Source: a virus
Reading direction: 5' to 3' (one strand)
Length of the DNA stretch: 64,000 nt
IMG/VR virus record: IMGVR_UViG_3300047494_000229
Coordinates: 10,273 to 74,272 of that record
Part shown: one piece after another, positions 1 through 64,000 of the stretch
How the letters are laid out: each line of letters opens with the position of its first letter
How positions within the stretch are numbered: position 1 is the stretch's first letter
Notes under the pieces: model-generated
What the model was told of the DNA's origin: nothing
Databases searched by the model: none
The model's input: only the letters and a program-made list of their open reading frames with translations
Program-made: the position numbers and the translations under genes

Positions 1-1093
1 CTTTACGCCGCCAAAAAACATCAATTGAGCAGTAGCGCAGACATTTACGAATATATCTAGCTTCGTGCAATTCAGATATTTCCTCACCAAGCGATCGCCT
101 ATAGGTCAAAATCCAAGCAACACGCAATAGGCGATCACGCTTCTCATCTTCAACAGCAGAATCAATTTGTTGGTAATTTAGTTCTGTCAGTGGTAGGTAT
201 TTTGCAAGTAATTCCCCAGCTTCTTTGGGGTAAGGGTTGGGAGCTTGGGGATACCAAGTACCAAATTCTGGATGCTTGGAGCGATCGCCACAGTTAATCC
301 ACAAATTTTGATGTTGTTTGTGATTGAGCTTTTTTAAAGATAATTCGCAAGTATTCCCGCAATCACAAAATAAACGCCAAGTTGGTTGATTGTATTTATC
401 TTTTTTACCCGTGAGGGCGATCGCTTGCAAGTTTCCAAATCTTTGATTAGATATATCTACTGGGCGGCGTTTATTATCTATCAGACCCAATCGTTTTGCA
501 CACCCGCAAGATATCTGTCCTTTATCTTCAAAACTGTTTCTGGGGCGTTCAATAACTTTTCCGCAGTCACACTGTAATCGCCAAAGCTGAATAGAATAAT
601 TTCTTTTATCAGGTATAGATAGCCCCTTACCCAAAACTACCAATCGCCCAAATCTCTGTCCAGTGCAATCAGGTTTTGCACGTTTTTGGTTATGCTCTAT
701 CCACGTTAGCCGTTTTTGGCAGCCGCAGGAAGGGTTGGGCTTGATTGCAAAATTACATCTAGGTCGTTCAATTACATTCCCGCAGTCGCATTGCAATTTC
801 CAGAGTTGACGATCATCGGGCGATCTACCAGCTTTCCCTAATACCGTCAAATACCCAAATCTTTGTCCTGTGCAATTAGGTTTTGCTCGATTTCTAGCAT
901 TCTCTTGTCTTCGACAACCGCACGAAACATTAGCTCTGTTGACAAAATTTCCCCTGGTTCTTTCGATTACGCTTCCGCACTTGCATTGCAGTTTCCAGAG
1001 TTGGCGGTTATCTGTAGGCGATCGCCCTCTCTTGCCTAGCACTGTTAAATATCCAAATCGCTCTCCTATGCAATCAGGTTTCGCCCTAGTCAT
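1..1093 (-). CDS. Partial ORF (runs off the left edge) with four tandem GxRFGxLxV...WxLxCxCG...SCGC Cys-rich modules, as in phage HNH/AP2 proteins
   Basis: Manual translation from ATG at 1093 (MTRAKPDCIGERFGYLTVLGK...) has no stop through base 1; absent from the ORF track. Confidence 0.75.
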   Translation of the reverse strand, partial: MTRAKPDCIGERFGYLTVLGKRGRSPTDNRQLWKLQCKCGSVIERTRGNFVNRANVSCGCRRQENARNRAKPNCTGQRFGYLTVLGKAGRSPDDRQLWKLQCDCGNVIERPRCNFAIKPNPSCGCQKRLTWIEHNQKRAKPDCTGQRFGRLVVLGKGLSIPDKRNYSIQLWRLQCDCGKVIERPRNSFEDKGQISCGCAKRLGLIDNKRRPVDISNQRFGNLQAIALTGKKDKYNQPTWRLFCDCGNTCELSLKKLNHKQHQNLWINCGDRSKHPEFGTWYPQAPNPYPKEAGELLAKYLPLTELNYQQIDSAVEDEKRDRLLRVAWILTYRRSLGEEISELHEARYIRKCLRYCSIDVFWRRK

Positions 1094-1418
1094 TTTCTAC
1101 GAAATTTAGAACTTCAAAATCAAAATGCAATCCGCAAACTCTTACGCCGCCTGGGATAAAAGCCATAATTGCTAGCGCTTTGACTAACACAAACAAAGCT
1201 TTTTTGAAAGTCGCCTCATCCTTTGGATAAAGCAGTAATACGTCAGCGCGACTCATCAGTCCCATTGGATAGTCGGGGTTATCATCGTCTTCGTGCTTTA
1301 TCCACTTCCACTCTTCGGCGCTTACGCCGCCCCTTTGAGCAATGTGCTTGATAAATCTTGGGACATTGTAATGGAGGAGTGTTTTTATTTGCTCATACCA
1401 TTTTTGATCGGAGTTCAT
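1086..1418 (-). CDS. Hypothetical phage protein
   Basis: 110-aa ORF overlapping the start of the next gene. Confidence 0.6.
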   Translation of the reverse strand: MNSDQKWYEQIKTLLHYNVPRFIKHIAQRGGVSAEEWKWIKHEDDDNPDYPMGLMSRADVLLLYPKDEATFKKALFVLVKALAIMAFIPGGVRVCGLHFDFEVLNFVEND

Positions 1419-1422
1419 AACA

Positions 1423-1466
1423 GTCCATTTTGTAAACCTGTCAAGAGTAAGATTAACATAGTGGAC
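1423..1466. other. Candidate attP site for the serine integrase
   Basis: 44-bp imperfect inverted repeat (GTCCATTTTGTAAACCT ... AGATTAACATAGTGGAC, 13/17 matches) just upstream of the integrase. Confidence 0.4.
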
Positions 1467-1477
1467 ACAAACAAACT

Positions 1478-2842
1478 ATGAAAATCGGTTACGTCAGAGT
1501 TTCAACAAGAGAGCAGGATGAGGGCAACGCCCTAGAGCAACAGACATCACGGGTCGAAAAGGCTGGTGCTGTTCTTATATTCTCAGATGTTGAGTCTGGG
1601 CGATCCGAAAAAAGGAAAGAATTCAATAAAATGCTTGCTTTATGTAAGCAAGGTAAAATAAATGAAATAATTGTTACGCGTATTGATCGGCTGGGACGTA
1701 GTGTAGTTGGAATCCACAAGGCGATCGCTACCTTTGAACAGCACAAAGTCAAGCTAACAATATTAGATGCCCCAGTCGATCCATCGTCACCGTTTGGCTG
1801 GTTTTCAATTAACCAAATGGCTGGACTAGCAGAATTTGAATCTAGGCTATTGTCCAACAGGATTAAGAATGGGCTAATTTATTTCCGGGAGCAAAAAAAA
1901 GCTTCATCACGTCCGCCTTTTGGATATTGTCGAGTAAATGAAAAATACGAGCCGGACATGAACTTGCACTTGGAAAAAAGCAAATGGGCAATCGCATCTG
2001 AATTTATTGAATATTTTTTAAGTGAAAGCACTACACTCAGAAGCACATCTCAATACATATTAAAAACTTTTGACATTTCATGGACGGCAGCAGGATTAAG
2101 ATATTGGCTACTAAACCCAGTGTTGCAAGGACACACGGTTTATGGTGTTAAAAACAACCTAAGTAACCCGGAGAATTGGGATATTTATGAAAATACTCAT
2201 GAACCTCTAATTGATAAAAATAAACTTAAATTAATACAGAAAAAACTTGAAGAAAATCGACACAAATATAGTTATGGCAATGGTAAAAAAGGGTCTGAAT
2301 TATTACCTTTAGCTGGACAGATTATTTGTGGTGATTGCGGGTATAAGTGCTTTTGTAAAAAATCAAAGTATTTAACTTACAGAATTAGATGCAAAAAGCA
2401 CGAAAATCTAGGAAAAGACTTTTGCAAGAACAGTAACAGCACTTATTTACCAGATGTCATCAAGGCAATAGATAGCGCCTTAATAGAGCGTTACAAGGAA
2501 ATTCAAAAATATATAGCCGATAGTCTAGAGGCGAAGCAACAAGATAGCCTTGATGTGCTTGAAAGAACAGAACAATTAAAAATGCTTAAATCATTACCAA
2601 AAAATTCCATCATTCAAAATGCAATTGATCAAACAATATTAGAAATACAAATCTTAAAGCAAGAAGAAATAACTGTAAAGCAAGTAAATAATGAGTTATT
2701 TGATATTCTTTCTTCTTCTTTTAGTAATATTTGCTACTGGAGTGAAATTGACTGGAAAGACAAGCGGTCGATTTATAAGGAGTTAGTCGCTTACGTAAAA
2801 GTCTTAAATGGAGAAATACTAGAAATCAAGCTACGGGTTTGA
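1478..2842 (+). CDS. Large serine recombinase/integrase, XisF-like
   Basis: GYVRVST catalytic motif, DVESG, RIDRLGR, PPFGY recombinase domain, CGDCG Zn ribbon, C-terminal coiled coil. Confidence 0.93.
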   Translation: MKIGYVRVSTREQDEGNALEQQTSRVEKAGAVLIFSDVESGRSEKRKEFNKMLALCKQGKINEIIVTRIDRLGRSVVGIHKAIATFEQHKVKLTILDAPVDPSSPFGWFSINQMAGLAEFESRLLSNRIKNGLIYFREQKKASSRPPFGYCRVNEKYEPDMNLHLEKSKWAIASEFIEYFLSESTTLRSTSQYILKTFDISWTAAGLRYWLLNPVLQGHTVYGVKNNLSNPENWDIYENTHEPLIDKNKLKLIQKKLEENRHKYSYGNGKKGSELLPLAGQIICGDCGYKCFCKKSKYLTYRIRCKKHENLGKDFCKNSNSTYLPDVIKAIDSALIERYKEIQKYIADSLEAKQQDSLDVLERTEQLKMLKSLPKNSIIQNAIDQTILEIQILKQEEITVKQVNNELFDILSSSFSNICYWSEIDWKDKRSIYKELVAYVKVLNGEILEIKLRV

Positions 2843-2987
2843 CAGATTTTACAAGCTTTTGAAATTCAAGCCTGAACTCTTTTTCTGGCATACGCATAAG
2901 CCATTTTCTCGTGTTTGAGTCTAAGTGACTAATCTCGTGCCACCTTTGGGCAGTACGAAGTAATACTTCTGATGCTGTTTCTGTCAT
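2826..2987 (-). CDS. 53-aa protein convergent on the integrase; possible recombination directionality factor
   Basis: Manual translation MTETASEVLLRTAQRWHEISH...KPVA; function inferred from position only. Confidence 0.35.
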   Translation of the reverse strand: MTETASEVLLRTAQRWHEISHLDSNTRKWLMRMPEKEFRLEFQKLVKSVKPVA

Positions 2988-3113
2988 TTTAGGCTAATGG
3001 GTTATCAACGTCATTTAAATCGAAAATTCAAATATTTTCTGCTTGAAATAAACTTTTACCTCAAGCAATTCTTACTACTAATTAGATAAAATAATCCAAA
3101 GGATTTTTAGGTA

Positions 3114-3587
3114 TCACAAACTTAAAAGCCTTTGCCATTTGGCATCGGTATCATGACCATCCCATTTACCCTCGTAAGTTGATAAAAACGCGAACAAGGG
3201 CAATTCACTATCATGGATGTGGAAACTGATTTGACCTGTGAGTAAGTCTACAAAAACGATATTTCTCCAATCGTCGTCCCAGTTTTCACCCTTGTGCTGA
3301 CCAATTCCAGCCGTAAAACCAGAGGCGATCGCCATTCGACAAAATGCCGCCAGCATTTGATTGCGTTCTGAGTAGGCAAGATTTTTACTTTCAATCGCAC
3401 TCTTGGCTTTGAATGCATCCAAGGTATTCAAATTGCTGGTAATACCGATCGCCCCTTGCGACATCCTTAATCGGTAAGAGGCGATCGCTTCTACATCTTC
3501 ACTTGCTTGAATATAAACGGCATCACCTTGACACCAATAACCACCGTTGCCATGCATCACCTGAATTTGCTCTACAGTAAAATTCAT
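3114..3587 (-). CDS. Phage protein with C-terminal WDGH-type domain
   Basis: YSERN...W.IVFVDLLTGQISFH...WDGHD pattern. Confidence 0.55.
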   Translation of the reverse strand: MNFTVEQIQVMHGNGGYWCQGDAVYIQASEDVEAIASYRLRMSQGAIGITSNLNTLDAFKAKSAIESKNLAYSERNQMLAAFCRMAIASGFTAGIGQHKGENWDDDWRNIVFVDLLTGQISFHIHDSELPLFAFLSTYEGKWDGHDTDAKWQRLLSL

Positions 3588-3624
3588 CTAAACCTCCACA
3601 AGATTTCTAGTAAAACTGAGTAAT

Positions 3625-4269
3625 TTATGCTGGCAACAATTTCATTGCGTCTGCTTTCATTTGTTCCAGAGAGGCGATCGCCTTTTCTCCCTCAATAGCA
3701 GCCGCCTCATAAAGTATCGGGTAGCCACTATCTATAGATTTCAACACTTCCTCACGCGTTGCTTCTCTCCCTTCCCTAAACCACTTGATTTGTAGCGGAT
3801 CTCCCAATTTAAATATCAGCCCGTTCTCAACTTTCCAAATGTCGTATTTATTTGTAACCCAGAGACAAATTGCGCCAGGTTGACGGGCGATCACTATTCC
3901 TCCCGGCTCTTTTATCCCATCGGGGAGGTTAGTTTCACGCCTATACTCTTGCCTTTGAGCTAAAAAAGGACAGGCTTTGATTGACCACTCGGCGCACTCT
4001 GTATGTGACGGTGGCTCGGAAATGGTGCGATTTATACAGCACATAGGGCCAATTGGGAAAGCTAAGTAAGCACCCAGCCGTTGCCCACAAATCCAACATG
4101 ATTTTCGTCTAATAGCCGATTCAAGTTTTCCTGGGCCAATTAATCGAAAATCATAAACTCCTTCACTAACCTCAGCTACGAACCAAGGGACTGGAAAACC
4201 GTTTTGGATTGGGAGCGATCGCAACCTTTGGGGAACTGGTTGTGGTAAGTCGTTTCTGTATTTATTCAT
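3625..4269 (-). CDS. Conserved Cys-rich phage protein
   Basis: VPWFV, CWICG, EPPSHxEC, CPFL motifs. Confidence 0.65.
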   Translation of the reverse strand: MNKYRNDLPQPVPQRLRSLPIQNGFPVPWFVAEVSEGVYDFRLIGPGKLESAIRRKSCWICGQRLGAYLAFPIGPMCCINRTISEPPSHTECAEWSIKACPFLAQRQEYRRETNLPDGIKEPGGIVIARQPGAICLWVTNKYDIWKVENGLIFKLGDPLQIKWFREGREATREEVLKSIDSGYPILYEAAAIEGEKAIASLEQMKADAMKLLPA

Positions 4270-4270
4270 G

Positions 4271-4513
4271 CTACTTTAATTCTCCAATTAACTCTTTTAA
4301 AGCATCCCGATCAATTAAGGCTATTAATCCCCTAGTTGCTGAATGCGGCGGATTAGTAAAAAACTCTTTTAAATCTTGACGGTCAATTAAATAACCACGT
4401 TGCTTTTTTGGGGTAGCCTTTAACCATTTGCAACCGATCCATCGGTTAATTGTGCCGCGCTTAATACCTGAAGCCTTTGATAGCTCCTTAATTGTATAAT
4501 CTCTTTGCTTCAT
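4271..4513 (-). CDS. Excisionase-like HTH DNA-binding protein
   Basis: YTIKELSKASGIKRGTINRWI...LKA...GYLI. Confidence 0.7.
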   Translation of the reverse strand: MKQRDYTIKELSKASGIKRGTINRWIGCKWLKATPKKQRGYLIDRQDLKEFFTNPPHSATRGLIALIDRDALKELIGELK

Positions 4514-4931
4514 AAGCTTCCTCTAATCTTTGCCATTTATTGATATCAATTCCATACACTTTTTTAAATTGTTTTGCTACTTTTTGTTGCCACTCTTCAA
4601 AAACGCTCGGTTCGGGGGCGGTTAACTTCCTTGCTGGCTCATCTTCAAATTGATTCACCTCTAATCTGATAATTAGTTCGCCAAATTGAGCGGTGAATAT
4701 AAATACTTGATTGATGTCTTTTTGAATAAACTCCGGGTCGTGTAATTTATTCCAGAGTTGAGCGATCGCCCATTGCCGTTCCATATTGCTATTTTTAAGT
4801 CTGGGTACTTCCAGTATCATGGTTTCGATTAGTTCTTCTTGTTCTCCTGTGTCATCGCTTGGGGGGCGATGTTTTAATTCGCAGTAGAACGATCGCATGG
4901 GGACGTTGATTTGTTTAAACATCGTTTTCAT
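4488..4931 (-). CDS. Hypothetical phage protein
   Basis: ORF in a tightly overlapping operon. Confidence 0.55.
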   Translation of the reverse strand: MKTMFKQINVPMRSFYCELKHRPPSDDTGEQEELIETMILEVPRLKNSNMERQWAIAQLWNKLHDPEFIQKDINQVFIFTAQFGELIIRLEVNQFEDEPARKLTAPEPSVFEEWQQKVAKQFKKVYGIDINKWQRLEEAYEAKRLYN

Positions 4932-5217
4932 TGATTAACTTTTCAGCTTCAATCATTGGCCAATCTGGATTCTCACCTGGGCATTTTGTACGATCGCAGG
5001 CGTATCCGAAAGCAGTTATCCATCCACTACCGACTGGACCACTAAGATTGACTAACCAATGTGGACGCACTTTGACTCCACAACCACCACAACGAGTCCC
5101 GCCCCATGTTTCCATTGACCAAAGCATGTTGCTTTGGATCTTCTTAAGGGCGATCACATCTAGCAAATTTTTCCTTTGCTGTCTCTCGCGGCGGCGTTTT
5201 CTAATTGAGATGTTCAT
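4915..5217 (-). CDS. Small putative Zn-binding protein (likely start MNISIRK at 5217)
   Basis: CGGC...CDRTKC; the internal ATG fits operon packing. Confidence 0.5.
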   Translation of the reverse strand: MNISIRKRRRERQQRKNLLDVIALKKIQSNMLWSMETWGGTRCGGCGVKVRPHWLVNLSGPVGSGWITAFGYACDRTKCPGENPDWPMIEAEKLINENDV

Positions 5218-5776
5218 GCAATGCCCCTTTGCTTTCATTAGGAAAGAAATAGGCGATCGCCGCGGCTTTGTCAGCCAAACAATAACTAACAAAATCTGGG
5301 CGATCGCTATACCAATGAGCCTCATAGTAAGAGCCAGGAAATTTGAAAGAAGCATAAGCTCTATCAGTCCCGACCATGACAAACAATTTAGTAATATCGG
5401 GGTAATTTGTAGTTAAAAACTTTGCCCATTTCTCCTTTTCTCGCCTATTTCGTTCCCTCTCCTGTGACGCACTATCACGGCAATCTTGGCAGCAAAATAT
5501 CCAATTATTTTCAAAAACTGGCTCAATAGCCTCATCTTCTTCATAATCCCAGCAATCCGAATCAATTTTTTTGTAGCAGTTTTGGCATTCAAACCACCAG
5601 CCATCATTTAAAAGCACTTGTTTGGGCACATATCCAATGCTGGAGTATTGGTCATACTGCGATCGCCTCTCTACTGTTTCCCACTCTTCGCTTAATCCGT
5701 AAGCACTAGAAAGAAACAGTATTTGTCCTTCGCCTTCGTTGTCTACGTAATACGCTTTTACAGAGAGATTATTCAC
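5201..5776 (-). CDS. Phage Zn-finger protein
   Basis: GWWFECQNC...FCCQDC. Confidence 0.6.
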   Translation of the reverse strand: MNNLSVKAYYVDNEGEGQILFLSSAYGLSEEWETVERRSQYDQYSSIGYVPKQVLLNDGWWFECQNCYKKIDSDCWDYEEDEAIEPVFENNWIFCCQDCRDSASQERERNRREKEKWAKFLTTNYPDITKLFVMVGTDRAYASFKFPGSYYEAHWYSDRPDFVSYCLADKAAAIAYFFPNESKGALHEHLN

Positions 5777-5841
5777 GCGATCACCTCAAAATAAAGTTAA
5801 TTGAATCAAGCTAGCCCAAGGTTGCCAGAGGGTAATCATTT

Positions 5842-6393
5842 TCATGATTTTTTAGGAATAGACATTTTATTTTTCAGTTCTTCCATTCGACGTTTAAGTG
5901 ATTCTGGAGGTGGAGAAATAACAAATTCTTCTTTAGCCTCCGCTTTTTCAGATGTTGCTGGCGGCAAACTGCGGGCGTCATTGTCAGAGCATTGGCAGTA
6001 AACCGCTATAAAATTTTTCTCTAATTTTTCTCGTGGTCTTTCTTCGGACAACGCGATCACTCGTAGCCCACCAACCGCTTGTAACGCTACTTTACCTCTG
6101 GTTGATAAATAGGCGATCGCTTCTTCTCTGCCTGCGGCCGCAGTAACTACAGATTGCCACTCTCTGATTGCCTGAGCTTCTTTGTTCCCCTTGATTTTTT
6201 CTACAAACTCGCCGGCTGTCGGGAAAAACCGCGAGTGCAAGATAACCTCTTTAACTGCTTGCTCAAACTCGTCTGTCGTTAACTCTGCATTTAGATATTC
6301 AGCCCAAACGCTCATTACTTCTGGCAATAAGTCTTTTTGAAAATGCTTGGCTATCAGCAAAAGCTTAGTAGTCAAAACTTTTTGGTCAATCAT
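5842..6393 (-). CDS. Replication-associated protein (DUF6475/helicase-loader-inhibitor-like)
   Basis: W...L...F..AV......FFPT.GEF and AVGGL motifs; directly follows the initiator. Confidence 0.6.
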   Translation of the reverse strand: MIDQKVLTTKLLLIAKHFQKDLLPEVMSVWAEYLNAELTTDEFEQAVKEVILHSRFFPTAGEFVEKIKGNKEAQAIREWQSVVTAAAGREEAIAYLSTRGKVALQAVGGLRVIALSEERPREKLEKNFIAVYCQCSDNDARSLPPATSEKAEAKEEFVISPPPESLKRRMEELKNKMSIPKKS

Positions 6394-7556
6394 ATTCGGC
6401 CCAGTCCTTTCAGGATTGCAATGTGGTTCGGGTCTGTGATGCGATCGCCCGTGTCAGGGTCTATTACTCCGATCTCTCCGGTGTTCGTGTTGTAATTAGC
6501 GTCAGGATTAATTGCTCTGTAACTATCAGACAATTGTTGAATCCTGCCAGAAACAAGCAACCCATCTATGCAACGACTTGAATAAGTCTCACGCCACCAG
6601 CGATCGTGCTGGACAAAACACAAGGCTTCTTGCATTGTTTGGGCAGTGCGATCGCCTAACTCCTGATAAAGCCGTTTAAAGGCACGAAACCTTTTATCAT
6701 TGAGGCTTTTGCACTCTGCCCAAGTAGTGGGCTTTACTTGGTTGTATATAGCCCGCAATGGCTCAAAAAATTCTACATCTTGTTTTGGTTTTTTCGCGGA
6801 CGGCGGAACATTAGCCACCGAAACAATAATTTTGGTTAAAGCGATTGGTTCTATTTTGCTAGGTGGCAAAGCGAGAGTACCTGCATTCTCCTCTCCCCCC
6901 TCCGAAATTTTTAATTCTGAAATTGGTTCGTTTCCCCCGTTGGGGGTAAGGGGGTATTCTTCTTTGTTTGTATTCTTTGTGTTTTCTTTGTATATGAATG
7001 TAGATTCCCTTTGGTCAGTTACGTAACTGCCCTTTGGTAAGTTACAGGTTTCCCGATGGTCATTTACTGTAACTGACTTTTGGGCAGTTACGGGAGAATC
7101 CAGACTAGATGGGCGCTTGCCTTGTCTTGGTGGTGACAGCTTGATTAGTTCTTCAATCAACGCGTCTACTTTCTCATGGTTGCGGAAGTACCATGTCAAA
7201 CCTTTTTGCTTGTCGTGATAACTACAATAGAATTTTTCTTCCCCACTTTCATCAATGAATGGGTTCGTAGACTGCATATAAGCTGTTTTGGAGCTATGAC
7301 GAACGCCTATATGGCCAAATGCACAGCGAAATTCTTTTTCACTAAAGCCTAGTTCTTCAGTCCAGCTGTCACCCTCCCTATAATCTGGATGTTCTGGAAC
7401 TGGTGAAAGGAATTTGTACAACCCATCGGGATATTTAGTAAAACGAAAATCAAGCTGCTGTATCAAAATGGTTGCAGTGACACTACCTGTGTATTGTCTT
7501 AAACTCTTTTTGTAGGGTATGCCTTCTTTGAAGTCAGCAAGATAGTTGTATTTCAT
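6390..7556 (-). CDS. Phage replication initiator protein
   Basis: N-terminal YKF...GDSWTEELGFS domain, low-complexity linker ending ENTKNTNKEEYPLTP, C-terminal DnaD-like region. Confidence 0.7.
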   Translation of the reverse strand: MKYNYLADFKEGIPYKKSLRQYTGSVTATILIQQLDFRFTKYPDGLYKFLSPVPEHPDYREGDSWTEELGFSEKEFRCAFGHIGVRHSSKTAYMQSTNPFIDESGEEKFYCSYHDKQKGLTWYFRNHEKVDALIEELIKLSPPRQGKRPSSLDSPVTAQKSVTVNDHRETCNLPKGSYVTDQRESTFIYKENTKNTNKEEYPLTPNGGNEPISELKISEGGEENAGTLALPPSKIEPIALTKIIVSVANVPPSAKKPKQDVEFFEPLRAIYNQVKPTTWAECKSLNDKRFRAFKRLYQELGDRTAQTMQEALCFVQHDRWWRETYSSRCIDGLLVSGRIQQLSDSYRAINPDANYNTNTGEIGVIDPDTGDRITDPNHIAILKGLGRI

Positions 7557-8320
7557 GCTTCACTCCTAGTAGGCAAAAAAGCCACAATACCAACCCTGTT
7601 TTTGTAAGCCGTGGTATATCCATGAAACGTTTTGATTGATGCCGATATTGCCGTTTTTATAAGTACAGTATCTTCAATGCCTGCATCAAGCATTTCAAAA
7701 ACTACACCTATCAGACTCAAAAGATAGTTACTGGCATTGCATATATCATCAACGCTATTACAAGCTGAAAAAATCTCATAGACCCATTTTATGGGAATTG
7801 TATCTAATGGCATCCCTGTTGTTTGGAGTATATCTTCGGCAAATTCTATAGTGCCTCCTGCCGCGCAACCTTTATGTCCATTCAATTCAATAGACGATTT
7901 AAATGTGAACCATTCACCGTAGACACGATCCGACTTGAAGTATATATGTAGTTTTTTTTCATCTGTGATCGCATCCGGTGTCCAGAAGCATTCAACAATC
8001 TGTAGCGGGTATGGTGATTGCTTCTTAAGAGTTTCCAGCCTTACTGGCGGGTTTACACTACGCCCAATCTTGTATCTATCCGTTCCTACAGCGTGAATCA
8101 AGTAAACATATCCTTGATTAGCACGATAGCGCCGAAGGACATCTTCGGTTAAAATCATGTGTATCGCTCCTGTCTGTGTTAAGAACTTCAGGTGTGTAAC
8201 TCCCTCACGGTCGTCAGAAAACTGTGGGGGAATTTTTATGTCTATACCATTATCACATTTAAACTTAGAAAAAGCCAGTTTATTTATGTTATCATTAATC
8301 ATGTATGTACCTGATTTCAC
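7553..8320 (-). CDS. GIY-YIG (T5orf172/MUG113-type) domain protein
   Basis: GYVYLI...YKIGRS..P..RL..L...E..LH..F...RV.GEWF. Confidence 0.85.
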   Translation of the reverse strand: MKSGTYMINDNINKLAFSKFKCDNGIDIKIPPQFSDDREGVTHLKFLTQTGAIHMILTEDVLRRYRANQGYVYLIHAVGTDRYKIGRSVNPPVRLETLKKQSPYPLQIVECFWTPDAITDEKKLHIYFKSDRVYGEWFTFKSSIELNGHKGCAAGGTIEFAEDILQTTGMPLDTIPIKWVYEIFSACNSVDDICNASNYLLSLIGVVFEMLDAGIEDTVLIKTAISASIKTFHGYTTAYKNRVGIVAFLPTRSEA

Positions 8321-8400
8321 GAATTAATCTGTTGATTTTGTAACCGCATTTAATAACGACAAATGCGGTTATTTTGTGCTTTTTTAAAACTGCTGGCATA

Positions 8401-9018
8401 TTAACCTCCTAAATAAGTAATCGCGCTACCAAGACCCGGACGGACATCAAAGACCGCATCATAAATTTGCCGCTTTGTCTGCGGTATCCCACTGGCATCT
8501 AAATAAGCCACACGCCCCATAATTCGATACTCGTGATGAATATGAGCATCTAGATTTTTCCACATAGTCCCTCGCTCAACTGAGCAGTTCCAATCAATCG
8601 GAAGTAGGAACAAAATTCGAGATTCCGGATTGCTGGGATTTAGTAGAGTAAGCGATCGCCTAACGAATTCCACGCACAAACTAAACGGCGGGTTCCCAAT
8701 AATTAAATCGAAATTACCAAGAATCTGATCGTGAAGAAAATCAGCGTGTAACCAGTAGTGATGAGGGCGTAGTAGGGAGCAGCCATAAGTGTAGCGATCG
8801 CGGTTAAGTTCAACGCAAAATACTTCCCTATCTTCTTGCTCTGGAAGATATTTTACGATTTGACCCTTTCCCGCGCTGGGTTCTAGGATACGGCGATCGA
8901 CTGGTCTGACTAATTTCGCCATCAATGAGGCAATCTCATTCGGTGTTTGCCAATCATCCGAACACCATTCGATTTGTGTTTCGGGAAATAAACTTAACTG
9001 CTGCATCTTGTTCCCCAA
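8401..9018 (-). CDS. Amino (N6-adenine/N4-cytosine) DNA methyltransferase
   Basis: ILEPSAGKG SAM motif and NPPF catalytic motif. Confidence 0.85.
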   Translation of the reverse strand: MGNKMQQLSLFPETQIEWCSDDWQTPNEIASLMAKLVRPVDRRILEPSAGKGQIVKYLPEQEDREVFCVELNRDRYTYGCSLLRPHHYWLHADFLHDQILGNFDLIIGNPPFSLCVEFVRRSLTLLNPSNPESRILFLLPIDWNCSVERGTMWKNLDAHIHHEYRIMGRVAYLDASGIPQTKRQIYDAVFDVRPGLGSAITYLGG

Positions 9019-9245
9019 GGAAGGATTGATTTTGAAGTTTGTAGACGTACAACTCGATAAAATAATGTCGCACTGGGCGGCGTATCTTTGAAATAATGCT
9101 CAATCTTGTTTTCTTTTTCAAGAGAAGCGATCGCCTCCCATAATTCTGGATATCGCTTAATTTGCAGGGCATCTTTCAATTCGCCCGCGTTGCGATCACT
9201 CTTACTTAACTCTCTGATGATTCCATCCCTAATCGATTCTTGCAT
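8994..9245 (-). CDS. Small winged-helix-like protein
   Basis: Helical pattern IIRELS...AGELKDAL...AIASLEKENKIE. Confidence 0.5.
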   Translation of the reverse strand: MQESIRDGIIRELSKSDRNAGELKDALQIKRYPELWEAIASLEKENKIEHYFKDTPPSATLFYRVVRLQTSKSILPWGTRCSS

Positions 9246-9514
9246 TGCTCGTATATGTCAGGGTAAGTTAACTTTTCTTGCCTCAAATCTGAATCAACTT
9301 CTAGCCAACCGATAATAAATTCGGCTCGGACAAATTCAGAGAATAATTTTTCTTGCATTGCGATATGTCCAGCTTTTAAAAGGATTGCTCTGTCGGAATC
9401 ACAATTTGATAAAGCTGTTTGATGTAATGAGTGAAATAATGTGTATGCTTCATCTCTCTGGCTTTGATATCGCCAAAAAGCAAGCATTCTTAGATACTCG
9501 TATTCTGAATTCAC
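9206..9514 (-). CDS. Hypothetical phage protein
   Basis: Operon-packed ORF. Confidence 0.5.
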   Translation of the reverse strand: MNSEYEYLRMLAFWRYQSQRDEAYTLFHSLHQTALSNCDSDRAILLKAGHIAMQEKLFSEFVRAEFIIGWLEVDSDLRQEKLTYPDIYEQCKNRLGMESSES

Positions 9515-9879
9515 ATTGCCCTTTTTAAATACTTACAATCGCCTAATTGGTAAATTTGGCGAGTCACGAAATTTCCCGTCGCTGTATTTACTATCCGGTA
9601 AACTTTACCAATTTCTCCTTCGGTAACTTTGACTCTTCTCCCCTTTAAAATTCGCTGATAGATTAAATCGCTAACTTCAATCTCTGGGGGAGATAAATCG
9701 CGTTTTGTTGGCTCAACCGGAAAATCGGACTGATATAGATGGTTGCTATTTTTAAATTCGCCTGGATGACTTGGTATTTTAGTCGTTTCAATTACCTGGA
9801 AATTTTTCTTGTCTAGCATTTCAACAGGAATTCCCGCAGCAAGGGCGTTTGGGTCAACTTGGTAAATTACGCACCTCAT
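9511..9879 (-). CDS. Hypothetical phage protein
   Basis: Operon-packed ORF. Confidence 0.5.
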   Translation of the reverse strand: MRCVIYQVDPNALAAGIPVEMLDKKNFQVIETTKIPSHPGEFKNSNHLYQSDFPVEPTKRDLSPPEIEVSDLIYQRILKGRRVKVTEGEIGKVYRIVNTATGNFVTRQIYQLGDCKYLKRAM

Positions 9880-11807
9880 GAATTTGACTCCCTGACCCTT
9901 AGCTCATTTACGCCATACCACCGTGCATCTGGGATTTCTTGCCACTGGATGCGGATTTCTTGTAAATCTGGATTGACACCTAAGACAATGCCGTGGAATT
10001 CATAAGCTTGTTTATTGATATCTGTATGAGCGATCGCCCCTTCAACTACCTTCCCTTCCTTCCAAGAATCCAACCAAGTTCGGGGATTGATGTACTTTTC
10101 TGTATCTGATGGAGGAATGGCTAGCCATTGTTCATCATTAAATACCAGTGATAATTCGCCCATCTTGACGTATTTGCAGCTTCTACCTCCTGATTGCCAG
10201 GATTGGGGCGTGAGTAGCCACGGGGAATCGTCATTAGGTATCAGGGATTGGTCAACGAAGTCAGAAGTCAGAGGGAAGAAGGAAGAAGGTCTTATTTCTT
10301 CTGACTTCTCGTGACCAAAGGGAGGAGGGGATTTAACCAAATTCATCCTTCTTCCTTCTTGGTCAAACTCTTTTTTGAGCAAAGTTATCAAGTTTCGCTC
10401 ATCCTGGGTAAGATTTATCCAGTAAGCTTTTTTAATCGCTTCATACTCAGAAGCGATCGCCCAAAACCCATTCCAATCACATCCACTCTGTAACTCTCGC
10501 CGAATATCACCAACAGCTTGGTGAACCATCTGATTTAACTCGACCTGGTAGGCGATCGCCTCCGGTGTCGGGTTGCATTTTAATAAGATGGCGGCGGCAG
10601 ATAACGCCTGTGTATCGTTAAGCGCTTTGGCTAAATTCCCCATAGCCAAAGCCATCAATCTCAGAGCCTCGGTCGCGTCAGACGGTGGGGCAGTGGCTAA
10701 CGCTCTGAGGTGCAATTCCGGCTCTAGATTCTCAACCATTCTGATAACTTCGGCGTTAACTGCTTTCTGCGCCTGCTTAGTAAGAGTATTGCCCCATTCC
10801 TGCACAGGGCGATTTTCTAGGGCCCGTTCTAGTTCTCCAATTCGTTGTTGCAATTGCTGGTTTTGAACTTCCAGTGTCCGCAATGATTCAAGCTCTTCAA
10901 TTTTTTGTTGAAGCTTGGCAACTTCCAGAGCTTTAGTAGAGGCGATCGCCTGGCTTGCTGCTAACTGTTCGTGGACTAGCTGTTGGGCCCTTTCCTCTGC
11001 CTCAGTCAGTAACCCGGCGCGAATATCAACCTCTAATCGCTGTATCTCCTCTTTGTGCTGGAGTTGGAGTTGGGCGATCGCTTCTTCATATTCTTTGGGA
11101 TATTTGCGCGGGGTAAATGGAGTACTGGAGGCATCTAAATCACTGATAGCAAACAACTCACTTTGTTCACTATCAGGAAAAACTATAAATAGATGTGTGT
11201 GGTTTGGGGGATCTCCGCTCACTATGCCAGCCTGCCCCTCTCTTGGATGTCCTTGTAATGAAATCTTGACTTCTGCTCCCGTCAGGAACAATTGTTCCTG
11301 AGATTTCTGAGATTTTGTTCTTTTGGGTAGGGGGACAACTTTCTCAGCAGCTTCTTTAAAGTCTTTGGCTGTAGGGTTAGGATTACTTTCCGAGGCAAGA
11401 CGCTCCCGTTCGGTCGCTAACGCTACCGCTATCGCCACCGTCTCTTGTAATTTTTCAGGAGATTTGACGAGCCTTAGTAGTGGCCTAGCGTGACTTTCTC
11501 TACTTACGACCCCATCAAGCTCAGTCCCTCGAAGAACCTCAGCCACCAGTCCAAAACCTAATAACTGATTGACTCGGCGATATCCGCCCCACTGAAATAA
11601 TTCTTTGTTGCAAAACTCCTCAAAAGTTTTGTATCCACCTTCCGTAAAGAGGCGATTGTCCCGCATCTTGCGGAGTTCCTCAGATAACTGTATCTCGAAT
11701 CGATCAATGGAAGTAAACGATTCTTTAATGACCTCTAACGCATACCGAAAAGCTGACTGCTGGGATGAAATTTGAGGATTGAAATCAACGACGTTTGCGT
11801 AAACCAT
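9876..11807 (-). CDS. Large DNA-binding/coiled-coil protein
   Basis: N-terminal GYKTFEEFC...ESHARPL helical domain typical of cyanobacterial mobile elements; KOW-like segment; long coiled coil. Confidence 0.6.
   Translation of the reverse strand: MVYANVVDFNPQISSQQSAFRYALEVIKESFTSIDRFEIQLSEELRKMRDNRLFTEGGYKTFEEFCNKELFQWGGYRRVNQLLGFGLVAEVLRGTELDGVVSRESHARPLLRLVKSPEKLQETVAIAVALATERERLASESNPNPTAKDFKEAAEKVVPLPKRTKSQKSQEQLFLTGAEVKISLQGHPREGQAGIVSGDPPNHTHLFIVFPDSEQSELFAISDLDASSTPFTPRKYPKEYEEAIAQLQLQHKEEIQRLEVDIRAGLLTEAEERAQQLVHEQLAASQAIASTKALEVAKLQQKIEELESLRTLEVQNQQLQQRIGELERALENRPVQEWGNTLTKQAQKAVNAEVIRMVENLEPELHLRALATAPPSDATEALRLMALAMGNLAKALNDTQALSAAAILLKCNPTPEAIAYQVELNQMVHQAVGDIRRELQSGCDWNGFWAIASEYEAIKKAYWINLTQDERNLITLLKKEFDQEGRRMNLVKSPPPFGHEKSEEIRPSSFFPLTSDFVDQSLIPNDDSPWLLTPQSWQSGGRSCKYVKMGELSLVFNDEQWLAIPPSDTEKYINPRTWLDSWKEGKVVEGAIAHTDINKQAYEFHGIVLGVNPDLQEIRIQWQEIPDARWYGVNELRVRESNS
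10248..10366. repeat. 111-bp STRR-type mini-element inserted in frame, flanked by TTGGTCAA direct repeats
   Basis: GGAAGAA/CCTTCTT heptamer arms; TTGGTCAA at 10248 and 10359. Confidence 0.65.
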
Positions 11808-11843
11808 ATAATAGTTGTGATATATGAAATTAGTAAAAGCACA

Positions 11844-12047
11844 TCAGTTATTTGCTGATGTGCTTATTTTTTCGTTATCTTCTCCAGTAATAGATAACTC
11901 CATCAATAAGTGCGAAGCTATCCCAAGATGCAAAAGACTTTCTAGCATGGCATTTCTAGTTACGCCTTGCTGCTGGGCCAAAGTCCCTACGTATTGCTGT
12001 AGGTATTCAGATAGACGAACCCTTGGTTTGTCGCGTATCCTCTCCAT
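11844..12047 (-). CDS. Ribbon-helix-helix-like regulator
   Basis: PRVRLSEYL...LAQQQGVTRNAMLESLL. Confidence 0.55.
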   Translation of the reverse strand: MERIRDKPRVRLSEYLQQYVGTLAQQQGVTRNAMLESLLHLGIASHLLMELSITGEDNEKISTSANN

Positions 12048-12269
12048 ATTGTGGCATCAAGAAGCGGGATGCCAAAATCATATCACAGTCAAAGTGCCTT
12101 TTGTAAAAAAAAGTGTGGGACACAGTAGCGCATTGTTTATATTGCCTGTATAGTTGATTCTGTCTATTACGCAGCACGATGCGAATTACAAGTGTGTCCC
12201 TCACTCTGTCGGACTTTTTCCCATCTTTGATTCTAAGCTGCCGATTTGTGATTACAGCGAGGCAAATTT

Positions 12270-12866
12270 ATGCGGCCTAAGCTTTGGACAAAGGCGGGAC
12301 TGTCTAATCTTGGACAATTGATTAGACTTTGTAGAAAATCTCGAAAACTATCCTCGGAAGATGCTGCTGCATTTATTTATAGTGAGACGGGGGAAGCGAT
12401 CGCTTCACGGACTTTATTAAGTATTGAAACTGCGACTGGCAAGCCTGAATATAATACCTTGGCAATCATTGCAGCGGCTGGCTTTGTTAAAAAGAACGGT
12501 AAAGTACTGGATATTTGGGACTTTATAAATATCGCTTCTGAGTCTGAATCTGAACCTAATACAGGTGTATTACCCGAACTAATCTACGCTTATTTGGAGA
12601 AAAATAACCTTGATTTTGAAGGGTTCTCCAGAATTTGTGGCGTGACTGCTGAGGATTTGAGGGCGATCGCCTCCGGAAATCAAACTCAAGATTACGAAGG
12701 AGATTTGATTCTACTTTCAGGATATTTGGATAACCCCGTAACCGGACAGAAATTTAGTAACCACCCGGAATTGATGGAGTATTGTTTTGGGAAGAAAGAT
12801 GCCAAAAATAAAGAAGCGATATCAGACCAAGACTTCCCGCTCAATAGTTTTCACAATTCGGGCTGA
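12270..12866 (+). CDS. XRE-type HTH regulator, probably two HTH units
   Basis: LGQLIRLCRKSRKLS...TLLSIE...KPEYNTL; second unit FSRICGVTAEDLRAI. Confidence 0.7.
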   Translation: MRPKLWTKAGLSNLGQLIRLCRKSRKLSSEDAAAFIYSETGEAIASRTLLSIETATGKPEYNTLAIIAAAGFVKKNGKVLDIWDFINIASESESEPNTGVLPELIYAYLEKNNLDFEGFSRICGVTAEDLRAIASGNQTQDYEGDLILLSGYLDNPVTGQKFSNHPELMEYCFGKKDAKNKEAISDQDFPLNSFHNSG

Positions 12867-13454
12867 CTCCCCATGCCACTTGATTACACGCGCATCTACT
12901 GTTAACTTAACGGGCCGCCCATCAAATAATTTTGCCGTATAAGAATAGTTGCGTAGTTCTGAATCTTTTAGAAGCCTTGAGATATAAGTTTCAAGCTCAT
13001 CTTCGTACCAATAATCTGACATCTTCTTGCCCAACCAATCATTTGGTTTAGCGCTGCTGGAATACATAATCCTCTCATTAGAAAATAGCCCTTTGTGGTC
13101 AGACATCCTGACAATGCCGCAGGAGCCTTTGTGGGAAAGGCATTCTTGAATGAGGTTGCTGAATTCGTTCGGAGTAATAATTTTATCCATCAAAATACTT
13201 TTTTGCGATTCTTCGATAATATTAAAGCAAACTTTTGCTTCATCGCCCTTAATCAATATTGTTACCCATTTGACATAAAGAATATCCTCTTTTGAGATGA
13301 AGCTCACAGCCTGATGGATGTTTTTTCTGTTTTGAATTAAAAAGCTCCTATCGTTATCGTGATAACACATAATGAAGATGTGATCTAAGGAAACCAATAT
13401 CTTGCATCTGTGAAGAATTAAATCGACCAGTTCGTTGATATTAATAATAGGCAT
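12822..13454 (-). CDS. PAS-like domain protein
   Basis: C-terminal LFSNE...DWLGKKMSDYW...LRNYSYTAKLFDGRPVKLTVDARVI. Confidence 0.55.
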   Translation of the reverse strand: MPIININELVDLILHRCKILVSLDHIFIMCYHDNDRSFLIQNRKNIHQAVSFISKEDILYVKWVTILIKGDEAKVCFNIIEESQKSILMDKIITPNEFSNLIQECLSHKGSCGIVRMSDHKGLFSNERIMYSSSAKPNDWLGKKMSDYWYEDELETYISRLLKDSELRNYSYTAKLFDGRPVKLTVDARVIKWHGESARIVKTIEREVLV

Positions 13455-13854
13455 TTAATAAAAATATCTTAGGTTGCCGCAGGGATCTTGAATATTGTAG
13501 TTTAAAATTACACAATTTTAAGTCGCGGCTATTTTTGTTAATCAGCAACCGCATAATTTCAATCTTAAAGCATAAAACGTTTGCCAGTAAAGAATTACAG
13601 CCGCCTACTTCTTCTGCATAGTTTTGTTTATTAGTGCTAAACAATAAATAAAAATTAATTAATCAATAGTAATTTCAAGGAGCAATATAGTCTTTGAAAA
13701 TACAAATTGTCTTGCAAAACAAAAACTTATGTAATCGTTGTTACTTGCTGTTTAATATCTGTTTAATTCGCTCATCTCAGTAAATAGGATAAGTGCGATG
13801 CCGAAAACCTGACTGTCACTAATCCTATCCGTGTGATTTTAAAAATATATTAAT

Positions 13855-13902
13855 TTTTTGACTGCTATTTAATTCACTCTTGAATTAAATAGCAGTCAAA
13901 AA
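13855..13902. promoter_or_regulatory. Perfect inverted repeat with 22-bp arms and 4-nt loop upstream of the repressor
   Basis: TTTTTGACTGCTATTTAATTCA-CTCT-TGAATTAAATAGCAGTCAAAAA. Confidence 0.6.
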
Positions 13903-13949
13903 GACTACATTAAGTTTAAGTAAATCTGCCTTTTTAGTACAACAATGGA

Positions 13950-14303
13950 ATGTTGCAAGAAATTCTCTTTTTGGTGATGGTGGACGATGGGGCGCGGGAG
14001 CGGTTAATGGAATTGATTAAAAAAGTGAAGGGCGATCGCGACCAGAGGAAGTTTGCCAAGGATACAGGGGTAAGTCTTGGTGCAGTTCAAGGCTGGCTAA
14101 AAGGAAAAATCCCGCGCTCTGACAATTTACAGAAAATTGCCATAGCTGCGGGGATGAGCGTAGATGAGCTTTTAGCCGAGGTGAGGGGAGAAGGAGTGGC
14201 ACGTACTCCCAAAGTGGCTGAAGAAGTTTTGCAGGCGGCCCTGCAACTTGACGAGGAGGAACAGAGGCGGTTGATTAAGTTATTGGTGAATCGGGTGCTT
14301 TAG
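13950..14303 (+). CDS. XRE/CI-like HTH repressor
   Basis: QRKFAKDTGVSLGAVQGWLKGKIPRSDNLQKIA. Confidence 0.85.
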   Translation: MLQEILFLVMVDDGARERLMELIKKVKGDRDQRKFAKDTGVSLGAVQGWLKGKIPRSDNLQKIAIAAGMSVDELLAEVRGEGVARTPKVAEEVLQAALQLDEEEQRRLIKLLVNRVL

Positions 14304-14327
14304 TTTAGTGGGAGAGGCGATCGCTCC

Positions 14328-14402
14328 CAGGAACAATTGTTCCTGACGAAAGAATAAGGGTTTCAGCAATATTTCAAGAACAATTGTTCTTGAAATATTG
14401 CT
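14328..14402. repeat. Paired GAACAATTGTTC palindromes; the second is part of a perfect 38-bp palindrome (14365-14402)
   Basis: CAGGAACAATTGTTCCTG and AGCAATATTTCAAGAACAATTGTTCTTGAAATATTGCT. Confidence 0.75.
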
Positions 14403-14451
14403 TGTACTTACAAATAACATATTTGTATTTACATGGGTATGCACAAAAGTT

Positions 14452-14478
14452 AACCCGCCTCATTAGGGGCGGGTTTTC
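14452..14478. terminator. Probable intrinsic terminator between convergent genes
   Basis: AACCCGCCT-CATTA-GGGGCGGGTT stem followed by T run. Confidence 0.55.
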
Positions 14479-14538
14479 CTTTGTTAAGCAGGTTTAGTAA
14501 TTCAGTATGGGTTTGCCTGAGAGATTCGTTTTCCTCTC

Positions 14539-14811
14539 TCAGGCGGCTAATTCCCCCAATAGTTGAATATTTTCGCCTCCCAGTTTTTCTTTAACCACAG
14601 CCAAATCTCCTTCAACAACCGCTAGGCGTTTAGACATTTCTAATATTTCTGAGTCTGAATCTTTTGATTCTCCCTCAGAGTGCAAATATTCATTGATGAA
14701 CTGCTTTAGTACGCCAGTGATTGTCTTGCCCTCTAATTTTAAGCGATCGCCGAATGCCTCCCTGATTTCTGGATCGATCTCAAAAGTTATAAAAGTCCGT
14801 TGTTTGGACAT
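14539..14811 (-). CDS. CopG/RHH-like regulator with coiled coil
   Basis: FITFEIDPEIREAF...GKTITGVLKQFINEYL. Confidence 0.65.
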   Translation of the reverse strand: MSKQRTFITFEIDPEIREAFGDRLKLEGKTITGVLKQFINEYLHSEGESKDSDSEILEMSKRLAVVEGDLAVVKEKLGGENIQLLGELAA

Positions 14812-14877
14812 AGGTTTAGGTTTTTATCGCTTTACATCATTAATCTATCTTTTATTGCTGTACATCGCAATACCGTA

Positions 14878-14906
14878 TTGACAGTGTACAGTAAATTATG
14901 TACAGT
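14878..14906 (+). promoter_or_regulatory. Sigma70-type promoter of the rightward accessory operon
   Basis: TTGACA-17 nt-TACAGT. Confidence 0.6.
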
Positions 14907-14945
14907 AGATACATACACCAAAAGGGTGATCGCCCCACAAAAGCC

Positions 14946-15146
14946 ATGACACAAGTAATTAATCAAGAAACCGTTGAACTTTTAGCTTTTGAAGAAAATC
15001 TGCAACTGAGCAATGGATGCTCAGAGTATCTATTACAAACTGGCGCAAAGCTATACCCGCGCCAGGGAATTAAACCTTGGCGAATTGTAGGGTATACCGC
15101 TACAGATGTTCGGTATTACATTGATCGCTATGAGTTGGATGCCTAG
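14946..15146 (+). CDS. Small hypothetical early protein
   Basis: First ATG after the promoter. Confidence 0.45.
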   Translation: MTQVINQETVELLAFEENLQLSNGCSEYLLQTGAKLYPRQGIKPWRIVGYTATDVRYYIDRYELDA

Positions 15147-15273
15147 CAGTGGTCTTTTGAGTGGGTTACTCTCACTCAATTGACAACTCTTTGTTGTCAC
15201 ACCTATCAAAAGAGCGATCGCCCCCTGCCAAGAGTAGCGATCGCTCTTTAAACACCACAACGGGTACTTAAAC

Positions 15274-16683
15274 ATGACATATCCAGCTTACACCCGCATT
15301 CAGTTAGAGTCCAAGAAATTAGTTGAGTTGAAGGCGATCGCCCTGCAACTCCATGCCGCTCCACTTAGCAATAAGCGCGTTACTGGCAATTGGGTAGAGG
15401 CAATTCTTGCCGCTCAACCTCAGCAAGTAAAGATGGCTGAGGTTGAGCAAGCTGATGATTACTTGTTCCACGATGACCCTCAACCAGTTAACTTACCTGA
15501 AGTTGGAGATTCACACTTCATAGGCGATTACCTACTGCGCTGCATTCAGGTTGGTGGCGAGTACGTCACAGTATGGGATGTTCTACTAAATGCAAGTCTT
15601 TCGATGGGCGAAATTCGCATGGGCTGGGATTGCCTCTGGAGCCATACATTGACCCTTGCTACATTCGCTACGCCACAAGAAGCGGTTGTTGATTTGCATG
15701 AATCAGCATTGGAATTTGCAAATTCCAATGCTCCATATGATCAAAATTTAGAAGAAGAATGTTTTTCTGAGTATCCTGATCTTGCAAACGAACGAGAAAA
15801 CGCAATGACGAAAATTATTTACCATCAAACAAAGCCAGGAACAGACTGCCCAGATGGCATCGCCTCAGCTTGGGTGTGTCATAAAGCTTTTCTAGATGCC
15901 GATATCGAAGGGTGTGTGCATCAGGGTGAGCTACCTGATGTTAGCGGGTATGATCGCCTAGTAATTGTTGATTTTTCTTTCTCTGCCCAAATTTTGGAAG
16001 AGTGGGCAAAAACTAAAAAAGTGATCGTGATTGATCACCACAAAACAGCAATGAACGACTTATCTCAATTAAGCGATCACGTACTTCAAAAATTTGATAT
16101 GGGTGAGTGCGGGGCAACTTTAGCTTGGAAGTATTTCTTCCCGAATGAGCCAATCCCCTCATTTTTAAGTTACGTCAAAGACCGCGATTTGTGGAATTTT
16201 GATTTACCTTTTTCGGAGGAGATTCACGAGGCGATCGCCTCCCTCAAATATCAGGCATATGCTGATATTGACAAGCAAAAACGCACTTTTGCAATCTTTG
16301 ACATGATTGCGGATATGAGTGCAGAACAGTTACAAACGGTGTTTGCACCTTGGGGATATCAATTATTAAAGCCCAAGCGCGAACGGATCGCCGAATTAGC
16401 GGTATCTGCTAGCCAACAACTTTTAGATGGCCACAAAATCATAGTGGTGGAAGTGCCAGAAAAAGAAGGGCGACTCATCAGCGATTTGTGTAGTTATCTA
16501 TATAGAAATAATCCCGAATCTGCCTTTGTAGTGGCTTATTACTACTCGGAATCAGATATTAATTTGAGCTTCCGCAGCGACAAAAAAGGCAGCAATTTTG
16601 ATGTATCAGCGATCGCCAAAAGCCTGGGAGGCGGCGGACATCACAACGCAGCAGGTGCATTAGTCCAAGTATTGCCTTGGTAA
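15274..16683 (+). CDS. DHH/DHHA1 phosphoesterase (NrnB-like) with an unrelated ~177-aa N-terminal extension; possible internal start at 15805
   Basis: IIYH..CPDG, IVDFS, IDHH, DRDLW, SFRS, GGGGH motifs. Confidence 0.85.
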   Translation: MTYPAYTRIQLESKKLVELKAIALQLHAAPLSNKRVTGNWVEAILAAQPQQVKMAEVEQADDYLFHDDPQPVNLPEVGDSHFIGDYLLRCIQVGGEYVTVWDVLLNASLSMGEIRMGWDCLWSHTLTLATFATPQEAVVDLHESALEFANSNAPYDQNLEEECFSEYPDLANERENAMTKIIYHQTKPGTDCPDGIASAWVCHKAFLDADIEGCVHQGELPDVSGYDRLVIVDFSFSAQILEEWAKTKKVIVIDHHKTAMNDLSQLSDHVLQKFDMGECGATLAWKYFFPNEPIPSFLSYVKDRDLWNFDLPFSEEIHEAIASLKYQAYADIDKQKRTFAIFDMIADMSAEQLQTVFAPWGYQLLKPKRERIAELAVSASQQLLDGHKIIVVEVPEKEGRLISDLCSYLYRNNPESAFVVAYYYSESDINLSFRSDKKGSNFDVSAIAKSLGGGGHHNAAGALVQVLPW

Positions 16684-16775
16684 TGTCTTGGTAAAGTTCA
16701 GTGGCTGGGTGCGATCGCCATCAAAATCCGCACGCTTAAATTAACACAGGAAAAGGAAAAAACAAGGAAAAAACA

Positions 16776-17165
16776 ATGATCGTAAATTTGACACCTCACG
16801 CCATAAACATTTTGGCTAAAGAATCTTGCGTAAATTTAAAACAAGATCCCAAAACAAGGCAATGGGTTGCAGATGAAGCAACTCCAATTCGGACAATTGA
16901 AAGCTCTGGAGTTGCTAGAGTATCCGTTTCTAGTAGTTATGGGGAACCCCTAGAAGGGATTCCCACCCAAGTTCCAGTCTATGGGGAGATAGAAGGACTC
17001 CCCGATTATAAAGAGGGAACTTCATACATTGTTTCGCTGCTAACCGTTAGTGCAGCGAAAGCCGGAGAACGTACCACAGAAGACTTATTTACTCCTGGGG
17101 TAATAGTTAGGAGTGCTGCAAATCAGTCCCTAATTTTGGGGTGTTTTGATTTAAATCGGCAGTAG
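16776..17165 (+). CDS. Conserved phage protein with N-terminal NLTPH motif
   Basis: IVNLTPHAI...SGVARV...IEGLP...YIVS. Confidence 0.6.
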   Translation: MIVNLTPHAINILAKESCVNLKQDPKTRQWVADEATPIRTIESSGVARVSVSSSYGEPLEGIPTQVPVYGEIEGLPDYKEGTSYIVSLLTVSAAKAGERTTEDLFTPGVIVRSAANQSLILGCFDLNRQ

Positions 17166-17181
17166 AGAGTTCCAAAAATAG

Positions 17182-17784
17182 TTGAATCGCAAAGTGAGTA
17201 CTATGCGATTCAACACGATGACCACAGAAACGAAGATAACACCAATGGCAAAATTTACCGACACTCCAATACTTACCGATCGCTTCTCTCAAGCTCTAGT
17301 TTTTGCAAGCCAAGCGCATTCTCATCAAGTTCGTAAGGGTAATAGAGAAGTGCCTTACGTTTCTCACCTGTTGGCTGTAGCCTCTTTAGTTTTGGAATCT
17401 GGAGGGGATGAAGATGAGGCGATCGCCGCCCTACTCCACGATGCGATTGAAGATATCCAAATTCATCCTGCATTAATTGATCAGAAGTTTGGTTGTTTTG
17501 TTCTTGGGTTTGTCCAAGAACTAACCGAAGACAAGTCTTTGCCTAAGCCAGAACGCAAAGCCGCTTATGTTAAGTCAATTCTTTCAATGTCGGAATCGGC
17601 GCTGAGAATCAGTATCGCCGACAAGCTCCACAATATCCGATGCTACAGCATAAACCCTCAATTGTGGGGGCAAGAGCAACATGAATTTTATGGAGCCTTG
17701 CTCGACAATTACGAACAACGCGAACTCGAAGGCGTTGAAGAACAACTAGTTGAGATGAATTTGCTGTTTGAGCAATTATCTTGA
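17182..17784 (+). CDS. HD-domain (p)ppGpp hydrolase-like protein (small alarmone hydrolase/Mesh1 type)
   Basis: AH..QVRKG...PYVSH, AALLHDAIED, ADKLHN. Confidence 0.85.
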   Translation: MNRKVSTMRFNTMTTETKITPMAKFTDTPILTDRFSQALVFASQAHSHQVRKGNREVPYVSHLLAVASLVLESGGDEDEAIAALLHDAIEDIQIHPALIDQKFGCFVLGFVQELTEDKSLPKPERKAAYVKSILSMSESALRISIADKLHNIRCYSINPQLWGQEQHEFYGALLDNYEQRELEGVEEQLVEMNLLFEQLS

Positions 17785-17891
17785 ATCAAGTTTTAGACAA
17801 CTGCTCAATGTAGTTGATTACCTCACAAAATTAAGAGCGATCGCCTGCCCCGTCAAGAACGGCGATCGCTTGTCCACCCTATAAACAAAAA

Positions 17892-18113
17892 GTGAACACT
17901 ATGAAGTATACATCTCTAGCTACAGTTATTTTATTGGTTGTATCGTCAACACCAGTACTTGCTGATTACACACCTCCGAATAACGGTGGGCCCGATTGCA
18001 ATCCCTGCTTAGGGAGTGGTACGAGGTTTGTTGACAAGCCCAGTAAAACAGAAATGCACGAAATTGATTGCAAGCATCGTGGTTACGATCGCCGTAATTG
18101 CCCAAGTCTTTAG
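17892..18113 (+). CDS. Small secreted peptide
   Basis: Signal peptide ending PVLA, then YTPPNNGGP...GSGTR...HRGYDRR. Confidence 0.6.
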   Translation: MNTMKYTSLATVILLVVSSTPVLADYTPPNNGGPDCNPCLGSGTRFVDKPSKTEMHEIDCKHRGYDRRNCPSL

Positions 18114-18168
18114 GGAATAAGGCAGCCTAGATAAAATATATTGTAGGGGCGATCGCCCCTACTTTCTT

Positions 18169-18888
18169 ATGATCACAGAAAATATCAGAGACGAATTGCG
18201 GCGCATTCATGTTGAACTCAAAAAACCTTTCCCTGCGAACTTACACGAGTTCAGAGAGTTACCTGGCGGTAAAAAATGGGTATTTCTGCGATGGCAGACT
18301 ATCCGTGAAAGGTTGGATGAAGTTGCCCCAGAGTGGATATCTGATTATTCAGAAGTTCAGTATCTTAATAATGATGCCATTTGTCGATGCGGCATCACAA
18401 TATTAGGAATTCGGAAAGAGGCGATCGCTTCTGTTCCAATCTCAATTACTAGCAGTGGTGGTAAAGAAATGAGTCGCGGTAGTGCAGCCGATAGGCTAGC
18501 AGCGGAAGCATTGAAGAATACCGCAGAGGCTTGGGGCGTAGGGCGGTATCTAGACGATCAAGTTTTCACCATCCGTTACCTTTGGGATCGGATGCACGAA
18601 CTTGATGACGCGGCGTGTGGAGAGGTTCGCCGTCTTTCCGAGCAGTACAAACTTGGGATAAAAGCTGCTACTAAACCAGCTTCACTGGTTAAACCTCAAG
18701 CTCCCAGAATTGACCGAAATTCTCTGATGGCTCAAAGTGATTGCCTGATTGCTGGACTGTTATGGACTCCGGCTCAAGGCAAAGAATACCTTGAGAAAAA
18801 TTATGGGAAGGGGGGGCGATCGCTCCTAACTGATGCAGAATTATTAGATTTTATTGGCAAGCTTCAAAGGATGGGTGCTAGTGTCTAA
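18169..18888 (+). CDS. Rad52/Rad22-family single-strand annealing protein (Sak-like)
   Basis: LKKPF, ERLDEV.P.W, AEALKNTAEAWGVGRYL. Confidence 0.8.
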   Translation: MITENIRDELRRIHVELKKPFPANLHEFRELPGGKKWVFLRWQTIRERLDEVAPEWISDYSEVQYLNNDAICRCGITILGIRKEAIASVPISITSSGGKEMSRGSAADRLAAEALKNTAEAWGVGRYLDDQVFTIRYLWDRMHELDDAACGEVRRLSEQYKLGIKAATKPASLVKPQAPRIDRNSLMAQSDCLIAGLLWTPAQGKEYLEKNYGKGGRSLLTDAELLDFIGKLQRMGASV

Positions 18889-19147
18889 AATTATTCCATT
18901 TAGTAACGCTACTGATTATCAATGTTGGCTCTATGCCAACTGCGAAAAATGCAAAAAATACCACGAGGATTTAGACGAACACGGCTACTCAAAATGTGAA
19001 ATTGAAGGGGCGATCGTCTTGTCTAGTTGTGGAGAAGGTTTAACTGAAGAGATGGTTCAAAGAATGGGCGGCGTGCAGTCTGAGCAATGCCTACAAGATT
19101 ACAATTTTTTTTCAACGGAAGTGTACAGAATTAGAGCCAGTAAATAA
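18881..19147 (+). CDS. Small Cys-rich phage protein
   Basis: FSNATDY..W...NCEKC...CEI. Confidence 0.5.
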   Translation: MSKIIPFSNATDYQCWLYANCEKCKKYHEDLDEHGYSKCEIEGAIVLSSCGEGLTEEMVQRMGGVQSEQCLQDYNFFSTEVYRIRASK

Positions 19148-19270
19148 TGAGTGAAATTAACTTATTTGGAGTCGAAATAAGGACTAATAGAAAAGTCAAA
19201 ATTCTTTCTAAAAATAGCTTTCTGTATTTTGTTGCATACGTGAACGAACTCAATCAAGAAATTCACCCTA

Positions 19271-20341
19271 ATGCAATCGCTTGGGTATCTCATGCAAGTA
19301 TCAACTTTTAAAATTGGCTCCATTGCCTCTGGTATGGGGATGCATCTGCACGGGTTAAAAAAGATTGGTGGGGTTCCCGTGTGGGCGATTGAATGCGATG
19401 AGGCGATCACCCGTTGTTACCAGCAAAACCATCCAGAGTCCCGCATTATTTGTAATAAAGTCCAAGATGTGGCGATTGATGATTTAGAAGATATCGATTG
19501 CCTCACAGTTACACTCAGCTGTAAAAATGCCTCAATTAGTCGAGGTGCTGATTGGGGTGAGACTGAGCAAGATACAGCAGCAGCAACGGCAGCGGCGAAT
19601 ATTCTTCGGGGTAAGCTACCAAAGTTCTTTTTGCTAGAAAATGTCTGGAGATATCGCACATTTGAATCTTTCCGCATTTTCAAGTCTGCACTGGCTGAAT
19701 GCGGCTACTATTTCCGTTACTACAAACTTAATTGCAAAGATTGGGGCGTGGCCCAATCACGCGATCGCCTCTATGGAGTTGGCGTAAGACACGGAGCATT
19801 TTGGGACATCACTGAGCCTTCACTTCCTATCTTGGGATGGTATGAGGCGATCGCTGATATGATTCCAGAATTGCCTCTTGTCAAGCTTGCACCTTGGCAG
19901 ATAAAGAAGTTTCCATGTCTGGACTCTACTTGTTTAATCCCCGACCATTCCAACTGGACAAGCCTTGTTTCTGTTGCTCAACCTGCACTAACGGTAAGAG
20001 CGGGGCATCAATCATTCAAAGCATTGATTAAACACGCTGGGGGCGGTCGGGACAATGATCGCCTCTACCACTCTGACGAACCATCATTTACGATTCGGGC
20101 GCTAGGAAGAAGCGCAGATCACCATTCAAAATTGGCGGATGCGATTATAGGGGATAGAGTCGTTGCAGTCACTCCCCGCGCTTGTCTACGCTTCTTTGGG
20201 GACAAGGAAACAGCAGATAGTATTTGGTTGCCTCCTACCAAGTCACTGGCTATGGAGGTAGTGGGGAATGGGGCATCATGGGTGATGTTTGAGGCATTGG
20301 GGCGATCGCTATTTTCGACCCCAAACTGTCGGGGTACGTAG
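19271..20341 (+). CDS. C5-cytosine DNA methyltransferase, atypical
   Basis: ASGMG (motif I), ENV (VI), QSRDR (VIII), VGNG (X); motif IV reads TLSC rather than PPC. Confidence 0.8.
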   Translation: MQSLGYLMQVSTFKIGSIASGMGMHLHGLKKIGGVPVWAIECDEAITRCYQQNHPESRIICNKVQDVAIDDLEDIDCLTVTLSCKNASISRGADWGETEQDTAAATAAANILRGKLPKFFLLENVWRYRTFESFRIFKSALAECGYYFRYYKLNCKDWGVAQSRDRLYGVGVRHGAFWDITEPSLPILGWYEAIADMIPELPLVKLAPWQIKKFPCLDSTCLIPDHSNWTSLVSVAQPALTVRAGHQSFKALIKHAGGGRDNDRLYHSDEPSFTIRALGRSADHHSKLADAIIGDRVVAVTPRACLRFFGDKETADSIWLPPTKSLAMEVVGNGASWVMFEALGRSLFSTPNCRGT

Positions 20342-20488
20342 TTTCCATTACTCACGATCCAGAATACGAACTGGGCTTAGTTTTGAACGATTGAAGAATT
20401 ACACTGAATCGATCACTCTTCTAGATAATTGGTGGCTAATTTATTCAATTGAGGAAAAATTTACGCCGAATTTGTAAGTGTGACAGTT

Positions 20489-20721
20489 ATTGTGCCACTT
20501 TCTCTACTAGATATCTTGCAAATAATCTCAGTTAGATATATAGTAGATATATACCGAAGAGGAGAGCAAACAAATGAACATCACAATCACAGCACAAAAG
20601 CCAGTAAGCGAATTTTTAAAAGTAGCACAAGAGCTAGTTACTGAAGTTCAAGAATGGGCAAAAGTTTTGTGGGTGCGGGTTCTTGGTTGTCGTCCTCAAT
20701 TTGTAAGTAAAAAGGTAATTA
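20489..20721 (+). repeat. Direct repeat copy 1 (promoter + RBS + 49-codon leader)
   Basis: Homologous to 21383-21615; contains TTGCAA-17-TATAGT. Confidence 0.9.
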
Positions 20722-21029
20722 AAAATCAAATGACACCCTTTCCCTTTGAACAACTCAAACAAGAAGTCGTCTCACGCTTCAATGAAGCTGCCTGGCAGCA
20801 TTTATTGGAATGGTCAACTGAACTGACAGAGAAAAATGATAATTGGTTCCTTTCTAAAATTGCGCCATCTGGTCGCCTAGAATTCCGAGCTTTTTACGAG
20901 CGTCTGCAAGCGCTTGAAGTGGCAGTGGCGACAAACGATCATACCAAAGAAAAAGCCTTTCGGCTTTCTGTTATCACCCCTGAAGAAATGGTGGCACGCA
21001 AGGCACGCGCTGCTATGTTTTTACCCTAG
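20574..21029 (+). CDS. Leader-domain fusion protein 1
   Basis: MNITITAQKPVSEFL...SKKVI leader followed by a unique C-terminus. Confidence 0.7.
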   Translation: MNITITAQKPVSEFLKVAQELVTEVQEWAKVLWVRVLGCRPQFVSKKVIKNQMTPFPFEQLKQEVVSRFNEAAWQHLLEWSTELTEKNDNWFLSKIAPSGRLEFRAFYERLQALEVAVATNDHTKEKAFRLSVITPEEMVARKARAAMFLP

Positions 21030-21177
21030 TGAATACTGAAAAATCCTGGCAGGAGATAGAATCCTGCCCCGAACAAATACCTGATTTGTTTCAGTCCCAA
21101 AAAGAGCAAGATGCTTGGTTTGATTCTGAGGTTGAGCCAAGCCTAAAAATAGAAGAAATTAAGGAGGAAGAAAAAGA

Positions 21178-21381
21178 ATGAAAACTTACGGATTTTGTTA
21201 CGTTCCTAATCGCGGCTATTGGGTTGGAGGATTTGGTGAAAATGCTGAATTTGCTCCACGCATTGAGGGTGCAGGGATGTTTGCATTAGATTCTCCATCA
21301 CTAAAAAAAGCCATCAATGATTTTGGTGGCAAGCTTGAAAAACTTTCATTTAACCAGCCAATGCAAGCGCAATGTAATTAA
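21178..21381 (+). CDS. Small hypothetical protein
   Basis: AGGAGG RBS; ends at the start of repeat copy 2. Confidence 0.55.
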   Translation: MKTYGFCYVPNRGYWVGGFGENAEFAPRIEGAGMFALDSPSLKKAINDFGGKLEKLSFNQPMQAQCN

Positions 21382-21382
21382 A

Positions 21383-21615
21383 ATTGTGCCACTTTCTCTA
21401 CTAGATATCTTGCAAATAATCTCAGTTAGATATATAGTAGATATATACCGAAGAGGAGGGCAAACAAATGAACATCACAATCACAGCACAAAAACCAGTA
21501 AGCGAATTTCTGCAAGTAGCACAAGAACTAATCACTGAAATTCAAGAGTGGGTGAATGTGTTGTGGGTGCGTATCGTTGGTTGCCGTCCTCGGTTTGTAA
21601 GTAAAAAGGTAATTA
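21383..21615 (+). repeat. Direct repeat copy 2
   Basis: Lies 894 bp downstream of copy 1. Confidence 0.9.
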
Positions 21616-21887
21616 TGTCAAATCTAATTCAAGTTGCAGTATCAAAAGAGGCTGTAATTTTAGATAGAAATCAATCCATAGCTTATGTAATTAGGCAGAA
21701 TTTCGCTAAAAAATTCAATCCTATTAATAGGGATTTAAGAATGATTGATTATTCTTCGGTTGATGGTGAAAAAATTGAGCAAGGCAGTGAAGAATACAAA
21801 TCGGTATTTGCAGCCTACGGCTGGCATTTACCGTATTTAGAGGTGCATGGGGAGCCATACACTTGCAAGTATCCTGTAGGTTACTAA
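21468..21887 (+). CDS. Leader-domain fusion protein 2
   Basis: Same leader as 20574-21029, different C-terminus. Confidence 0.7.
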   Translation: MNITITAQKPVSEFLQVAQELITEIQEWVNVLWVRIVGCRPRFVSKKVIMSNLIQVAVSKEAVILDRNQSIAYVIRQNFAKKFNPINRDLRMIDYSSVDGEKIEQGSEEYKSVFAAYGWHLPYLEVHGEPYTCKYPVGY

Positions 21888-21896
21888 TCAAAAAAA

Positions 21897-22178
21897 ATGA
21901 AAATGACCATAGCGCAAATTAAAAATACAATCAATGACACAACAGATAAACGACTGTTAAATAATCTAGAATTTGCCAAAACTCTAATGAATTTGGCATT
22001 GCCAGAATCACTAAAAAACGAGCAACAGCAACGCTCAATTTTAGCTGATACCATCTACTGCATGATCCAATGCAAATTGGATGAGATTTCAAATTGCAAC
22101 AAACTTTACACATTAGGGGAATTGTATTTTTCTTTAAAAATCCCCAAACAATTCTTAGAGACAAATGCCAAAAGGTGA
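21897..22178 (+). CDS. Hypothetical protein
   Basis: Operon-packed ORF. Confidence 0.45.
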   Translation: MKMTIAQIKNTINDTTDKRLLNNLEFAKTLMNLALPESLKNEQQQRSILADTIYCMIQCKLDEISNCNKLYTLGELYFSLKIPKQFLETNAKR

Positions 22179-22548
22179 AAATCCCAACTCCCAGCGCAAC
22201 TTAGTTGCTGGGAAGAACAAAAAACCCAACTCAAAAAAAACGCCCATGCAACTTTCTGGAGTCGCTAGGGAGACAGCTAAAAGAGCTGGAAATGGCAATA
22301 TGACAGAAGGTGTAGAGCGATCGCTTGCACTATATGAGCAAATGAATCAAGATAGACTGTTTGTGCAGTCTCCAGTGTTTGTCAGAGTTAAGTTTTTGAT
22401 AGAAGTGATCGCTCATTCTAAATCTGAATTTTCAGAGCAGGCGGAAGCATTGCTTTATGAATTAGAAGATTTATTTATTGAAGAATCCCATCATGATGCG
22501 GTGTTAGATGGGGCGATTGAATTGAAGGGTGGTGCATATATAGTCTAA
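22165..22548 (+). CDS. Hypothetical protein, possibly DNA-binding
   Basis: NPNSQRNL N-terminus; RHH-like AKRAGNGNMTEGVER. Confidence 0.5.
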   Translation: MPKGENPNSQRNLVAGKNKKPNSKKTPMQLSGVARETAKRAGNGNMTEGVERSLALYEQMNQDRLFVQSPVFVRVKFLIEVIAHSKSEFSEQAEALLYELEDLFIEESHHDAVLDGAIELKGGAYIV

Positions 22549-22622
22549 TAATTGTTGCAGAGTACTAGCAATACTCTGCAATGTTTTTAGTTGAAAGGTA
22601 AGAGGAGTAGAGGAGTAAACTT

Positions 22623-23141
22623 GTGCTTTATAACCATTACGGCATACCCCAAACACGCGATCGCTCCTATGGCGCAGTCGCAGCCCTCACCTATTGGGTT
22701 TTTAAGTGCAGGGATAGAAGAAAGTCCCCAGCGATGGGGATAAAAACCTGGACTTTCTTGGAATCCAGTATCAGAAATTCGGCAGAGATATCTTCTACTT
22801 TGGAAGATTATTTACAGCGACTTTGTGACAAACTTTTCTCCCAACTCCGTCCAGTGGAGTTGACTAAAATAATTCAGCCACAGCAGCGCATCTTGAGAGT
22901 AAATCTTGATGCAACTGAAATCAAAGAATTGCCAATTGACCAAAACTTAGTTTTTATGGGCTGGCTAGATTTGGTTGCTGATATTGCGCCTCACGGTTTT
23001 AGTGAGTGGGACTTACTTGAGTTATGTCGCACCAAAGCGGGGATAATTCAAGTGCTTTGTCGCCTCAAATTTGAAGAGGATCGGGCATTAAGGATGGATG
23101 AGCCGGAAGATGCTATTGAGGTAGGAGCAATTGAATTATGA
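22623..23141 (+). CDS. cas11: Type IV-B small subunit (Cas11-like)
   Basis: All-helical with W..LESSIRNSA...TLEDYLQRLCDKL; located upstream of csf2. Confidence 0.6.
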   Translation: MLYNHYGIPQTRDRSYGAVAALTYWVFKCRDRRKSPAMGIKTWTFLESSIRNSAEISSTLEDYLQRLCDKLFSQLRPVELTKIIQPQQRILRVNLDATEIKELPIDQNLVFMGWLDLVADIAPHGFSEWDLLELCRTKAGIIQVLCRLKFEEDRALRMDEPEDAIEVGAIEL

Positions 23142-23299
23142 AGGAAATCAAAGAAGTCGCTAGCGCCCTAATTAATTTGCAAGATCACGGTGGTGATTGT
23201 ATGTGCAATATCTGCCAAAAAGACCAACAAACGATTGAGAAAAATCCTGAGATAGCGGAACAACTTACTGTATTGGTGAACAAAAAAATAAATGTTTGA
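23138..23299 (+). CDS. 53-aa HxxxCxCxxC microprotein A (not in ORF track)
   Basis: MKEIKEVASALINLQDHGGDCMCNICQKDQQTIEKNPEIAEQLTVLVNKKINV; GGAG RBS; overlaps both neighbours; paralog at 32004-32171. Confidence 0.85.
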   Translation: MKEIKEVASALINLQDHGGDCMCNICQKDQQTIEKNPEIAEQLTVLVNKKINV

Positions 23300-24431
23300 A
23301 AATTACGACATCTGTGATCGTTGCCGCCTAACTCTCCACTGCGTTTTCACCCCCCAACTTCCTTTGTCTCACATTGGGGAAGTGTCAGGAAATGTCAGCA
23401 ACTTAAAAACAGTGAAGCTGCTTGATTTGGAGGGACAATCAAGACAGTGCTTTGTGTATTCAGGGAACGCCATTCGCAACGGTATTTTGCGGCGGGTTGG
23501 TGTAGCAGCTGCCCTTACAGATTTGGAATTACAAGTCAACCCCGACGTGCATCAAACCATGTTCGCCGGTGGACGAATTGACGGTAGCACCGCATCAGAC
23601 ATGGAGTTAGACAAGAAAATCCGTACCTTTTTGCCGTGGCTTTCAGTGCTGGGAACCGCCAAACCCACAAAAGTATTTGGTTCCAAGGATCCTCAAATGG
23701 TTGCAGGGCGGATTAATGTCGGCTCTGCTCATTTAATCTGTTACGAATCAGCTGCTTACATTTACAATCAAATGCCAGGGATGCTGCCTCCAGAGGCGTT
23801 AGAGGGAATTGGGAAAATATTGGAGGCGCAGAAGGCGATCACCCTTGACCCAATGAGTTTACCAACAGCAGAGGCGATCGCCGCTTACAACGAGGTGAAG
23901 GCACAGTATCTACCATTGCTCCGTAAAGTGCTGCGGACATGGACAGAATTTATCACGGTTGACCAAACTACCCGCCGTGACAGTCTTCTTGACCCCAATT
24001 TAATTAAGTTTCTTCCCCCTGAAGCACAGAATTTATTGAAAGGGGAAGGGGGGAAGGAGAAGAAGTCTGACCAAATGATTGCGGGCGATCGTTTGATTAT
24101 GGCGGGGTCAAAACTTTACTCGCGTTGGGATTTAAACACGACATCCGTGGAAGAAGGTTGGGTGTATGATGCATTACTGAAGTTCGATGAATCTCCGTAC
24201 CTTGGAGGGAAGGGGCAAAGGGGTAACGGGCTTATATCCCTAGATATTTGGTATCAATCGGGTAAAGATTCTGGGATATTGTGCAGCATTGGTAAGCGTG
24301 CAGAGTCGGGGTTGTTGAGCGATAGATTCCAAGAACAGCACGGACGTTACAGAGAGTATATCAATCAATACCGCGAGTTCTTGACGGAAGCAAAAGACTC
24401 CAGCGAGTTAAAAAGTTTGTTAGGAAATTAA
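23292..24431 (+). CDS. csf2: Type IV CRISPR Cas7-like backbone subunit Csf2
   Basis: PLSHIG, SGNAIR.GILRR, FAGG, GRINVG...C.E, TRRD, QMI, Gly-rich loop LGGKGQRGNG. Confidence 0.88.
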   Translation: MFENYDICDRCRLTLHCVFTPQLPLSHIGEVSGNVSNLKTVKLLDLEGQSRQCFVYSGNAIRNGILRRVGVAAALTDLELQVNPDVHQTMFAGGRIDGSTASDMELDKKIRTFLPWLSVLGTAKPTKVFGSKDPQMVAGRINVGSAHLICYESAAYIYNQMPGMLPPEALEGIGKILEAQKAITLDPMSLPTAEAIAAYNEVKAQYLPLLRKVLRTWTEFITVDQTTRRDSLLDPNLIKFLPPEAQNLLKGEGGKEKKSDQMIAGDRLIMAGSKLYSRWDLNTTSVEEGWVYDALLKFDESPYLGGKGQRGNGLISLDIWYQSGKDSGILCSIGKRAESGLLSDRFQEQHGRYREYINQYREFLTEAKDSSELKSLLGN

Positions 24432-24519
24432 TTTGAATTGGTACTTGCCAATTCAAAAACACTTTGCTGCTATTGGTACATACCAAAATAAAAGGGCGGT
24501 AGAGCCCAAAGGATAAAAA

Positions 24520-24633
24520 ATGAAGCTAATCAAAGAAACAGTGAATGGACAAGAGTGGACTAACGGTCACAGGGATTCATGGGTGCAGCTTGCCATCCTG
24601 GAGAAAGGCAAGAAGGCGGTTCTCACTGCATGA
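24520..24633 (+). CDS. 37-aa ORF coupled to csf3
   Basis: MKLIKETVNGQEWTNGHRDSWVQLAILEKGKKAVLTA; AAGGA RBS; ATGA overlap with csf3. Confidence 0.4.
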   Translation: MKLIKETVNGQEWTNGHRDSWVQLAILEKGKKAVLTA

Positions 24634-25352
24634 AACCATTGAAAATAACTGCCGTAATGGGAAGTGCGATCGCCTGCTACGACTCCTATTCTCCAAGTTT
24701 AGATTCGCTCCTTGAGTGGCTAATACTGGATAAATTAAACCTCACTTCTCCCAATCCCACACCGGAACAAGTAGAAGCGACGCGCCCCATAGTTGACCGA
24801 GAGATGCCATTAGCCAAAGGCGAAGTTATGGGTGAATGGTATTGGCAGGTTTCTTCACCCTGCTACCGCATTGTGAGCGAATATACAGATAGATACCGCA
24901 AGCGCTGGCAGCCAGGAATTGACAGTCCTCCTCCAGCGTGGGGAAAACGTAAGGCTAAATGGTCAACTTCTGAAGGGGCAGAGAAGAATTACGATCTGCC
25001 TTTATATTGTCGTAATACTCCGGCAATTAATTGGTATGCGGTGGGGGATAGGGAGGCGATCGCCCAACTCCTACAAAACTGTACCCATATTGGCAAGAAG
25101 CGATCTTATGGCAATGGACAGGTTTTGCGATGGCAAGTTGAACCAATAAAAGAAGACTGGCATCTGTGGCGTGATGATAAACTTATGCGTCCTATGCCAT
25201 ACAGGTTGTTATATTCAGATCCGCGAATTTTGCAAAATGAACCTGTAATGATGAATTGGGGATGGCGTCCGCCTGCGTGGTTGCCTAGCAATAAAGAAGT
25301 GTGTGTAATGCCAAAGGGGAGTGTATGCCACTTAACTACGGCACAGGTTTGA
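24630..25352 (+). CDS. csf3: Type IV CRISPR Cas5-like subunit Csf3 (likely start MKPLKITA at 24630)
   Basis: PLKITA, LDSLL, WYAVGD, IGKKRSYGNGQV, RP.P, RPPAW. Confidence 0.88.
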   Translation: MKPLKITAVMGSAIACYDSYSPSLDSLLEWLILDKLNLTSPNPTPEQVEATRPIVDREMPLAKGEVMGEWYWQVSSPCYRIVSEYTDRYRKRWQPGIDSPPPAWGKRKAKWSTSEGAEKNYDLPLYCRNTPAINWYAVGDREAIAQLLQNCTHIGKKRSYGNGQVLRWQVEPIKEDWHLWRDDKLMRPMPYRLLYSDPRILQNEPVMMNWGWRPPAWLPSNKEVCVMPKGSVCHLTTAQV

Positions 25353-26074
25353 CCGCGCCTTGGATGAAGAAAAAAGTAGATAGGGCGATCGCTTGTATTG
25401 AAGACTGGGTAAGTAAGTGTGATCGCCTCTGCTATACCTCAACTAGTGGTGGCAAGGATTCCTTGGTAACTGCTCACCTCATCCGCCACGTTTACCCTAG
25501 CTGCCCAATGGTGTGGATCAATCAAGGGCATTTAGCAGAGTGGCCTGACTGCATTGAACTATTGCAGTTTTTAAAAACTCAGGGATGGAACATCGTTGAA
25601 CTATGTCCAGTGCGCGATTTGTGGCATTTGTACCTCGACTTGGGCATTCCATTGGAAGGGAAAATGGACACCAAAGCAGATAAAATAATAAACCAACGGT
25701 TAATGTACGACCCGTTGGAAGAGTACCAAGAGCTTAACAATATCAAGGGTTACGCTTGGGGTATTCGTAAAGATGAAAGTCGCAACCGCGCTTTTTACTT
25801 GCGGAAGTGGGGAGAATTACACCAACTGAAAAACGGACTGTGGTGTTGTTCGCCTGTGGCATTTTGGACGGTACAAGATATCTGGCTATATATTGACCAG
25901 CAGAAATTGCCTTATCCTGCCATGTATGACCGCGATCGCCTCACCATCCGCAACGGGCCACCCATTGGTACAACCGGGGTAAACTGGGGGCGGTTGGCGG
26001 AACTCAGAAAACACCACCCTGATTTGTGGCAGCAGTTTGTAGAGAAATTTCCAGAGGTGCGAGATTATGGCTGA
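25325..26074 (+). CDS. cysH: CysH-like PAPS reductase family protein associated with type IV-B
   Basis: SGGKDS PP-loop, GIRKDESRNR, P...WT..DIW.YI....LPY. Confidence 0.88.
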   Translation: MPLNYGTGLTAPWMKKKVDRAIACIEDWVSKCDRLCYTSTSGGKDSLVTAHLIRHVYPSCPMVWINQGHLAEWPDCIELLQFLKTQGWNIVELCPVRDLWHLYLDLGIPLEGKMDTKADKIINQRLMYDPLEEYQELNNIKGYAWGIRKDESRNRAFYLRKWGELHQLKNGLWCCSPVAFWTVQDIWLYIDQQKLPYPAMYDRDRLTIRNGPPIGTTGVNWGRLAELRKHHPDLWQQFVEKFPEVRDYG

Positions 26075-26723
26075 TTTGTGTTACCTCTGCGGAAAACCTG
26101 CAACCAAACCACTAGAACTCAAGGATAGTTTCACCAGCCATTCTCAATGCCGCATCCCCACATCAAATAAGATGTGCGATCGGTGTCACTCAACAATTGC
26201 CGGCGACCAAAAACAACTCTGGTACTGGAACGAGGGTAAAAATAAGTGGAGCAAATTGTGGGGGCGATCGCTCTCCCGAATTTATCAAGGCGATAAACTA
26301 CTCGCTCCCGTGATTGAAGGGGAAAAGGAAGGTTTGCCAATAGTCAAAAACCTGCTTACCCGTGTTGAACTTCGCGGTTTTTTACTTAATCCCCCACAAC
26401 CGCCATTTACTATAGCGATCGCCGAGTCAGGGCAGAAGCATATTCTGCCGTGGGCACAAGAGGCGTTAAACCGTGTCATTTTCCCAGTACAATTCGAGCT
26501 TGATACTGTGTATATAGTTTACGCCCAATTTACTGTGCTACTGGGCTTTTATGAGCAGATGATGACGCTGGGATTTTCAAAAACTGAGATTGACACTGGG
26601 GATTATCGGAGCGACAGATTGATGCAAAATCTAGAAATTTGGGAGCCACTGGAAGAGGTGATCGCCCCGATGCGTGGAACGAGATTGTTACAGTTAATTT
26701 CTTTTGTGGGACAAATTCAGTGA
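26067..26723 (+). CDS. csf1: Type IV CRISPR Cas8-like subunit Csf1
   Basis: CYLCG...CDRC Zn finger; LLNPPQPPF.IAIAESGQKH. Confidence 0.85.
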   Translation: MADLCYLCGKPATKPLELKDSFTSHSQCRIPTSNKMCDRCHSTIAGDQKQLWYWNEGKNKWSKLWGRSLSRIYQGDKLLAPVIEGEKEGLPIVKNLLTRVELRGFLLNPPQPPFTIAIAESGQKHILPWAQEALNRVIFPVQFELDTVYIVYAQFTVLLGFYEQMMTLGFSKTEIDTGDYRSDRLMQNLEIWEPLEEVIAPMRGTRLLQLISFVGQIQ

Positions 26724-27529
26724 AACCCTACAAACTGCCTAAAGGTTATTTGAATTTCCAACAATTCAATAACCACTTGAGTCAAATACAATTAGTTAAA
26801 CCCAAACCTATTAATGTTTTGGGAATGCCAGAGGTAGCAAATAATCTATCCCATATCTATAGTAAATGGTCACAGGGATACCCTTTATACTGCGTCAGAC
26901 CTAATCTACTAGAAGAGATGTTAGAAACCGATGTTGGCGAAAATCTAGCACTATTTACTGACATCAATTTAGCAATCCCATCTTATGTTTTGTTTTTACC
27001 TCAATATCAGATTAAATCCCCTTGCGGTAAGGGTTGTATTGATTATCTGGTTATCAATCATGAAGAGTTAGATTTGCCAGAACATAAACACGCGATCGCT
27101 TGGGGCGGTGTTGATTCCAATGATGGATTGTTCTTAGCGTACAAGCGAATTCGCAGGGATGGAACCTTACAGCGATCGCGCTTTGGGACTGAGGATAAAG
27201 AACAACAAGAACAGTCTTTATTACTCAGAAATATAGCATTGCAATCAGTTCTTCTGCTGCAATACTATCCAGAAATTGAAGAGCAAATTACCATTGTGCC
27301 TGGGAAAGAAAAGGGATTTGGTGGGAATAAATTAGAATCCCCTTTTCTACTCCCTCGCTGGTTAGGGAAAGAATCAAAATCGTCGCCAAGCTCAAGCACC
27401 GGTAAAAGTGGTGCATCTAAAGCTACGCATTTTCGGCGGGGGCACTGGAGGGCGCAGCCATGCGGAAAAGGTAGGGCAGAAACAAAAATAACCTGGGTAC
27501 GCCCTGCATGGGTAGCTGGCAACAATTAG
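26720..27529 (+). CDS. Conserved phage protein (likely GTG start at 26720)
   Basis: C-terminal HFRRGHWRxQPCG...WVRPxWV motif. Confidence 0.65.
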   Translation: MKPYKLPKGYLNFQQFNNHLSQIQLVKPKPINVLGMPEVANNLSHIYSKWSQGYPLYCVRPNLLEEMLETDVGENLALFTDINLAIPSYVLFLPQYQIKSPCGKGCIDYLVINHEELDLPEHKHAIAWGGVDSNDGLFLAYKRIRRDGTLQRSRFGTEDKEQQEQSLLLRNIALQSVLLLQYYPEIEEQITIVPGKEKGFGGNKLESPFLLPRWLGKESKSSPSSSTGKSGASKATHFRRGHWRAQPCGKGRAETKITWVRPAWVAGNN

Positions 27530-27542
27530 AGCCACTTTGGAA

Positions 27543-27654
27543 TACCCGACTTCTGCAAGAAGTCGGGTAAAGGGTAAAGGAAAATTCTATCCTTTTCCCC
27601 TTTAACCTTTCCCCCTTTCCCTACAAGAGTACAAAAGGTACTTTTGCACTCTTG
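27543..27654. repeat. Cluster of hairpins and STRR-type repeats closing the type IV operon
   Basis: TACCCGACTTCT-GCA-AGAAGTCGGGTA; AAAGG/CCTTT tracts; imperfect IR ACAAGAGTACAAAAGGTACTTTTGCACTCTTGT. Confidence 0.6.
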
Positions 27655-27802
27655 TCTACTCATCCTCCCTACTTCCCGTAAAAATTATTGGGTAAGGGGT
27701 TGACATTTACCCGTCACTTACCCGATACTATTTACATACGAGGGCGATGGCGATCGCCTTCCAAACAATTGAAAAACCAAAAGTGAAATATAGGAGAAAA
27801 AC

Positions 27803-28519
27803 ATGATTGAGTCAATTTTGAAACTTGCTAACTTCGGATTTGTAAAACCATTTACAGCATTAATAGAGCAAAGATGCCAAGGCAGTATGCTTGATGTGAT
27901 TGATGGAGTTCTAGAATTTGATTTGTCCTTGATAGACAGACAAGAAATAGATAGCTCCTACAAGATTGAAAACACAGTAAAATTAGTCGCACACCAAACC
28001 AAGTGGTTAAAATCAAAATATTTATCTTGGTATCCAATGATGGATGCTCGGCATCCTGGTAAAGGATTTGATGAAAAGCCACCAATAGAATTGGTGGAAA
28101 AAATTAATCAAATTGACGCGCTTCTTGACATAGCAAGAGCCAAGAAACTTGAACTGCTTCTCCCAACACTCGATAACAATACGCCTGATCCATCCAGAGA
28201 AGAAAGAGTGTATATCTGTAAAGTTGTGGTTAATGATGGGCGCACTGGAGAGGCAATTTATACACCATTGAGATACTCGCTAGAACCTTCTTGCATAGAT
28301 ATCAGATATCTAGAAGAAGTAATTTACAAAGTGCCCTACTATTGGCATGGCAAGTCTGGTTTTTCTGAAATCTACTATTCAGATAAAGAAGTAGTAGAAG
28401 TGGTGGCGATAGATCCATCATTTGAAGGATTAGACCCGCTAGTCTATGGCGGCTGGCAACTGGACAAGGTATTTACTAAAAAAGCCTCCCTCAACAGAGA
28501 GGGGTATAAAGAATACTAA
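27803..28519 (+). CDS. Hypothetical phage protein
   Basis: AGGAG RBS; TTGACA at 27700 upstream. Confidence 0.6.
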   Translation: MIESILKLANFGFVKPFTALIEQRCQGSMLDVIDGVLEFDLSLIDRQEIDSSYKIENTVKLVAHQTKWLKSKYLSWYPMMDARHPGKGFDEKPPIELVEKINQIDALLDIARAKKLELLLPTLDNNTPDPSREERVYICKVVVNDGRTGEAIYTPLRYSLEPSCIDIRYLEEVIYKVPYYWHGKSGFSEIYYSDKEVVEVVAIDPSFEGLDPLVYGGWQLDKVFTKKASLNREGYKEY

Positions 28520-28575
28520 CTCTCACCCTGTAACATTGCGATCGCCAAAAGCGTGATGCCGCTTCATCGAATGAA

Positions 28576-28863
28576 GTGCGATCGCCTGCCACAGGGCAAC
28601 TTAAAATCAAAGCAATGAAGTTCCTTATTTGTAATCATCAAACCCCTGAACAAGTAGCCCAGATGTTGAGGGAGGGAAGGGCAGAAGAAGCGATCGCGCT
28701 TATCCGCCAAACCTACTTCTATAAATCCCCGTATTGTCCAAAATGCGGGGGGAAAATGCGAAAAGACAACAAAACTGGCATTTGCTCAAGATGCCAGAAA
28801 AATAAATTACCTAATTCAAAATACCGGAGGAAAGACCTGCCGGAGAATGAGTTGAGCAACTAG
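28576..28863 (+). CDS. Zn-ribbon protein
   Basis: CPKCG...CSRC. Confidence 0.55.
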   Translation: MRSPATGQLKIKAMKFLICNHQTPEQVAQMLREGRAEEAIALIRQTYFYKSPYCPKCGGKMRKDNKTGICSRCQKNKLPNSKYRRKDLPENELSN

Positions 28864-29007
28864 ATTTGCTTTTTCGGGGTGTAGCCGAATGGAATTTTGG
28901 AAGTTAAAAATACTTAAAGCTACGAGAAATCGTAGCTTTTCACTTTTGGTATCAATGCTGAGGGCGATCGCCTCCCCACTCCGGTAACATAAAATTTTAC
29001 TTTCATT

Positions 29008-29241
29008 ATGAAACCTGAAACCATCCAAGCTATTACTCCTTTGTTCTTGGGGGCGATCGGGGGAGTTTTGGGACTTGCTGTAATTCTCTCGCCACATATC
29101 AGTGATGCAAAGTGGGCAGCAGGTTTTGGACTGGCAGGAACCGCGATCGCTGGGGCTTCTGGTTTAGCTCAAAATAGAAACGCTGAGTCTGCCAACATCC
29201 AAGGAAGTAGCGTTTCTATTGAAAACAAAACTGAAGATTAG
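29008..29241 (+). CDS. Small two-TM membrane protein (holin-like)
   Basis: Two hydrophobic segments and a polar tail. Confidence 0.55.
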   Translation: MKPETIQAITPLFLGAIGGVLGLAVILSPHISDAKWAAGFGLAGTAIAGASGLAQNRNAESANIQGSSVSIENKTED

Positions 29242-29325
29242 CTATCAATTAACAGCTTGCTTTCCATCGCCAAATAGCTCAAGAAAGGAATAAAAATCTT
29301 TGTAATTCGTCGTTTAATAAAAAAG

Positions 29326-29733
29326 TTGAGCGCACGAATTCCTATGAAATTTATTTTATCTGTTTGTCTAACTGAAGATGTTCCAGCTATTAATTACATT
29401 CTTGAAAAGAGTACTTACGTATTAGGGCGGCACTCTAGCTGCGACATTCTAATTCTCGATCGGTTCCTCTCAAGGTATCACTGTACCTTGATTCTGATGG
29501 AACCAAGTAGTACTTGCAAACAGCCTTGTTACATAATCTATGATGGGCTGCTTCTATCGCAAGAGCGAAGTCGAAACGGGATTTGGGTAAATGGAGAAAG
29601 GGTAAAGGTGTTGCGGGAATTAAACCATCAAGACGTAATTACTTTTGGCTCTCAGAGTTTCCCCAAAGCAATTTTCATAATAGATTCTATTGACAAAGAC
29701 AAGGGGACTATCCCGAATGAATTTGAAAATTAG
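29326..29733 (+). CDS. FHA domain protein
   Basis: LGRHSSCDI, SRYHC, SRNGIWVNG, DVITFG. Confidence 0.88.
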   Translation: MSARIPMKFILSVCLTEDVPAINYILEKSTYVLGRHSSCDILILDRFLSRYHCTLILMEPSSTCKQPCYIIYDGLLLSQERSRNGIWVNGERVKVLRELNHQDVITFGSQSFPKAIFIIDSIDKDKGTIPNEFEN

Positions 29734-30187
29734 CAATAAACAAAAATATTTAATATTGACAGTTCTGATTGTGATGGGGGCGATCGCCTGTCTCCAACTA
29801 AACATCAAAATATCCGGTGATTGGGTGGCGATCGCCGGACTGCTATTTGCACTTTGGCAAATTGTGATTGCCATTAATGGGGCTGAGGAAGGGCGAATTG
29901 ATAAATTGCGGGAGGCGATCGCTAAACTGGAAGAAGCTTCTCTTAAGCGCGATTTTTATCACGATCAAGTACTTTCTCAAATCCAGAGGGAGTTGGTGAT
30001 GCTGACTACTCAGTTTGAACATCATCAACAAGCGCACGGACACAAGGGTTTGATTGAGGAAACGCTGAGAATAAAAGATGAGCTTGCTAGACTTGGGGCA
30101 GGTTTGGCAGGGTTGGCGCGATCAGCTGAGACAGTCCGAAGGTTGGAGAGACTTGAAGAAAAAATCAATGCGCTGCAAAATCCGTGA
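29690..30187 (+). CDS. Membrane protein with C-terminal coiled coil
   Basis: Two TM segments followed by a heptad-rich tail. Confidence 0.6.
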   Translation: MTKTRGLSRMNLKISNKQKYLILTVLIVMGAIACLQLNIKISGDWVAIAGLLFALWQIVIAINGAEEGRIDKLREAIAKLEEASLKRDFYHDQVLSQIQRELVMLTTQFEHHQQAHGHKGLIEETLRIKDELARLGAGLAGLARSAETVRRLERLEEKINALQNP

Positions 30188-30259
30188 TTTTGCTCAGGTC
30201 ATGAGGGCGATCGCGTGTCTAGTATAGCAGCGACATGATTTTGGGTAATGGGTAAAAAT

Positions 30260-30418
30260 ATGCACATCAATGTTTCTACTATTCGCCAAGCTTTTCAGCT
30301 AGCTGCCACTTTTATTCTGGATATCGAAACACTTTTTGGTGGTTCGGCTCCTGCACCTAGTGGCAACCTGCAAGCGCCAGAAGCATCGGCTAGCGCTAGT
30401 TCAACTGCCGCTCAGTAA
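30260..30418 (+). CDS. 52-aa Ala/Ser-rich protein
   Basis: Manual translation MHINVSTIRQAFQLAATFILDIETLFGGSAPAPSG...AAQ. Confidence 0.35.
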   Translation: MHINVSTIRQAFQLAATFILDIETLFGGSAPAPSGNLQAPEASASASSTAAQ

Positions 30419-30608
30419 TCCTTAATCCTTGTTGATGGGCGATCGCTGCTAGGCGTTCTATGTCATTAGCGATCGCCACTCCTACTTGTGCAGAAGTGAT
30501 TGGCAAGATTTCTATAGCCAAAATCTTCGTATTCTACCCACCTGATAGATTTGCTTTTAAGGACTTTTTCTCTAGGTAGTAGAGACTTTTCAGTTAATAA
30601 GCTATAAA

Positions 30609-31505
30609 CTACATTCTTCTTTGAATTGCGGCATTAATCACTTCTTGACTACTAGAAGAACTGGTGATGTTTGCCAAATTCAGGAATAAGTTTACTTTAT
30701 CCCTAGCCTGCTCAAATGTTAGTCTTGGCGGATTATTGATCACCAACTTGACTAAATCTGAGTACCAGTATCGGGGCGATCGCAAAGTCAACCCCGCATC
30801 AATAACTTTCTCGCGCCACCCATCTTCGGGCAGGATTTCTTGGTCTTCTTTCCCCAAATACCAATGTTTGCTAACTTGGGGCATCCAAGACCCCATATTC
30901 GCATCACAATACCTTAACCCTTTCACATCCATGAAATCATATCCCATCGCCTTGATTTCTCTAAGAAACGACAATTCAGAAACCCCAGCAATATAAGGAT
31001 GGCAGATGGGAAGAGTTAAAACTCCGTAGTCCTTTGCCAACTGCAAAGTTTTGAGGTGCTGTTTAACCGTAAACCGTTCAATAGGCGGTTCATTTCCAGT
31101 GATGCCCAAGACAAGGGCAAAATTGGGAATTTTGGCAAGCCTCGACATAATGCGATCACTAATTGTCCATTTGCTGACACAAGTAATGAGCTTGGCGATA
31201 GGCGAAACTTTCTCAACCCAATGCCACAAATACTCATCAAGTACTGGGAAAAATGGATCTGTGATGGCTGTGAATCCAACGATATCCCCAGCCAGGATAC
31301 CCCACGGAAAACTATAAAAACGTTCTTGCTCTTGGGGATTGTCCTTAATGAAGGGAGAAACATTAACAAAGCTACAAGCCTTGTTAATGCCCGCAATTGG
31401 GTTCTTATTCCACACCTCCCGACGGGTGTCATGCTCTGTTATAAAGCAATATTTGCAAGCCACGGGGCAAGCAGATTTGCCGACTTCAAAACGGAAGGAT
31501 TGCAT
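30609..31505 (-). CDS. Radical SAM protein, SPL/photolyase-like fold
   Basis: CPVACKYCF (CX3CX2C), TDPF, SKW, P.IAG. Confidence 0.85.
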   Translation of the reverse strand: MQSFRFEVGKSACPVACKYCFITEHDTRREVWNKNPIAGINKACSFVNVSPFIKDNPQEQERFYSFPWGILAGDIVGFTAITDPFFPVLDEYLWHWVEKVSPIAKLITCVSKWTISDRIMSRLAKIPNFALVLGITGNEPPIERFTVKQHLKTLQLAKDYGVLTLPICHPYIAGVSELSFLREIKAMGYDFMDVKGLRYCDANMGSWMPQVSKHWYLGKEDQEILPEDGWREKVIDAGLTLRSPRYWYSDLVKLVINNPPRLTFEQARDKVNLFLNLANITSSSSSQEVINAAIQRRM

Positions 31506-32007
31506 CTAATATCTCCGAAAATACTGAATCTTGATCAAGTTCACCATTGATGGTGATTAATTTGTTTTTTTGTTGCCAAAACTCTAGTAACGGAGGAAGG
31601 CGATCGCTCTCTAGCAATAGTCTTTCCGCGCTACTTAGTTCATCTCCTCTAGCTCGAATTTGACAACGTAATACTGCAATATTTGGGGAAATTTTAAGAT
31701 AGATAACAAAATCTACCTCTTGAACGACTTTGGCTTGATTGATATTGCGAGGAAAGCCATCGATTATCCAAGAATTTTTAGCACATATTGGCTTGGCTAT
31801 TTCAATGGCGATCGCGTCTGGCAACGGAAGCCAAGTTTTACTATCGCCCCAATACGAACTAATTCTTTGGCTGAGTTCGGTTTTATTTTGAAATTCCGCT
31901 CTCACTAAATCCCCCATACTATAATGGAGGACTGTATAAAACTCAGATAGATTCTTACCCTGAGTGCTTTTTCCAGCACTGGGAAGACCTAAGAGAACTA
32001 TCTTCAT
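31486..32007 (-). CDS. Adenylate kinase-like nucleoside monophosphate kinase
   Basis: GLPSAGKSTQ P-loop, SMGDLVR, IIDGFPRNINQA. Confidence 0.88.
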   Translation of the reverse strand: MKIVLLGLPSAGKSTQGKNLSEFYTVLHYSMGDLVRAEFQNKTELSQRISSYWGDSKTWLPLPDAIAIEIAKPICAKNSWIIDGFPRNINQAKVVQEVDFVIYLKISPNIAVLRCQIRARGDELSSAERLLLESDRLPPLLEFWQQKNKLITINGELDQDSVFSEILDAILPF

Positions 32008-32171
32008 TTGTTTTTTGTAGTTAAACTAGCAACGGCGCTAGCGACCTCTGGATTTTTTGAAATCGTTTCCTTGTCTCCCTGACATTGACTACATCCGCAA
32101 TCAGCACCGTGATCTTGCACGTTTGCGATCGCTTCACAAACCTGCTTAATTTGATTAACTTCTTTTGACAT
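32004..32171 (-). CDS. 55-aa HxxxCxCxxC microprotein B (not in ORF track)
   Basis: MSKEVNQIKQVCEAIANVQDHGADCGCSQCQGDKETISKNPEVASAVASLTTKNK; GGAG RBS; ATGA overlap with the kinase. Confidence 0.85.
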   Translation of the reverse strand: MSKEVNQIKQVCEAIANVQDHGADCGCSQCQGDKETISKNPEVASAVASLTTKNK

Positions 32172-33366
32172 TAGCTATCTCCAAAATTTGTACAGGACTC
32201 ATACCCACTGTTACTTGTAGTTCGGGAGGCAAGACATCCTGAAACATCGACAAAAAACAGTAGGCGCATTTTAAGCATTTATTCTTAGGGATATACTCAC
32301 TCCAAACCATCCAGCTATTGACTGCATATAAATCATTGGCTAGCCCAAAGCGCGGGTGTAGCCGAATGTTAGAATTTTCACCTGGTGGAATTGCGGGGTC
32401 TGTTGCTAGCATTCCCCCGGTGATAAACCGAGCAAAGCTCATCTCGCCCCAAGAGGGCATTTTGTTATCCCAAGTGCGAATATTGATGTAAGGCATCCCC
32501 ATGTCGGGAGCTTTTGGGCAGTTTGTGCAGCACAAGCTACACTGCGATCGCACTTCTACCGCGCATTTTTGATATCTTTCTGATGCTGTATGCACTTCAA
32601 CTTGAAAGCCCAAATAACGCAGCAATTCCACACTATGCGGAACTGGCTGCACAAATTGAGCAGTTCCTGCACAAGAATCAGAAATAGGACAAGAATTGCA
32701 ATCAACAAAGTTTGGCGCGTTGTAATACGGCGAGAGCGATCGCTTTTTTTCTGACAACGCCGTAACCGCGCACTGGGTTCTAGTCCAATATGGGACTTTT
32801 AGCCATTGGGCTAATTCCCGCATATATCCTGATGTTGCCTGCGGGGTAATTTTGAGTGTTCGCATCCACTCTTGGTTGTCAGGTGCAGAGATACCCTGCA
32901 TCCCAGCGTCTCTAACAACTTGTTCATCACCACGGAAGCCACTTGAGACAACCGCGTGGCATCCCGCATCAACCGAACGTGTAAACATCTCTTTGATAAC
33001 CCGTGGATCATCGTTGAGAGTGTGAATAATTGGGCGAATATAGGCGATCGCCTTTGCTCCCGACTCACGCGCAGCACTCAAAGTCTTGTACCTTGATTCA
33101 GTTGGTGCTGGCTCCATCTCCTTGGGAAGGTGGGAGATGGAAGCAAATACAAACAAGTTTAAATTAGCTGCCCAATATTTCAAGCGCTCTCGCCACCAAG
33201 GGCTAGACAAATCGCCTTTGGTAATCAGGGCAACTGGCCCCGTATGGTGATCGCTCACCAATTGATTCAATTTAGCTGCTGTACTTTCCCTCAAAATAGA
33301 GGGATCAGCCAAATTATTTACACTGACGGGCAAATCTCTGAGCAATCTTAGCCATTCTTCCTGCAT
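32155..33366 (-). CDS. Radical SAM-like Fe-S protein, apparently circularly permuted
   Basis: SPL-like core (LADP, ITKG, SIS...EP...R..TL, RPII...ND) with no N-terminal Cys triad; CLKCAYCF near the C-terminus; extra Cys clusters. Confidence 0.65.
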   Translation of the reverse strand: MQEEWLRLLRDLPVSVNNLADPSILRESTAAKLNQLVSDHHTGPVALITKGDLSSPWWRERLKYWAANLNLFVFASISHLPKEMEPAPTESRYKTLSAARESGAKAIAYIRPIIHTLNDDPRVIKEMFTRSVDAGCHAVVSSGFRGDEQVVRDAGMQGISAPDNQEWMRTLKITPQATSGYMRELAQWLKVPYWTRTQCAVTALSEKKRSLSPYYNAPNFVDCNSCPISDSCAGTAQFVQPVPHSVELLRYLGFQVEVHTASERYQKCAVEVRSQCSLCCTNCPKAPDMGMPYINIRTWDNKMPSWGEMSFARFITGGMLATDPAIPPGENSNIRLHPRFGLANDLYAVNSWMVWSEYIPKNKCLKCAYCFLSMFQDVLPPELQVTVGMSPVQILEIANVKRS

Positions 33367-33815
33367 AATTTAAAAGACTCCTTTGGATATACAAGACAAT
33401 GTGGGTCGCTGAAGGGGATGAACGGATTGTGCAGGCTCTCAACCACCAATCCCTCATTCCCTGATTTAAATGTGTGGAGTATCCCCCTTGGCATCCACAC
33501 CCGGATACCGGGATGGAGAGGATAATGCAGAATATTTTTGTCTCTATAACAGACAAACTCGCCACTACCTTCAAGGACAGTTACTCTGCGATCGCTCTTG
33601 GGATGAGTGTGGAGGCGATTATCTTCTGTCGATTCCGGGGGGAATCGGACAATTAGCTGGCCCAACTCTCCCCACACTGCCTTGATTAGCAGGGCTTCCA
33701 TGTATTCTTCGTAGGCTACCCAATCGCCTTGAGGGATTGGCGCACAAGAAAGTTCAACTTTTTCAACGCCGCCACGCTTCCAATTTTGACGGCATTGTTC
33801 AGCAAAATTAATCAA
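33348..33815 (-). CDS. Cupin domain protein
   Basis: LHTHP...VTVLEGSG and MPRGILHTF. Confidence 0.85.
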   Translation of the reverse strand: MINFAEQCRQNWKRGGVEKVELSCAPIPQGDWVAYEEYMEALLIKAVWGELGQLIVRFPPESTEDNRLHTHPKSDRRVTVLEGSGEFVCYRDKNILHYPLHPGIRVWMPRGILHTFKSGNEGLVVESLHNPFIPFSDPHCLVYPKESFKLCRKNG

Positions 33816-33872
33816 AATTTACTCCTTTGACCGCAAATGGAATAGATTTTTCTCTATTAATTAAATCCACTC

Positions 33873-34124
33873 TTATCTCCAAACAAAATAAGTTTTCTTA
33901 ATATCATCATCACTTCCCTCCACGAATTCTTCTTGTCTCTTGCTTGAGAAGCTGTGCAGACTTAACAACAGCGTCCCGATCACACCTTTTCTGTGCTGCT
34001 GCTGAAAACTGCGCCACTGAAGGCGGTTTTGAACTCTTTCTCTAGCATCAATAAGGTTATTTGTATCTTGGTAGTTCATTTCTGCTTCTACTTCAGCAAG
34101 TAAATCAGTAAAAAAATCAGACAT
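33873..34124 (-). CDS. Hypothetical protein
   Basis: Operon-packed ORF. Confidence 0.5.
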   Translation of the reverse strand: MSDFFTDLLAEVEAEMNYQDTNNLIDARERVQNRLQWRSFQQQHRKGVIGTLLLSLHSFSSKRQEEFVEGSDDDIKKTYFVWR

Positions 34125-34557
34125 TACGTACTCCTTCGCTTAATAATTTAAACCCTAACTTCAATCGCTCTTCCCATTTCTTGGTAGCGTGGTTATCCCA
34201 GACTGGGTTGCTTTTACTCTTAATCCAGTTTTCGCTTTTGTGACTGCGATCATGGCAAGCTTTACAAAGGGGGAAAACAGTAACACCAGGGCGATCACTC
34301 CCATACTTTGTGTGATGAACTTCAGTTGAATTTCGCTTCAGGCAACAACAGCAAAAACCTTTAGTGGACTTATGGGTGATCGCGCACAACTGTTTATATT
34401 TTTCTAAATCCCCATAGCGATCGTCCCAGCTTAATCCAATCCCAGTTCTTTTAGTAGATACTCTAGCCCTCGGTCGTTTAGTTGTTTTCCTGTTAGCTCT
34501 TCCCACTTTGCCCTTACTTGTTCTCGGTTTGGCAATTGAAGTTGTGCGTTTAGCCAT
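34117..34557 (-). CDS. HNH endonuclease-like protein
   Basis: CCCC...EVHH..YG...PLCKACHDRSH. Confidence 0.75.
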   Translation of the reverse strand: MAKRTTSIAKPRTSKGKVGRANRKTTKRPRARVSTKRTGIGLSWDDRYGDLEKYKQLCAITHKSTKGFCCCCLKRNSTEVHHTKYGSDRPGVTVFPLCKACHDRSHKSENWIKSKSNPVWDNHATKKWEERLKLGFKLLSEGVRNV

Positions 34558-35948
34558 TGTTTGATTTCCTCAAGCCAGTCAGTACTAGGCTGTGGCGATT
34601 GTTTTTCCCTCTGTTTTTCGCTCGCCCCTGCCTTAATTTTGGGGATAGCTTCAACAAAAGGCTGTCCAACATTAGGAATACAAACGCAACAACGAGCGTC
34701 CTTACCAATCCAATAATTTAAATCACTTTGCAAATCAGGAGCGATCACCTTGAATGGGAAACCTGGGTCTTGCACCCATTTTAAAGCTTCGTTGCCCACA
34801 ACTAACCGAGTAGCCGAGTTGAGGTCAGACCGACTAAATCCGTTAGTTGTAGACAAAGGAGACTGCCCAATTATTACCAGAGTGAAGTTATAGGCAGCTG
34901 CTTCCTTGAGGATGCGTAATGTCATTGAGCGAATCTCAACTGCGTCATCTTTAGGGATTATGTCGCCGTAACCTTTGCCTTCACCCCAGATAGAATCCCA
35001 CTCGTCAATTATCAAAACGTAGCGTGGGAAATCAGGGTGCGAGATACCCTTCTCTTCAGCCTCAACACACTGCTTTTTCCGAATATCAAGCGCCTTAATA
35101 GCTGTCTCCACACCAGCTTTTACCTGCTCAAAGCCAATGAAGCTAGGTTTAATTGTCCATCTGGTTTTTGGGTATTTGGGGTCAATTAGGTTGGTTACGA
35201 GCTTGCTACCATTGTGAGCGATCGCCTGATTGAGTAAATCTAGAATGCAGCTAAATAGTGTAGATTTCCCTGATTGCGAACCACCATCAATTTTTAAATG
35301 GTGATGCTTGCGGCGATCGGGGTCAATTTCTGCCATCTCTTCAACAAGCGCATAAATCCAATCCATGTTGGCCACAGGGTCGGGTTCTGGCTCGTATTCA
35401 ACAGATTCAGGAGACGCATTGCTCGATACCCATCCCGGAACAGAGGGGGAAGTGGGGGCATCAACAGTAACAGACGGCAATATCCCTTGTAGCCCAAACA
35501 TAACAATCCATCTCTGCTGCTCATGCAATGGTTTTTGAGCAATATAAGCTGCTAATTCCCTTTGCGCCTCCATTCGCTGTGTCGCCGTATTAAAAGTTAA
35601 CTCTGATTTTAGCCCTTCTTTGAGCATCAAATTTTGAGCATCACTCAGTGACTGGTACAAACGTTCTTTTTTCTGACGCAGATAAGCACAACTTGTAAAA
35701 GCTGCCCCGCTAGTTACGCCGTAGAGCATTTGCAGGAGTTTTGTTACTTTGTCTTGCTGAGGAATCAACACCGGAGAGAAGGTACAGGCGATCGCCCCTA
35801 GCGCCAATCCTCCCATAATTAAGCGTTCGGCGTTGACTTGGCGTTCAATTAAGGTTTGTAATCCCTGAAAAATATTAGTTGACTGCTGCATAAACACCAC
35901 ACACCACGGCGATAATTGCAATTGTCCCAAGGGCGATCGCGGGAGCAA
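34431..35948 (-). CDS. Membrane-anchored FtsK/TrwB-like P-loop ATPase (true start probably ~35890)
   Basis: Two N-terminal TM segments, Walker A GGSQSGKST, IDPK, Walker B LIIDEW, GQS. Confidence 0.8.
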   Translation of the reverse strand: MLPRSPLGQLQLSPWCVVFMQQSTNIFQGLQTLIERQVNAERLIMGGLALGAIACTFSPVLIPQQDKVTKLLQMLYGVTSGAAFTSCAYLRQKKERLYQSLSDAQNLMLKEGLKSELTFNTATQRMEAQRELAAYIAQKPLHEQQRWIVMFGLQGILPSVTVDAPTSPSVPGWVSSNASPESVEYEPEPDPVANMDWIYALVEEMAEIDPDRRKHHHLKIDGGSQSGKSTLFSCILDLLNQAIAHNGSKLVTNLIDPKYPKTRWTIKPSFIGFEQVKAGVETAIKALDIRKKQCVEAEEKGISHPDFPRYVLIIDEWDSIWGEGKGYGDIIPKDDAVEIRSMTLRILKEAAAYNFTLVIIGQSPLSTTNGFSRSDLNSATRLVVGNEALKWVQDPGFPFKVIAPDLQSDLNYWIGKDARCCVCIPNVGQPFVEAIPKIKAGASEKQREKQSPQPSTDWLEEIKQWLNAQLQLPNREQVRAKWEELTGKQLNDRGLEYLLKELGLD

Positions 35949-36165
35949 ATCCTAAAACCATTTGCCACTGGTCAATATATGAATATCCTTGGTCATAGCG
36001 TTTACACCAGTTTTCATATCCAGTTACCAGAATACCGATAAAGCCCAAAACTAAGATTAATAATGCACCACCACGAGCTATTGGGAAAGCAGCGGCGATA
36101 TAGCCGAATAGTTGAAATAGGGAATACCCAGTGAGCAACATTCCTCCCCAGAATAGTGTTTTCAT
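35875..36165 (-). CDS. Small three-TM membrane protein
   Basis: Hydrophobic segments. Confidence 0.65.
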   Translation of the reverse strand: MKTLFWGGMLLTGYSLFQLFGYIAAAFPIARGGALLILVLGFIGILVTGYENWCKRYDQGYSYIDQWQMVLGFAPAIALGTIAIIAVVCGVYAAVN

Positions 36166-36587
36166 CAGAAATTAATTATCTCCGCAGCCCGTTGCATCTC
36201 AGAGTCAAAGCCAGATAAATTTGCCTTATTTTCAGCAACTCCTAGATGGAATCGGGTGATTGCCTTACTTTGCTGTGCATCGAGTTGCTGCACTTCCCTT
36301 TCAATTTTCATCATTGCTTTGGAATGCTCAACTCGAGTTTTGAGAATCGCAACCAAGTTGCCAGCAACGCGTTGTTGATGCCTGGAAAGCTGTGCCAATA
36401 ACTGAGATTGTGCTTCTGTTCGCCCTGCCATCCCTGAAGCTTCCACTACAGTAGAAGCGTTGGTTTTAGTTGGCAGGACAGCGCGACTTGCTAGAAGGCG
36501 TTTTTCATTCCCGACAATCTTTGTGGGGTCAGACCCAGTACCCAAAGATGAGGAGCGATCGCCCCCACCGCCAAAAATACTTAACAT
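36165..36587 (-). CDS. Coiled-coil protein
   Basis: Operon-packed, helical. Confidence 0.6.
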   Translation of the reverse strand: MLSIFGGGGDRSSSLGTGSDPTKIVGNEKRLLASRAVLPTKTNASTVVEASGMAGRTEAQSQLLAQLSRHQQRVAGNLVAILKTRVEHSKAMMKIEREVQQLDAQQSKAITRFHLGVAENKANLSGFDSEMQRAAEIINF

Positions 36588-36874
36588 TGCCTCTCCTGTT
36601 GATGACTAAAATTTGAAATTCCTCGCATCACTGAGAGCGTGACGCAAAATAAACCAAGAAGAATCATAAATGCAGTGATCGCCCCTATCCACTTAGAATC
36701 TGCCGTTGTCATTCGCTCCACTTGATTGGTCAATTGCTTCCTGTAATCGCTGGCGTTTACTAGGCTTTGTACGACTTCCATCTGTTCGGGCGTTGTTATT
36801 TCTCCCGTAAAAGATAACTGTCCGCTGGGGTGGAGCGTAAATTGGATTGCTTGCTGAGTTTTGACTTGCTCCAT
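36581..36874 (-). CDS. Single-TM protein
   Basis: C-terminal hydrophobic helix. Confidence 0.6.
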   Translation of the reverse strand: MEQVKTQQAIQFTLHPSGQLSFTGEITTPEQMEVVQSLVNASDYRKQLTNQVERMTTADSKWIGAITAFMILLGLFCVTLSVMRGISNFSHQQERQC

Positions 36875-36942
36875 AAATTAGAGATGTGGCGACAATTGCG
36901 AGTAAAAAGAAATGGGCGATCGCTATCGGTACAAGCCATTTA

Positions 36943-37425
36943 CTAGGCTGCGTTTGTGCCGATACTCGGGAAAATAGCTTGAGCGATTTCGTTACCGAGT
37001 TGGCGAAATCCCTCCGGATCTCCCTCGTAATCTTGGGCTAAATCTGCAAAGTATTGTACTGATTGGTTAGGAACGTTTGCCAAAGCATCAAGCATTTTTT
37101 GGGCTTGAGCTTGGCTGTATTGCTCTGCTCCCTGTTCAATAGCGTTGGTTAATTCGTTTAGATCAAGAGTTGTTTGGTGAGCAACTTTTTTGATAGCTGC
37201 GTCTAAATTGTTGGGAGACTTGGGCGATCGCTTGCTCTTGGCTGTGGCTTTCCCGCTTTTGGATTGAGTAATCTTGCTATTACCGATTAAAGCGTTAGCT
37301 AAGTTAACTACCTCTGTATCGCCAATAGCGTCGGGGTCTATCCCTCTACTTTCAACATAATGGCGTAACTCTTCATCTGTTCTACTTACGCCATTAGACT
37401 CAAGAATTGCCTTTAATTTTTCCAT
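36943..37425 (-). CDS. Hypothetical helical protein
   Basis: Operon-packed ORF. Confidence 0.6.
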   Translation of the reverse strand: MEKLKAILESNGVSRTDEELRHYVESRGIDPDAIGDTEVVNLANALIGNSKITQSKSGKATAKSKRSPKSPNNLDAAIKKVAHQTTLDLNELTNAIEQGAEQYSQAQAQKMLDALANVPNQSVQYFADLAQDYEGDPEGFRQLGNEIAQAIFPSIGTNAA

Positions 37426-37753
37426 CTTTGAACCTGAAACTGGTTTGTGTAATTACTTTTTCTACCCAAAGCTGAAGCTCTTTTTCTGAGTAGGCTTTGC
37501 GTTTTCGCATGGGGCAACCGATTTCTGTGCCCCATCTGTAAATAGTTGCTCTTGACGGCGTTGGTGTCATGCGTTGCAATGACTCGTACAGTTGCTCACC
37601 AGTGCATCTGAGCTTGGGTAAATTTTGCTTAATAAAGGCGTAACGACGAACATCTGATAAGCGAATTGCTCCGTAACGGTTCAGCTTTCTTAACTCGGCA
37701 TAGGCAGAAACTACGGGCAGTAGCTTCGTGTCAGACTCATCCTTGATCTGCAA
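37400..37753 (-). CDS. HTH-like DNA-binding protein
   Basis: PSRATIYRW. Confidence 0.55.
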   Translation of the reverse strand: MQIKDESDTKLLPVVSAYAELRKLNRYGAIRLSDVRRYAFIKQNLPKLRCTGEQLYESLQRMTPTPSRATIYRWGTEIGCPMRKRKAYSEKELQLWVEKVITQTSFRFKDGKIKGNS

Positions 37754-37861
37754 CCGCCCTTTAATTCGCCGCCAGGTGCGATCACTAAAATCTCCGTAAA
37801 CTCTTTTGTATTCAAGGGCTAAAACTGAAGAAATAGGACAACCACCTCCTTATTTTCTTAA

Positions 37862-37895
37862 TGGTCATTGGTCATTGGTCATTGGTCATTGGTCA
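37862..37895. repeat. Heptamer tandem repeat (TGGTCAT)n, STRR type
   Basis: About five units. Confidence 0.85.
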
Positions 37896-38063
37896 AAATT
37901 AGAGAGCTGTCAAGCAATCACAATTATTGAGAATTTGATTGATATGAGGGGCGATCGCCCTTGAATTGCGTTCTCTTAGTCCGGACAAGTCTTGCGGCTT
38001 GTCCTTGCCTCTACATACTAAAAAACCCAGACAAGCTGGGCAATTCTCTATGAGACTCTTTAT

Positions 38064-38324
38064 TTAATTGAGAGGTGGGGGCGGCTCTAATCCTGAATCT
38101 CGAATAAAAGTTAATAGCTGTACAGTCCTTAACGTAAGGTCGCTAGGCTGCCGCCTGTTACTAGTATTCATAAACCACTGGGCGATCGCGTGGGGCGTAA
38201 CTCCCAACTCTTGAGCGAATTCCGGGTAAGAGCGATCGCCTATGCAAGCGCGAATGTAGTCAATTCGGTTCATAATAAAATTGCCCTCCATAGGCTGATT
38301 CTGTGGTGGGTGGAAACCTAGCAA
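38064..38324 (-). CDS. Cro/XRE-like HTH regulator (likely start ~38273)
   Basis: SYPEFAQELGVTPHAIAQW...RRQPS. Confidence 0.75.
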   Translation of the reverse strand: MLGFHPPQNQPMEGNFIMNRIDYIRACIGDRSYPEFAQELGVTPHAIAQWFMNTSNRRQPSDLTLRTVQLLTFIRDSGLEPPPPLN

Positions 38325-38466
38325 GCGTCTGATCCACGTTTGCTAGGCAACTGTTTTCGGTGCGATACCGCACCGAAAACCGCGATCGTAATTCTTAATT
38401 ATTGGGATTATAGCACCGTTATTGTCGGAGTGGTACGATTAAACGGACGCTATTAAAAACAGAGTT

Positions 38467-39045
38467 ATGGTAAAAAAACCACAAACAGCCGAAGAATTAC
38501 TAGCAGACGAGCAACAACATCCAAATCGCGGCAAAATCAATGGGGAATATGTTGCAGACATCGGTACAACAGAGTTAAGTATTTTTATTGATGGGGATCT
38601 GTACAATAAGCTGATTCAAATCCGAGGGGCGATCGGCTTAACTAAGAGTCAGTTAGCGCAAGAGTCAGTTTTTGCCGCGCTTCGTTTTCTGAAGCAATTG
38701 ACTGGAAACCAAGGTATTACTATCGACTTAAGCGTTGAGGGGAAAAGTAATTTTCGCGGCAACGTTCCTCGATACGCATACGAGCGAGTGTTGAGCTTAG
38801 GAGAATTGCATAGGTTAGACAAGCGTCAAGCTACTTATTTAGGTTTGTACTTGTTCGCCAATGATCCAGTAATTCAAGATGAGTACAAACTATTCATTGA
38901 TAATCGCGCTACCCAGTTGAACTCTAGTGTCGAAGAGGTACAAGAATCTTTGTACGGCTTATCCAAGGCTTTGAGCAGAAAAGAGCGTATTAAATTACTT
39001 AGCTCAGGCGACTCATCAGCAAATGAGCCAAAAATGAATATTTGA
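38467..39045 (+). CDS. Hypothetical protein, possibly RHH-type regulator
   Basis: 192-aa ORF followed by hairpin AAGCCAGT...ACTGGCTT. Confidence 0.55.
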   Translation: MVKKPQTAEELLADEQQHPNRGKINGEYVADIGTTELSIFIDGDLYNKLIQIRGAIGLTKSQLAQESVFAALRFLKQLTGNQGITIDLSVEGKSNFRGNVPRYAYERVLSLGELHRLDKRQATYLGLYLFANDPVIQDEYKLFIDNRATQLNSSVEEVQESLYGLSKALSRKERIKLLSSGDSSANEPKMNI

Positions 39046-39238
39046 TAAAAAAGCCAGTAACATCACTGGCTTAAGTATCGAATGGATTTATCGCTACAAC
39101 TATAGCTAATTGTATTATGTCCCCAAGCGATCGCCTGCGCCTCATCCAAATCCAAGAAAAATTCGCCAAACTCGGATGGCTGCCACGCGAAGACGTAATA
39201 TGGTTGATAGAGATTTTGGAGCAACTATGCAGAACTTG

Positions 39239-39360
39239 AGGAACAATTGTTCCTGAAAAACGACTGAAAGCCTTATTATTGCGTTAAGAACAATTGTTCT
39301 TTAGGGGCGATCGCTCAGGACGGGCCGCGCCAACGCCAACTCCAGGAACAATTGTTCCTG
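39239..39360. repeat. Three GAACAATTGTTC palindromes
   Basis: Copies at 39239, 39286 and 39343. Confidence 0.75.
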
Positions 39361-39536
39361 AAGAATCAGAGAAAGTACTGTCTCTACGTTAGAAACACCG
39401 TGAAATTGTTTATCATCGCCAATTCTAACCAGCTAATAAACTGCTACTATCACTCTGAATTTAAAACGTCTCGTTTTTGTAACAAAGCTAAATAAATTCC
39501 ACTTTTCAGACTCAAGAAAACGATAGAATTTCAGTA

Positions 39537-39770
39537 TTGCTACTATTGAGTTTGATGAAGAGACTGCTGAGTAATTCAGAGTTGCAAATTCTTACTGATG
39601 AATTTCACGTTTTAGATGGCGAGATTCCCTTACTCATCAAGCTTTTATGGGATATTCGCCATTTTCAGGAAGATTTGCTAGCACTTCCCATACATAAATT
39701 AGAGTTGTTAATGCGACAGGTTTGGGAAATTGATCAAGCGATCGCCTTGGAAATCCTAAAGTTAGTATAA
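39537..39770 (+). CDS. Hypothetical protein
   Basis: ORF only. Confidence 0.4.
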   Translation: MLLLSLMKRLLSNSELQILTDEFHVLDGEIPLLIKLLWDIRHFQEDLLALPIHKLELLMRQVWEIDQAIALEILKLV

Positions 39771-39851
39771 AATGAACATAGCTTGTCACAGAAAAACACA
39801 CGAAGCCGAGACGAACTTTAGGCTTGTGTGTAAATTGTGATGAATGCTTCG

Positions 39852-40190
39852 TGTGAACTACCCCGCCGTAAGACAGACGGGGCTTCCCAATTCATCGGGA
39901 ATAGCTTCCAGAACTTCGTAGTACTAAAAAGTCTTAGATTCCCTCCAAGGGCAGGAGTCCTGGTTCCCAAGACCCAAATTTTTCTCTTGCAACATATACC
40001 TATTAGCTTGGTTTTCGCTTGCGGCATTGATGGTCAAGACATTAGTTATCTTACCAGAAAATTTTGGGGATTCGTCATACATCCAGTATTTGTTTTTGCG
40101 TCAGCAAAAACAAATACGGGATGTATGACGAATCCCCGCTCACAATCCCCACCTTATGAGTACATTGAAGGTGGGGACTTCCGCAACACG
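39852..40190 (-). mobile_element. Non-autonomous IS200/IS605-derived element (MITE)
   Basis: Minus strand: TTAA, then CGTGTTGCGGAAGTCCCCACCT...AGGTGGGGA left-end hairpin; right end GAAGCCCCGTC...GGCGGGGTAGTTCAC; no transposase. Confidence 0.7.
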
Positions 40191-40212
40191 TTAACGAAGG
40201 TGAAGTATAACT

Positions 40213-40542
40213 ATGTCTTTTTGGGATATTGACGAAATTCAGCAGATTTTTGATGAGACAACAGAGTTGTGTGTCAGTAAGTCTGAAATTAAGCAAATTG
40301 GCGATCGCCTACAATCTGAAGGATATAGGCTAATCAAAACTGCGGTTTTTGTCCCTGATTCGTCACCACAGCCTCGTACTAGTTTTGTTCTGGAGATGAG
40401 AGAAAAATTACATCCTTTACTGGAAAGTGCGATCACTATCCTTAGAGAATCTTTGGAGCATAATGCTATCGACGAAAGAAAGGTACAAATCGCACTGGAA
40501 GTACTGGGAATCGCTTTTACAAGTGGAGTTATAGATTTATGA
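40213..40542 (+). CDS. Hypothetical protein
   Basis: ORF only. Confidence 0.5.
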   Translation: MSFWDIDEIQQIFDETTELCVSKSEIKQIGDRLQSEGYRLIKTAVFVPDSSPQPRTSFVLEMREKLHPLLESAITILRESLEHNAIDERKVQIALEVLGIAFTSGVIDL

Positions 40543-40718
40543 AAATGGCAAACAGCAATTTAAACGAAAAAACTATTGATGATACCACTTATTGGTACAA
40601 CGAACTTGGCTATATTCTCCGCACAGAAACCAAATTGGAGCGCACTGGATACTCAGAGGTGAAAGAATCAGATGTGAGCATAATCGCCTAGAATAAATCA
40701 ACACTTTCTACCTCCACA

Positions 40719-43451
40719 ATGCTCACGATCGCCTCCGCATTCCTCCCCACCAAATCCCTTGGTCATTACCGCGCACATTTGGCGGAAGTTTGCCTTGAGG
40801 AAAATAACTACGCGCCTTTGGTGGTGGTGGATTTTGGAGAAACAGAGACAATTACGGTTGAGGCATCTACGGGGGCAATCGCCCTTCCCGCAGGTTGGAC
40901 AAGTGTAACAGCGATCGCCTGTAACGGACAAACTTTTACCCCAACAAGTACCCCAGAATCGCCTCAATCTGGGGAATTTTTGTACAATCCCTACACCAAT
41001 ACAGTGCAGGTTTATGGTGCGAGTGGGCAAAGTTTCCAAGTTTATGGAGCAACCGAGCAGATTAAATTTGCCCCGCCGTTACTTCCTCCTCCCTACCCAC
41101 AGCTATTTACTAATCTGCCTCTCAAGGGAACTATTCAAATTAATTGTCAGTTTGAGCAACAACCTAGCGGACAGTTTGAGTTTGAAGTGGCGCTTCCAAA
41201 AGGTGTGATACAAGGTATCCTTGCTCCAGGTACAGAAATTGACCTTTACAATGTGCCTTTGAGAATCAATAGCCTGAGAATTACTGAACTACCAAGAAGT
41301 ATTTACCCAGATGGGCGGTGTATCGTAACCGCGTCACTTGGTGGCAGGTGGGATAATTATTTGAGTGAGCCGTGCTTCTTAAGGGCAGATGGCAAGAATA
41401 ACTTTCCTAGTAATGTACCTTTCCAAGATCCAGACTGTACTACAGGTAGCACTACAAGCTCAACTAATCCCAATATCTCAACAACTATTCAACAGTTACT
41501 AGCTAAAATTGGGATTTCTTACACTGGGCCCAATCTTGCAGTTGTTCCCATCCCTTCTGGAACGTTGGTAGATACTGTGGTGAATCCGGTGCAGTTGATG
41601 AGCGATCGCCTCCGGGTTGCAAATTCTTTTATCCGTTGGAGTAACGCGGCTGCTGTTGAGGTGGTTCCCATTAATAGTATGCGGGTGTGGAACTACCAAG
41701 AATCAGACATTTTGGAGCAAACGGAGACAAGTTACGAGGCGATCGCCAAGACAAGCAAACGGCGTTTAACTTCCATTGCTAATTACAATCCGCCATCTCC
41801 TGATTTGGTGAATTTCCCCAGCACAGTGCAAAGCCCACCAATACCACAGATGGCAAGCGAAGCTGCGACGGCGCTAGCTTTTGAATATCCTAATACCGAA
41901 TTAACACTAAATCTTCCTGAAACTCAAACCCAGAATTCTTCTCAGCAAGAATTAAATCAAGGGCAATCAACGCCAAGGTATGTGCGCTTACCTAGTAAGC
42001 GGGAAGTACGGATTGATGGCGATCCAAACGCTCAGATTCCCCTTGAAGGAGTGGCATTGATTCAGCAAATGAGTTTGATTTTTGATATTGGAGGGCAAAC
42101 GAAAACCCGTTCAACTACCACGACTGAAGATGGGACGACTACTCAAGTAATTGACGAGATTTGGGGGTTTGCTTGCTATGCTGATCAAATTTACAATACT
42201 GAGGATGATAAACTTTATGGAAATCCCAATACTTATTGGGTTTGCTTGAAGCTGACAACCACTACCTATACTTACGATTTAGGAACTGGTTATTTACTCG
42301 CTACTTATACTTCTGGTTACAATACTATCCGTTACCGCCAAGAAACAGCTGATAATCCAGAAACTCTGGGATTAGATCCTAGCGATTCTGAGTATAGTCT
42401 ATACGCCTTTTTTCGCATTCCAGTAATTTCACGAACTAGCTATTATTTACAATTAATGCCCGATTACAATGACGATGGGCAATTTGAATTGGTAAAAGTT
42501 TGTAACCGAGATGGCACTAGCTCTGTCCAACCATTAATAAATCCAGATTACGCGCCTCCCTACTATGTAGAGTACGAGCGCACTGAATCAGTAGCTTTTG
42601 CCTCTACTCCCAATCCGGATAATGAAGGATTGACGGCGGATTCTGATACTCCATTTGCACCAGATATTGTAGGTGGTGAAGAGTCGCGTTTTGAATCCCT
42701 TGTGCAAGTCACGGAAGCGACTTATGAACAAATTTTAACGGGCTTTGATAACGGTATCCCGATTTATAAACAGGGAGCGGAGATTACACCGCAAAAGTGG
42801 ACGAAATATATTAAGCAATTCAAAGCTCAAGGACAGGCGATCGCCTCTGCCTTAGAGCAAATTTCCGTGGAGGAAGGCACAGGGGAACTACCTGTTGCAA
42901 CTAGACGAGCGAATCTTTACACCAAAGAGCAACCCGCACCAAGTCCATCTCAAGCAACTCAAATACCCCAGCAGCAATACCGCTACTTCTTGCAAACTGC
43001 GGGATACACGGCAGCGAATCCCATACAGGGAACTGAGAATTTCCCGGTGGCCCAAACTTTTCAGCAATCACTGACGGCAGCTAAATGCAAATTAGCGATT
43101 GAGAACTGGCGAAATGGATTTACCGAGACATTGCAGATAGCTGGGAATTTACAGATTAGGGATGGCGATCGCTTCAACTATTTGTGCGATGGTGAATATC
43201 GCCAAAGGGTGGTTTTGGGCGTGCAAACTACATTGAATATCTTGGGCGTGGTTAACGGGATACCCCAAGTAACTGCTAGCACATCGCTGACTCTGGGGCG
43301 ATGGATGTTACCAGCAGTTAGTTATACTCAAATACCAGTCCTCCCAAAGCCGAAAGCACCAGGATATGACATTACGGTGACAAACGTGATTAGTGCAAAT
43401 CTGGGATCTACGATAGATTGGACAACAGTTAGAAGTCGGAGAAATCCTTAA
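40719..43451 (+). CDS. Large virion structural protein (tail tip/baseplate hub-like)
   Basis: 910 aa, Thr/Pro/Tyr-rich beta character; C-terminal GNLQIRDGDRF...V...T..L hub-like pattern. Confidence 0.55.
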   Translation: MLTIASAFLPTKSLGHYRAHLAEVCLEENNYAPLVVVDFGETETITVEASTGAIALPAGWTSVTAIACNGQTFTPTSTPESPQSGEFLYNPYTNTVQVYGASGQSFQVYGATEQIKFAPPLLPPPYPQLFTNLPLKGTIQINCQFEQQPSGQFEFEVALPKGVIQGILAPGTEIDLYNVPLRINSLRITELPRSIYPDGRCIVTASLGGRWDNYLSEPCFLRADGKNNFPSNVPFQDPDCTTGSTTSSTNPNISTTIQQLLAKIGISYTGPNLAVVPIPSGTLVDTVVNPVQLMSDRLRVANSFIRWSNAAAVEVVPINSMRVWNYQESDILEQTETSYEAIAKTSKRRLTSIANYNPPSPDLVNFPSTVQSPPIPQMASEAATALAFEYPNTELTLNLPETQTQNSSQQELNQGQSTPRYVRLPSKREVRIDGDPNAQIPLEGVALIQQMSLIFDIGGQTKTRSTTTTEDGTTTQVIDEIWGFACYADQIYNTEDDKLYGNPNTYWVCLKLTTTTYTYDLGTGYLLATYTSGYNTIRYRQETADNPETLGLDPSDSEYSLYAFFRIPVISRTSYYLQLMPDYNDDGQFELVKVCNRDGTSSVQPLINPDYAPPYYVEYERTESVAFASTPNPDNEGLTADSDTPFAPDIVGGEESRFESLVQVTEATYEQILTGFDNGIPIYKQGAEITPQKWTKYIKQFKAQGQAIASALEQISVEEGTGELPVATRRANLYTKEQPAPSPSQATQIPQQQYRYFLQTAGYTAANPIQGTENFPVAQTFQQSLTAAKCKLAIENWRNGFTETLQIAGNLQIRDGDRFNYLCDGEYRQRVVLGVQTTLNILGVVNGIPQVTASTSLTLGRWMLPAVSYTQIPVLPKPKAPGYDITVTNVISANLGSTIDWTTVRSRRNP

Positions 43452-43462
43452 GCGGTGATCAC

Positions 43463-43804
43463 ATGGCACTTACTTTGACAAAAGTTATTCAGACAGAAGA
43501 AAGTTTTACTGTTGGCGAAAACTTGGAAAAATTAATTATTTACACTAAGTCTGAGATAGTGGCAATAATCAATAGACAGCAAGTAGCAATAGTACCTCAT
43601 CCTTCAAAAGAAAATTTAATTAAAAATAAAATAAAAAATAATCTGCTTAGTTTTGGATGGTACTACTTTCCAGAAAAAGAGCTAGAAGAGATAGAAGAAA
43701 AACTTGATGAAATAGCAGATTTTTTCGCTAATGCCGATTCTGGAGAGAAGACAATCGGGGAGGGCGAGGTTAAATCATCTTTAATGATTTTAGTTAAAGA
43801 CTAA
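43463..43804 (+). CDS. Hypothetical protein
   Basis: ORF only. Confidence 0.5.
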   Translation: MALTLTKVIQTEESFTVGENLEKLIIYTKSEIVAIINRQQVAIVPHPSKENLIKNKIKNNLLSFGWYYFPEKELEEIEEKLDEIADFFANADSGEKTIGEGEVKSSLMILVKD

Positions 43805-44019
43805 ACTAGAGGTAATTATTTATCATACTACAATATAAAATACAGAATGTACACACTAGCTAAAGTTGCTGAACCTTGGGCGAAGCTCTTCCCTACAATT
43901 ACGGAAAATGACACTAGCCTTAAAGTGACGGTGCGGGGACAGAGTTTTACGATTGCGATACCGAAGAAAGTTAATCAGATCACGTCCAACAGGAATTTAT
44001 CATACCGATAATGCGGTTT

Positions 44020-45906
44020 CTACTTGTAATAACTAGCAGCATATAATGTAGCATTTTTGGGAATCCTGGATAATTTTTGAGTTAATGTTTTTTGATATAG
44101 TATTTTACCGTCACTTCCAATATTCCATACTTCTATATATGCTACTAAATTACCACCTTTATTAAAATCAGGAATATTTGTTATGTAAATATTATTTTTA
44201 TTTAAATTATCTTTTTGAATTCGGGTATTTATTAAATTAGTGGTGGGAACCAATGTAGGTCTACTTACATTATTTTCAGTTAAATAAGGTATCTCAACCG
44301 GAGTAGTGTAAGAAAAAAGTGTATTATTATTAATTGCTAAATTACCATAACTAAAACCCTGTTCATTTATTTCTTCTAAATGTAAATAAGTATAAATGGA
44401 ACCTTCGTTCATAATTAATGTTCCATTTACTGAGGCAAAACTTATAAATGGTTTTGTTTCGACACTATTAATAGTTATATTACAAGTAATAGACAGAACT
44501 ACTTCATCCCCGATATCTTTTGTATATACAATGCTATTTAATACACCTCTATATAAAACATAACCATTACTATTTTTCTTACCGATTAATATTTGTTTAT
44601 TAACAAATTCACTTTCATTAGGTAAACTTGTTAGCAAATTATAATTAGAATAAGTGGGATTAATTAAATTAGAAATAAATATTGTAATACCAGATGATAC
44701 ATTAAATGATGTATTAGATTCTAATCTTAATATTGAACTATTATTTAATGTAATAATATTATCATTAGAATCTTTATAGTAATATTCAATATTTCTTGAG
44801 ATACTTATTATTCGTCCAAAGTCTATATTACTATTATTAGGGTGTTGTCTTTTTTTAGAAATGCTTGAATTGTTTTCAGAACTATAAATAATACCTTTTT
44901 TAAAACATATTATTGGAAAAATACTAGTATACGTATAGTTTTCTAAAACTATATCATTATTTTCAGTAGTTGTTAAAGTAAAAGAATAATCAAAATTGTC
45001 TGTATCTATATTAGAAGTATTTATACTATTTACTGTATTGTTTTGTGTACTTCTACTATCATGAAAACCATAATCAAAAGAATTAAATAAATAACTAACT
45101 GAACCAGTTTTAAATTGATCTATATCATAATCTAATGTATAAAAATATGTGGGTGAATTAAAGTTACCCGTGTAATTATAACCTGACACATCGTTACCAG
45201 TTCGTATTATTGAACCAGAAGCAAGACTATCAAATGGATATACACCATTATATAAAACATTATTAAATTCTCCTGAAGATGATATTCTATTTACAACAGG
45301 AGATAAATTATTACTTTTCCATATACAGGAACCTTTGTAATCAATACTATTATATATTGTTATACCGTCTATATTATTTTGAATAGATGTCAAAATACCG
45401 TCTATGTTTTTTTGATGATAACTAAATTTATTTGCGTAATTTAAAATTATAGTTCCAGCATTATCTATATTATTTGAAAACGCCAATCTATATTTACCAC
45501 CATCATTATGAATATACGATCGAACATAATTACTGCCAAAATTATCAGGTAATGTAATTAAATCAGTTGTAATATTATTAGATGCGTATACTTTATTATT
45601 TAGCGAGTAGAGATAATAGAGGTTTGAAATTTTAGTTCTTATACTATCAGTTTTTCTATATTCAATAATTCTCCTTGTAGACTGGACTATGTTTAAAGTC
45701 GGTTCCCCCACTAAATACCAATTACCCTTATTAGTCAGGAGGGCGATCGCCTCTCCCGCATCTAAATCCACTAAATAAGTTGCACTAACATCAGCACCAT
45801 TAATTTTTAAGCTGACGTTTTGCCCCGCGACACCCTTGGGAATACTCATGGGAATCATGTTGGCGATCGTGAATAGGCTTTTAAGCTGGCGATCGGTTAT
45901 TTCCAT
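44020..45906 (-). CDS. Putative tail/receptor-binding protein with AT-rich variable body
   Basis: Asn/Ile/Ser-rich; HIP1 sites only in the N-terminal portion. Confidence 0.55.
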   Translation of the reverse strand: MEITDRQLKSLFTIANMIPMSIPKGVAGQNVSLKINGADVSATYLVDLDAGEAIALLTNKGNWYLVGEPTLNIVQSTRRIIEYRKTDSIRTKISNLYYLYSLNNKVYASNNITTDLITLPDNFGSNYVRSYIHNDGGKYRLAFSNNIDNAGTIILNYANKFSYHQKNIDGILTSIQNNIDGITIYNSIDYKGSCIWKSNNLSPVVNRISSSGEFNNVLYNGVYPFDSLASGSIIRTGNDVSGYNYTGNFNSPTYFYTLDYDIDQFKTGSVSYLFNSFDYGFHDSRSTQNNTVNSINTSNIDTDNFDYSFTLTTTENNDIVLENYTYTSIFPIICFKKGIIYSSENNSSISKKRQHPNNSNIDFGRIISISRNIEYYYKDSNDNIITLNNSSILRLESNTSFNVSSGITIFISNLINPTYSNYNLLTSLPNESEFVNKQILIGKKNSNGYVLYRGVLNSIVYTKDIGDEVVLSITCNITINSVETKPFISFASVNGTLIMNEGSIYTYLHLEEINEQGFSYGNLAINNNTLFSYTTPVEIPYLTENNVSRPTLVPTTNLINTRIQKDNLNKNNIYITNIPDFNKGGNLVAYIEVWNIGSDGKILYQKTLTQKLSRIPKNATLYAASYYK

Positions 45907-46610
45907 AGAAATTGAATTATGTCAATTACTAAACCCCATTTCGTCCACCACAATCTACTTTGCCATTTATCGATTGCGGCTTGTGGGATTGGGGCAAAGT
46001 TAGCAAGCGCCAATTTCAAGTAATTAGCATGATTAAATTCATCGCTGACAATTTGAGAAGCGATCGCCCTGAGTGCTAAATCATCACACTTCGTCAACTC
46101 TTGATAAAAAGCTGCTGTCGCCTCCTCTAAAACGTACATAAAGGCTAATTTATCTTCCCAAGGGTAATCAAAAGCAGCACGATTCTTGAATAGCAGCCGC
46201 GCAGAAATATAACGTTTAGAAATGCCATCAAAGTTCTCAAATAGCCCAGTTAACTGTTCTCCAGGAAACTTGTAGGAATCCCAAGTAACAGATTTAGGGA
46301 TAGCGGTATTATCTGGGCGATTAACTATAGTTTCTCCTGATGGGCGTGTTACCTCAATCCACCGTCCAGAATTTTCAGTCAAAGAGACGCGATCGCCACA
46401 CCCATCAGCTAGGGATGCCAACATTTTCCCGTGTTTATTCTCTTCTTTACGGTGAGTTTCAAGCATAGTGGCAAGATTTGGACGATTCTCGGCTAACGCT
46501 TGACCTTGTAACTTAAAACAAAATATAGCAATTCCAAATTCAATCTTTGCAAGCAGCCTCAAAAAACGTTGCTTGTCACGCAATCCTAAATAGATCAACA
46601 ATTTCAGCAT
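45897..46610 (-). CDS. Ferritin-like (di-iron) domain protein
   Basis: E...EENKH and EE...DEFNH paired ligand motifs. Confidence 0.7.
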   Translation of the reverse strand: MLKLLIYLGLRDKQRFLRLLAKIEFGIAIFCFKLQGQALAENRPNLATMLETHRKEENKHGKMLASLADGCGDRVSLTENSGRWIEVTRPSGETIVNRPDNTAIPKSVTWDSYKFPGEQLTGLFENFDGISKRYISARLLFKNRAAFDYPWEDKLAFMYVLEEATAAFYQELTKCDDLALRAIASQIVSDEFNHANYLKLALANFAPIPQAAIDKWQSRLWWTKWGLVIDIIQFLWK

Positions 46611-47002
46611 TAGCTAAAAGTTTGAGGAACAAATAATCGGGATTGAGGAATGTATTTAAAACAAATAGCTTTAAAACTTCCACTGCTGTTTTTTTTAAAT
46701 AGTGATAAGTATTTTTGGCTGGGAGTAGGTTGAAAATAGAAGGAACTACCACCTACTGGAATGTTGGCTAGCCAAACTCGGTTAGTAAAAGGGGGAGCAG
46801 ATGGGGGAATGGATGTCCAATAGTGAACTTGTATTATTCCAGTACTACTTGGCGGCCCACTGCTTGTATCAACGAAGAAGCGAATTGGAAAAGACGGGAA
46901 TTCCAAGAATTGAATATATTTCAGTAATCCAGAAGGGCACTGATTACAACTACTTAGAACTGGAATTGGACTAGCTTCTCTATATAACGAATCTCGCCAC
47001 AT
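46610..47002 (-). CDS. Hypothetical protein in tail module
   Basis: Operon-packed ORF. Confidence 0.5.
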   Translation of the reverse strand: MWRDSLYREASPIPVLSSCNQCPSGLLKYIQFLEFPSFPIRFFVDTSSGPPSSTGIIQVHYWTSIPPSAPPFTNRVWLANIPVGGSSFYFQPTPSQKYLSLFKKNSSGSFKAICFKYIPQSRLFVPQTFS

Positions 47003-47574
47003 TAGCTTCTGGTAATTTGTAGTTTTATATTAATTGAAGCAGATGATAGAGTGCGAGAGGAAGCAGACGTATTTAATACTAATATTCCAGTTAAAGCGTT
47101 CAACGTCGCTTCACACACATACTTCAAATTTAGTGTATTTACACTAAATAGATTTCTACCTGAAACCGTCAGCGCATTAGCAAAAGTAATCGAGCCGATA
47201 TAGCTGTTTGCTTCGGTGTCAGACAAGGTTAGCGCTGAAAGGCTGGTGGCATTAATGCCTGAAGCGGCTGGAGTAATCGAAAACAGCAGCAGACTCAGAG
47301 TATCTGCCGCTAATACGGTATTGTTGATCTGAAGCGCCGCACCAGCGATCGCCCCTCCCCAACCGACGTTTGCAGCGACTGAGGCGAAGCTGAAATAACT
47401 GCCAACGATTTGTCCGTTGGCGTAAGTCCCCGAAATACCAGTTTGAGCAACATTGATTACATTGTCATCAAACCGCACTAAGGGATAATTTATATTATTT
47501 GAATCTTGCAGCACTCCCGACTTTTGTTGAGCGCCATTGAAGTCTGGAATCAGAATCGAACTAGGGGTTGGCAT
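47002..47574 (-). CDS. Putative tail structural protein
   Basis: Ser/Thr/Ala-rich beta protein. Confidence 0.55.
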   Translation of the reverse strand: MPTPSSILIPDFNGAQQKSGVLQDSNNINYPLVRFDDNVINVAQTGISGTYANGQIVGSYFSFASVAANVGWGGAIAGAALQINNTVLAADTLSLLLFSITPAASGINATSLSALTLSDTEANSYIGSITFANALTVSGRNLFSVNTLNLKYVCEATLNALTGILVLNTSASSRTLSSASINIKLQITRS

Positions 47575-47577
47575 TAA

Positions 47578-47973
47578 TTAACTACGCTCCGCGATAGAAA
47601 TTGAAATATGAGCCACTTGATTTGGTACTGATTGCAAAGGATCAAAATAGCATGGTAATCCAAATAATCCAACGGCTCTCACAGTTTTAACTGTTAAAGC
47701 TTGGGCAAATAGCTTTTCGCCCGACAGCAGAATTAACTTATTAAGTTGAGGGGAATAAACATCTTGATAATTGGCAGGGATTTGTTTTCCCGGAATTAAC
47801 GTAATAAAAGTATTATCAGTTTTTTGTCTACTTAAAAATATTTGAATTGCTTGTGCTACTACTGGAGAAATGGTAACAAGTAATGCGATCGCCGTTGCTC
47901 CTGTAGGTACTTGGTAGATTTGAGTTCGAGTGTTATTGATTGGAAGCGAAACGCTGTTTAAGTTTGTTGGCAT
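47578..47973 (-). CDS. Putative tail fibre-associated protein
   Basis: IYQVPTG...KLILLSGEKL pattern. Confidence 0.55.
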   Translation of the reverse strand: MPTNLNSVSLPINNTRTQIYQVPTGATAIALLVTISPVVAQAIQIFLSRQKTDNTFITLIPGKQIPANYQDVYSPQLNKLILLSGEKLFAQALTVKTVRAVGLFGLPCYFDPLQSVPNQVAHISISIAERS

Positions 47974-49910
47974 TAGCTAAATATTAAAGCATTAATAAAA
48001 CTATCTTCCTGCGATTCAATGTAAACATTCTTATCAAATATAGCCGCAAAGTTACCAGTAAACTCAAATATGCAAGGTGGTGATGCGTGGGAAATGCTAG
48101 TTATTTCATTCCCATCATAAACAAAACTATAAGCCACACGGTAGCTAGTGGACGGAAAATTACCTGTAATTGCAGAGGCGATCGCTCCTGTCAAGGGTGA
48201 AAACAACGAAAAATCGCTATCAGCAGTAGGAAGCGTAGCAACTACACCTGTTGTCCAATTAGAAATAGTAAATTGTTGTGTAGTATTTGGTACAACAGTA
48301 AAGCCGGAGAACTTGCGGATCTCTAGGGTATCTTGTCGTTGCAGATAAATATTAACGCCAAAGGGGTTGAACGAGCCTTTGCTATTATTGGCGATTACGT
48401 CTGGGTAGTCAGCGCGGATGGTTCCTGTTCCAGTCGCCGTACAAGGATAGGAAAGAGTTAGGGTGACTCCGTTGGTGATGGCAACATAGCTACTCCATGC
48501 GCCTGCTAGACTTTCACCAGATACCGTAGAGACGATTGCCCTAATCGCTTCACTCGCTGATGGGGTGTAAGTAGATGGTTCCGTGAATACCGCCGCGTTG
48601 CCGTTGATAATAACTTGCTGTCCTGCGGTGTTGGCTTGCAATCCCCCAAAAGCCCGTTGGGGCATTAGGGGGAAGTCGTAAGAACCAACTAACGCGTAAC
48701 CAGCTAAAACATAGTAGCTCAACCCAACGTTCGGGGCTACACGATACCAGTCCGCCTCACCATACACAACCCCAGCAGGTATCAGTTTCCCTAGCGGATT
48801 GTAATCACCGGATTGAGCGCGGGTAACTGGGTATGCCCCAAAGATTGAATTGGGCGTAACTTCATTATTGAGTTCGGCTACGGAGAAGAACGGTTTAATT
48901 GCCAGGGAGATCGCCTCCCCTGGCTGCAAATCATCAGAGGTGATAAACGGGGCTGTTAGCCTTGGTGTCCACGGGAAAAATGCTCCAAAATTCTGAAAAT
49001 CCCTGCCACTACTATCTTGGGTTCTCACACTCCCATCGGTTCCGACAAAACCAATAAATTTGACCAGAACTAAGCCACTGAGCAAATCAGGGCTGCGCTG
49101 GTTATTGTATTCAAGTTCAATGCCGAATTGCGTCCCTGATGGTAGCGCGTTTGGTAAATCATTATAAATCCAATACTGTGCCTCCCAACTGGGAAGAAAC
49201 TTACTCAGGGTTTCGCCTGGGTATTTTGGGGTGGGGACTGTGGTAACAGGATTAATTGCAGCGATAGGGCGATCGCTCCCAACTCCCGTACTGGTATCAC
49301 TCACATAAGTTGATGCGCCGCCAATTCGCACCCACCTACCAAGTGGGTATGGAAGGATTTGGGGTACATCCGAAGGCAAAATAACATCTGGGCTAGCACT
49401 TGGCGGACTCGGATCTCGATCCGAGTCGGCACGATATTCAAACCATTTTGAGGTGCTAGTTGCCCATCGTACCTGCCCATCTAGCCTGTCTCCGCCTGTG
49501 GGAAAACTCGTTAAATCGGCGACTGAGGGAGCCAAGGATAAATGAGAATCCCTGCTCAGTGCTAGTGTGGTTGGAAGGACGGTTTGCACCGATTGTGGTT
49601 GAATCCCTGTTCCGTATTGATAGGCTGGAACACGGGCGATTTGGACATGGGTGGAAGGGTCATTTGTTGCCCCCGCCGAAATCATGAAATACCGGACATC
49701 CCACCCCGCAGGCATTGTTGGGATGGTTATGGTGATTTGTTGATTGGTGGTGTAGGCGATCGCCTCTGATACCGCAGGGATGTTAAATCCGGCGCGGTTT
49801 TGTAATTGGAATGAGAAATATAAGCTGCCTGCGGTGAGGTTTCCACCACTAGTTACCGCTATTCCAAATTGTGGGCAAGTTTGACCAACTCCGGCGTATT
49901 GTGCAAGCAT
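47973..49910 (-). CDS. Putative tail fibre/baseplate protein
   Basis: 645 aa, Gly/Thr/Ser-rich; ends NALIFS. Confidence 0.6.
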   Translation of the reverse strand: MLAQYAGVGQTCPQFGIAVTSGGNLTAGSLYFSFQLQNRAGFNIPAVSEAIAYTTNQQITITIPTMPAGWDVRYFMISAGATNDPSTHVQIARVPAYQYGTGIQPQSVQTVLPTTLALSRDSHLSLAPSVADLTSFPTGGDRLDGQVRWATSTSKWFEYRADSDRDPSPPSASPDVILPSDVPQILPYPLGRWVRIGGASTYVSDTSTGVGSDRPIAAINPVTTVPTPKYPGETLSKFLPSWEAQYWIYNDLPNALPSGTQFGIELEYNNQRSPDLLSGLVLVKFIGFVGTDGSVRTQDSSGRDFQNFGAFFPWTPRLTAPFITSDDLQPGEAISLAIKPFFSVAELNNEVTPNSIFGAYPVTRAQSGDYNPLGKLIPAGVVYGEADWYRVAPNVGLSYYVLAGYALVGSYDFPLMPQRAFGGLQANTAGQQVIINGNAAVFTEPSTYTPSASEAIRAIVSTVSGESLAGAWSSYVAITNGVTLTLSYPCTATGTGTIRADYPDVIANNSKGSFNPFGVNIYLQRQDTLEIRKFSGFTVVPNTTQQFTISNWTTGVVATLPTADSDFSLFSPLTGAIASAITGNFPSTSYRVAYSFVYDGNEITSISHASPPCIFEFTGNFAAIFDKNVYIESQEDSFINALIFS

Positions 49911-49981
49911 AAAATTTGTTTTTTATTTAGGGATTGAAAATAGCGTTGCTCCCAAAATGATGCAGGCGATCGCTAGATTAT

Positions 49982-51607
49982 TCAAACAACAATTTTTGCA
50001 TCAAATCTATTAAAAGATAAATTATTTGTTATTGTCTCTATTGCCGAAAAAATGGCAGTAGAGGCAATACCAGCCATGATGTTATATCCAACATCAGTGA
50101 AGTGAACCAAATCACTGCTACTGTAGTAAATGCTATTAGTACAAGATGCATATAAACCCATAGGAATATTATCTCCAATGTTGGCCACTGCATCAGCAAA
50201 AGTTTTCCAGTTAGTTAATATTAGTTGATTTACTGCAAGCCTATTAGTTTCTTGATTCGCAGGAGTCCCAGTATTCTGCCTTGGTGTTAAAGTACAAATA
50301 ACTACTTTATATCCTTTCGCTTTTCTTCCTAAACAATAAGTAACTAAATTATTATAAGCTTGGGTAATAGTCGCCCCAAAATATAAATCGTTTATGCCCT
50401 CCCAGCAAACTACAATATTATAATTTTTTGATGGATCATAAGCCCCATCAATTTGTGAATTTGCATCTGAAATCATTTGGACAGTAGTTTGTCCAGAAAC
50501 ACCGAAATTAGATGAGATTACACTATATTGAGAATTAATAAGCGATTGAACACAATTTATGGAATAAGGCTGAGAACCGCCAACTCCAGCAGTTAAAGAA
50601 TTGCCATCAAATACAATATTTAAAGTGACAAGAGGAGCAAAAACGGTAATAGATATTGATGAAGGATTTGTTAATCCCCCATTATTAATGCAAGAAATTA
50701 CTGTGGTTCCTACATTATTTGAAGTATAGGTTACTATTACTGAAGAAATTGATGGAGTTAACTGGACATTATTGCTGCTAAAAGTCCCGCCAGCCCCATT
50801 ATCAGAAAAAGTAAAACTAATTGTATTAGTTAACTCAGTATTGTTGGGTAGTGATAAAGTTAAATTTAAAGATGATCCAACACTAGTACTATTAGCATTT
50901 GTAGAAAAATTATACGTTGTTGGAAGTGAAGGAGGTTGGTATGCATAAATTTGACATTCCGCAATAGTCCCATATTGTCCTAAAGGAGGTTTTAATTGAA
51001 TATATCTTACAGATGACCCACTATTACTAAAAACAATTCCATAATCACCATTGCTATCGGATAATAAAGTTCCTCCTATATTTTCAGAAACAATAGGAGA
51101 TGATAAATCTGAATTTTGACTCCAATAAACATCAGCATTTTCTATTCTAGTGTCATAGGCATTAGAGATAGAATAGAACCTAGTTTCAAAAACTAAAAAA
51201 TTAGCTCCTAAATCAACCTGCCAAGTAGACCTAACTGTATCAGTATTACCACTCCAAAAAGTAGCATAATTTCCATCTATTGCTTTATCTGGAGTATAAC
51301 TACTACTATAAGAATCACTAGCAGACGCTACCCCTATTAAAGCAATATTGACGGCAACATATAAAGGCTGTGTACTGGAAGTAGAGGGATCTGTAATAGT
51401 TAACTCAGAACTTATAGAGCCAATAGAAACAGTAATAGTAGCACTAGTATTAGTAGTAATATTTTGTGCTGTAATCATGTTTCCACTTTTACCAGTTAAG
51501 GTAAAAACTGGATTAGTTAAAAGCCAAAAAGTGCCTACACCTGTTAAGGTAATGACATTTCCAGAAGTATTGGCAATTACATAAGATTTGTTTAGAGAAA
51601 AAGTCAT
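49982..51607 (-). CDS. Tail-associated protein with discoidin (F5/8 type C) and SGNH/GDSL esterase domains
   Basis: ASASD...AIDGN..TFW...WQVDLG; FDGNSLTAG, GVSGQTT, GIND, DLVH. Confidence 0.8.
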   Translation of the reverse strand: MTFSLNKSYVIANTSGNVITLTGVGTFWLLTNPVFTLTGKSGNMITAQNITTNTSATITVSIGSISSELTITDPSTSSTQPLYVAVNIALIGVASASDSYSSSYTPDKAIDGNYATFWSGNTDTVRSTWQVDLGANFLVFETRFYSISNAYDTRIENADVYWSQNSDLSSPIVSENIGGTLLSDSNGDYGIVFSNSGSSVRYIQLKPPLGQYGTIAECQIYAYQPPSLPTTYNFSTNANSTSVGSSLNLTLSLPNNTELTNTISFTFSDNGAGGTFSSNNVQLTPSISSVIVTYTSNNVGTTVISCINNGGLTNPSSISITVFAPLVTLNIVFDGNSLTAGVGGSQPYSINCVQSLINSQYSVISSNFGVSGQTTVQMISDANSQIDGAYDPSKNYNIVVCWEGINDLYFGATITQAYNNLVTYCLGRKAKGYKVVICTLTPRQNTGTPANQETNRLAVNQLILTNWKTFADAVANIGDNIPMGLYASCTNSIYYSSSDLVHFTDVGYNIMAGIASTAIFSAIETITNNLSFNRFDAKIVV

Positions 51608-51984
51608 TAGTAATTAATTAACTCCGCAGCTAATGATATCTGGGTATTAGATTGATCTATTCTTCTGATACCTATTTGAGAAGCATTAGTAATGCCAGTA
51701 ATTGTTTTTGCTGATTGTGCGGGAATTGGAAATGCACTTCCCACCCCTAATCGCTGATATTCAATATCAACGCTGGTATTATTAGCTAAAATTATTTGCT
51801 TACATTGGGTGCTAGGAAAAACATTGAAATTAGTACCAGTAGCATTTGTTTGAATTGATGCAATGCTTACTGAATAATTGGTTTCCAACGAACCAGAAAC
51901 TTGAACTGTCCCATCAAGGGCAACCGCGATCGCCACTAAGTTTCCATTTTCATCAATCCCTCCCATTAATCTTGGGCTACTCAT
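51607..51984 (-). CDS. Putative tail structural protein
   Basis: Operon-packed, beta-rich. Confidence 0.5.
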   Translation of the reverse strand: MSSPRLMGGIDENGNLVAIAVALDGTVQVSGSLETNYSVSIASIQTNATGTNFNVFPSTQCKQIILANNTSVDIEYQRLGVGSAFPIPAQSAKTITGITNASQIGIRRIDQSNTQISLAAELINY

Positions 51985-52610
51985 AAATTAAACCCTGCCT
52001 TTTTTAATTGCTCAAATCCTTGTTGTTCTTCAAACATTTTTAAATCATGCTCACGCTGCAATTCTTCTAGAGCTTCTTTTCCACGCAAGCGATCGCCTAC
52101 CTGTTTAGCTAATGCTGCTAATTGCGAGGGCGATCGCTCCTTACATAACCACTCAATTTGCCCAGGATTGGGCAGTAGTAGTAGTTCAGCCAACACATCA
52201 ATCTCAAATTCCCCCGAAGTAATCCTAACTTCCTTTCTTCCACTTCCGACTTCCGACTTCTCATAGTCATACCCCATCAGTAATTCCAGTCCTGAAATCC
52301 AAAATTCCCCTCGACTTTCAGCAGCCACAAAGAAACTATGGCGAGATGCGGGAGATAGAGATGATGGATCGAAGTTTGGTAAGAGGCGTTCGCCCTTGGC
52401 GTGCTGGAGGCAATCGCCTATCTTCTGGTAATACTTTGCAAAGTTCTCAAACAGTAAGCTGTCGGTTTCTACAAGGTGATGGTGCGGGAGTGATCGCACT
52501 CGATTCAGGAGTTCTAGGTGATACGCACGGGCGATCGGTGCTAATTCCAAGCTGGGTGCGCCAACCAAGAAAAAGTCATCATGAGTATCTAATCGCCAAA
52601 AATTTAGCAC
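51981..52610 (-). CDS. Possible tail assembly chaperone
   Basis: Position after the tail tube gene; contains an in-frame heptamer tract (EKSEVGSGRKEVR). Confidence 0.4.
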   Translation of the reverse strand: MLNFWRLDTHDDFFLVGAPSLELAPIARAYHLELLNRVRSLPHHHLVETDSLLFENFAKYYQKIGDCLQHAKGERLLPNFDPSSLSPASRHSFFVAAESRGEFWISGLELLMGYDYEKSEVGSGRKEVRITSGEFEIDVLAELLLLPNPGQIEWLCKERSPSQLAALAKQVGDRLRGKEALEELQREHDLKMFEEQQGFEQLKKAGFNL

Positions 52611-53419
52611 GCTAACTGCTCTGTGGTGTAATACATTTGATAGCCCAATCCAGTGCCGTCGTTGGGGTCGGGAAGGACGCGTAATTTAACTTCCCTTTTT
52701 GGATCTGTTCCCAACTGTCCTGCGGGAAGTCTTGAACAGTTATTAGCTTGAAAGCCTGCAAAGTTACCGTTAAAATCAACACCCATCGCCTTTACTGTGA
52801 CTACATCCAAGAGTTGGGATGTAATAATTGTGGCTTGGCTAAAGACGCAAGGAACCCAGCCGCGAATTGTGGCGTTAGATGCTGCCAAACTCTCACTGAG
52901 AGTAACAGCTAAATGTGCGCCGATAGTAATTTGATCGCCCGTTGGAGCGGAAGTTACGATCGCCACTTGTCGAGCCAATTTTGTTTCTGGGTCAATGTAG
53001 TAAATTTCAGGATTAGCGTTTGCAGTTTGGGCTACCACTTCGTATCCCGCTTGCCCCGTAGCTCTAGGGGCGATCGCTGCCGAGTTCATGACAGCTTCAA
53101 AATAAACGAATCCATTGACGTTGCTAGCAGATGCTAGTATGCGCCCGTGAGTAAAGGTATCAATCTCCGGCGCACCAACCGAAAATTCCAGCGATATCTC
53201 TGGTTTGAATCCTTGGATGTAGGTAAAAGCAGTAACATCCTCACCTTGACAGGTGACATCCCCTAACTCTTTTAAATCTTCGTTTTGGGAAATCGTCAGT
53301 GTTGTAGGTGCAACAATGATTGGGAAAGGAAACAACACAGGACTGCCAGAGATGATCGCCTGTCTTGAAAGTGAAATACGAGAAACGGTTCTTAATCCAT
53401 ACTTGGAATCTACAGACAT
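52604..53419 (-). CDS. Putative major tail (tube) protein
   Basis: Size, composition and position after the terminator. Confidence 0.5.
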   Translation of the reverse strand: MSVDSKYGLRTVSRISLSRQAIISGSPVLFPFPIIVAPTTLTISQNEDLKELGDVTCQGEDVTAFTYIQGFKPEISLEFSVGAPEIDTFTHGRILASASNVNGFVYFEAVMNSAAIAPRATGQAGYEVVAQTANANPEIYYIDPETKLARQVAIVTSAPTGDQITIGAHLAVTLSESLAASNATIRGWVPCVFSQATIITSQLLDVVTVKAMGVDFNGNFAGFQANNCSRLPAGQLGTDPKREVKLRVLPDPNDGTGLGYQMYYTTEQLAC

Positions 53420-53420
53420 A

Positions 53421-53840
53421 TTACTTAACCAATACGCAGGGAACAGTTAAACTGACAACATAAAAATAAATACCACTGTCGTTTTTCGCAAAGCGATCGC
53501 TCTCTAAATAAGCTTCTCCAATTGCACCATTGACGCATGGGTGGAATCCCATTAATAAATTTTCTATATCTTCAACTAGGGCGATCGCCTTATTTTCATT
53601 TCTAAAATCCTTAATTTCAACTGATACTTGAAAAGTCCGATTGCAAGGTTGAAATCCGACCGATTCAACAGTATCCGGTGGCGTGAAAGTGGCAGACGTA
53701 TAACCAATTCTTAAGGTGTAATCACTGGTGATTTGAGCAGCACTTCCAGCTTTTCCGTCACTGTCATCAACTACTATCCGCGCTCGATCAGATAAGGGTT
53801 GGAGTTGGGAGGCGATCGCTTGTTTGATTTCGATCAGCAT
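53421..53840 (-). CDS. Mu gp37-like tail terminator
   Basis: IKQAIASQL...IENLLMGFHP...GIYFYVV. Confidence 0.65.
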   Translation of the reverse strand: MLIEIKQAIASQLQPLSDRARIVVDDSDGKAGSAAQITSDYTLRIGYTSATFTPPDTVESVGFQPCNRTFQVSVEIKDFRNENKAIALVEDIENLLMGFHPCVNGAIGEAYLESDRFAKNDSGIYFYVVSLTVPCVLVK

Positions 53841-54145
53841 TACATTATGTCTTTTAACTTCTTCATTTCATCTCTTACAGCTTCCTGAATTTGTTTAAGT
53901 GCTAAAGGAGAAATATCCTGACTAGGTGAATAACTATGTCCTATATAACCAGATATAAGATTGGGAGAATCATTATAACAACGGTTAATTATTTCTAGTG
54001 CTTGAACAACATTAGATAGTGTCTGTGGGGTAGCATTTAAGGTAATGAGCCTTTCTAGTAACTCCCTTAAATATTTTTCAGCATCAACGGTCTCTCTAAT
54101 GATTTCTTCGTTATTTGGCTGCATATACTTCAAGGATTTGAGCAT
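53840..54145 (-). CDS. Hypothetical protein
   Basis: ORF only. Confidence 0.45.
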   Translation of the reverse strand: MLKSLKYMQPNNEEIIRETVDAEKYLRELLERLITLNATPQTLSNVVQALEIINRCYNDSPNLISGYIGHSYSPSQDISPLALKQIQEAVRDEMKKLKDIM

Positions 54146-54191
54146 TGATTTAATTCAAGTGAAAGGCGATCATCTAAAAAACAATTGAAAA

Positions 54192-54458
54192 TTACAAAAC
54201 CCCAGCAAGGGATAATTGCAAGCGATATCCTTCTAATTTCCAAAGTTGTTTAGCAGCACTCTCTCTAGCAAATCGCCTACCAATTTCCAAATCAAAATTA
54301 GCCGGATCTACACAAGCACCACTGCCAGTCACAACAAAACCAGATTCTAGCTTGTAACTAACAATCAACTCCTTTCCCCAAAAAATATGTTCTTGACTCT
54401 CGGCGGCATTTAATAGTGCATCAATCTGCTCTTGAGTTACTGTATTTTCGTTAGGCAT
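54192..54458 (-). CDS. Gp49-family (Phage_gp49_66-like) protein
   Basis: GFVVTGSGACVDPANFDLEIGRRFA...LWKLEGY.L. Confidence 0.85.
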   Translation of the reverse strand: MPNENTVTQEQIDALLNAAESQEHIFWGKELIVSYKLESGFVVTGSGACVDPANFDLEIGRRFARESAAKQLWKLEGYRLQLSLAGVL

Positions 54459-54522
54459 ATTATTAGTAGAACCTCATTGAATTTTCAAAACTTTTCACGA
54501 CCACTGCCACGCGCCAACAACA

Positions 54523-54999
54523 TCAATACAGTCTCAATCTATGTTCTGTAAACCTCGGTCGTTCCTCGCTGGGAATATAGGAAGCAGACCAATCATTTAG
54601 GGTAAAACCTCGGTCATCAATTAACGCGTTTGTCGCCGTCCTTTGAGCGATCGCCACCCCATCGTCAGTAAGCAAAAGCATTGTCCCCTTGCCAATATCT
54701 TTGAGACGGGCGATCGCATTTTCGTATCGCTTGGCATATTGCTCAGGGGCGTTGTCCTGAGCAAGTCTATACCAAGCAATGTCAATGCAATAGGTTTTGA
54801 GAATAGTGGGGAACGGATTGACAGGAACGTTGTAACGTGTGGCTAGGTAAGAATCGATTTCACCGGAGGCGGTGTCAAGCATTGCTGAGAGGCGATCGCT
54901 ATTAACCGTGGTTGCAGATGGATCGTCAAGATTCGTCAGTTCTATAGTCTCATTTGTTCCTATCTGATTCTGAAAATCGTCAGGAGTCGCGTACTGCAT
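54523..54999 (-). CDS. Mu gp36-like (DUF1320) head-tail connector
   Basis: YAT..D...E.IELT...ASGEIDSYL..RY..P...DIAWYRL...RYENAI..L. Confidence 0.88.
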   Translation of the reverse strand: MQYATPDDFQNQIGTNETIELTNLDDPSATTVNSDRLSAMLDTASGEIDSYLATRYNVPVNPFPTILKTYCIDIAWYRLAQDNAPEQYAKRYENAIARLKDIGKGTMLLLTDDGVAIAQRTATNALIDDRGFTLNDWSASYIPSEERPRFTEHRLRLY

Positions 55000-55000
55000 A

Positions 55001-55168
55001 CTATTTAAGAATTATGGTTGCCCTTTTAATCGCGCCTAATTCCAAAAGTTCCTTTGCTTGGGATTCTTCAAGTTCTAAAGTGTCTCCGATTTCATAGGGT
55101 TGATTGTTGTGGTTAATTCTCTTTATTACCTCGTAAGTAGCCGTAGTAGGCGTGGGTACTGTTGCCAT
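55001..55168 (-). CDS. 55-aa capsid-adjacent protein
   Basis: Manual translation MATVPTPTTATYEVIKRINHNNQPYEIGDTLELEESQAKELLELGAI...; AGGAG RBS. Confidence 0.7.
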   Translation of the reverse strand: MATVPTPTTATYEVIKRINHNNQPYEIGDTLELEESQAKELLELGAIKRATIILK

Positions 55169-55176
55169 AAATTCTC

Positions 55177-56118
55177 CTAGATTACGTTTTGAAACAGGAA
55201 TCCTGCGCCATCAAAGGTGATCACCGGATCTCTCTCCGCTTTGATCGGGAAGTACCAAGTTTCCTCGTTTTCACCCCAATAGGCAGGGAGGGCGATCGGG
55301 AAACCTTTTAATGTGTAGGTATAACCAAAGCTAGGGGTGATCATATTTGGCGCAGGGCTAGCGTTTACATACCCCAGCCAAAACTCATCCGCCAAAATAT
55401 CAACCTTGTTGCCCGACGCTGGATCTATAACAAGAGCAGTTGCAATGCCCAATGTTTCTAAGTTGAAATACCGCTTGAGCATATCAAGCGTTAGGGAATT
55501 GTCATTGGTGTACTTGAACTGATCCCTAATCTCAGGATGCACATCAAGGGCATTAAAAACACCAGCGCTAAAGATTGCCGTATTTGGATACTTCCCGATC
55601 GCCTGTCGGATTTTTTCTTTGCCCGCGAGGACTGCTGTTTTTGGGGAGGAGGAAGCACTCAACCATTGGGAAGTCCCACTCAAAACTACTTGGAAATCAC
55701 TTGTATACTGAGTTGGATCGCTAAGTAACGTTAATTGGTCATACTCAAGCCGCAAATCGATTGTTTGCTTGGCCAAATCAACCGTCATTAGCTGCAAATC
55801 AATTGGCACTTGATTAGCTTGTACCTCCTCTAAAAATTCAATCGGTAACATCCCCTCAATCTTGTCTTGGTAGAGGGTATAGCGATCGCTGTCATAGGTT
55901 AAAGCGCGGCGTTTAGTACGAGCGCCTGGGGCACGGCGAGTATCAATTAGTGCAAAGGCATCATCCCCGAATCTAATAATCCTTCCCGATCGCACATTAA
56001 CAGGAACAATGGGAAATGCTAAATTCCCAACAAAATCGCCTTGAGAGGGCCCTAGTTGTACCTGCTTAGTAAGAATCGGGTCGATGACCCGTGCCTGATC
56101 TAGATTTAAAATTGCCAT
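55177..56118 (-). CDS. Major capsid protein
   Basis: RVIDPILT, FPIVPV, RRAPGA, IG.YPN, PSFGYTY, AGFLFQNV. Confidence 0.85.
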   Translation of the reverse strand: MAILNLDQARVIDPILTKQVQLGPSQGDFVGNLAFPIVPVNVRSGRIIRFGDDAFALIDTRRAPGARTKRRALTYDSDRYTLYQDKIEGMLPIEFLEEVQANQVPIDLQLMTVDLAKQTIDLRLEYDQLTLLSDPTQYTSDFQVVLSGTSQWLSASSSPKTAVLAGKEKIRQAIGKYPNTAIFSAGVFNALDVHPEIRDQFKYTNDNSLTLDMLKRYFNLETLGIATALVIDPASGNKVDILADEFWLGYVNASPAPNMITPSFGYTYTLKGFPIALPAYWGENEETWYFPIKAERDPVITFDGAGFLFQNVI

Positions 56119-56128
56119 TTATTTAATA

Positions 56129-56297
56129 AGGAAGAAGGAAGGAGATAGAGGGAAGAAGGATGAGTGGACGGGAAGAAGGATGAGTGGGCGGGAAGAAGGA
56201 TGAGTGGACGGGAAAAAGGGAGGAGTAGGAAACAAGTTTAGAGGTAGAGTTAAGTTTTTCAACCTTCTTCCTCCTTCCTTCTTCCCTCTTCCTCTAC
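56129..56297. repeat. Purine/pyrimidine STRR-type mini-element with three tandem 20-mers
   Basis: GGAAGAAGGATGAGTGGRCG x3 at 56151-56210; complementary CCTTCTT arm at the right end. Confidence 0.75.
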
Positions 56298-56993
56298 CTA
56301 GAATTTCCCTTCTCTAGTAATAAAAATTTCAATAACGTTACCAGTAGTTCCCGCGACTTTGGCCCGGGCAAAAATAAATTGTCCTGTGGTAGTTGCGGTA
56401 ATTAATTGGCCAGAGGCGTTGGGAGTTAAAGGATCGCCAATCGCCACTGTCCCACCGATTTGAGCAATAGTTGTTCCAGAGGTGGCGATCGCCACTGGGG
56501 TCGTATCAGCTGCTGCATACCGAGAGATTCCGTATACAGCAACACCTGCTGTACTAACTTGAGCGCCTGCGAAATTAACCGCTAGATTTGCACCAACTGC
56601 CCCAGACGCGGTAATTACATCATTTTGGTGAGGCTCTCGAGTGATGAAAATCTCAATGAATTGGCCCGCCCCCGATGCCGCTTGTTTGGCACGGGCAAAC
56701 ACTGACTCACCCGACTTAGCTACGACAACCTGCCCAGAAGCATCGATTTTGAGTGGATTTCCGACGGCGATCACCCCTCCAGTTCGGGCGACAGTAGTGC
56801 CCAAAACGGCAACTGCAAAATATTCACCAATGACACTGATATCACTAGTGGCAATTCCCAAGACTGGAACCCCAAGGGAAGAAATTTGATTGCCAGCATA
56901 ATCAACAGCCAGTCCCACTGATATCGGGGTCAGCGCCTTGAGGGTGTGATCATCAATTGACTTGGAAGCTACTTGAAATGCAGTTAGTGCCAT
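56298..56993 (-). CDS. Capsid cement/decoration protein with two tandem DUF2190-like domains
   Basis: Internal duplication; each half ends IEIFITRE. Confidence 0.8.
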   Translation of the reverse strand: MALTAFQVASKSIDDHTLKALTPISVGLAVDYAGNQISSLGVPVLGIATSDISVIGEYFAVAVLGTTVARTGGVIAVGNPLKIDASGQVVVAKSGESVFARAKQAASGAGQFIEIFITREPHQNDVITASGAVGANLAVNFAGAQVSTAGVAVYGISRYAAADTTPVAIATSGTTIAQIGGTVAIGDPLTPNASGQLITATTTGQFIFARAKVAGTTGNVIEIFITREGKF

Positions 56994-57045
56994 AAAATAA
57001 TTTGTAATTTGTAATGGGCTAAACGCCCCGCTATCGCTAACGTAA

Positions 57046-58518
57046 TTAACCCTGACTAGCTGCTTCTACGGCATTGCGCCAATCAGTTGGGTTATTGCGG
57101 TCTAGACCCTTGGATTCACAGTAGGCGATCGCCTTGATGTAAATCTTGTTGCTATCGCCATCAACGCTGTATCCGGCGGGGGCGGTGAAATTAGCAGGAC
57201 TTGGCGCGGTTTCTCTCACCACAATGTCTTCTGAGAAGTTCCAAGCTTTACGGCTAGCGTAATCAGCCATCAATGCTTGACGTGGGGTTTTCTTGCCCAA
57301 TGATTCAGAAAACTCAACTTCTGTCGTATTGGGAGTGTTGAGTAAAAGGGTTACGGTGTCTTCGCGGCGACCCGAAACCAATTTCCCTTCCTTGACTAAA
57401 CCCTCAACAAAACTAGAAACTTCTTGGTGTTCTAAAGCCCGTTCGCGGTTTGTTAGCGCCTCCTCACGCGCATTCAAATCAGCTGCTTTTTGAGCTAATT
57501 CTTCGCTCATATCACTGGAATCATCCTCATCATCCTCAGAATCACTTGCGAAAACCTTATCTAAAGCCTTCTTCTGCTTGGCATTGGGCATCTTGCCTTT
57601 GGAGCAAATATCAGATACTTCTTGAGGCGTTAGCCCAGACTCCTTCGCTATTTCAGCCGGAGTCATGCCCGACTTTTTCCACATTGCCTTGTAATCAGTC
57701 ATCTCTCCGTTCTCCTCGTACCCCACAACTGGATCATCATCATCGTCGTCATCGTCGTCATCATCGCTGTCTTGCTGTAACTGAGCTACCTGCATCTGCA
57801 ATTGGAGGATTTGCTGGTTTTTCAATGCGTCACTTGTTGCGGCATCCCGCAACGCGGCAATTTGATCAGCAGGCAATACCCTGTCTGCTGTCTCCGTGTC
57901 CTCAGATTCAATCAAATATTCTCGATATCGCTGAAAAAGGTCAGCAGCGATCGCCCAAGGGGATTGCATGGTTGCACCTACATACATATCAAAATTGATT
58001 ACTCCAACTTCATCGTCAATACTGAATTCATAAGGTTCAAATTCTTGCCAGTCTGCTGGTGGTTCAGGTGGAGGTGCTAATCCCTTGCAAGCTGGAATCG
58101 TCTCTCCTAGTCCTGCAATATGGCGTAAGCTCCACTTGCCTTCATAGGGATTGTTTGGACTATTAGGTAAATAAAAACTTGAGCTAAAAGAATGAATTTG
58201 TTTGTCACGTAACCATCTAGTGAAATTACGTGATAGCCCGTTGTAACCCGCATAAAGGCAATTGCCTACCAGTTTTAATTTTGCGGGGATACCATGACAC
58301 AACTCGCTAGGCTCTTCAGATACAGTTTTGTCTGTATAATTCCCTATATCATGTCCAGAATTCTTGCTAACTATTAATGGAGCGCGAAATACTTGGGGAT
58401 TATAGGTGTCAACGACCTCTTGTAAATTGTCACGAGTGATTGTAGTCGAAACGCCATTTGATGCTGGTCGCGTTCCGGCTAAAAATATCTGTGTCCAATA
58501 CAAATCAGGATTCGCCAA
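57046..58518 (-). CDS. Mu gpI-like prohead protease/scaffold with embedded HTH
   Basis: IFLAG, APL...GH, SSSFY.P.SP.NP...LRHIAGLG..PA.KGL; acidic/coiled-coil C-terminal half. Confidence 0.85.
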   Translation of the reverse strand: MANPDLYWTQIFLAGTRPASNGVSTTITRDNLQEVVDTYNPQVFRAPLIVSKNSGHDIGNYTDKTVSEEPSELCHGIPAKLKLVGNCLYAGYNGLSRNFTRWLRDKQIHSFSSSFYLPNSPNNPYEGKWSLRHIAGLGETIPACKGLAPPPEPPADWQEFEPYEFSIDDEVGVINFDMYVGATMQSPWAIAADLFQRYREYLIESEDTETADRVLPADQIAALRDAATSDALKNQQILQLQMQVAQLQQDSDDDDDDDDDDDPVVGYEENGEMTDYKAMWKKSGMTPAEIAKESGLTPQEVSDICSKGKMPNAKQKKALDKVFASDSEDDEDDSSDMSEELAQKAADLNAREEALTNRERALEHQEVSSFVEGLVKEGKLVSGRREDTVTLLLNTPNTTEVEFSESLGKKTPRQALMADYASRKAWNFSEDIVVRETAPSPANFTAPAGYSVDGDSNKIYIKAIAYCESKGLDRNNPTDWRNAVEAASQG

Positions 58519-58572
58519 TTTTACTTATTTTAAGATTACAGTTTTGCTTAAAATAAGCTTAAATAGGCTATC

Positions 58573-58839
58573 TTGAAAAGGATTACTTACTTACCTAACA
58601 ATGTGTCCATCGCACGCCAAACACAATACCCGCCTTGTGAAACGCTAAGACGGGTAAGGATGCAAAAAAAATTAACACAATCAGATTTATCTATATTAGT
58701 GATTCAAAATGGGTACAAAATCACTAATCAATATATTAGTAGATTTGAGTCGGGGCATGATAAACCTTGGCCTGCTGCTAGAAGGGCGATCGCTCAGGCG
58801 CTAAAAATGGAAGAATCAGAGTTATTTCCAGACTTCTAA
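58573..58839 (+). CDS. XRE-family HTH regulator
   Basis: LRRVRMQKKLTQSDL...YISRFESG. Confidence 0.85.
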   Translation: MKRITYLPNNVSIARQTQYPPCETLRRVRMQKKLTQSDLSILVIQNGYKITNQYISRFESGHDKPWPAARRAIAQALKMEESELFPDF

Positions 58840-58841
58840 CT

Positions 58842-60620
58842 ATGCCTTGCATCCACGAAAGAGACTTATCTGAATTGGCTAATGGACATATACTTGCCCA
58901 AAAAGCTAATATTCAAAATCAACGGATTCGGCTTGAGGAAATAAGAGAGGAGTCGAAGCAGATTAAATCGAATCCTGATGCTGACCCCGTACAAGTTGCC
59001 GAAAGAGAAGGGGCGATCACTGACCTAGAATATCATCTCAATGGGCGAGTCAAACGTAGCATCCTAGAGCAAGAGTCTGCGGAGTTGGAGAAAACTGGGT
59101 TGAACCCAGATAGACTTAAACGGGTTAAAGATGCTTTGAAAGACCCGCAAGATTTAGTCAAAGACCCAGACTTAGGTACATCTGAGGATCGCTCTAAAAT
59201 CATGGAAGCGCTTTACAAGGATCGTCAACAGTTTGTTTTTGAAGATACTGCCCATGATAAAGACAAGGATGGTAATCCTATTCCTCGCTACGCCTCGGTA
59301 TTTGGCGCTCCTACAATTAAGAAATTAAAGGAATCAGGAGAGGAGGCGATCACCCAAGATTTGATGTTACGGTCAATCTCAATGGTGATAGGGGGAGAAG
59401 CAGCGAAAAACCCCAATGATTATCTTGATACTACGGGAAACGAAGTTAAAAAATCTTTAAGTGATGGTATAGAGCATCACCACATTTACAACAATGTGTA
59501 CGTTGACAATAATGGGAGAGTCAAGCCCAATTCAGTAAGATTTTTTCGTAATCCCAGTACAGGGGATGTTGAAATGCAGGTAATTCCCGAATACTGGAAT
59601 AGCGAAAAACATGGGCGCAATACCCAGTTTATTGAACTCATGGATGGGGCGCACTCAGGGGATGATACGGTAACGCACTTGCATTATTACAAGTTTGATG
59701 GGGGTGACGATGCCTTTATTAGGCAGAAAATTAAAGATAAGGTAGGGGAGATTATTGGTAGCAATGTTGCCAAAATACCTAAGCTCGAAACTGAACTAAA
59801 AGAACTAGGCGATCGCCGTGACAATCCTAAGGCTTATGAAGATAAATTAACTAAAGAAATAGATACTCACAATACAAGGATTGAAGAATTAGACAAAATT
59901 GAAGCCAAATACGCTACTCCCAACAAAGCTGGCTCAATGGTCAAAAACAAAGGACTGAGTGATGCCGAAGAGCAGGAGTTAGCTAATGCTAGAAGTGATC
60001 GCAATACTGTAAGGAAAGCCCAAGACAAAGTACAAAAGGCTTTAGTTGAACATCGAAGTTTCATCAATATTGAAGCAGATATTAATAAGTGGGAGCATGA
60101 AGCAAATATTGCAGAAGCAAAGTCTAAAACTATTAAATTAAATGTAAGATTTCCCACAGATGATTTTGATACCAAAGAAGCAGCTAAAATAGCCAAGTTT
60201 CAACTAGAAAGTGACGCTAAAGAGTTGAAAATTAAGGCTAAAAATAGTAAGCAAGTACTACGGGATAAAGGTTCTATTGACCAACAAATTAAGGACAAAA
60301 CCGCCAAGCTGCAAGAAGCTAAAGACTTGGCATCAATGACCGAGCAACAAGCTTTGTCAATTTATGACAAAAGCAATGGCTACCTTCATTTTGATAAAGG
60401 TAGCCAAGAAAGCCAGGATTACTCAAGATCGCGTCCAAAGATGAATACTGAGATTCATAAACTCAACGCGAGGCAAGCGATTGAGGAACTGGAGTCTCAA
60501 TATGGGGATGACTCAATGAAAATTTTGCAAGAAATTGCTAAGAAAAATTATCAGCGAAACCTGTTTTACAACCTAAAGCCGCTTGTGGATAAAGTCGCAG
60601 GAACTCTAGGAGTAGCTTAA
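58842..60620 (+). CDS. Large Lys/Glu-rich protein of unknown function
   Basis: 592-aa ORF with coiled coils and a central globular His-rich region. Confidence 0.65.
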   Translation: MPCIHERDLSELANGHILAQKANIQNQRIRLEEIREESKQIKSNPDADPVQVAEREGAITDLEYHLNGRVKRSILEQESAELEKTGLNPDRLKRVKDALKDPQDLVKDPDLGTSEDRSKIMEALYKDRQQFVFEDTAHDKDKDGNPIPRYASVFGAPTIKKLKESGEEAITQDLMLRSISMVIGGEAAKNPNDYLDTTGNEVKKSLSDGIEHHHIYNNVYVDNNGRVKPNSVRFFRNPSTGDVEMQVIPEYWNSEKHGRNTQFIELMDGAHSGDDTVTHLHYYKFDGGDDAFIRQKIKDKVGEIIGSNVAKIPKLETELKELGDRRDNPKAYEDKLTKEIDTHNTRIEELDKIEAKYATPNKAGSMVKNKGLSDAEEQELANARSDRNTVRKAQDKVQKALVEHRSFINIEADINKWEHEANIAEAKSKTIKLNVRFPTDDFDTKEAAKIAKFQLESDAKELKIKAKNSKQVLRDKGSIDQQIKDKTAKLQEAKDLASMTEQQALSIYDKSNGYLHFDKGSQESQDYSRSRPKMNTEIHKLNARQAIEELESQYGDDSMKILQEIAKKNYQRNLFYNLKPLVDKVAGTLGVA

Positions 60621-60860
60621 ATTAAATTCCGGCGCATCCATTTTTAACGTCTGAAACAACATCGAGCGAACCTCTTCATCCATTTCCTCAAGGTCGTCCA
60701 TGCCAATCCGCAATTCATCGTCATTTTCCGGATTGGGGTAATCAAACTCTACCCCTAACTTTTGCCCAGAATTGTGATGATACCACCATCGACCATTCTG
60801 GATTAGTGAAAAAACAACTTCAATGCGATCGCCCAAATAATTGTAGTGAAAACTTCTCAT
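60606..60860 (-). CDS. Hypothetical acidic protein
   Basis: ATGA-coupled to the HTH gene. Confidence 0.5.
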   Translation of the reverse strand: MRSFHYNYLGDRIEVVFSLIQNGRWWYHHNSGQKLGVEFDYPNPENDDELRIGMDDLEEMDEEVRSMLFQTLKMDAPEFNLSYS

Positions 60861-61087
60861 AAATCTACTCCTAAATCCACATTCAAGACTTGCTCCATTT
60901 TGCGTAGCGTTTCAAGGGCGATCGCTTCTTCTTTGTCATTCACAAGCTGATACCAGTAGGCACGGCTAATACCTACTGCAACACATACCTGTGTCACCGA
61001 CATATCAGATTTCTTTAAGGCAGTTGCGATCGCCTCTGAGAGCTTGGGAATCTCAATTTCTTTGCGTTCAATTTTCCGAACTTTCAC
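60857..61087 (-). CDS. XRE-family HTH regulator
   Basis: SVTQVCVAVGISRAYWYQL...LETLRKME. Confidence 0.85.
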   Translation of the reverse strand: MKVRKIERKEIEIPKLSEAIATALKKSDMSVTQVCVAVGISRAYWYQLVNDKEEAIALETLRKMEQVLNVDLGVDL

Positions 61088-61134
61088 CCTTACCGCCTCT
61101 TGCTACCTTTCTATTATAAGTGCAAAGTGGCGAG

Positions 61135-61163
61135 TTGACAAGTATAAAATAAACGTTTATATT
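61135..61163 (+). promoter_or_regulatory. Sigma70-type promoter for the KTSC gene
   Basis: TTGACA-17 nt-TATATT. Confidence 0.6.
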
Positions 61164-61219
61164 AGGAGACATGAAGAAGCGCCCCGTCTGGACAACTAAA
61201 GCGCTTCTTCTCCAACACT

Positions 61220-61525
61220 GTGGAGACTTTATTTATTATGACTCAATTTGAAGTTCAATTAGTTAATTCCACCGCGATTCGCCTCATCGGGTTCTCTGGC
61301 GACACTTTGCGGGTTATCTTCCGTAGTGGCAGTGCGTATGATTATTCTGGTGTCAGCAGAGAAGTATTTGAGAATTTGGCAAGTGCTGAATCAGTGGGGA
61401 CTCAGTTCCAATCAATTCGCAATGCCTATGAATTCAATAGATTGGAATCAAATAGAGTCCAAAATTTCTTGATGGCGGTATTAGAAGCGAGTCAGGGCGA
61501 TCGCCTAATGGTCGCTGACAACTAG
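61220..61525 (+). CDS. KTSC domain protein
   Basis: VNSTAI..IG...TL.V.FRSG..Y.YSGV...F..L..AESVG..F..IR. Confidence 0.85.
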   Translation: METLFIMTQFEVQLVNSTAIRLIGFSGDTLRVIFRSGSAYDYSGVSREVFENLASAESVGTQFQSIRNAYEFNRLESNRVQNFLMAVLEASQGDRLMVADN

Positions 61526-62991
61526 CATGGGGTTGCTTTTGCCTTCTCCTTGATTTGGTCAATATCTGAAGGTAAAACAATTTTATACCCTCCAGGGGAC
61601 TCACGCGAGACTTTACGCATAGTCTCCATATAGTCGTCTAGCACTGGTTCAGACAAGTAATCATTTTTTAGATCCTGGGAAGCATCCAAAGATTCTTTGA
61701 TCGCTCTCCAGGTTTTTTCTTTTTGCTCATACAGGCGATTATAGTTAGTATCCTTAATATCGCCTTTACTTACTTCACTGATAACTGCATTTAGTTCCTC
61801 AGCCGCGTCACGATATTTTACGATCGCGTCCAAAGCTGCTTTATCACGTGGACTGAGTGTTTTAGATTTGAGTTTTTCTAATTCGTCATCTGGCGAAATT
61901 TTAACTGGTTTAACAGCCACATCTGCTAACTTGTACTTTAATGCAGGTAATTTTTGTCCTGCGGTATTTTCCTGTAAAAGTTTTTCTAATTCCTGTAATT
62001 TGCTTATTGCATTAGCTTTATTTGATACCCCTCTATCTAGCTGCAATGCAGAGACTAGAGAAAGTGCAAAGGGTTTATTTTTATATTTTCTTCTTAATTG
62101 CTCAACAGTCGCATTATAGGCGTTGGGTGTTGACAGATTTAATAGTTTTAGCTTGCCAACATCCTCCAATAATCTTTGTGCTTCTGTCGATTTACCACCT
62201 TGTATTTGTCCTTTAATATACTGCTGAATATCAGGGTTTTTAATGTCTGGCATGGGGATAAACCTGCCAGTATGGGGGTCGCGCCAACGTCCTTGCTTAT
62301 CAATTATGTATTCAGCAAATTCTATAAAGACTTCCCACTCCTGAGAGTCGATTACGTCTTCCAGTCTTGCAAAAATAAGGGAGCATAAACAGCTTGTACG
62401 ACAATCGCACTTCTGTGTAGGGTAAATCACCTCATCAATGGGAACGGTGCCCATAGCGGCGTATTGTGGGCATTGCTGACAATGATAATCGCTCTCCCCT
62501 AATACTCTATAAGCCCCATCTAAACCCGATCGCTTCGCCGCAACACCCTCCCCTTTGAAAAAGGATATCTTAGCAGCCTTGGCATACATCCCTGCCCTGA
62601 CTCTGAATTGAGCAGGTGTAATCACCCCCTTGGTTAAATCGACTGCAAAGTTTCTGAGGTATTTGTATTGGTTCTTCAGTTCCCGCGCCAATACTAGATA
62701 ATCCTCTTTTTGGATTTGGGATTGTCCGCCCACACCTAAGAGATATTGTTGAGCATGAAGGATTTTGAGAGATTGGGCAAATTGCTCTTGCCATGCTCTC
62801 AAGGTAATCTTGCCATCTAAGAGTAAATTACCCAATTGTTGTAAATCTTGGGTAACTTGGGCGATTCTAAGTTGGGTGAGTTGGGCGATCGCCTGTTTGG
62901 ATAGAAATTTACCAGAGAGGCGATCGCGGTAACGACGCGATTGTGGTTCCCATTGGTAGGCGGGGTTTTGGATGGCGGCGAAATCAAGCAT
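61522..62991 (-). CDS. MuF-like minor head protein with C-terminal extension
   Basis: HCQQCP...P...CDCRTSCLC; GRWRDPHTGRF linker; head-module position. Confidence 0.65.
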   Translation of the reverse strand: MLDFAAIQNPAYQWEPQSRRYRDRLSGKFLSKQAIAQLTQLRIAQVTQDLQQLGNLLLDGKITLRAWQEQFAQSLKILHAQQYLLGVGGQSQIQKEDYLVLARELKNQYKYLRNFAVDLTKGVITPAQFRVRAGMYAKAAKISFFKGEGVAAKRSGLDGAYRVLGESDYHCQQCPQYAAMGTVPIDEVIYPTQKCDCRTSCLCSLIFARLEDVIDSQEWEVFIEFAEYIIDKQGRWRDPHTGRFIPMPDIKNPDIQQYIKGQIQGGKSTEAQRLLEDVGKLKLLNLSTPNAYNATVEQLRRKYKNKPFALSLVSALQLDRGVSNKANAISKLQELEKLLQENTAGQKLPALKYKLADVAVKPVKISPDDELEKLKSKTLSPRDKAALDAIVKYRDAAEELNAVISEVSKGDIKDTNYNRLYEQKEKTWRAIKESLDASQDLKNDYLSEPVLDDYMETMRKVSRESPGGYKIVLPSDIDQIKEKAKATPC

Positions 62992-63035
62992 TTAACCAAA
63001 ATCCCTGCTATTTTACATATTCTGCATTTCTGATT

Positions 63036-63170
63036 TCAATCGGGTTTCTGTGTTTCAAGTCCTAATGGAAAATCTGTTTTTCCCTTGGGTAGAATTTTCT
63101 TTGATTTAGAAGCTTTGGTTTCTTGCTCTTTCAGCTTTTTCAAAATTTCTTGATCGCTTTGATCACTCAT
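63036..63170 (-). CDS. 44-aa ORF directly downstream of the ADP-ribosyltransferase
   Basis: Manual translation MSDQSDQEILKKLKEQETKAS...QKPD. Confidence 0.35.
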   Translation of the reverse strand: MSDQSDQEILKKLKEQETKASKSKKILPKGKTDFPLGLETQKPD

Positions 63171-63172
63171 AG

Positions 63173-64000
63173 TTATGCCTCATTTAAATATATTCTAACT
63201 ACACCATCTTTTTCTTGCTTGTCTAACACTTTAAATTTACTTCCTGGCGCAAATAATACCTCTTGCTCTTCAGGCATTAAAGAAGTCTCTCCAACAGAGC
63301 GGCCCCTTTTTGATTGAATTACATATTCAACACGTTTTCTGCCCTTTATAGGCTCGGCAAATCCATCTGCGACTTGTTGGCTTTTGCTAGTACTAACAAA
63401 AGCTTTTTCAACAATAGTTTCTCCGGGCTTATATTTATCAATAACATTTTGAGATAATACGGTAGCCCTAAATACAGCTCCTTCATGCACAGGCATATAC
63501 TCCAGCCCTGCTTTCGCCATTTTTATTTGTAAATCAATATCTCTTTTAGCATTAGTATCCGCCTTATCTTCTCTAAGGTAATCGTTTATTTCTTGATACC
63601 TTTCAGATGTGTAATTGGTGACTCCCATTAATTCTTCTTTCTCTGGTGGGGGAGCATTAGGAAAAGTTTTGTAGTAATTATCCACTGCTTCTTCAATGTC
63701 TCGTTCGCCACCGAGTTGCCGCGAAAGGAAATCTCTAAATTCCTTTCGCTCAACAGGTGTAGTAGCAAGCGATTTATTTGCATTACTGCTAGCCTTTGGT
63801 GCTATTGATGGTTTCTGATCTTCTTCCTCCGCCTTTCCTGTTTGTGGTTTCTGAGATATAGCAGATGCAACTGCGGCTATGGCTGATTTATTTTTTTTCT
63901 TATTGTCTTTTGGCGCATTTGTCTTAGAAGTAGTCTTAGGTTTTTGCGATTTTGGGGTAGTTTTAGGCTTTTGCACTTCTGGAGTGTCCGCTTTTCCCTT
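63173..64000 (-). CDS. ADP-ribosyltransferase (R-S-E, VIP2/Alt-like) at the C-terminus of a longer ORF that begins beyond the window
   Basis: YT...Y..IN.YLR, VFR, FVSTS, EQEVLF; frame stays open to base 64000. Confidence 0.88.
   Translation of the reverse strand, partial: KGKADTPEVQKPKTTPKSQKPKTTSKTNAPKDNKKKNKSAIAAVASAISQKPQTGKAEEEDQKPSIAPKASSNANKSLATTPVERKEFRDFLSRQLGGERDIEEAVDNYYKTFPNAPPPEKEELMGVTNYTSERYQEINDYLREDKADTNAKRDIDLQIKMAKAGLEYMPVHEGAVFRATVLSQNVIDKYKPGETIVEKAFVSTSKSQQVADGFAEPIKGRKRVEYVIQSKRGRSVGETSLMPEEQEVLFAPGSKFKVLDKQEKDGVVRIYLNEA

Follow-up and report, generated by a model that had tools for sequence, protein, structure and literature searches.

Two cyanophage microprotein genes look like inserted accessory genes rather than a link between two phage operons

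The DNA analysed here is a stretch of 64,000 nucleotides from a virus record (IMGVR_UViG_3300047494_000229), referred to below as the window, in which two operons each carry a microprotein gene at one of their gene junctions (Table 1). The plus-strand operon had been read in an earlier note, made from the sequence alone, as an array-less type IV-B module with CysH, and matches in PADLOC, NCBIfam and Pfam bear this out. No CRISPR array or array-like repeats were found in the 74-kb record (~69% complete), and a scan of the ORFs around the module gave no match to cas1, cas2 or cas6. By its sequence the operon is confirmed as a type IV-B csf module that is complete and lacks an array. Earlier work has described type IV systems from phages and prophages, including a virus-borne IV-B system (PMC10848311; PMC8175902), and the IV-B composition given in these two papers includes no such 53-aa component.

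Table 1 Features of the two operons in the window
Feature	Position	Strand	Evidence or remark
cas11, type IV small subunit	22623-23141	+	PADLOC typeIV_Cas11 3e-6
~158-bp insertion relative to 14 related csf loci	23132-23289	+	alignment; carries nearly the whole P0001 gene
P0001 microprotein, 53 aa	23138-23299	+	HCCC three-helix family; at the cas11/csf2 junction
csf2, type IV Cas7	23292-24431	+	PADLOC Cas7 1e-29; NCBIfam below curated cut-off
csf3, type IV Cas5	24579-25352	+	PADLOC Cas5 2e-47; NCBIfam below curated cut-off
cysH-like, PAPS-reductase family	25301-26074	+	Pfam PAPS_reduct 1.2e-14, above cut-off
csf1, type IV Cas8-like large subunit	26067-26723	+	PADLOC Cas8 3e-24; NCBIfam below curated cut-off
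P0029, 298 aa	30609-31505	-	N-terminal CX3CX2C
Adenylate/NMP kinase	31486-32007	-	Pfam ADK 5e-20
Variable slot between P0004 and P0029	31506-32180	-	in the window: microprotein and kinase
P0002 microprotein, 55 aa	32004-32171	-	P0001 paralogue; between the 403-aa Cys-rich P0004 gene and adenylate kinase
P0004, 403-aa Cys-rich protein	32155-33366	-	conserved CX2CX5C, CX7CX2CCX2C, C-terminal CX2CX2C
Cupin-domain gene	33348-33815	-	first of the minus-strand operon

The minus-strand operon had been described as a radical SAM operon with an NMP kinase next to the microprotein gene. The kinase is confirmed, and the radical SAM label is weakly supported. The CX3CX2C of P0029 lies in a motif, CPVACKYC, that is conserved in a homologue from a related locus (L097), and the protein matches Pfam Radical_SAM below threshold and over the motif only (E 0.027; 15 bits against a cut-off of 29.5), with no sequence match in the PDB; P0029 is a probable, though weakly supported, radical SAM enzyme. 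P0004 lacks a CX3CX2C motif and shows no detectable relationship to P0029. Its sole match, a partial one to NF038135, is faint (E 2e-3; 17 bits against a cut-off of 430), and a single-sequence model was unusable (pLDDT 35), leaving its assignment as a radical SAM protein unproven.

Both microprotein ORFs, which fall below the cutoff of the gene track, are present on the strands and at the positions first reported, and the ribosome-binding sites and two-sided overlaps claimed for them were found at both junctions. The start ATG of P0001 shares bases with the cas11 stop (ATGA), with AGGAG 10 nt upstream, and its 3' end overlaps the start of csf2 by 8 nt. P0002 is preceded by GGAG at 7 nt, begins within the last 17 nt of the P0004 gene and overlaps the start of the adenylate kinase gene with its stop (ATGA). 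A hand count of 22/37 identical residues was correct for the shorter segment used; over the longer ungapped BLASTP alignment, 24/47 positions are identical (E 2e-18), a likeness that, on sequence comparison, is far above chance and identifies P0001 and P0002 as old paralogues. Between them pN is 0.34 and pS 0.77 (synonymous sites saturated), as purifying selection predicts, and all ligand residues are retained in P0003, which is 84% identical to P0001. Since a ~95% identical contig from a second run (X2) also covers cas11, the microprotein gene and csf2, this arrangement is not an assembly artefact. Together, these sequence data support the view that P0001 and P0002 are real, conserved and translationally coupled microproteins.

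The family to which they belong is rare and unannotated, with ~20 clusters among 1.8 billion representatives. A profile search recovered ~18 further clusters of 44-89 aa that share the same His and three Cys. These ligands, in the pattern H-x3-C-x-C-x2-C, are invariant in 18/18 members; across the family A10, H17, C21, C23 and C26 are invariant and N36 nearly so, Asp residues at 16, 20 and 29 are conserved around the ligand set, and most members have Ser or Thr at position 24, where P0001 has Asn. Conservation spans the full chain, including hydrophobic core positions, with no division into a leader and a variable core. One member, P0010, has a basic N-terminal extension starting KKRGRP. Searches of Pfam, PHROG, NCBIfam and the PDB gave no family match for the microproteins. 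Membership of the zinc anti-sigma group (zf-HC2/ZAS) was considered and rejected, the spacing being H-x3-C-x-C-x2-C and none of the 18 members matching zf-HC2, or any other family consistently, at E values up to 10.

The AlphaFold 2 (AF2) model of the microprotein (pLDDT 90.5) is a three-helix bundle (helices 2-17, 24-35 and 37-51) with the His and three Cys brought together at the turn between helices 1 and 2. Its top structural neighbour, the cytoplasmic domain of the PupR anti-sigma protein (Z 6.1; rmsd 2.6 Å over 51 residues), is not a significant match, as Z scores below ~13 are uninformative for helical bundles. The natural reading of the ligand set and the model together is a metal site, most simply for zinc, which is the most likely metal. 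The family is a new one of probably zinc-stabilised phage proteins of ~55 aa, missed by standard gene calling and by all family libraries. The earlier note had proposed a Zn-binding adaptor that couples the two operons; the invariant HCCC set supports a candidate metal site, but the coupling is unsupported.

Comparison with 14 related phage csf loci, in which Csf2 is 64-68% identical to that of the window, showed that in every one of them cas11 runs straight into csf2, its stop overlapping the csf2 start. The insertion in the window lies exactly at this overlap. The former end of cas11 (AAT GTT TGA, encoding NV-stop) now terminates the microprotein, which ends ...KKINV, and Cas11 itself ends ...EVGAIEL in the window as against ...EVEVTNV in the relatives; by this alignment, its C-terminus is altered by the insertion. 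A member of the microprotein family was found in 0/14 of these loci, one of which belongs to a complete 95-kb genome that was searched in full, and in 0/5 of the whole records. The conserved presence expected of a core type IV-B component is thus not seen across the 14 loci. The insertion has nevertheless been retained in at least two sampled relatives (P0003 and run X2). Because the related operons are mosaic (Csf3 47% and the CysH-like protein 28% identical to their counterparts in the window), the csf module of the window may differ functionally from those that are free of the microprotein.

At the second locus, the one retrievable relative of the operon (L097) has a cupin gene, a P0004 homologue (76% identical), an unrelated 62-aa ORF and a P0029 homologue (52%). 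Neither the microprotein nor the kinase is found there; by alignment, their slot holds ~230 bp of unrelated sequence with the 62-aa ORF. A further member of the family stands alone in a 136-kb phage record that is 78% complete (G006, L102), flanked by a tail sheath gene on one side and a nuclease-like one on the other; a csf3 or P0029 homologue was looked for in that record and none found. This is the single independent genomic context that was compared (n=1). The earlier note had held that homologues scattered away from csf and radical SAM genes would count against a coupling, and the outcome comes close to this, on one independent context. With 14/14 csf loci and L097 free of the microprotein and the G006 member on its own, the proposal that the peptide couples the type IV-B module to a radical SAM operon finds no support. 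Both operons occur without microproteins in related phages, and on this sequence comparison the two genes look like inserted accessory genes rather than a link between systems.

The reading that we prefer, with moderate confidence, is that the HCCC microproteins are mobile, probably zinc-stabilised accessory cargo of variable junction slots and are not integral to either module. Each would be a ~55-aa three-helix bundle whose single His and three Cys pin the turn between helices 1 and 2, the likeliest centre of this clamp being a structural zinc ion. Their genes would enter variable slots at gene junctions in the accessory-gene region of the phage, one copy having gone in at the exact point where cas11 and csf2 of the type IV-B operon overlapped, the other lying beside the adenylate kinase gene where two Fe-S-type genes flank a slot with replaceable content. 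Each would borrow the transcription of its host operon and be translationally coupled to its neighbours; neither module would have the microprotein as an integral part, and there would be no demonstrable link between the modules. As to what such a protein does, our guess is that it is a small modulator that acts by binding another phage or host protein. A counterpoint to this reading is that the family is very rare, yet two diverged copies lie 9 kb apart, each of them closely fitted into an operon, which could reflect a lineage-specific function tied to those operons.

That counterpoint leads to a second account, possible if rather unlikely, in which the microprotein is a facultative adaptor or regulatory subunit, each paralogue binding a product of the operon in which it sits (for P0001, Cas11, Csf2 or the CysH-like protein; for P0002, P0004, the kinase or P0029) and modulating or bridging activities in this lineage, much as the earlier note had it, even though relatives do without the microprotein. 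Small three-helix domains are frequently protein-binding modules, which is in keeping with this idea even though the fold matches of the microprotein itself are not significant, as are the occurrence of two copies of so rare a family within one accessory region and the persistence of the insertion in two or more relatives. The coupling of both copies to both neighbours also fits, but overlapping starts and stops are the norm throughout this compact phage genome. Against a facultative subunit stand the related csf and P0004/P0029 loci that lack it, the family member in a record that yielded neither module, and the lack of any candidate partner with homologues in both operons. More doubtful again is a version in which the microproteins are plug-in metal-binding subunits that dock onto both the Csf/CysH-like machinery and the Fe-S enzyme/kinase pathway, giving the two a shared cofactor-handling or targeting function in this lineage. 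If this were true, the enigmatic type IV-B systems would have a first accessory factor, one that might offer a handle on their function.

It is improbable, in our assessment, that the three Cys and one His instead bind iron or an Fe-S cluster (possibly across a dimer) or carry a persulfide, serving as a source of electrons or sulfur for the CysH-like ATP-pyrophosphatase-family enzyme and for Fe-S/radical SAM-type enzymes. The ligand set is invariant with conserved Asp close by, both neighbourhoods hold families that need reductant or sulfur (PAPS reductase in one; CX3CX2C-bearing P0029 and Cys-rich P0004 in the other), and there is a precedent in NEET proteins, whose 2Fe-2S cluster is ligated by three Cys and one His. 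However, a structural zinc site typically has its four ligands grouped in this way, within 10 residues at a helix-turn-helix junction, searches gave no match to known ferredoxin, rubredoxin or NEET families, related modules work without the microprotein, and one homologue occurs where neither enzyme type was found. We regard as very improbable a small zinc-dependent regulator of host or phage transcription, anti-sigma-like or DNA-binding, whose action would not involve its neighbours: an H-x3-C where a helix ends is reminiscent of ZAS and TAZ-type HCCC sites, PupR is the best structural neighbour and P0010 has its basic extension, but the H-x3-C-x2-C spacing of ZAS is absent, with position 24 mostly Ser or Thr, 0/18 members match zf-HC2 and the PupR score is in the uninformative range. 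Hardly credible, finally, is the earlier alternative of a RiPP precursor with Cys residues modified by adjacent radical SAM-type enzymes, since although a short Cys-containing peptide does adjoin P0004 and P0029, its full chain is confidently predicted to fold and is conserved throughout, P0001 belongs to a csf operon and has no radical SAM gene beside it, and maturase pairing is not conserved (the L097 enzymes lack such a peptide and the G006 homologue lacks a P0029-type neighbour).

With the function of type IV-B systems still unsettled, a genuine new subunit would be of consequence; the evidence points away from the microprotein being one. What the locus does offer is a clean, datable case of a microgene spliced in where two genes overlap in a CRISPR-type operon carried by a phage, together with a caution that gene adjacency in mosaic phage accessory regions does not amount to a functional link.

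Set beside known systems, the csf operon of the window resembles other type IV-B loci in having cas11, csf2, csf3, a cysH-like gene and csf1 without an array, cas6 or adaptation genes, and differs from the 14 related phage loci in alone carrying a 53-aa gene at the cas11/csf2 junction. The second junction recalls radical SAM maturase/precursor pairs such as SCIFF, with a short Cys-containing ORF beside Cys-rich Fe-S-type enzymes, but here the peptide has a predicted fold, relatives do not keep the pairing and one copy sits in a CRISPR-type operon. In the TAZ (HCCC) and ZAS (H-x3-C-x2-C) domains, a helix-end His and Cys residues in the following loop or helix start clamp a helical bundle. The modelled microprotein would be clamped in the same manner, but its spacing is H-x3-C-x-C-x2-C, it has no significant sequence or fold match to them, and at ~50 aa it is much smaller. 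The likeness to phage morons lies in a small gene that is present in one lineage and missing at the same junction in relatives, sits in a variable slot and would be expressed from the surrounding operon. Classical morons, however, bring their own promoter and terminator, whereas the microprotein genes are spliced in through stop/start overlaps, and here one genome carries two diverged copies.

Two small open reading frames were found to exist as the earlier note had described them, one at the junction of cas11 and csf2 (P0001, 53 aa) and the other between the gene for a Cys-rich protein (P0004) and an adenylate kinase gene (P0002, 55 aa). The microproteins they encode align without gaps (24/47 identical residues, E 2e-18). 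The start codon of the P0001 gene shares an ATGA with the cas11 stop codon; AGGAG precedes it by 10 nt, and the gene runs 8 nt into csf2. For P0002, GGAG precedes the start by 7 nt, the first 17 nt of the gene overlap the end of the gene for the 403-aa P0004, and the stop codon shares an ATGA with the start of the kinase gene. Profile-based searching across 1.84 billion representatives identified ~18 further family clusters of 44-89 aa, and a second search added two more. The family alignment shows no variation at A10, H17, C21, C23 and C26 and almost none at N36; V7, I11, L14, D16, G18, D20, S/T24, D29, I33, P37, L43 and L46 are also conserved. Judged from their coding sequences, P0001 and P0002 are old copies under purifying selection (pN 0.34 against a pS of 0.77, at which synonymous sites are saturated). 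No family member matched Pfam, PHROG, NCBIfam or the PDB sequence families, an ESM Atlas search gave no usable match, and a search for fused, longer forms found none, which is weak evidence. Both ORFs are genuine genes, and the family to which they belong is new but small. In one 89-aa member from an ENA contig (P0010) the HCCC domain is preceded by a fused extension, which is basic (KKRGRP...) and continues in a strand-helix pattern; the extension may hint at DNA binding.

An AlphaFold2 model built with the family alignment (pLDDT 90.5) comprises three helices, at residues 2-17, 24-35 and 37-51. In this model His17 forms the end of helix 1, Cys26 lies at the start of helix 2 and the turn between them contains Cys21 and Cys23, an arrangement whose natural reading would be a structural metal site, most simply for zinc. 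Fold searches of the PDB, BFVD and the wide VIA library with the microprotein model returned only generic helical-bundle neighbours, none above background.

PADLOC and NCBIfam identify cas11, csf2, csf3, a cysH-like gene of the PAPS-reductase family and csf1 in the window, and no CRISPR array was found in the whole 74,272-base record. The csf operon is thus an array-less type IV-B module, as had been proposed. At fourteen related phage loci the encoded Csf2 is 64-68% identical to that of the window. None of them has a microprotein family member within 8 kb, nor do any of the five whole records searched, one of which is a complete 95-kb genome carrying terminal repeats. In all 14 loci the cas11 stop codon directly overlaps the csf2 start (AATGTTTGA), and DNA alignment places ~158 extra bases in the window exactly at this junction. 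The relatives' Cas11 ends in ...EVEVTNV, whereas that of the window ends in ...EVGAIEL and P0001 terminates in ...KKINV; the insertion therefore removed the last cas11 codons, which the microprotein now uses. P0003, a homologue 84% identical to P0001, also terminates in ...KNV. Since a ~95%-identical contig from another run covers cas11, the microprotein gene and csf2, the insertion is real and common to close relatives only.

The related csf operons are mosaic with respect to the window (Cas11 ~78%, Csf3 47% and the CysH-like protein 28% identical). In L086, a related csf locus without the microprotein, ~1.5 kb of extra genes lie between csf2 and csf3, and this junction is a second variable slot of the operon. 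In a ~95%-identical contig from run X2, the 165-bp csf2/csf3 spacer (window 24462-24626) is replaced by 1133 different letters. A contig from run X3, with under 90% identity to the window, passes straight from position 24970 to 26508, omitting the 3' part of csf3, the entire cysH-like gene and most of csf1, and may come from a relative whose type IV-B module carries this deletion.

The one relative of the second operon that could be retrieved (L097) has, in the same order, genes for a cupin, a P0004 homologue (76% identical), an unrelated 62-aa ORF and a homologue (52%) of P0029, a 298-aa protein with a CX3CX2C motif; it contains neither the microprotein nor the kinase. Homology with the window ends with P0004 and restarts within the first P0029 codons; the interval between the two genes is a replaceable slot. 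The "radical SAM" label given to this operon is weaker than the title of the earlier note suggests. It draws on the conserved CX3CX2C of P0029, over which alone a sub-threshold Pfam match extends; P0004 lacks this motif and gave only a partial match to a radical SAM model (E 2e-3). No family assignment was found for P0004, which has a single relative in IMG/VR, and its single-sequence structure was unusable (pLDDT 35). Relatedness between P0004 and P0029 was not detected by hhalign (not significant), and profile searches of both against the PDB were empty. P0004, the earlier note's candidate for a circularly permuted radical SAM enzyme, has conserved CX2CX5C, CX7CX2CCX2C and C-terminal CX2CX2C motifs.

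A motif scan also located a family member (P0007/P0025) on a myovirus-like IMG/VR record of 135,938 bases, 78% complete, where it is a stand-alone gene, present in one copy and flanked by genes for a tail sheath protein and a DUF4263-like nuclease at the locus L102; a solo Cas1 homologue lies ~2 kb away. Searches of this 78%-complete record for homologues of csf3 and P0029 found none, and the 14-kb locus showed no array-like repeats. Scans with a degenerate DNA pattern gave chance matches only (12 on viral, 66 on genome and 2 on metagenome contigs), a second pattern scan of viral contigs yielded L102 as the one true context, and a search of viral and metagenome contigs for related loci with the microprotein confirmed none. 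When P0002 and P0007 were compared with phages and plasmids by tblastn, the only returns were a motif match in cyanophage P-RSM1 (E 0.9) and an irrelevant tape-measure match. The P-RSM1 protein, CPPG_00126, is a 215-aa low-complexity hypothetical protein with NHGEDCDCKKCES near its N-terminus, which has the H-G-x-D-C-x-C-x-x-C spacing of the microproteins; at E 0.9, homology is unproven.

Features of the window, the L102 locus and the P-RSM1 locus (L099)
Feature	Position	Strand	Remarks
Serine integrase	window 1478-2842	+	
C5 cytosine DNA methylase	window 19271-20341	+	flanks csf module, same accessory region
P0001 microprotein	window 23138-23299	+	
FHA-domain protein	window 29326-29733	+	other flank of csf module, same accessory region
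P0029	window 30609-31505	-	
P0002 microprotein	window 32004-32171	-	
P0004, 403 aa	window 32155-33366	-	
Structural-region protein	window 47973-49910	-	57% identical to Nodularia siphophage proteins
DUF4263/SduA-like nuclease	L102:9390-9869	-	near Cas1 homologue
Solo Cas1 homologue	L102:11250-12221	-	Pfam Cas_Cas1 2e-11; PADLOC Cas1d 1e-15
CPPG_00126	L099:2956-3603		

Comparative genomics does not support the earlier proposal that the microproteins link the csf module to the second operon, the family being absent from the 14 csf loci and from L097 and present at L102. With this one independent context compared, we lean towards a mobile accessory microgene that would have been inserted at variable gene junctions in the phage accessory region, its copies being co-expressed with the type IV-B module and the Fe-S/kinase operon while integral to neither. 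It is notable that a family this rare is represented twice within 9 kb, each copy being tightly coupled to its neighbours; this would suit a lineage-specific adaptor, a role we regard as rather unlikely. Complex prediction for Cas11, Csf2 and P0001 (score 0.00, "no answer") weighs neither for nor against binding. A redox or Fe-S role is improbable, and still less probable is a regulator, which weak resemblances suggest. The alternative of a radical SAM substrate peptide is highly improbable because the predicted fold is confident and a conserved pairing is lacking. Parts of cas11, csf2, the cysH-like gene and P0029 are represented among RNA-library contigs that match the window exactly, with DNA carry-over possible; the pieces listed cover neither microprotein gene and the depth table is zero over P0002, which is not informative on transcription.

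The IMG/VR virus record is ~69% complete, and the window, which spans its bases 10273-74272, also encodes a head maturation protease. A moss-metagenome run contains the window DNA in full and is a possible source. The serine integrase, the similarity of one protein to those of Nodularia siphophages and the moss-metagenome DNA fit a temperate phage whose host is a filamentous cyanobacterium associated with moss. Published descriptions already exist of type IV systems in prophages and phages and of a virus-borne IV-B system (PMC10848311, PMC8175902).

Follow-up and report, generated by a model that had tools for sequence, protein, structure and literature searches.

We consider it reasonably probable that positions 22623-26723 of the DNA analysed here hold an operon, intact and under selection, that belongs to a phage-borne type IV-B lineage, and that its products form a nuclease-free, RNA-loaded Csf complex which, with an adenylating partner, acts in phage-host or phage-phage conflict. 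The window, meaning the whole stretch of 64,000 nucleotides, covers positions 10,273 to 74,272 of IMG/VR virus record IMGVR_UViG_3300047494_000229. An earlier note on this DNA had described a complete, rearranged type IV-B effector on a cyanophage, and this description was borne out by profile HMMs and by 28 syntenic relatives.

Genes of the operon and their products

The genes at 22623-26723 lie on the same strand in the order cas11, a 53-aa micro-ORF, csf2, csf3, cysH-like, and csf1, and a reading of the sequence showed that stop and start codons overlap through the operon. Profile HMMs recovered five of five Cas and accessory assignments (Cas11, Csf2, Csf3, CysH-like, and Csf1) at the coordinates given below. 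HMM typing of Csf1, Csf2, and Csf3, which the earlier note had proposed as a check, assigned all three families (PADLOC; TIGR03116 for Csf3; TIGR03114 for Csf1).

The first gene, cas11 (22623..23141, plus strand), starts with GTG behind the ribosome-binding site GAGGAG and encodes a type IV small subunit of 172 aa (PADLOC typeIV_Cas11, 2.8e-6, 2.4e-5, and 5.1e-3). It sits directly 5' of csf2 in 28 of 28 related loci, with 44-82% identity. The protein was predicted to be mostly helical, and its assignment leans on these modest E-values and a low-confidence AF2 model. Two moss/plant metatranscriptome runs, possibly one data set filed twice, contained short contigs that match cas11 and cysH exactly, which is a weak hint only.

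The type IV Cas7 backbone subunit, Csf2 (379 aa; 23292..24431, plus strand), was matched by PADLOC typeIV_Cas7 (1.4e-29 and 2.1e-27), and its profile matched the IV-B Csf2 of PDB 7jhy with an E-value of 3.7e-4. Homologues of Csf2 fell into at least 291 clusters. In comparison with near relatives, 23 of the 29 listed differences in csf2 were at third codon positions, which indicates that the gene is under purifying selection. The type IV Cas5 protein, Csf3 (240 aa; 24630..25352, plus strand), was recognized by PADLOC Csf3_0_IV (2e-47) and TIGR03116 (5.8e-17) and matched the solved Csf3 7xfz (4.2e-8). The longest csf3 ORF begins at 24579, while homology to relatives and to contig X2 begins at or just before 24630, and the ATG at 24630 is probably the true start.

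The large subunit gene csf1 (26067..26723, plus strand) overlaps the cysH-like gene by 8 nt and encodes 218 aa (PADLOC Csf1_0_IV, 2.8e-24; TIGR03114, 2.7e-8). The zinc finger cysteines of Csf1 (CxxC...CxxC; C5, C8, C37, and C40) and its ESGQKH motif were invariant. The position of csf1 at the end of the Csf genes, as claimed earlier, was found again in all 28 related loci, that is in 26 of 26 related viral contigs and in two cyanobacterial MAG contigs (44-82% identity). The sliding-clamp peptide QLSLF forms the C-terminal end of many Csf1 relatives, and comparison with these tails found no clamp-docking tail on the window Csf1.

The cysH-like (CasCysH) gene (25325..26074, plus strand) encodes a PP-loop ATP pyrophosphatase of 249 aa (PF01507 PAPS_reduct, 1.2e-14). 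Its ORF opens at GTG 25301, overlapping csf3, and ATG 25325 is probably the true start. In the CysH alignment the SGGKDS (PP-loop) and GxRxxESxxR motifs were invariant, the PP-loop across both CysH variants, and no conserved C-terminal (reductase) cysteine was found; this pattern of motifs agrees with PMC8175902. Profile searches also gave BrxP, SspD, and DndC-like matches. This resemblance to DNA-modification enzymes would suit a guide-free modification outside CRISPR-type conflict, in which a Csf filament would coat phage or host RNA or DNA in a non-specific manner and offer it to the CysH-like enzyme, for instance to shield phage nucleic acid or to take over host RNA metabolism. The heterogeneous RNA carried by the sole purified IV-B complex (PMC7937560), a DNA methyltransferase gene upstream of the cassette in the window, and a paralogue of the micro-ORF downstream (32004-32174, minus strand) point the same way; two ORFs of the putative downstream operon that holds this paralogue had no Pfam match. 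However, the CysH-like protein is without the catalytic cysteine that sulfur chemistry needs, and the lineage-wide ties to Cas6, arrays, Cas12p, and an Acr gene indicate conflict systems, so that we regard guide-free modification as quite improbable.

Two hairpins flank the operon. The first, with a 12-bp stem followed by a T-run (22553..22583, plus strand), is a terminator-like site 40 nt upstream of cas11 that either terminates the preceding gene or forms a structure in the operon 5' UTR; a promoter-like site lies just 5' of it at 22517-22544. The second, a perfect hairpin with an 11-bp stem (27545..27569, plus strand), is located 16 nt past the last stop codon and likely marks the operon end. 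Its 28-nt core (27542-27569) resembles a host repeat: of 20 genomes in the Dolichospermum genus group, 9 contain it at 96% identity. The promoter-like site that follows next is at 27700-27729.

Variable slots and related loci

The 53-aa micro-ORF (23138..23299, plus strand), whose translation contains an HxxxCxCxxC motif, overlaps cas11 by 4 nt (ATGA) and csf2 by 8 nt. The earlier note had counted this microprotein in the gene order; an ORF is present there, but it was found in none of the related loci compared and so does not belong to the conserved cassette. Profile searches gave no family match for it, and L002-type loci have an unrelated 111-aa ORF at the same position. These comparisons mark the micro-ORF as lineage-specific cargo in a variable slot. 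The "insert" formerly placed between csf2 and csf3 proved to be a non-coding slot of 198 nt (24432..24629, plus strand) that differs among relatives. Immediately 3' of the csf2 stop codon is a perfect hairpin whose stem has 10-11 bp (24432-24457; fold z-score -2.0). An approximately 95%-identical relative has 1133 other letters in place of 24462-24626, another has a tRNA-like 3' end within the slot, and in further relatives Cas6 or other ORFs fill slots inside the cassette.

Deletion variants were also present among the relatives: in L027 the csf2 N-terminus is fused to the csf1 C-terminus, and the X5 contig skips 24970-26508. These variants, together with the Csf1 tail and accessories that are found elsewhere and are missing from the window, might suggest a decaying, non-working remnant. 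Such a remnant is scarcely credible here, given that all operon genes are full length with intact invariant motifs, that translational coupling is kept, and that most of the changes relative to near relatives are synonymous.

In comparisons with two phage records retrieved in full, G169 and G173, only the cassette of the window was shared at the DNA level, which fits a mobile module. Cas6 lies within the cassette in six relatives, one of which has distal mini-arrays; in the Cas6-bearing G169, two mini-arrays are located 40-48 kb from the cassette. Two spacers of the complete relative G173 match its own genome, one of them in a divergent promoter-like region. Seven relatives carry Cas12p, a published phage nuclease, with arrays adjoining csf1. 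The claim that the system is array-less held for the window but not for the lineage, as several close relatives have arrays 1-7 kb from csf1 that are part of the adjacent Cas12p system. Because Cas12p is a tracrRNA-dependent nuclease, these arrays are no proof that Csf uses crRNA.

Virus, host, and absence of an array

The assignment to a cyanophage of Nostocales, also made in the earlier note, was supported by a 645-aa structural protein 57% identical to that of Nodularia phages and by close Csf2 homologues carried by Dolichospermum MAG contigs. The cassette belongs to the accessory region of a siphovirus of filamentous (Nostocales) cyanobacteria, and a large serine recombinase (1478-2842) marks this phage as temperate.

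Neither the window nor the full 74,272-b record showed a tandem or CRISPR-like array, and no repeat family of related phages was found in the record with up to 6 mismatches allowed. Cas1, a DinG-type helicase domain, Cas6, and Cas12 were absent from all six frames of the 74-kb record, and Cas12p, a tracrRNA/array locus, and TnpB were absent from the window. The reported lack of an array, cas1/cas2, cas6, and dinG was thus upheld over 74 kb for the array, Cas1, Cas6, and DinG, and neither a cognate array nor cas6 lay in the part of the record outside the window. The record is linear, has no terminal repeats, and is rated 69% complete by CheckV, so "array-less" holds for the sequenced part only.

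This rating leaves room for a cognate array, perhaps accompanied by Cas6 or Cas12p, in the portion of the genome not sequenced. Such an array would make the complex a crRNA-guided silencer that acts in a CRISPRi-like way on rival elements or on genes of the phage itself, and the distant mini-arrays of G169 and the self-matching spacers of G173 are in keeping with it. Yet the 69% may be an underestimate, because CheckV gives G169 71% despite its direct terminal repeats. The 74 kb contain neither Cas6 nor a repeat-like unit, and most published IV-B loci are array-less (PMC7937560). We judge an array of this kind unlikely.

Function and comparison with known systems

The last gene of the operon (26720..27529, plus strand; 269 aa) belongs to the AcrVA2/FinQ family (Pfam PF26125 AcrVA2-like, precomputed), and it is placed in the operon because its GTG start at 26720 overlaps the csf1 TGA (GTGA). 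Coupling of csf1 to a conserved phage gene had been claimed; the coupling was confirmed, but the partner is an AcrVA2-family homologue and not a generic phage gene. The AF2 model (pLDDT 76.7) had AcrVA2 crystal structures (7ci2, 7ci1) as its top three Foldseek PDB matches, with probability 0.98-1.0. The protein shares the whole-length fold and PF26125 with AcrVA2 of Moraxella bovoculi and FinQ (PDB 7CI1/7CI2; bioRxiv 10.1101/2022.11.29.518452), and its C-terminal HFRRGH fits their C-terminal HxRxxH motif, which is required for activity (bioRxiv 10.1101/2022.11.29.518452), but identity is only 13-14%. Most members of this family occur where Cas12a is absent (bioRxiv 10.1101/2022.11.29.518452). 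AcrVA2-like homologues are also found in other phages far from any csf gene, so the coupling to csf1 may be incidental. No description of an AcrVA2-family member inside a cas operon was found in the literature searched.

A role in conflict is consistent with this gene and with a CRISPR spacer identical to the phage: in a public DNA run, one contig with a repeat-spacer-repeat structure has a 35-nt spacer identical to window positions 20534-20568. Both observations, and the fact that the 74 kb contain neither Cas6 nor an array of the phage's own, also agree with a crRNA sponge, a multi-subunit anti-CRISPR in which the Csf complex soaks up crRNAs of host type I-D/III systems (Nostocales) or of rival phages. 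The earlier ideas of an anti-CRISPR sponge and an RNA-guided modification complex both come from the literature (PMC7038947, PMC8175902), the sponge being present in PMC7038947 and PMC7937560. We find a sponge doubtful. It would make the enzyme superfluous, yet the CysH PP-loop is invariant; relatives own Cas6 and mini-arrays; the clamp-docking tail on many Csf1 relatives points to DNA; the repeats of the phage arrays were absent from 151 Nostocaceae genomes; and Pinilla-Redondo et al. judged the idea unlikely, as too complex (PMC7038947). By the invariant PP-loop, the relatives' Cas6 and mini-arrays, and the Csf1 clamp tails, an active nucleic-acid-directed machine would fit better than a passive sponge.

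In such a machine, by analogy with the Mycobacterium IV-B complex, the proteins would build a nuclease-free Csf ribonucleoprotein with Csf2 as backbone, Cas11 as minor filament, and Csf3 and Csf1 at one end. Its RNA partner would be encoded away from the operon; it might come from the host or from a co-infecting element, or be a non-CRISPR RNA. The CysH-like enzyme may spend ATP on adenylating the bound nucleic acid or protein, and would not reduce sulfonucleotides. The module would serve the prophage or phage against host CRISPR systems or rival phages, and the co-transcribed AcrVA2-like protein may be a second, independent counter-defence arm.

Type IV-A, with its Csf complex and DinG and its CRISPRi-like action, resembles the window in its homologous Csf2 and Csf3 and its nuclease-free effector, but it has DinG, Cas6/Csf5, and arrays and is without Cas11 and CysH, whereas the window has no IV-A-specific gene. 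The preprint on the Cas12p ("Cas12 hacker") phage loci (bioRxiv 10.1101/2025.01.20.633832; PDB 9jfs) makes no mention of type IV. Over 613 aligned residues, the L011 Cas12p is 100% identical to the solved protein, and a cassette whose proteins are 64-79% identical to those of the window lies 1 kb upstream of this Cas12p. The place after csf1 that Cas12p takes in L011 is taken by the AcrVA2-like gene in the window. In the "Fuxiviridae", viruses of Bathyarchaeia (PMC10848311), a viral genome likewise carries a complete IV-B effector together with a CysH-like gene, and a role in counter-defence or inter-MGE conflict was proposed (PMC10848311). A host spacer targets the fuxivirus (PMC10848311), and a spacer from a public DNA run targets the window phage. 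The fuxivirus differs in its canonical gene order, its mini-array beside the cas genes, and its archaeal host, and an Acr-family gene in its operon was not reported.

The gene set Csf1, Cas11, Csf2, Csf3, and CysH-like is the same in the IV-B system of Mycobacterium sp. JS623 megaplasmids (Csf complex, PDB 7JHY; PMC7937560), which is also borne on a mobile element without an array, Cas6, helicase, or adaptation genes. The carriers differ (actinobacterial plasmid versus cyanophage), sequence similarity is very remote (E 3.7e-4), and the micro-ORF, the non-coding slot, and the AcrVA2-like gene are extras of the window. In JS623 csf1 comes first, whereas in the window it comes last, behind cysH. 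Array-less type IV-B on mobile elements is a kind already known, and the csf1-last order is unusual yet conserved.

Gene content of the csf operon

ORF calling showed seven plus-strand ORFs between positions 22623 and 27529. The earlier note had read this stretch as a type IV-B effector, and profile HMM searches bore this out, since Csf1, Csf2, Csf3, Cas11 and the cysH-like product were all assigned. The csf2/cas7 gene (23292-24431, +) matched at 1.4e-29 and 2.1e-27, csf3/cas5 (24579-25352, +) at 2e-47 and, for TIGR03116, at 5.8e-17, and the cysH-like gene (25301-26074, +), which encodes a PAPS-reductase fold, matched PF01507 at 1.2e-14. The csf1 gene (26067-26723, +) matched PADLOC Csf1_0_IV at 2.8e-24 and TIGR03114 at 2.7e-8, the latter with a score under the NCBI equivalog cut-off; the CxxC...CxxC motif was conserved, and the signature large subunit of IV-B is thus present. 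Among solved type IV proteins in the PDB, the Csf2 profile matched IV-B 7jhy and IV-A 8rc2, and the Csf3 profile matched 7xfz and 8rc3. The cas11 gene (22623-23141, +) was called by three PADLOC typeIV_Cas11 models (2.8e-6, 2.4e-5 and 5.1e-3), more weakly than the other subunits, and its position upstream of csf2 was conserved among relatives. The AlphaFold2 (AF2) model of Cas11 (pLDDT 50.5) was too poor for a fold search, Cas11 had no sequence match in the PDB, and profile searches of that database brought up nothing meaningful for either Cas11 or Csf1.

All genes are intact and joined by translational coupling, with the catalytic motifs retained. The cas11 gene shares ATGA with a 53-aa micro-ORF (23138-23299, +; no family match), overlaps of 8 nt join the micro-ORF to csf2 and cysH to csf1, and GTGA is common to the csf1 stop and the start of the next gene. 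A hairpin with a T-run was found 40 nt 5' of cas11, and a perfect hairpin with an 11-bp stem lay 3' of the last stop codon. The overlapping genes and flanking hairpins indicate that the seven ORFs form one operon. Contigs from RNA libraries covered only parts of cas11 and cysH, which hints at transcription without proving it; the parts of the operon without coverage carry no meaning in these data. Co-folding of Csf3, Csf1 and CysH gave a score of 0.00, which speaks neither for nor against binding.

The coupling of csf1 to the following gene had been noticed earlier and stood, but the partner, which had been taken for a generic conserved phage gene, proved to be AcrVA2-like by AF2 and Foldseek. 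This ORF (26639-27529, +), read from the GTG at 26720, encodes 269 aa and had no match in four profile libraries. A precomputed match to PF26125 (AcrVA2-like) was recorded for the protein and for 17 of 20 homologue clusters, while its atlas neighbours bear PF26125 in only 29-38% of members. The AF2 model (pLDDT 76.7, pTM 0.72) gave 7ci2_A, 7ci1_B and 7ci1_A as the top three Foldseek matches in the PDB (E 2e-3 to 5e-3, probability 0.98-1.0, TM 0.44-0.50), and all further matches had a probability of at most 0.18; phmmer of the protein against the PDB found no match. AcrVA2 requires the C-terminal residues HxRxxH for destruction or down-regulation of cas12a mRNA (bioRxiv 10.1101/2022.11.29.518452). 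The sequence HFRRGH near the C-terminus of the phage protein fits this pattern. In an alignment of 16 homologues R239 was invariant and the first His, H237, nearly so; the second His was in the consensus and outside the columns with at least 90% conservation. Homologues were few (21 clusters), and in two large phage contigs they lay away from csf genes, so the coupling to csf1 is limited to this phage and a small number of near relatives. The closest homologues of the window proteins were 87% identical for Csf2 and 86% for the AcrVA2-like protein. Positions 27542-27569, 3' of the last operon stop, form a 28-nt palindromic hairpin that is 96% identical in 9 of 20 Dolichospermum genus-group genomes; it is a host-like repeat or a shared terminator.

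A mobile cassette with cargo slots

Alignment of Csf2 retrieved 26 viral contigs, and a single-protein Csf3 scan of viral contigs found nothing. The order cas11-csf2-csf3-cysH-csf1 was present in 26/26 viral contigs and in 2/2 contigs of metagenome-assembled genomes (MAGs), so that the earlier observation that csf1 comes last was confirmed for the window and extends to all 28 relatives. Csf2 formed at least 291 clusters at 90% identity; metagenomic homologues at 60-87% identity were numerous, several of them on contigs binned as Dolichospermum. A pattern-based Csf2 scan of 185,579 species genomes yielded just one Dolichospermum and one Spirulinaceae MAG contig, both short, and the cassette matched none of 50,697 isolated phage records in blastn or tblastn. 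The genes that flank the cassette in the window were not common to the relatives, and with two fully fetched relatives DNA-level sharing was confined to the cassette. Among the 29 listed csf2 differences from near relatives, 23 fell at the third codon position, a pattern that indicates purifying selection on csf2. The kept order, the cassette-only sharing and the third-position bias together argue for a mobile module under selection and not for a local rearrangement.

The junctions between the cassette genes are cargo slots. Between cas11 and csf2 the window has the micro-ORF and other loci have an unrelated 111-aa ORF. The insert that had been reported between csf2 and csf3 (24432-24629) is indeed there; it consists of 198 non-coding bases with a hairpin, and the relatives differ at this place, with 1133 other bases in a relative of about 95% identity, a tRNA-like end in another and a Cas6 gene in contig L020. 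The csf3-cysH slot holds Cas6 in contigs L015-L019, and the cysH-csf1 slot holds a 230-aa ORF or a second csf3 in relatives. A paralogue of the micro-ORF was found at 32004-32174 (-) within a minus-strand operon (30609-33815), the shared pattern being ..QDHG.DC.C..CQ.D..TI.KNPE.A..; the same small Cys/His protein thus accompanies two different modules of this phage. Rearranged cassettes were also seen. The cassette at L014:1399-8665 is partly duplicated, with two csf1, three csf3 and two cysH genes of different variants, and this contig additionally holds extra N-terminal fragments of cas11 and csf2. A deletion at L027:10001-10431 fuses the N-terminus of csf2 to the C-terminus of csf1, and a relative's contig (X5) skips window positions 24970-26508, so that the C-terminus of csf3, cysH and the N-terminus of csf1 are missing.

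Csf1 itself varied at its end. A variable proline-rich tail ending in QLSLF or a near variant was present in 17 of the 29 Csf1 proteins of the loci (for example L002:13202-13294 and L009:13880-13978) and in 26 of the best 150 Csf1 representatives from 1.84 billion proteins (among them P0145, P0156, P0158 and P0159), compared with 0 of 143 control proteins. QL[SD]LF is a bacterial sliding-clamp-binding motif. The window Csf1 ends before any such tail, and the window also has neither Cas6 nor Cas12p, a phage nuclease.

The CysH-like enzyme was compared among 12 homologues comprising two divergent variants. SGGKDS/SWGKDS, GxRxxESxxR and the LPY..YD block were kept in all of them, and no C-terminal cysteine was conserved; the defence-related profiles nearest to the window CysH were BrxP, SspD and DndC. 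The second variant (26-28% identity, SWGKDS loop, lacking an insert of about 25 aa) occurs at L009:11806-13207, L005:13364-14915, L014:4088-4819 and L020:3174-4237, and is accompanied by an unassigned 230-aa ORF in L005 and L009 and by a 122-aa cupin (PF07883, 2.8e-12) in L020.

Guide RNA sources in the phage and its relatives

The phage record is linear, 74,272 b long and 69% complete by CheckV, and the window covers its bases 10273-74272; the absence results hold for this sequenced part. Known crRNA sources are missing from it. Neither the window nor the full record contained a CRISPR-like or tandem array, the six repeat families of related phages were all missing even at six mismatches, and a six-frame search of the 74-kb record found no Cas1, no Cas6 and no DinG-type helicase domain (Helicase_C_2). 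The reported lack of an array, cas1, cas6 and dinG was thus upheld, and the full 74,272 b hold no cognate array or cas6 just outside the window either. The Cas6 model detected Cas6 in G169 and G170, full records of two relatives, which makes its negative result in this record meaningful. The ORFs neighbouring the cassette in the sequenced part included no DinG/RecD helicase, no Cas10-like HD subunit and no adaptation genes. In tblastn the relatives' Cas6 and Cas12p had no match in the record. The six-frame Cas12 search of the record gave only a sub-threshold zinc-ribbon match, to Cas12f/TnpB (TNB), at 28651-28800 (16 bits, E 9e-4); the 95-aa ORF in which it lies (28576-28863) is probably just a small zinc-ribbon protein. 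A search of the window for solitary repeat units (two CTTGC...GAAAC/TTCACC patterns) returned one chance-level match, inside a gene. Pairs of 12-mers in the phage record were rejected as mini-arrays because their positions coincide with a dispersed palindrome element.

CRISPR arrays lay 1-7 kb from csf1 in 7 of 26 related contigs (L004, L005, L007-L010 and L011), and two adjoining arrays together reached as many as 38 repeats. Each of these seven loci had an adjoining TnpB-like protein of 622-627 aa, the Cas12p encoded downstream of csf1. In L011 the Cas12p gene (14188-16056) is followed by arrays at 16342-19115, and its product is 100% identical to PDB 9jfs over 613 aligned residues. Cas12p, also named 'Cas12 hacker', depends on thioredoxin of the host, on a tracrRNA and on a GTN PAM; the preprint describing it does not mention type IV or neighbouring IV-B genes (bioRxiv 10.1101/2025.01.20.633832). 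A 587-aa TnpB/Cas12u2-like gene stands at the array end in L011 and L012. Because the arrays beside the relatives belong to Cas12p, they do not show use of crRNA by Csf.

Cas6 was encoded within the cassette in six loci, between csf3 and cysH in L015-L019 (L015:11674-12432) and after csf2 in L020 (2300-3181), and matched PF09559 at 5e-47. Within this clade G169 (74,186 b, terminal repeats) contains two mini-arrays, at 6124-6443 and 14644-14968, 40-48 kb from the cassette and both built of one hairpin-type repeat. IV-B accompanied by Cas6 and arrays, as in this clade, is rare.

The record of L005, G173, is a complete 95-kb phage with terminal repeats and arrays at 71460-71928 and 77866-78121. 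Two of its spacers matched its own genome (33/33 and 37/38 nt), at 36438-36470 (L043:16438-16470) and 20702-20738 (L043:702-738); one target is in a divergent promoter-like intergenic region and the other falls within an ORF longer than 2890 aa. These matches suggest self-regulation or, alternatively, a missing PAM. The 68 unique spacers of the relatives did not match the window phage, the other loci or isolated phages. A 22-mer of two phage repeat families was not found in cellular genome contigs, and one phage repeat, with up to 3 mismatches, was not found in 151 Nostocaceae genomes; these searches thus gave no sign of repeats common to phage and host.

In a public DNA run, one 102-nt contig reads repeat-spacer-repeat, and its 35-nt spacer is identical to window positions 20534-20568 and has one mismatch to 21428-21462, a second copy of the promoter cassette. 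Both sites are within repeated promoter/leader cassettes upstream of the operon, and the contig indicates that a CRISPR array somewhere targets the window phage. The window encodes a Mu-like major head protein, a head protease and a 645-aa structural protein that is 57% identical to that of Nodularia siphoviruses, with more distant kinship to Planktothrix and Aphanizomenon phages. The sequence most probably comes from the assembly of a moss metagenome. A large serine recombinase with Resolvase, Recombinase and Zn_ribbon_recom domains (1478-2842, +) suggests that the phage is probably temperate. Among the tail genes, a 541-aa protein (49982-51607, -) with F5/8 type C (galactose-binding-like) and GDSL lipase/acylhydrolase domains may be a receptor-binding or envelope-degrading protein.

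Possible role and comparison with known type IV-B systems

The Csf proteins would assemble into a ribonucleoprotein as in 7JHY, with its RNA probably supplied in trans; CysH would work by adenylation, and the module would serve in conflict. A metabolic role is less likely than a conflict role, given the Acr-family last gene and the lineage's repeated link to Cas6, arrays, Cas12p and a putative replisome-docking peptide. The same gene and the same links also speak for an active machine directed at DNA or RNA rather than for a passive sponge; for both choices the evidence makes one side more likely and does not amount to proof. A further reading, which we consider rather improbable, is that type V systems are fought over in the slot after csf1, where relatives keep Cas12p and arrays and the IV-B complex takes part; there relatives keep Cas12p and arrays and the AcrVA2-like protein of the window would shut down a rival Cas12p or a host type V effector. 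The IV-B complex and CysH would then work with whichever partner is present, for example by capturing type V or host guide RNAs and adenylating them or their targets. If this were true, subtype IV-B would not stand alone but would act in general as helper or anti-helper to other CRISPR systems.

The lineage is large, and its natural variation lends itself to experiment: the cassette may be bare, may include Cas6 along with mini-arrays, may adjoin Cas12p arrays, may have a Csf1 that bears or lacks the putative clamp peptide, or, in the window, may be fused with the AcrVA2-like gene into one operon. Comparison of the forms could reveal the RNA loaded by the complex and the task of CysH. The hosts are bloom-forming and moss-associated Nostocales, which are ecologically important and CRISPR-rich, and the module therefore probably shapes phage-host and phage-phage dynamics there.

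Subtype IV-B was in 2026 among the few class 1 CRISPR-Cas subtypes without a known function (PMC13676074). Its occurrence on plasmids, prophages, lytic phages and archaeal viruses has been published, and the literature searched described neither a cyanophage-borne IV-B nor one next to Cas12p. The window adds an AcrVA2-like gene coupled into the csf operon, which is a new association, a bare form with neither Csf1 tail nor array, the micro-ORF with its paralogue, and a CRISPR array, from a public DNA run, whose spacer is directed against the phage. Taken alone it is a modest gain, a well-supported member with one new association that does not reveal the mechanism.

CasCysH has been viewed as an ATP alpha-hydrolase or adenylating enzyme and not as a reductase, the cysH of IV-B lacking the catalytic C-terminal Cys (PMC8175902); the window CysH is like it in having the PP-loop and no conserved C-terminal cysteine. 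The canonical IV-B order is csf1-cas11-csf2-csf3(-cysH) (PMC7937560), whereas csf1 stands last in the window and its 28 relatives. Gene order is descriptive and has no role in defining the subtype, and the window locus is a genuine further member of an already known kind of system.

What the first reader, a model, noticed from the sequence alone, without database searches (positions are those of the whole stretch)
30609..33815. Phage cupin - radical SAM - microprotein - NMP kinase - radical SAM operon: candidate new nucleotide modification pathway
Seen: five overlapping minus-strand genes encoding a cupin, two related SPL-like radical SAM proteins, the microprotein and an Adk-like kinase. Known: phages with modified bases often encode a dedicated kinase for the modified NMP, and prokaryotic viperins pair with nucleotide kinases. 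Inference: the operon makes a modified nucleotide, either for DNA hypermodification against the many Nostocales restriction systems or as an antiviral/superinfection-exclusion product. I do not recognise this gene set as a described pathway.
Basis: partly seen in the sequence, partly recalled or inferred. Interest (0 to 1): 0.85.

Follow-up and report, generated by a model that had tools for sequence, protein, structure and literature searches.

The report
Phage paired radical-SAM nucleotide cassette
A temperate phage from a moss metagenome carries an undescribed pair of iron-sulfur radical enzymes, one with its cofactor-binding segment moved from the front to the back of the protein, plus a nucleotide kinase and a small metal-binding protein of the cupin fold; together they probably make an unusual nucleotide.

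Summary
The five overlapping minus-strand ORFs exist as described, on a 74-kb IMG/VR phage record. The conserved unit is not the five-gene set. It is the two radical SAM (rSAM) proteins, "R403" (403 aa) and "R298" (298 aa), adjacent in all 44 related loci where the flank is readable.

- **R403:** a circularly permuted rSAM. Strand β1 and the cluster loop (an unusual CX2CX2C) sit at the C-terminus. Sister proteins carry the same segment at the N-terminus (hhalign 98%, E 2e-13). Eight further invariant Cys suggest two auxiliary clusters.
- **R298:** a canonical but very divergent rSAM.
- **Third partner:** a SufS-like cysteine desulfurase (17 loci) or the cupin (5 loci plus the window), never both.
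- **Kinase:** an Adk-like kinase is in about a quarter of loci.
- **Fusions:** Adk-R298, desulfurase-R403 and rSAM-rSAM all occur.
- **Microprotein:** unique to this phage and replaced by 15 nt in a ~92%-identical relative, so it is not part of the system.

Best reading: a nucleotide-modifying, probably sulfur-dependent, two-rSAM pathway with unknown product. No HMM family, solved structure or cultured phage matches. Earlier AI notes of this scan flagged the desulfurase form of this cassette on other DNA. The cupin/kinase form is described here.

The parts
33348..33815 (-). Cupin (155 aa), probably metal-binding. A lineage-specific third partner of the rSAM pair.
   Evidence: Pfam Cupin_1 22.2 bits and Cupin_2 E 3.6e-5. 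The motifs EDNxLHxHPxSDR, MPRGxLHTF and HNPFxP are conserved in six homologues. It is present in 5 of 24 well-flanked loci plus the window, and never together with the desulfurase.
32155..33366 (-). R403: circularly permuted radical SAM protein (403 aa).
   Evidence: AF2 pLDDT 94.4. In the VIA structure search, residues 5-197 align to the post-cluster-loop part of PFL-AE (pyruvate formate-lyase activating enzyme), spore photoproduct lyase (SPL), viperin and LIAS (human lipoyl synthase), at Z 10-12.5. There are 86 full-length homologues with the same architecture.
32158..32346 (-). Relocated β1 / cluster-loop / α1 unit of R403 (residues ~341-403). It holds C364-x2-C367-x-Y-C370 (32257-32277).
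   Evidence: The three Cys are invariant in the 18-row alignment A1 and are present in 101 permuted proteins. This segment aligns to the N-terminal segment of 19 non-permuted sister proteins: hhalign 98.0%, E 2e-13, 63 columns. Second local hhalign hit of R403 residues 365-376 to the R298 cluster-motif region, residues 15-26.
32518..32772 (-). Cys-rich middle region of R403: C199/C223/C226/C232 and C268/C276/C280/C283. Inferred to bind two auxiliary Fe-S clusters.
   Evidence: All eight Cys are invariant across 82 sequences, including the non-permuted archaeal homologue. Cluster binding itself is inferred, not shown.
32004..32171 (-). 55-aa ORF (the 'microprotein'). Not part of the conserved system and possibly not a gene.
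   Evidence: It forms a singleton cluster and has no tblastn match in any of the 74 loci held (L015, the window's own record, excluded). A ~92%-identical contig from another moss metagenome replaces 32014-32175 with 15 nt.
31486..32007 (-). Adk-family NMP kinase (173 aa, short LID); specificity unknown.
   Evidence: PF00406 E 5e-20. The NCBIfam adk and UMP-CMP kinase models score below their cut-offs. The kinase lies between R403 and R298 in other loci. It is fused to R298 in P0093 and P0096.
30609..31505 (-). R298: canonical-topology, highly divergent radical SAM protein (298 aa). CX3CX2C at residues 13-20 (31446-31469); invariant C-terminal RR.
   Evidence: AF2 pLDDT 95.9. The VIA alignments start at the cluster loop and match NifB, PFL-AE, SPL, SkfB and viperin at Z 10.5-11.4. 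Invariant C13/C17/C20. The nearest ESM Atlas clusters are mostly viral, followed by 'SPL family radical SAM'. 27 of 40 listed differences from the X3 relative fall on third codon positions.

Best explanation
The locus is a phage-borne variant of an uncharacterised, mobile two-radical-SAM cassette.

**R403** is a radical SAM enzyme whose first β-strand and SAM-cluster loop (CX2CX2C) have been moved to the C-terminus by circular permutation. It probably carries two further Fe-S clusters on eight invariant cysteines.

**R298** is a single-cluster radical SAM enzyme of normal topology and an ancient paralogue of R403.

The two act in one pathway on a nucleotide. The Adk-like kinase would set the phosphorylation state (NMP to NDP) of the substrate or of the product.

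In most relatives a SufS-like cysteine desulfurase feeds sulfur to R403, so the chemistry is most likely a sulfur-dependent radical modification. In this phage's lineage a metal-binding cupin takes the desulfurase's place. Its role is unknown, and the host SufS may supply the sulfur.

The 55-aa ORF is not part of the system.

**Shown:** operon structure, folds, the permutation, co-conservation, fusions.
**Inferred:** cluster content, nucleotide substrate, sulfur chemistry, biological role.
For: **Permutation**
- R403 lacks any N-terminal Cys motif but has an invariant C-terminal CxxCxYC.
- The VIA structure alignments of R403 begin about 25-35 residues after the cluster motif of solved rSAM enzymes. 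Those of R298 begin at the motif.
- In hhalign, R403 residues 8-177 match R298 residues 70-262, with a separate hit of R403 365-376 to R298 15-26.
- 19 sister proteins carry CxxCxYC at the N-terminus and lack the C-terminal unit.
- The two segments are homologous: 98%, E 2e-13.
- The permuted and N-terminal-CX2 groups form a clade apart from canonical rSAMs, SH-aLRT 99.

**Partnership**
- R403 is next to R298 in 44 of 44 informative loci.
- P0218 fuses a non-permuted R403-like domain to a second rSAM domain.

**Nucleotide link**
- Adk-like genes occur in about 17 of 58 non-redundant loci.
- Adk-R298 fusions P0093 and P0096.
- The archaeal non-permuted homologue sits between an AAA_17 kinase and a NUDIX hydrolase.
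- MazG-rSAM fusion P0256.

**Sulfur link**
- A SufS-family desulfurase with invariant PLP-Lys and RAGxxC Cys is present in 17 of 24 well-flanked loci.
- It is fused to R403 in P0214 and P0221.

**Precedent.** An rSAM, a nucleoside kinase and an NTPase make 4'-thiothymidine, and AbmM uses its Fe-S cluster as sulfur donor (PMC12691670).
Against: - No substrate, product or activity has been observed.
- This phage record has no desulfurase, but it is only 69% complete, so the sulfur link is indirect here.
- The kinase is absent from most loci and has decayed to 62-aa remnants in close relatives, so it is not essential.
- The desulfurase could merely supply Fe-S clusters to cluster-rich enzymes.
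- The structure matches do not single out any nucleotide-acting rSAM: viperin ties with NifB, PFL-AE, SPL and SkfB.
- I could not inspect model coordinates, so the 3-D position of the C-terminal Cys triad is inferred from topology and homology.
Confidence: 0.5

Rival explanations
1. The pair acts on a polynucleotide rather than on free nucleotides. It would be an SPL-like DNA repair or post-replicative DNA (or tRNA) modification system, with the kinase only adjusting pools.
For: - The nearest named groups are SPL and the COG1533 'DNA repair photolyase' families. JGI names say so. There are weak Rv2578c and PA0069 hits. SPL reaches Z 11.3 and 10.0. ESM Atlas 'SPL family' clusters score 0.96.
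- The cassette is self-contained and moves between phages and bacteria with tiny genomes, which suits a universal target such as DNA or tRNA.
- The phage also carries a DNA methyltransferase and a PAPS-reductase/DndC-like gene.
Against: - All SPL-type HMM scores are far below their cut-offs.
- SPL is not structurally closer than unrelated rSAMs.
- Kinase, MazG and NUDIX partners and the kinase fusions point to mononucleotides.
- No DNA-binding or transglycosylase partner is co-conserved.
Confidence: 0.2
2. The product is a toxic or chain-terminating nucleotide analogue (viperin-like or thionucleoside-like). The temperate phage would use it against competing phages or to shut down the host, and it would not be a genome modification.
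For: - The rSAM-plus-NMP-kinase pairing mirrors prokaryotic viperins and the thmABC cluster (PMC12691670).
- Viperin reaches Z 10.5.
- The phage is temperate (serine recombinase) and no polymerase was found among the ORFs scanned, which argues against wholesale base replacement.
- Csx3-like genes and P-loop genes adjacent to them, which suggest defence or counter-defence neighbourhoods, lie close to the cassette in 15 loci.
Against: - No self-resistance NTPase is co-conserved in the phage loci.
- No viperin family HMM hit.
- Two rSAMs, and three clusters on one of them, are more than viperin chemistry needs.
Confidence: 0.15
3. A peptide/protein or cofactor maturation system. Either a peptide-maturing (RiPP-type) rSAM with a second cluster-binding domain (SPASM or twitch type) that uses the Cys-rich 55-aa ORF as precursor, or a LipA/BioB-like sulfur-inserting pair acting as an auxiliary metabolic gene.
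For: - The 55-aa ORF carries CxCxxC and is translationally coupled.
- SkfB and SuiB are among the R403 structure matches at Z 10.3-10.6.
- Lipoyl synthases also match, at Z 10.5-10.7.
- The desulfurase association would fit sulfur insertion into a cofactor.
Against: - The 55-aa ORF is a singleton and is deleted in a ~92%-identical relative.
- No small ORF is co-conserved across loci.
- Kinase fusions are unexplained.
- No LipA, BioB or LipS family HMM hit.
Confidence: 0.06

Closest known systems
Spore photoproduct lyase and the COG1533 'SplB-like' radical SAM families (PA0069, Rv2578c)
   Same: - Partial TIM-barrel rSAM core of similar size.
- Weak HMM similarity of R403 and its relatives.
- SPL reaches Z 11.3 for R298 and 10.0 for R403.
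- ESM Atlas neighbours are named 'SPL family'.
   Different: - All HMM scores are far below the family cut-offs.
- R403 is permuted, uses CX2CX2C and has eight extra invariant Cys.
- The genes occur as an obligate pair with desulfurase, cupin or kinase partners.
- No evidence for a DNA substrate.
Prokaryotic viperins with associated or fused nucleotide kinases
   Same: An rSAM enzyme genetically coupled or fused to an NMP kinase, on mobile, defence-like neighbourhoods. Viperin is a structural neighbour at Z 10.5.
   Different: - No sequence membership.
- Two rSAMs are needed.
- One of them has three predicted clusters.
- A cysteine desulfurase partner in most loci.
Thionucleoside pathways: ThmABC (4'-thiothymidine) and AbmM/AbmG (albomycin), PMC12691670
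   Same: An rSAM plus a nucleoside/nucleotide kinase acting on a nucleotide. Sulfur is taken from an Fe-S cluster. AbmM appears among the R298 structure matches at Z 7.7.
   Different: No detectable sequence relation was tested or shown. The known clusters have one catalytic rSAM for sulfur insertion, no desulfurase fusion, and are bacterial antibiotic clusters rather than phage genes.
Sulfur-inserting rSAM enzymes with sacrificial auxiliary clusters (LipA, BioB, MiaB; two-protein LipS1/LipS2)
   Same: Extra conserved Cys sets, dependence on sulfur mobilisation, and a two-rSAM division of labour as in LipS1/LipS2. Lipoyl synthases score Z 10.5-10.7.
   Different: No family HMM hit. The nucleotide-enzyme partners, the permuted topology and the phage context all differ.
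NCBIfam 'radical SAM mobile pair protein A/B' (TIGR04470)
   Same: By its name, a tandem pair of rSAM proteins on mobile DNA. There is a weak hit from a distant relative, P0256 (24.8 bits).
   Different: The score is far below the cut-off of 410. Neither R403 nor R298 hits the model.

Membership tests
Radical SAM superfamily (R298) | CX3CXΦC cluster motif after β1 | tested here: met
   CPVACKYC at residues 13-20. C13/C17/C20 and Y19 are invariant in 75 sequences.
Radical SAM superfamily (R298) | Partial (β/α)6 TIM-barrel fold | tested here: met
   AF2 pLDDT 95.9. 36 chains score Z>=8, and the listed ones are nearly all rSAM enzymes, aligned from the cluster loop onward.
Radical SAM superfamily (R298) | Pfam PF04055 gathering score | tested here: not met
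   15.1 bits against 29.5. A few homologues carry a precomputed PF04055 hit.
Radical SAM superfamily (R403) | Barrel core homologous to rSAM enzymes | tested here: met
   Z 12.5 to a PFL-AE domain (155 residues aligned, rmsd 2.4), with NifB, PFL-AE, LIAS, SkfB and SPL at Z 10-11.7. hhalign to the R298 family gives 95.8%.
Radical SAM superfamily (R403) | Three-Cys SAM-cluster motif at the N-terminus of the core | tested here: not met
   There is no N-terminal Cys motif. An invariant CX2CXYC sits at residues 364-370 and is homologous to the N-terminal unit of sister proteins. R403 is therefore a permuted member, not a canonical one.
Radical SAM superfamily (both proteins) | Reductive SAM cleavage on a [4Fe-4S] cluster | not testable with these tools
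   Needs biochemistry.
SPL / COG1533 (Rv2578c, PA0069) | Family HMM above its cut-off | tested here: not met
   NF038135 scores 17.1 bits against 430 for R403, and R298 has no hit. Relatives score 23-48 bits against 360.
SPL / COG1533 | Specific structural closeness to SPL | tested here: inconclusive
   SPL at Z 11.3 and 10.0 is tied with unrelated rSAM enzymes.
Prokaryotic viperin-kinase systems | Genetic coupling of the rSAM to an NMP kinase | tested here: met
   The Adk gene lies inside the operon, and Adk-R298 fusions exist.
Prokaryotic viperin-kinase systems | Viperin sequence or structure membership | tested here: inconclusive
   No HMM hit. Viperin at Z 10.5 is tied with other rSAM enzymes.
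Sulfur-inserting rSAM (LipA/BioB/MiaB/AbmM type) | Auxiliary Fe-S cluster ligands | tested here: inconclusive
   R403 has eight invariant extra Cys in two sets of four. Cluster binding was not shown.
Sulfur-inserting rSAM (LipA/BioB/MiaB/AbmM type) | Dedicated sulfur supply | tested here: inconclusive
   A SufS-like gene is adjacent in 17 of 24 well-flanked loci and is fused in P0214 and P0221. It is absent from this phage record.
Adenylate kinase family (PF00406) | Pfam gathering score and P-loop | tested here: met
   72.5 bits against 26.8, with the P-loop GLPSAGKST. The NCBIfam equivalog cut-offs are not reached, so specificity is open.
Cupin superfamily | HMM match and metal-binding His/Asp motifs | tested here: met
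   Cupin_1 scores 22.2 bits against 22, which is marginal. HxHPxSD and LHTF are conserved in six homologues.
RiPP rSAM maturase with precursor peptide | Co-conserved precursor peptide gene | tested here: not met
   The 55-aa ORF is a singleton and is absent from a ~92%-identical relative.

The most novel reading that the evidence does not exclude
Phages, and bacteria with tiny genomes, share a new biosynthetic route. A circularly permuted, three-cluster radical SAM enzyme would take sulfur directly from a dedicated desulfurase and, with its paralogue and an NMP kinase, make a thio-modified nucleotide. That nucleotide would be used either to build non-canonical phage DNA or as an anti-competitor analogue. 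The cupin would be an oxygen-tolerant replacement for the sulfur-supplying step in phages of oxygenic hosts.
Probability: 0.15. Interest if true: 0.9.

Novelty: new variant of a known kind. Interest (0 to 1): 0.78.

Why it matters
I found no description of a circularly permuted radical SAM core in the open literature searched. Here it is a natural, conserved family of over 100 sequences, with a non-permuted sister group for comparison. That bears on how the SAM-cluster loop can be attached to the barrel.

The cassette is a compact, mobile two-to-four-gene unit that links radical chemistry, sulfur mobilisation and nucleotide kinases. It is a tractable route to a possibly new nucleotide modification or analogue in phage-host conflict.

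The strict either/or of desulfurase and cupin is a puzzle that experiment can address.

Tried and rejected
I used the search for related loci instead.
- **Complex prediction** of R403 with R298 returned no verdict (score 0.00). This is evidence neither for nor against binding.
- **No match to the operon or either rSAM:**
  - GenBank phages, by blastn and tblastn.
  - PDB sequences, by phmmer and profile search.
  - BFVD viral structures: best E 8e-4, TM 0.35.
- **PHROGs** gave only weak hits, all above E 0.01, to families of unknown function for R403 (phrog_13321, E 0.015; phrog_17566, E 0.35) and the 55-aa ORF (phrog_1708, E 0.16), and nothing for the cupin or R298.
- **Promoter and terminator scan** of 30200-34400 gave no more sites than shuffled sequence.
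- **Artificially permuting the R403 profile** made the hhalign alignment to R298 co-linear over 174 columns but did not raise the score. I rely instead on the natural non-permuted sister proteins.
- **Literature searches** for a circularly permuted rSAM, for CX2CX2C, and for rSAM + desulfurase + kinase in phages found nothing relevant.
- **Sequencing runs.** Run X2 (0.23 share of words) laid nothing. RNA-library contigs X9 and X10, probably one data set filed twice, cover only 30251-30409 and 30573-30820. That is too little to claim transcription.
- **Microprotein.** I rejected it as part of the pathway, and as a RiPP precursor.


Full report
**1. What is in the sequence**

The window is part of an IMG/VR virus record of 74,272 bp, estimated 69% complete. 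It carries several phage hallmarks:
- a major head protein (55177-56118, phrog_1005, E 3e-67);
- several phage-only protein families;
- a large serine recombinase (1478-2842), so the phage is temperate.

The only habitat evidence is moss metagenomes, plus one close homologue binned to a Leptolyngbyaceae cyanobacterium. A Nostocales host was not shown.

Each overlaps the next by 4-20 nt, which is the pattern of a translationally coupled operon. They sit at the downstream end of a minus-strand gene block that runs from about 37.7 kb.

**2. The individual proteins**

*Kinase.* It is a clear Adk-family NMP kinase (PF00406, 72.5 bits). It is below every NCBIfam equivalog cut-off, so its specificity is open.

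*Cupin.* It is marginal by HMM. Six homologues conserve EDNxLHxHPxSDR, MPRGxLHTF and HNPFxP, a typical metal-binding cupin signature. The ESM Atlas and the PDB give only generic cupins.

*R298.* It has CX3CXYC at residues 13-20 and no other invariant Cys. Its AlphaFold2 (AF2) model has pLDDT 95.9. The structure search with the VIA-align aligner returns almost only radical SAM enzymes, aligned from the cluster loop onward: NifB, pyruvate formate-lyase activating enzyme (PFL-AE), spore photoproduct lyase (SPL), SkfB and viperin, at Z 10.5-11.4.

*R403.* It has no Pfam hit and no N-terminal Cys motif. Its model has pLDDT 94.4 and also returns radical SAM enzymes, at Z up to 12.5.

Neither rSAM protein reaches any curated family threshold. 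Neither has a sequence relative in the PDB, even by profile search. Neither matches any GenBank phage.

**3. R403 is circularly permuted**

Five lines of evidence agree.

(i) In 18, and then 82, aligned homologues the only Cys motif of radical-SAM type is C364-x2-C367-x-Y-C370-F. It lies about 35 residues from the C-terminus, after a predicted β-strand (353-357) and before a short helix.

(ii) Structure alignments place R403 residue ~5 at a point 25-35 residues after the cluster motif of solved enzymes: PFL-AE 60, SPL 127, viperin 112, SkfB 147. So the N-terminus of R403 starts at about β2.

(iii) In profile-profile comparison, R403 residues 8-177 match R298 residues 70-262 (95.8%, E 7e-9). 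A separate local hit joins R403 365-376 to R298 15-26.

(iv) Natural non-permuted relatives exist.
- An archaeal (DPANN-type) MAG protein, P0207, has CFDCGYC at residues 23-29. It then runs straight into the 'PVAVNN...HTGPVGIITK' core that forms the R403 N-terminus, and it lacks the C-terminal unit.
- A profile search of 1.84 billion representatives found 529 relatives.
- I classified these together with the earlier homologues by motif position:

| Motif position | Proteins |
|---|---|
| C-terminal CX2CX2C | 101 |
| N-terminal CX2CX2C | 19 |
| C-terminal CX3CX2C (a second, ~310-aa permuted family) | 15 |
| N-terminal CX3CX2C (canonical) | 53 |

(v) The C-terminal unit of the permuted family is homologous to the N-terminal unit of the non-permuted sister group (hhalign 98.0%, E 2e-13, 63 columns). 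In the sister proteins that unit ends exactly where the R403 N-terminus begins.

On a tree of the shared core, the permuted and N-terminal-CX2 groups form one clade apart from canonical enzymes (SH-aLRT 99). A single origin of all permuted proteins is not rejected, and the constrained tree is in fact better (AU p 0.73).

I could not read model coordinates. The 3-D placement of the Cys triad is therefore inferred.

Eight more Cys are invariant even in the non-permuted archaeal protein: 199/223/226/232 and 268/276/280/283. I read them as ligands of two auxiliary clusters. This is inference.

**4. What is co-conserved**

I gathered 74 related loci from genome, viral and metagenome contigs and clustered their ORFs.

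*The rSAM pair.* After removing duplicates, R403 lies next to R298 in all 44 loci where the flank exists. The 11 loci with R298 alone all have R298 within about 500 nt of a contig end.

*The third partner.* Among 24 loci with at least 1.8 kb on both sides:

| Gene content | Loci |
|---|---|
| desulfurase + R403 + R298 | 17 |
| cupin + R403 + R298 | 5 (the window makes a sixth) |
| both cupin and desulfurase | 0 |
| both rSAMs but neither partner | 0 |
| R403-like gene alone | 2 |

The desulfurase is a class-V aminotransferase whose best match is the SufS family (about 260 bits, below the cut-off of 475). Its PLP-Lys (SxHK) and its RAGxxC cysteine are invariant in 27 of 27 sequences.

*The kinase.* Adk-like genes are present in about 17 of 58 non-redundant loci, usually between the two rSAM genes. 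In the closest viral relatives they have decayed to 62-aa remnants.

*The 55-aa ORF.* It clusters with nothing and has no tblastn match anywhere. A ~92%-identical contig from another moss metagenome spans the whole operon but replaces 32014-32175 with 15 nt. So the microprotein is not part of the system.

In that same comparison, 27 of the 40 listed differences within R298 fall on third codon positions. This is consistent with purifying selection.

**5. Fusions**

| Protein(s) | Architecture |
|---|---|
| P0214, P0221 | desulfurase + permuted R403 |
| P0218 | non-permuted R403-like domain + second CX3CX2C rSAM domain |
| P0093, P0096 | Adk + R298 |
| P0256 (more distant) | MazG pyrophosphohydrolase + rSAM |

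In addition, the archaeal non-permuted homologue sits between an AAA_17 kinase and a NUDIX hydrolase.

Together these tie the desulfurase to R403, the kinase to R298 and the two rSAMs to each other. They also repeatedly place nucleotide-handling enzymes beside this clade.

**6. Most likely mechanism**

I commit to a two-enzyme radical pathway acting on a mononucleotide.
- The kinase sets the phosphorylation state.
- R403 uses auxiliary clusters that a dedicated desulfurase replenishes or loads. This points to sulfur-dependent chemistry.

A published precedent for this logic is the 4'-thionucleoside route: an rSAM, a nucleoside kinase and an NTPase, with the sulfur taken from an Fe-S cluster (PMC12691670).

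In the window's lineage the cupin stands where the desulfurase stands elsewhere. Either the host's SufS suffices and the cupin adds a different tailoring step, or the cupin replaces the step chemically. I cannot tell which.

The product and its use (DNA modification, antagonistic analogue, or tRNA/DNA-directed chemistry) remain open. Among the ORFs I scanned, the phage shows no polymerase or canonical-dNTP-depleting enzymes. This mildly disfavours wholesale base replacement.

**7. Comparison with what is known, and novelty**

The nearest named groups are SPL and the COG1533 families, by weak HMM hits, JGI names, ESM features and structure. Every membership threshold fails, and SPL is not structurally closer than unrelated rSAMs.

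Literature searches found no description of a permuted rSAM or of this cassette. The library holds open-access papers only.

Earlier AI notes of this scan reached similar readings for the desulfurase form of the cassette, on a CPR (candidate phyla radiation) bacterium and on a 178-kb phage. I treat those notes as leads. I re-derived the permutation, the co-conservation and the fusions here.

New in this report:
- the cupin/kinase variant;
- the strict alternation of cupin and desulfurase;
- the demonstration that the microprotein is dispensable;
- the homologous N-terminal and C-terminal units;
- a second permuted family.

Noticed in passing
window 25301-26074 (+): A PAPS-reductase / PP-loop (DndC-like) domain protein (PF01507, E 1.2e-14) lies about 4.5 kb from the cassette on the other strand. 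It could be a second sulfur- or nucleotide-related enzyme in this phage.
   Followed up: no
proteins P0254, P0274, P0262, P0286, P0301 and others: A second, shorter (~310 aa) family of apparently permuted rSAM proteins has a canonical CX3CX2C near the C-terminus. Its C-terminal unit is homologous to that of R403 (hhalign 95.8%). A single origin of all permuted forms is not rejected.
   Followed up: partly
L002 5946-7074; L003 11269-12982; L010 6823-7257; window 20302-20376: Csx3-like (CRISPR ring-nuclease family) genes lie near the cassette in 15 related loci, and an adjacent P-loop gene lies beside them in 6 of those. The window has only a 25-aa remnant-like tblastn match (E 3.6e-6). They may be anti-CRISPR genes.
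   Followed up: no
L010 11146-14133; also L011-L013, L034, L069: In the closest viral relatives the cassette sits directly upstream of a 1000-1350-aa portal protein fused to an inorganic pyrophosphatase (InPase) domain.
   Followed up: no
window 32014-32175, compared with run X3: A ~92%-identical phage contig from a different moss-metagenome study has 15 nt in place of these 160 nt. This removes the 55-aa ORF and joins R403 directly to the kinase gene.
   Followed up: yes
window 15274-16683, 17182-17784, 18169-18888, 19271-20341, 29326-29733: Other accessory genes on the plus strand: a DHH/DHHA1 phosphoesterase, an HD_4 domain protein, a Rad52-like protein, a DNA methyltransferase and an FHA-domain protein.
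   Followed up: no
L001, L020-L022, L049 (ORFs of 85-104 aa upstream of R403): A DUF3850 (ASCH-like) small protein recurs on the opposite strand just upstream of the cassette in 5 loci.
   Followed up: no
window 49982-51607 (-): A 541-aa protein combines an F5/8 type C (discoidin) domain with a GDSL lipase/acylhydrolase domain inside the structural gene block. It is probably a tail-fibre or host-surface enzyme.
   Followed up: no
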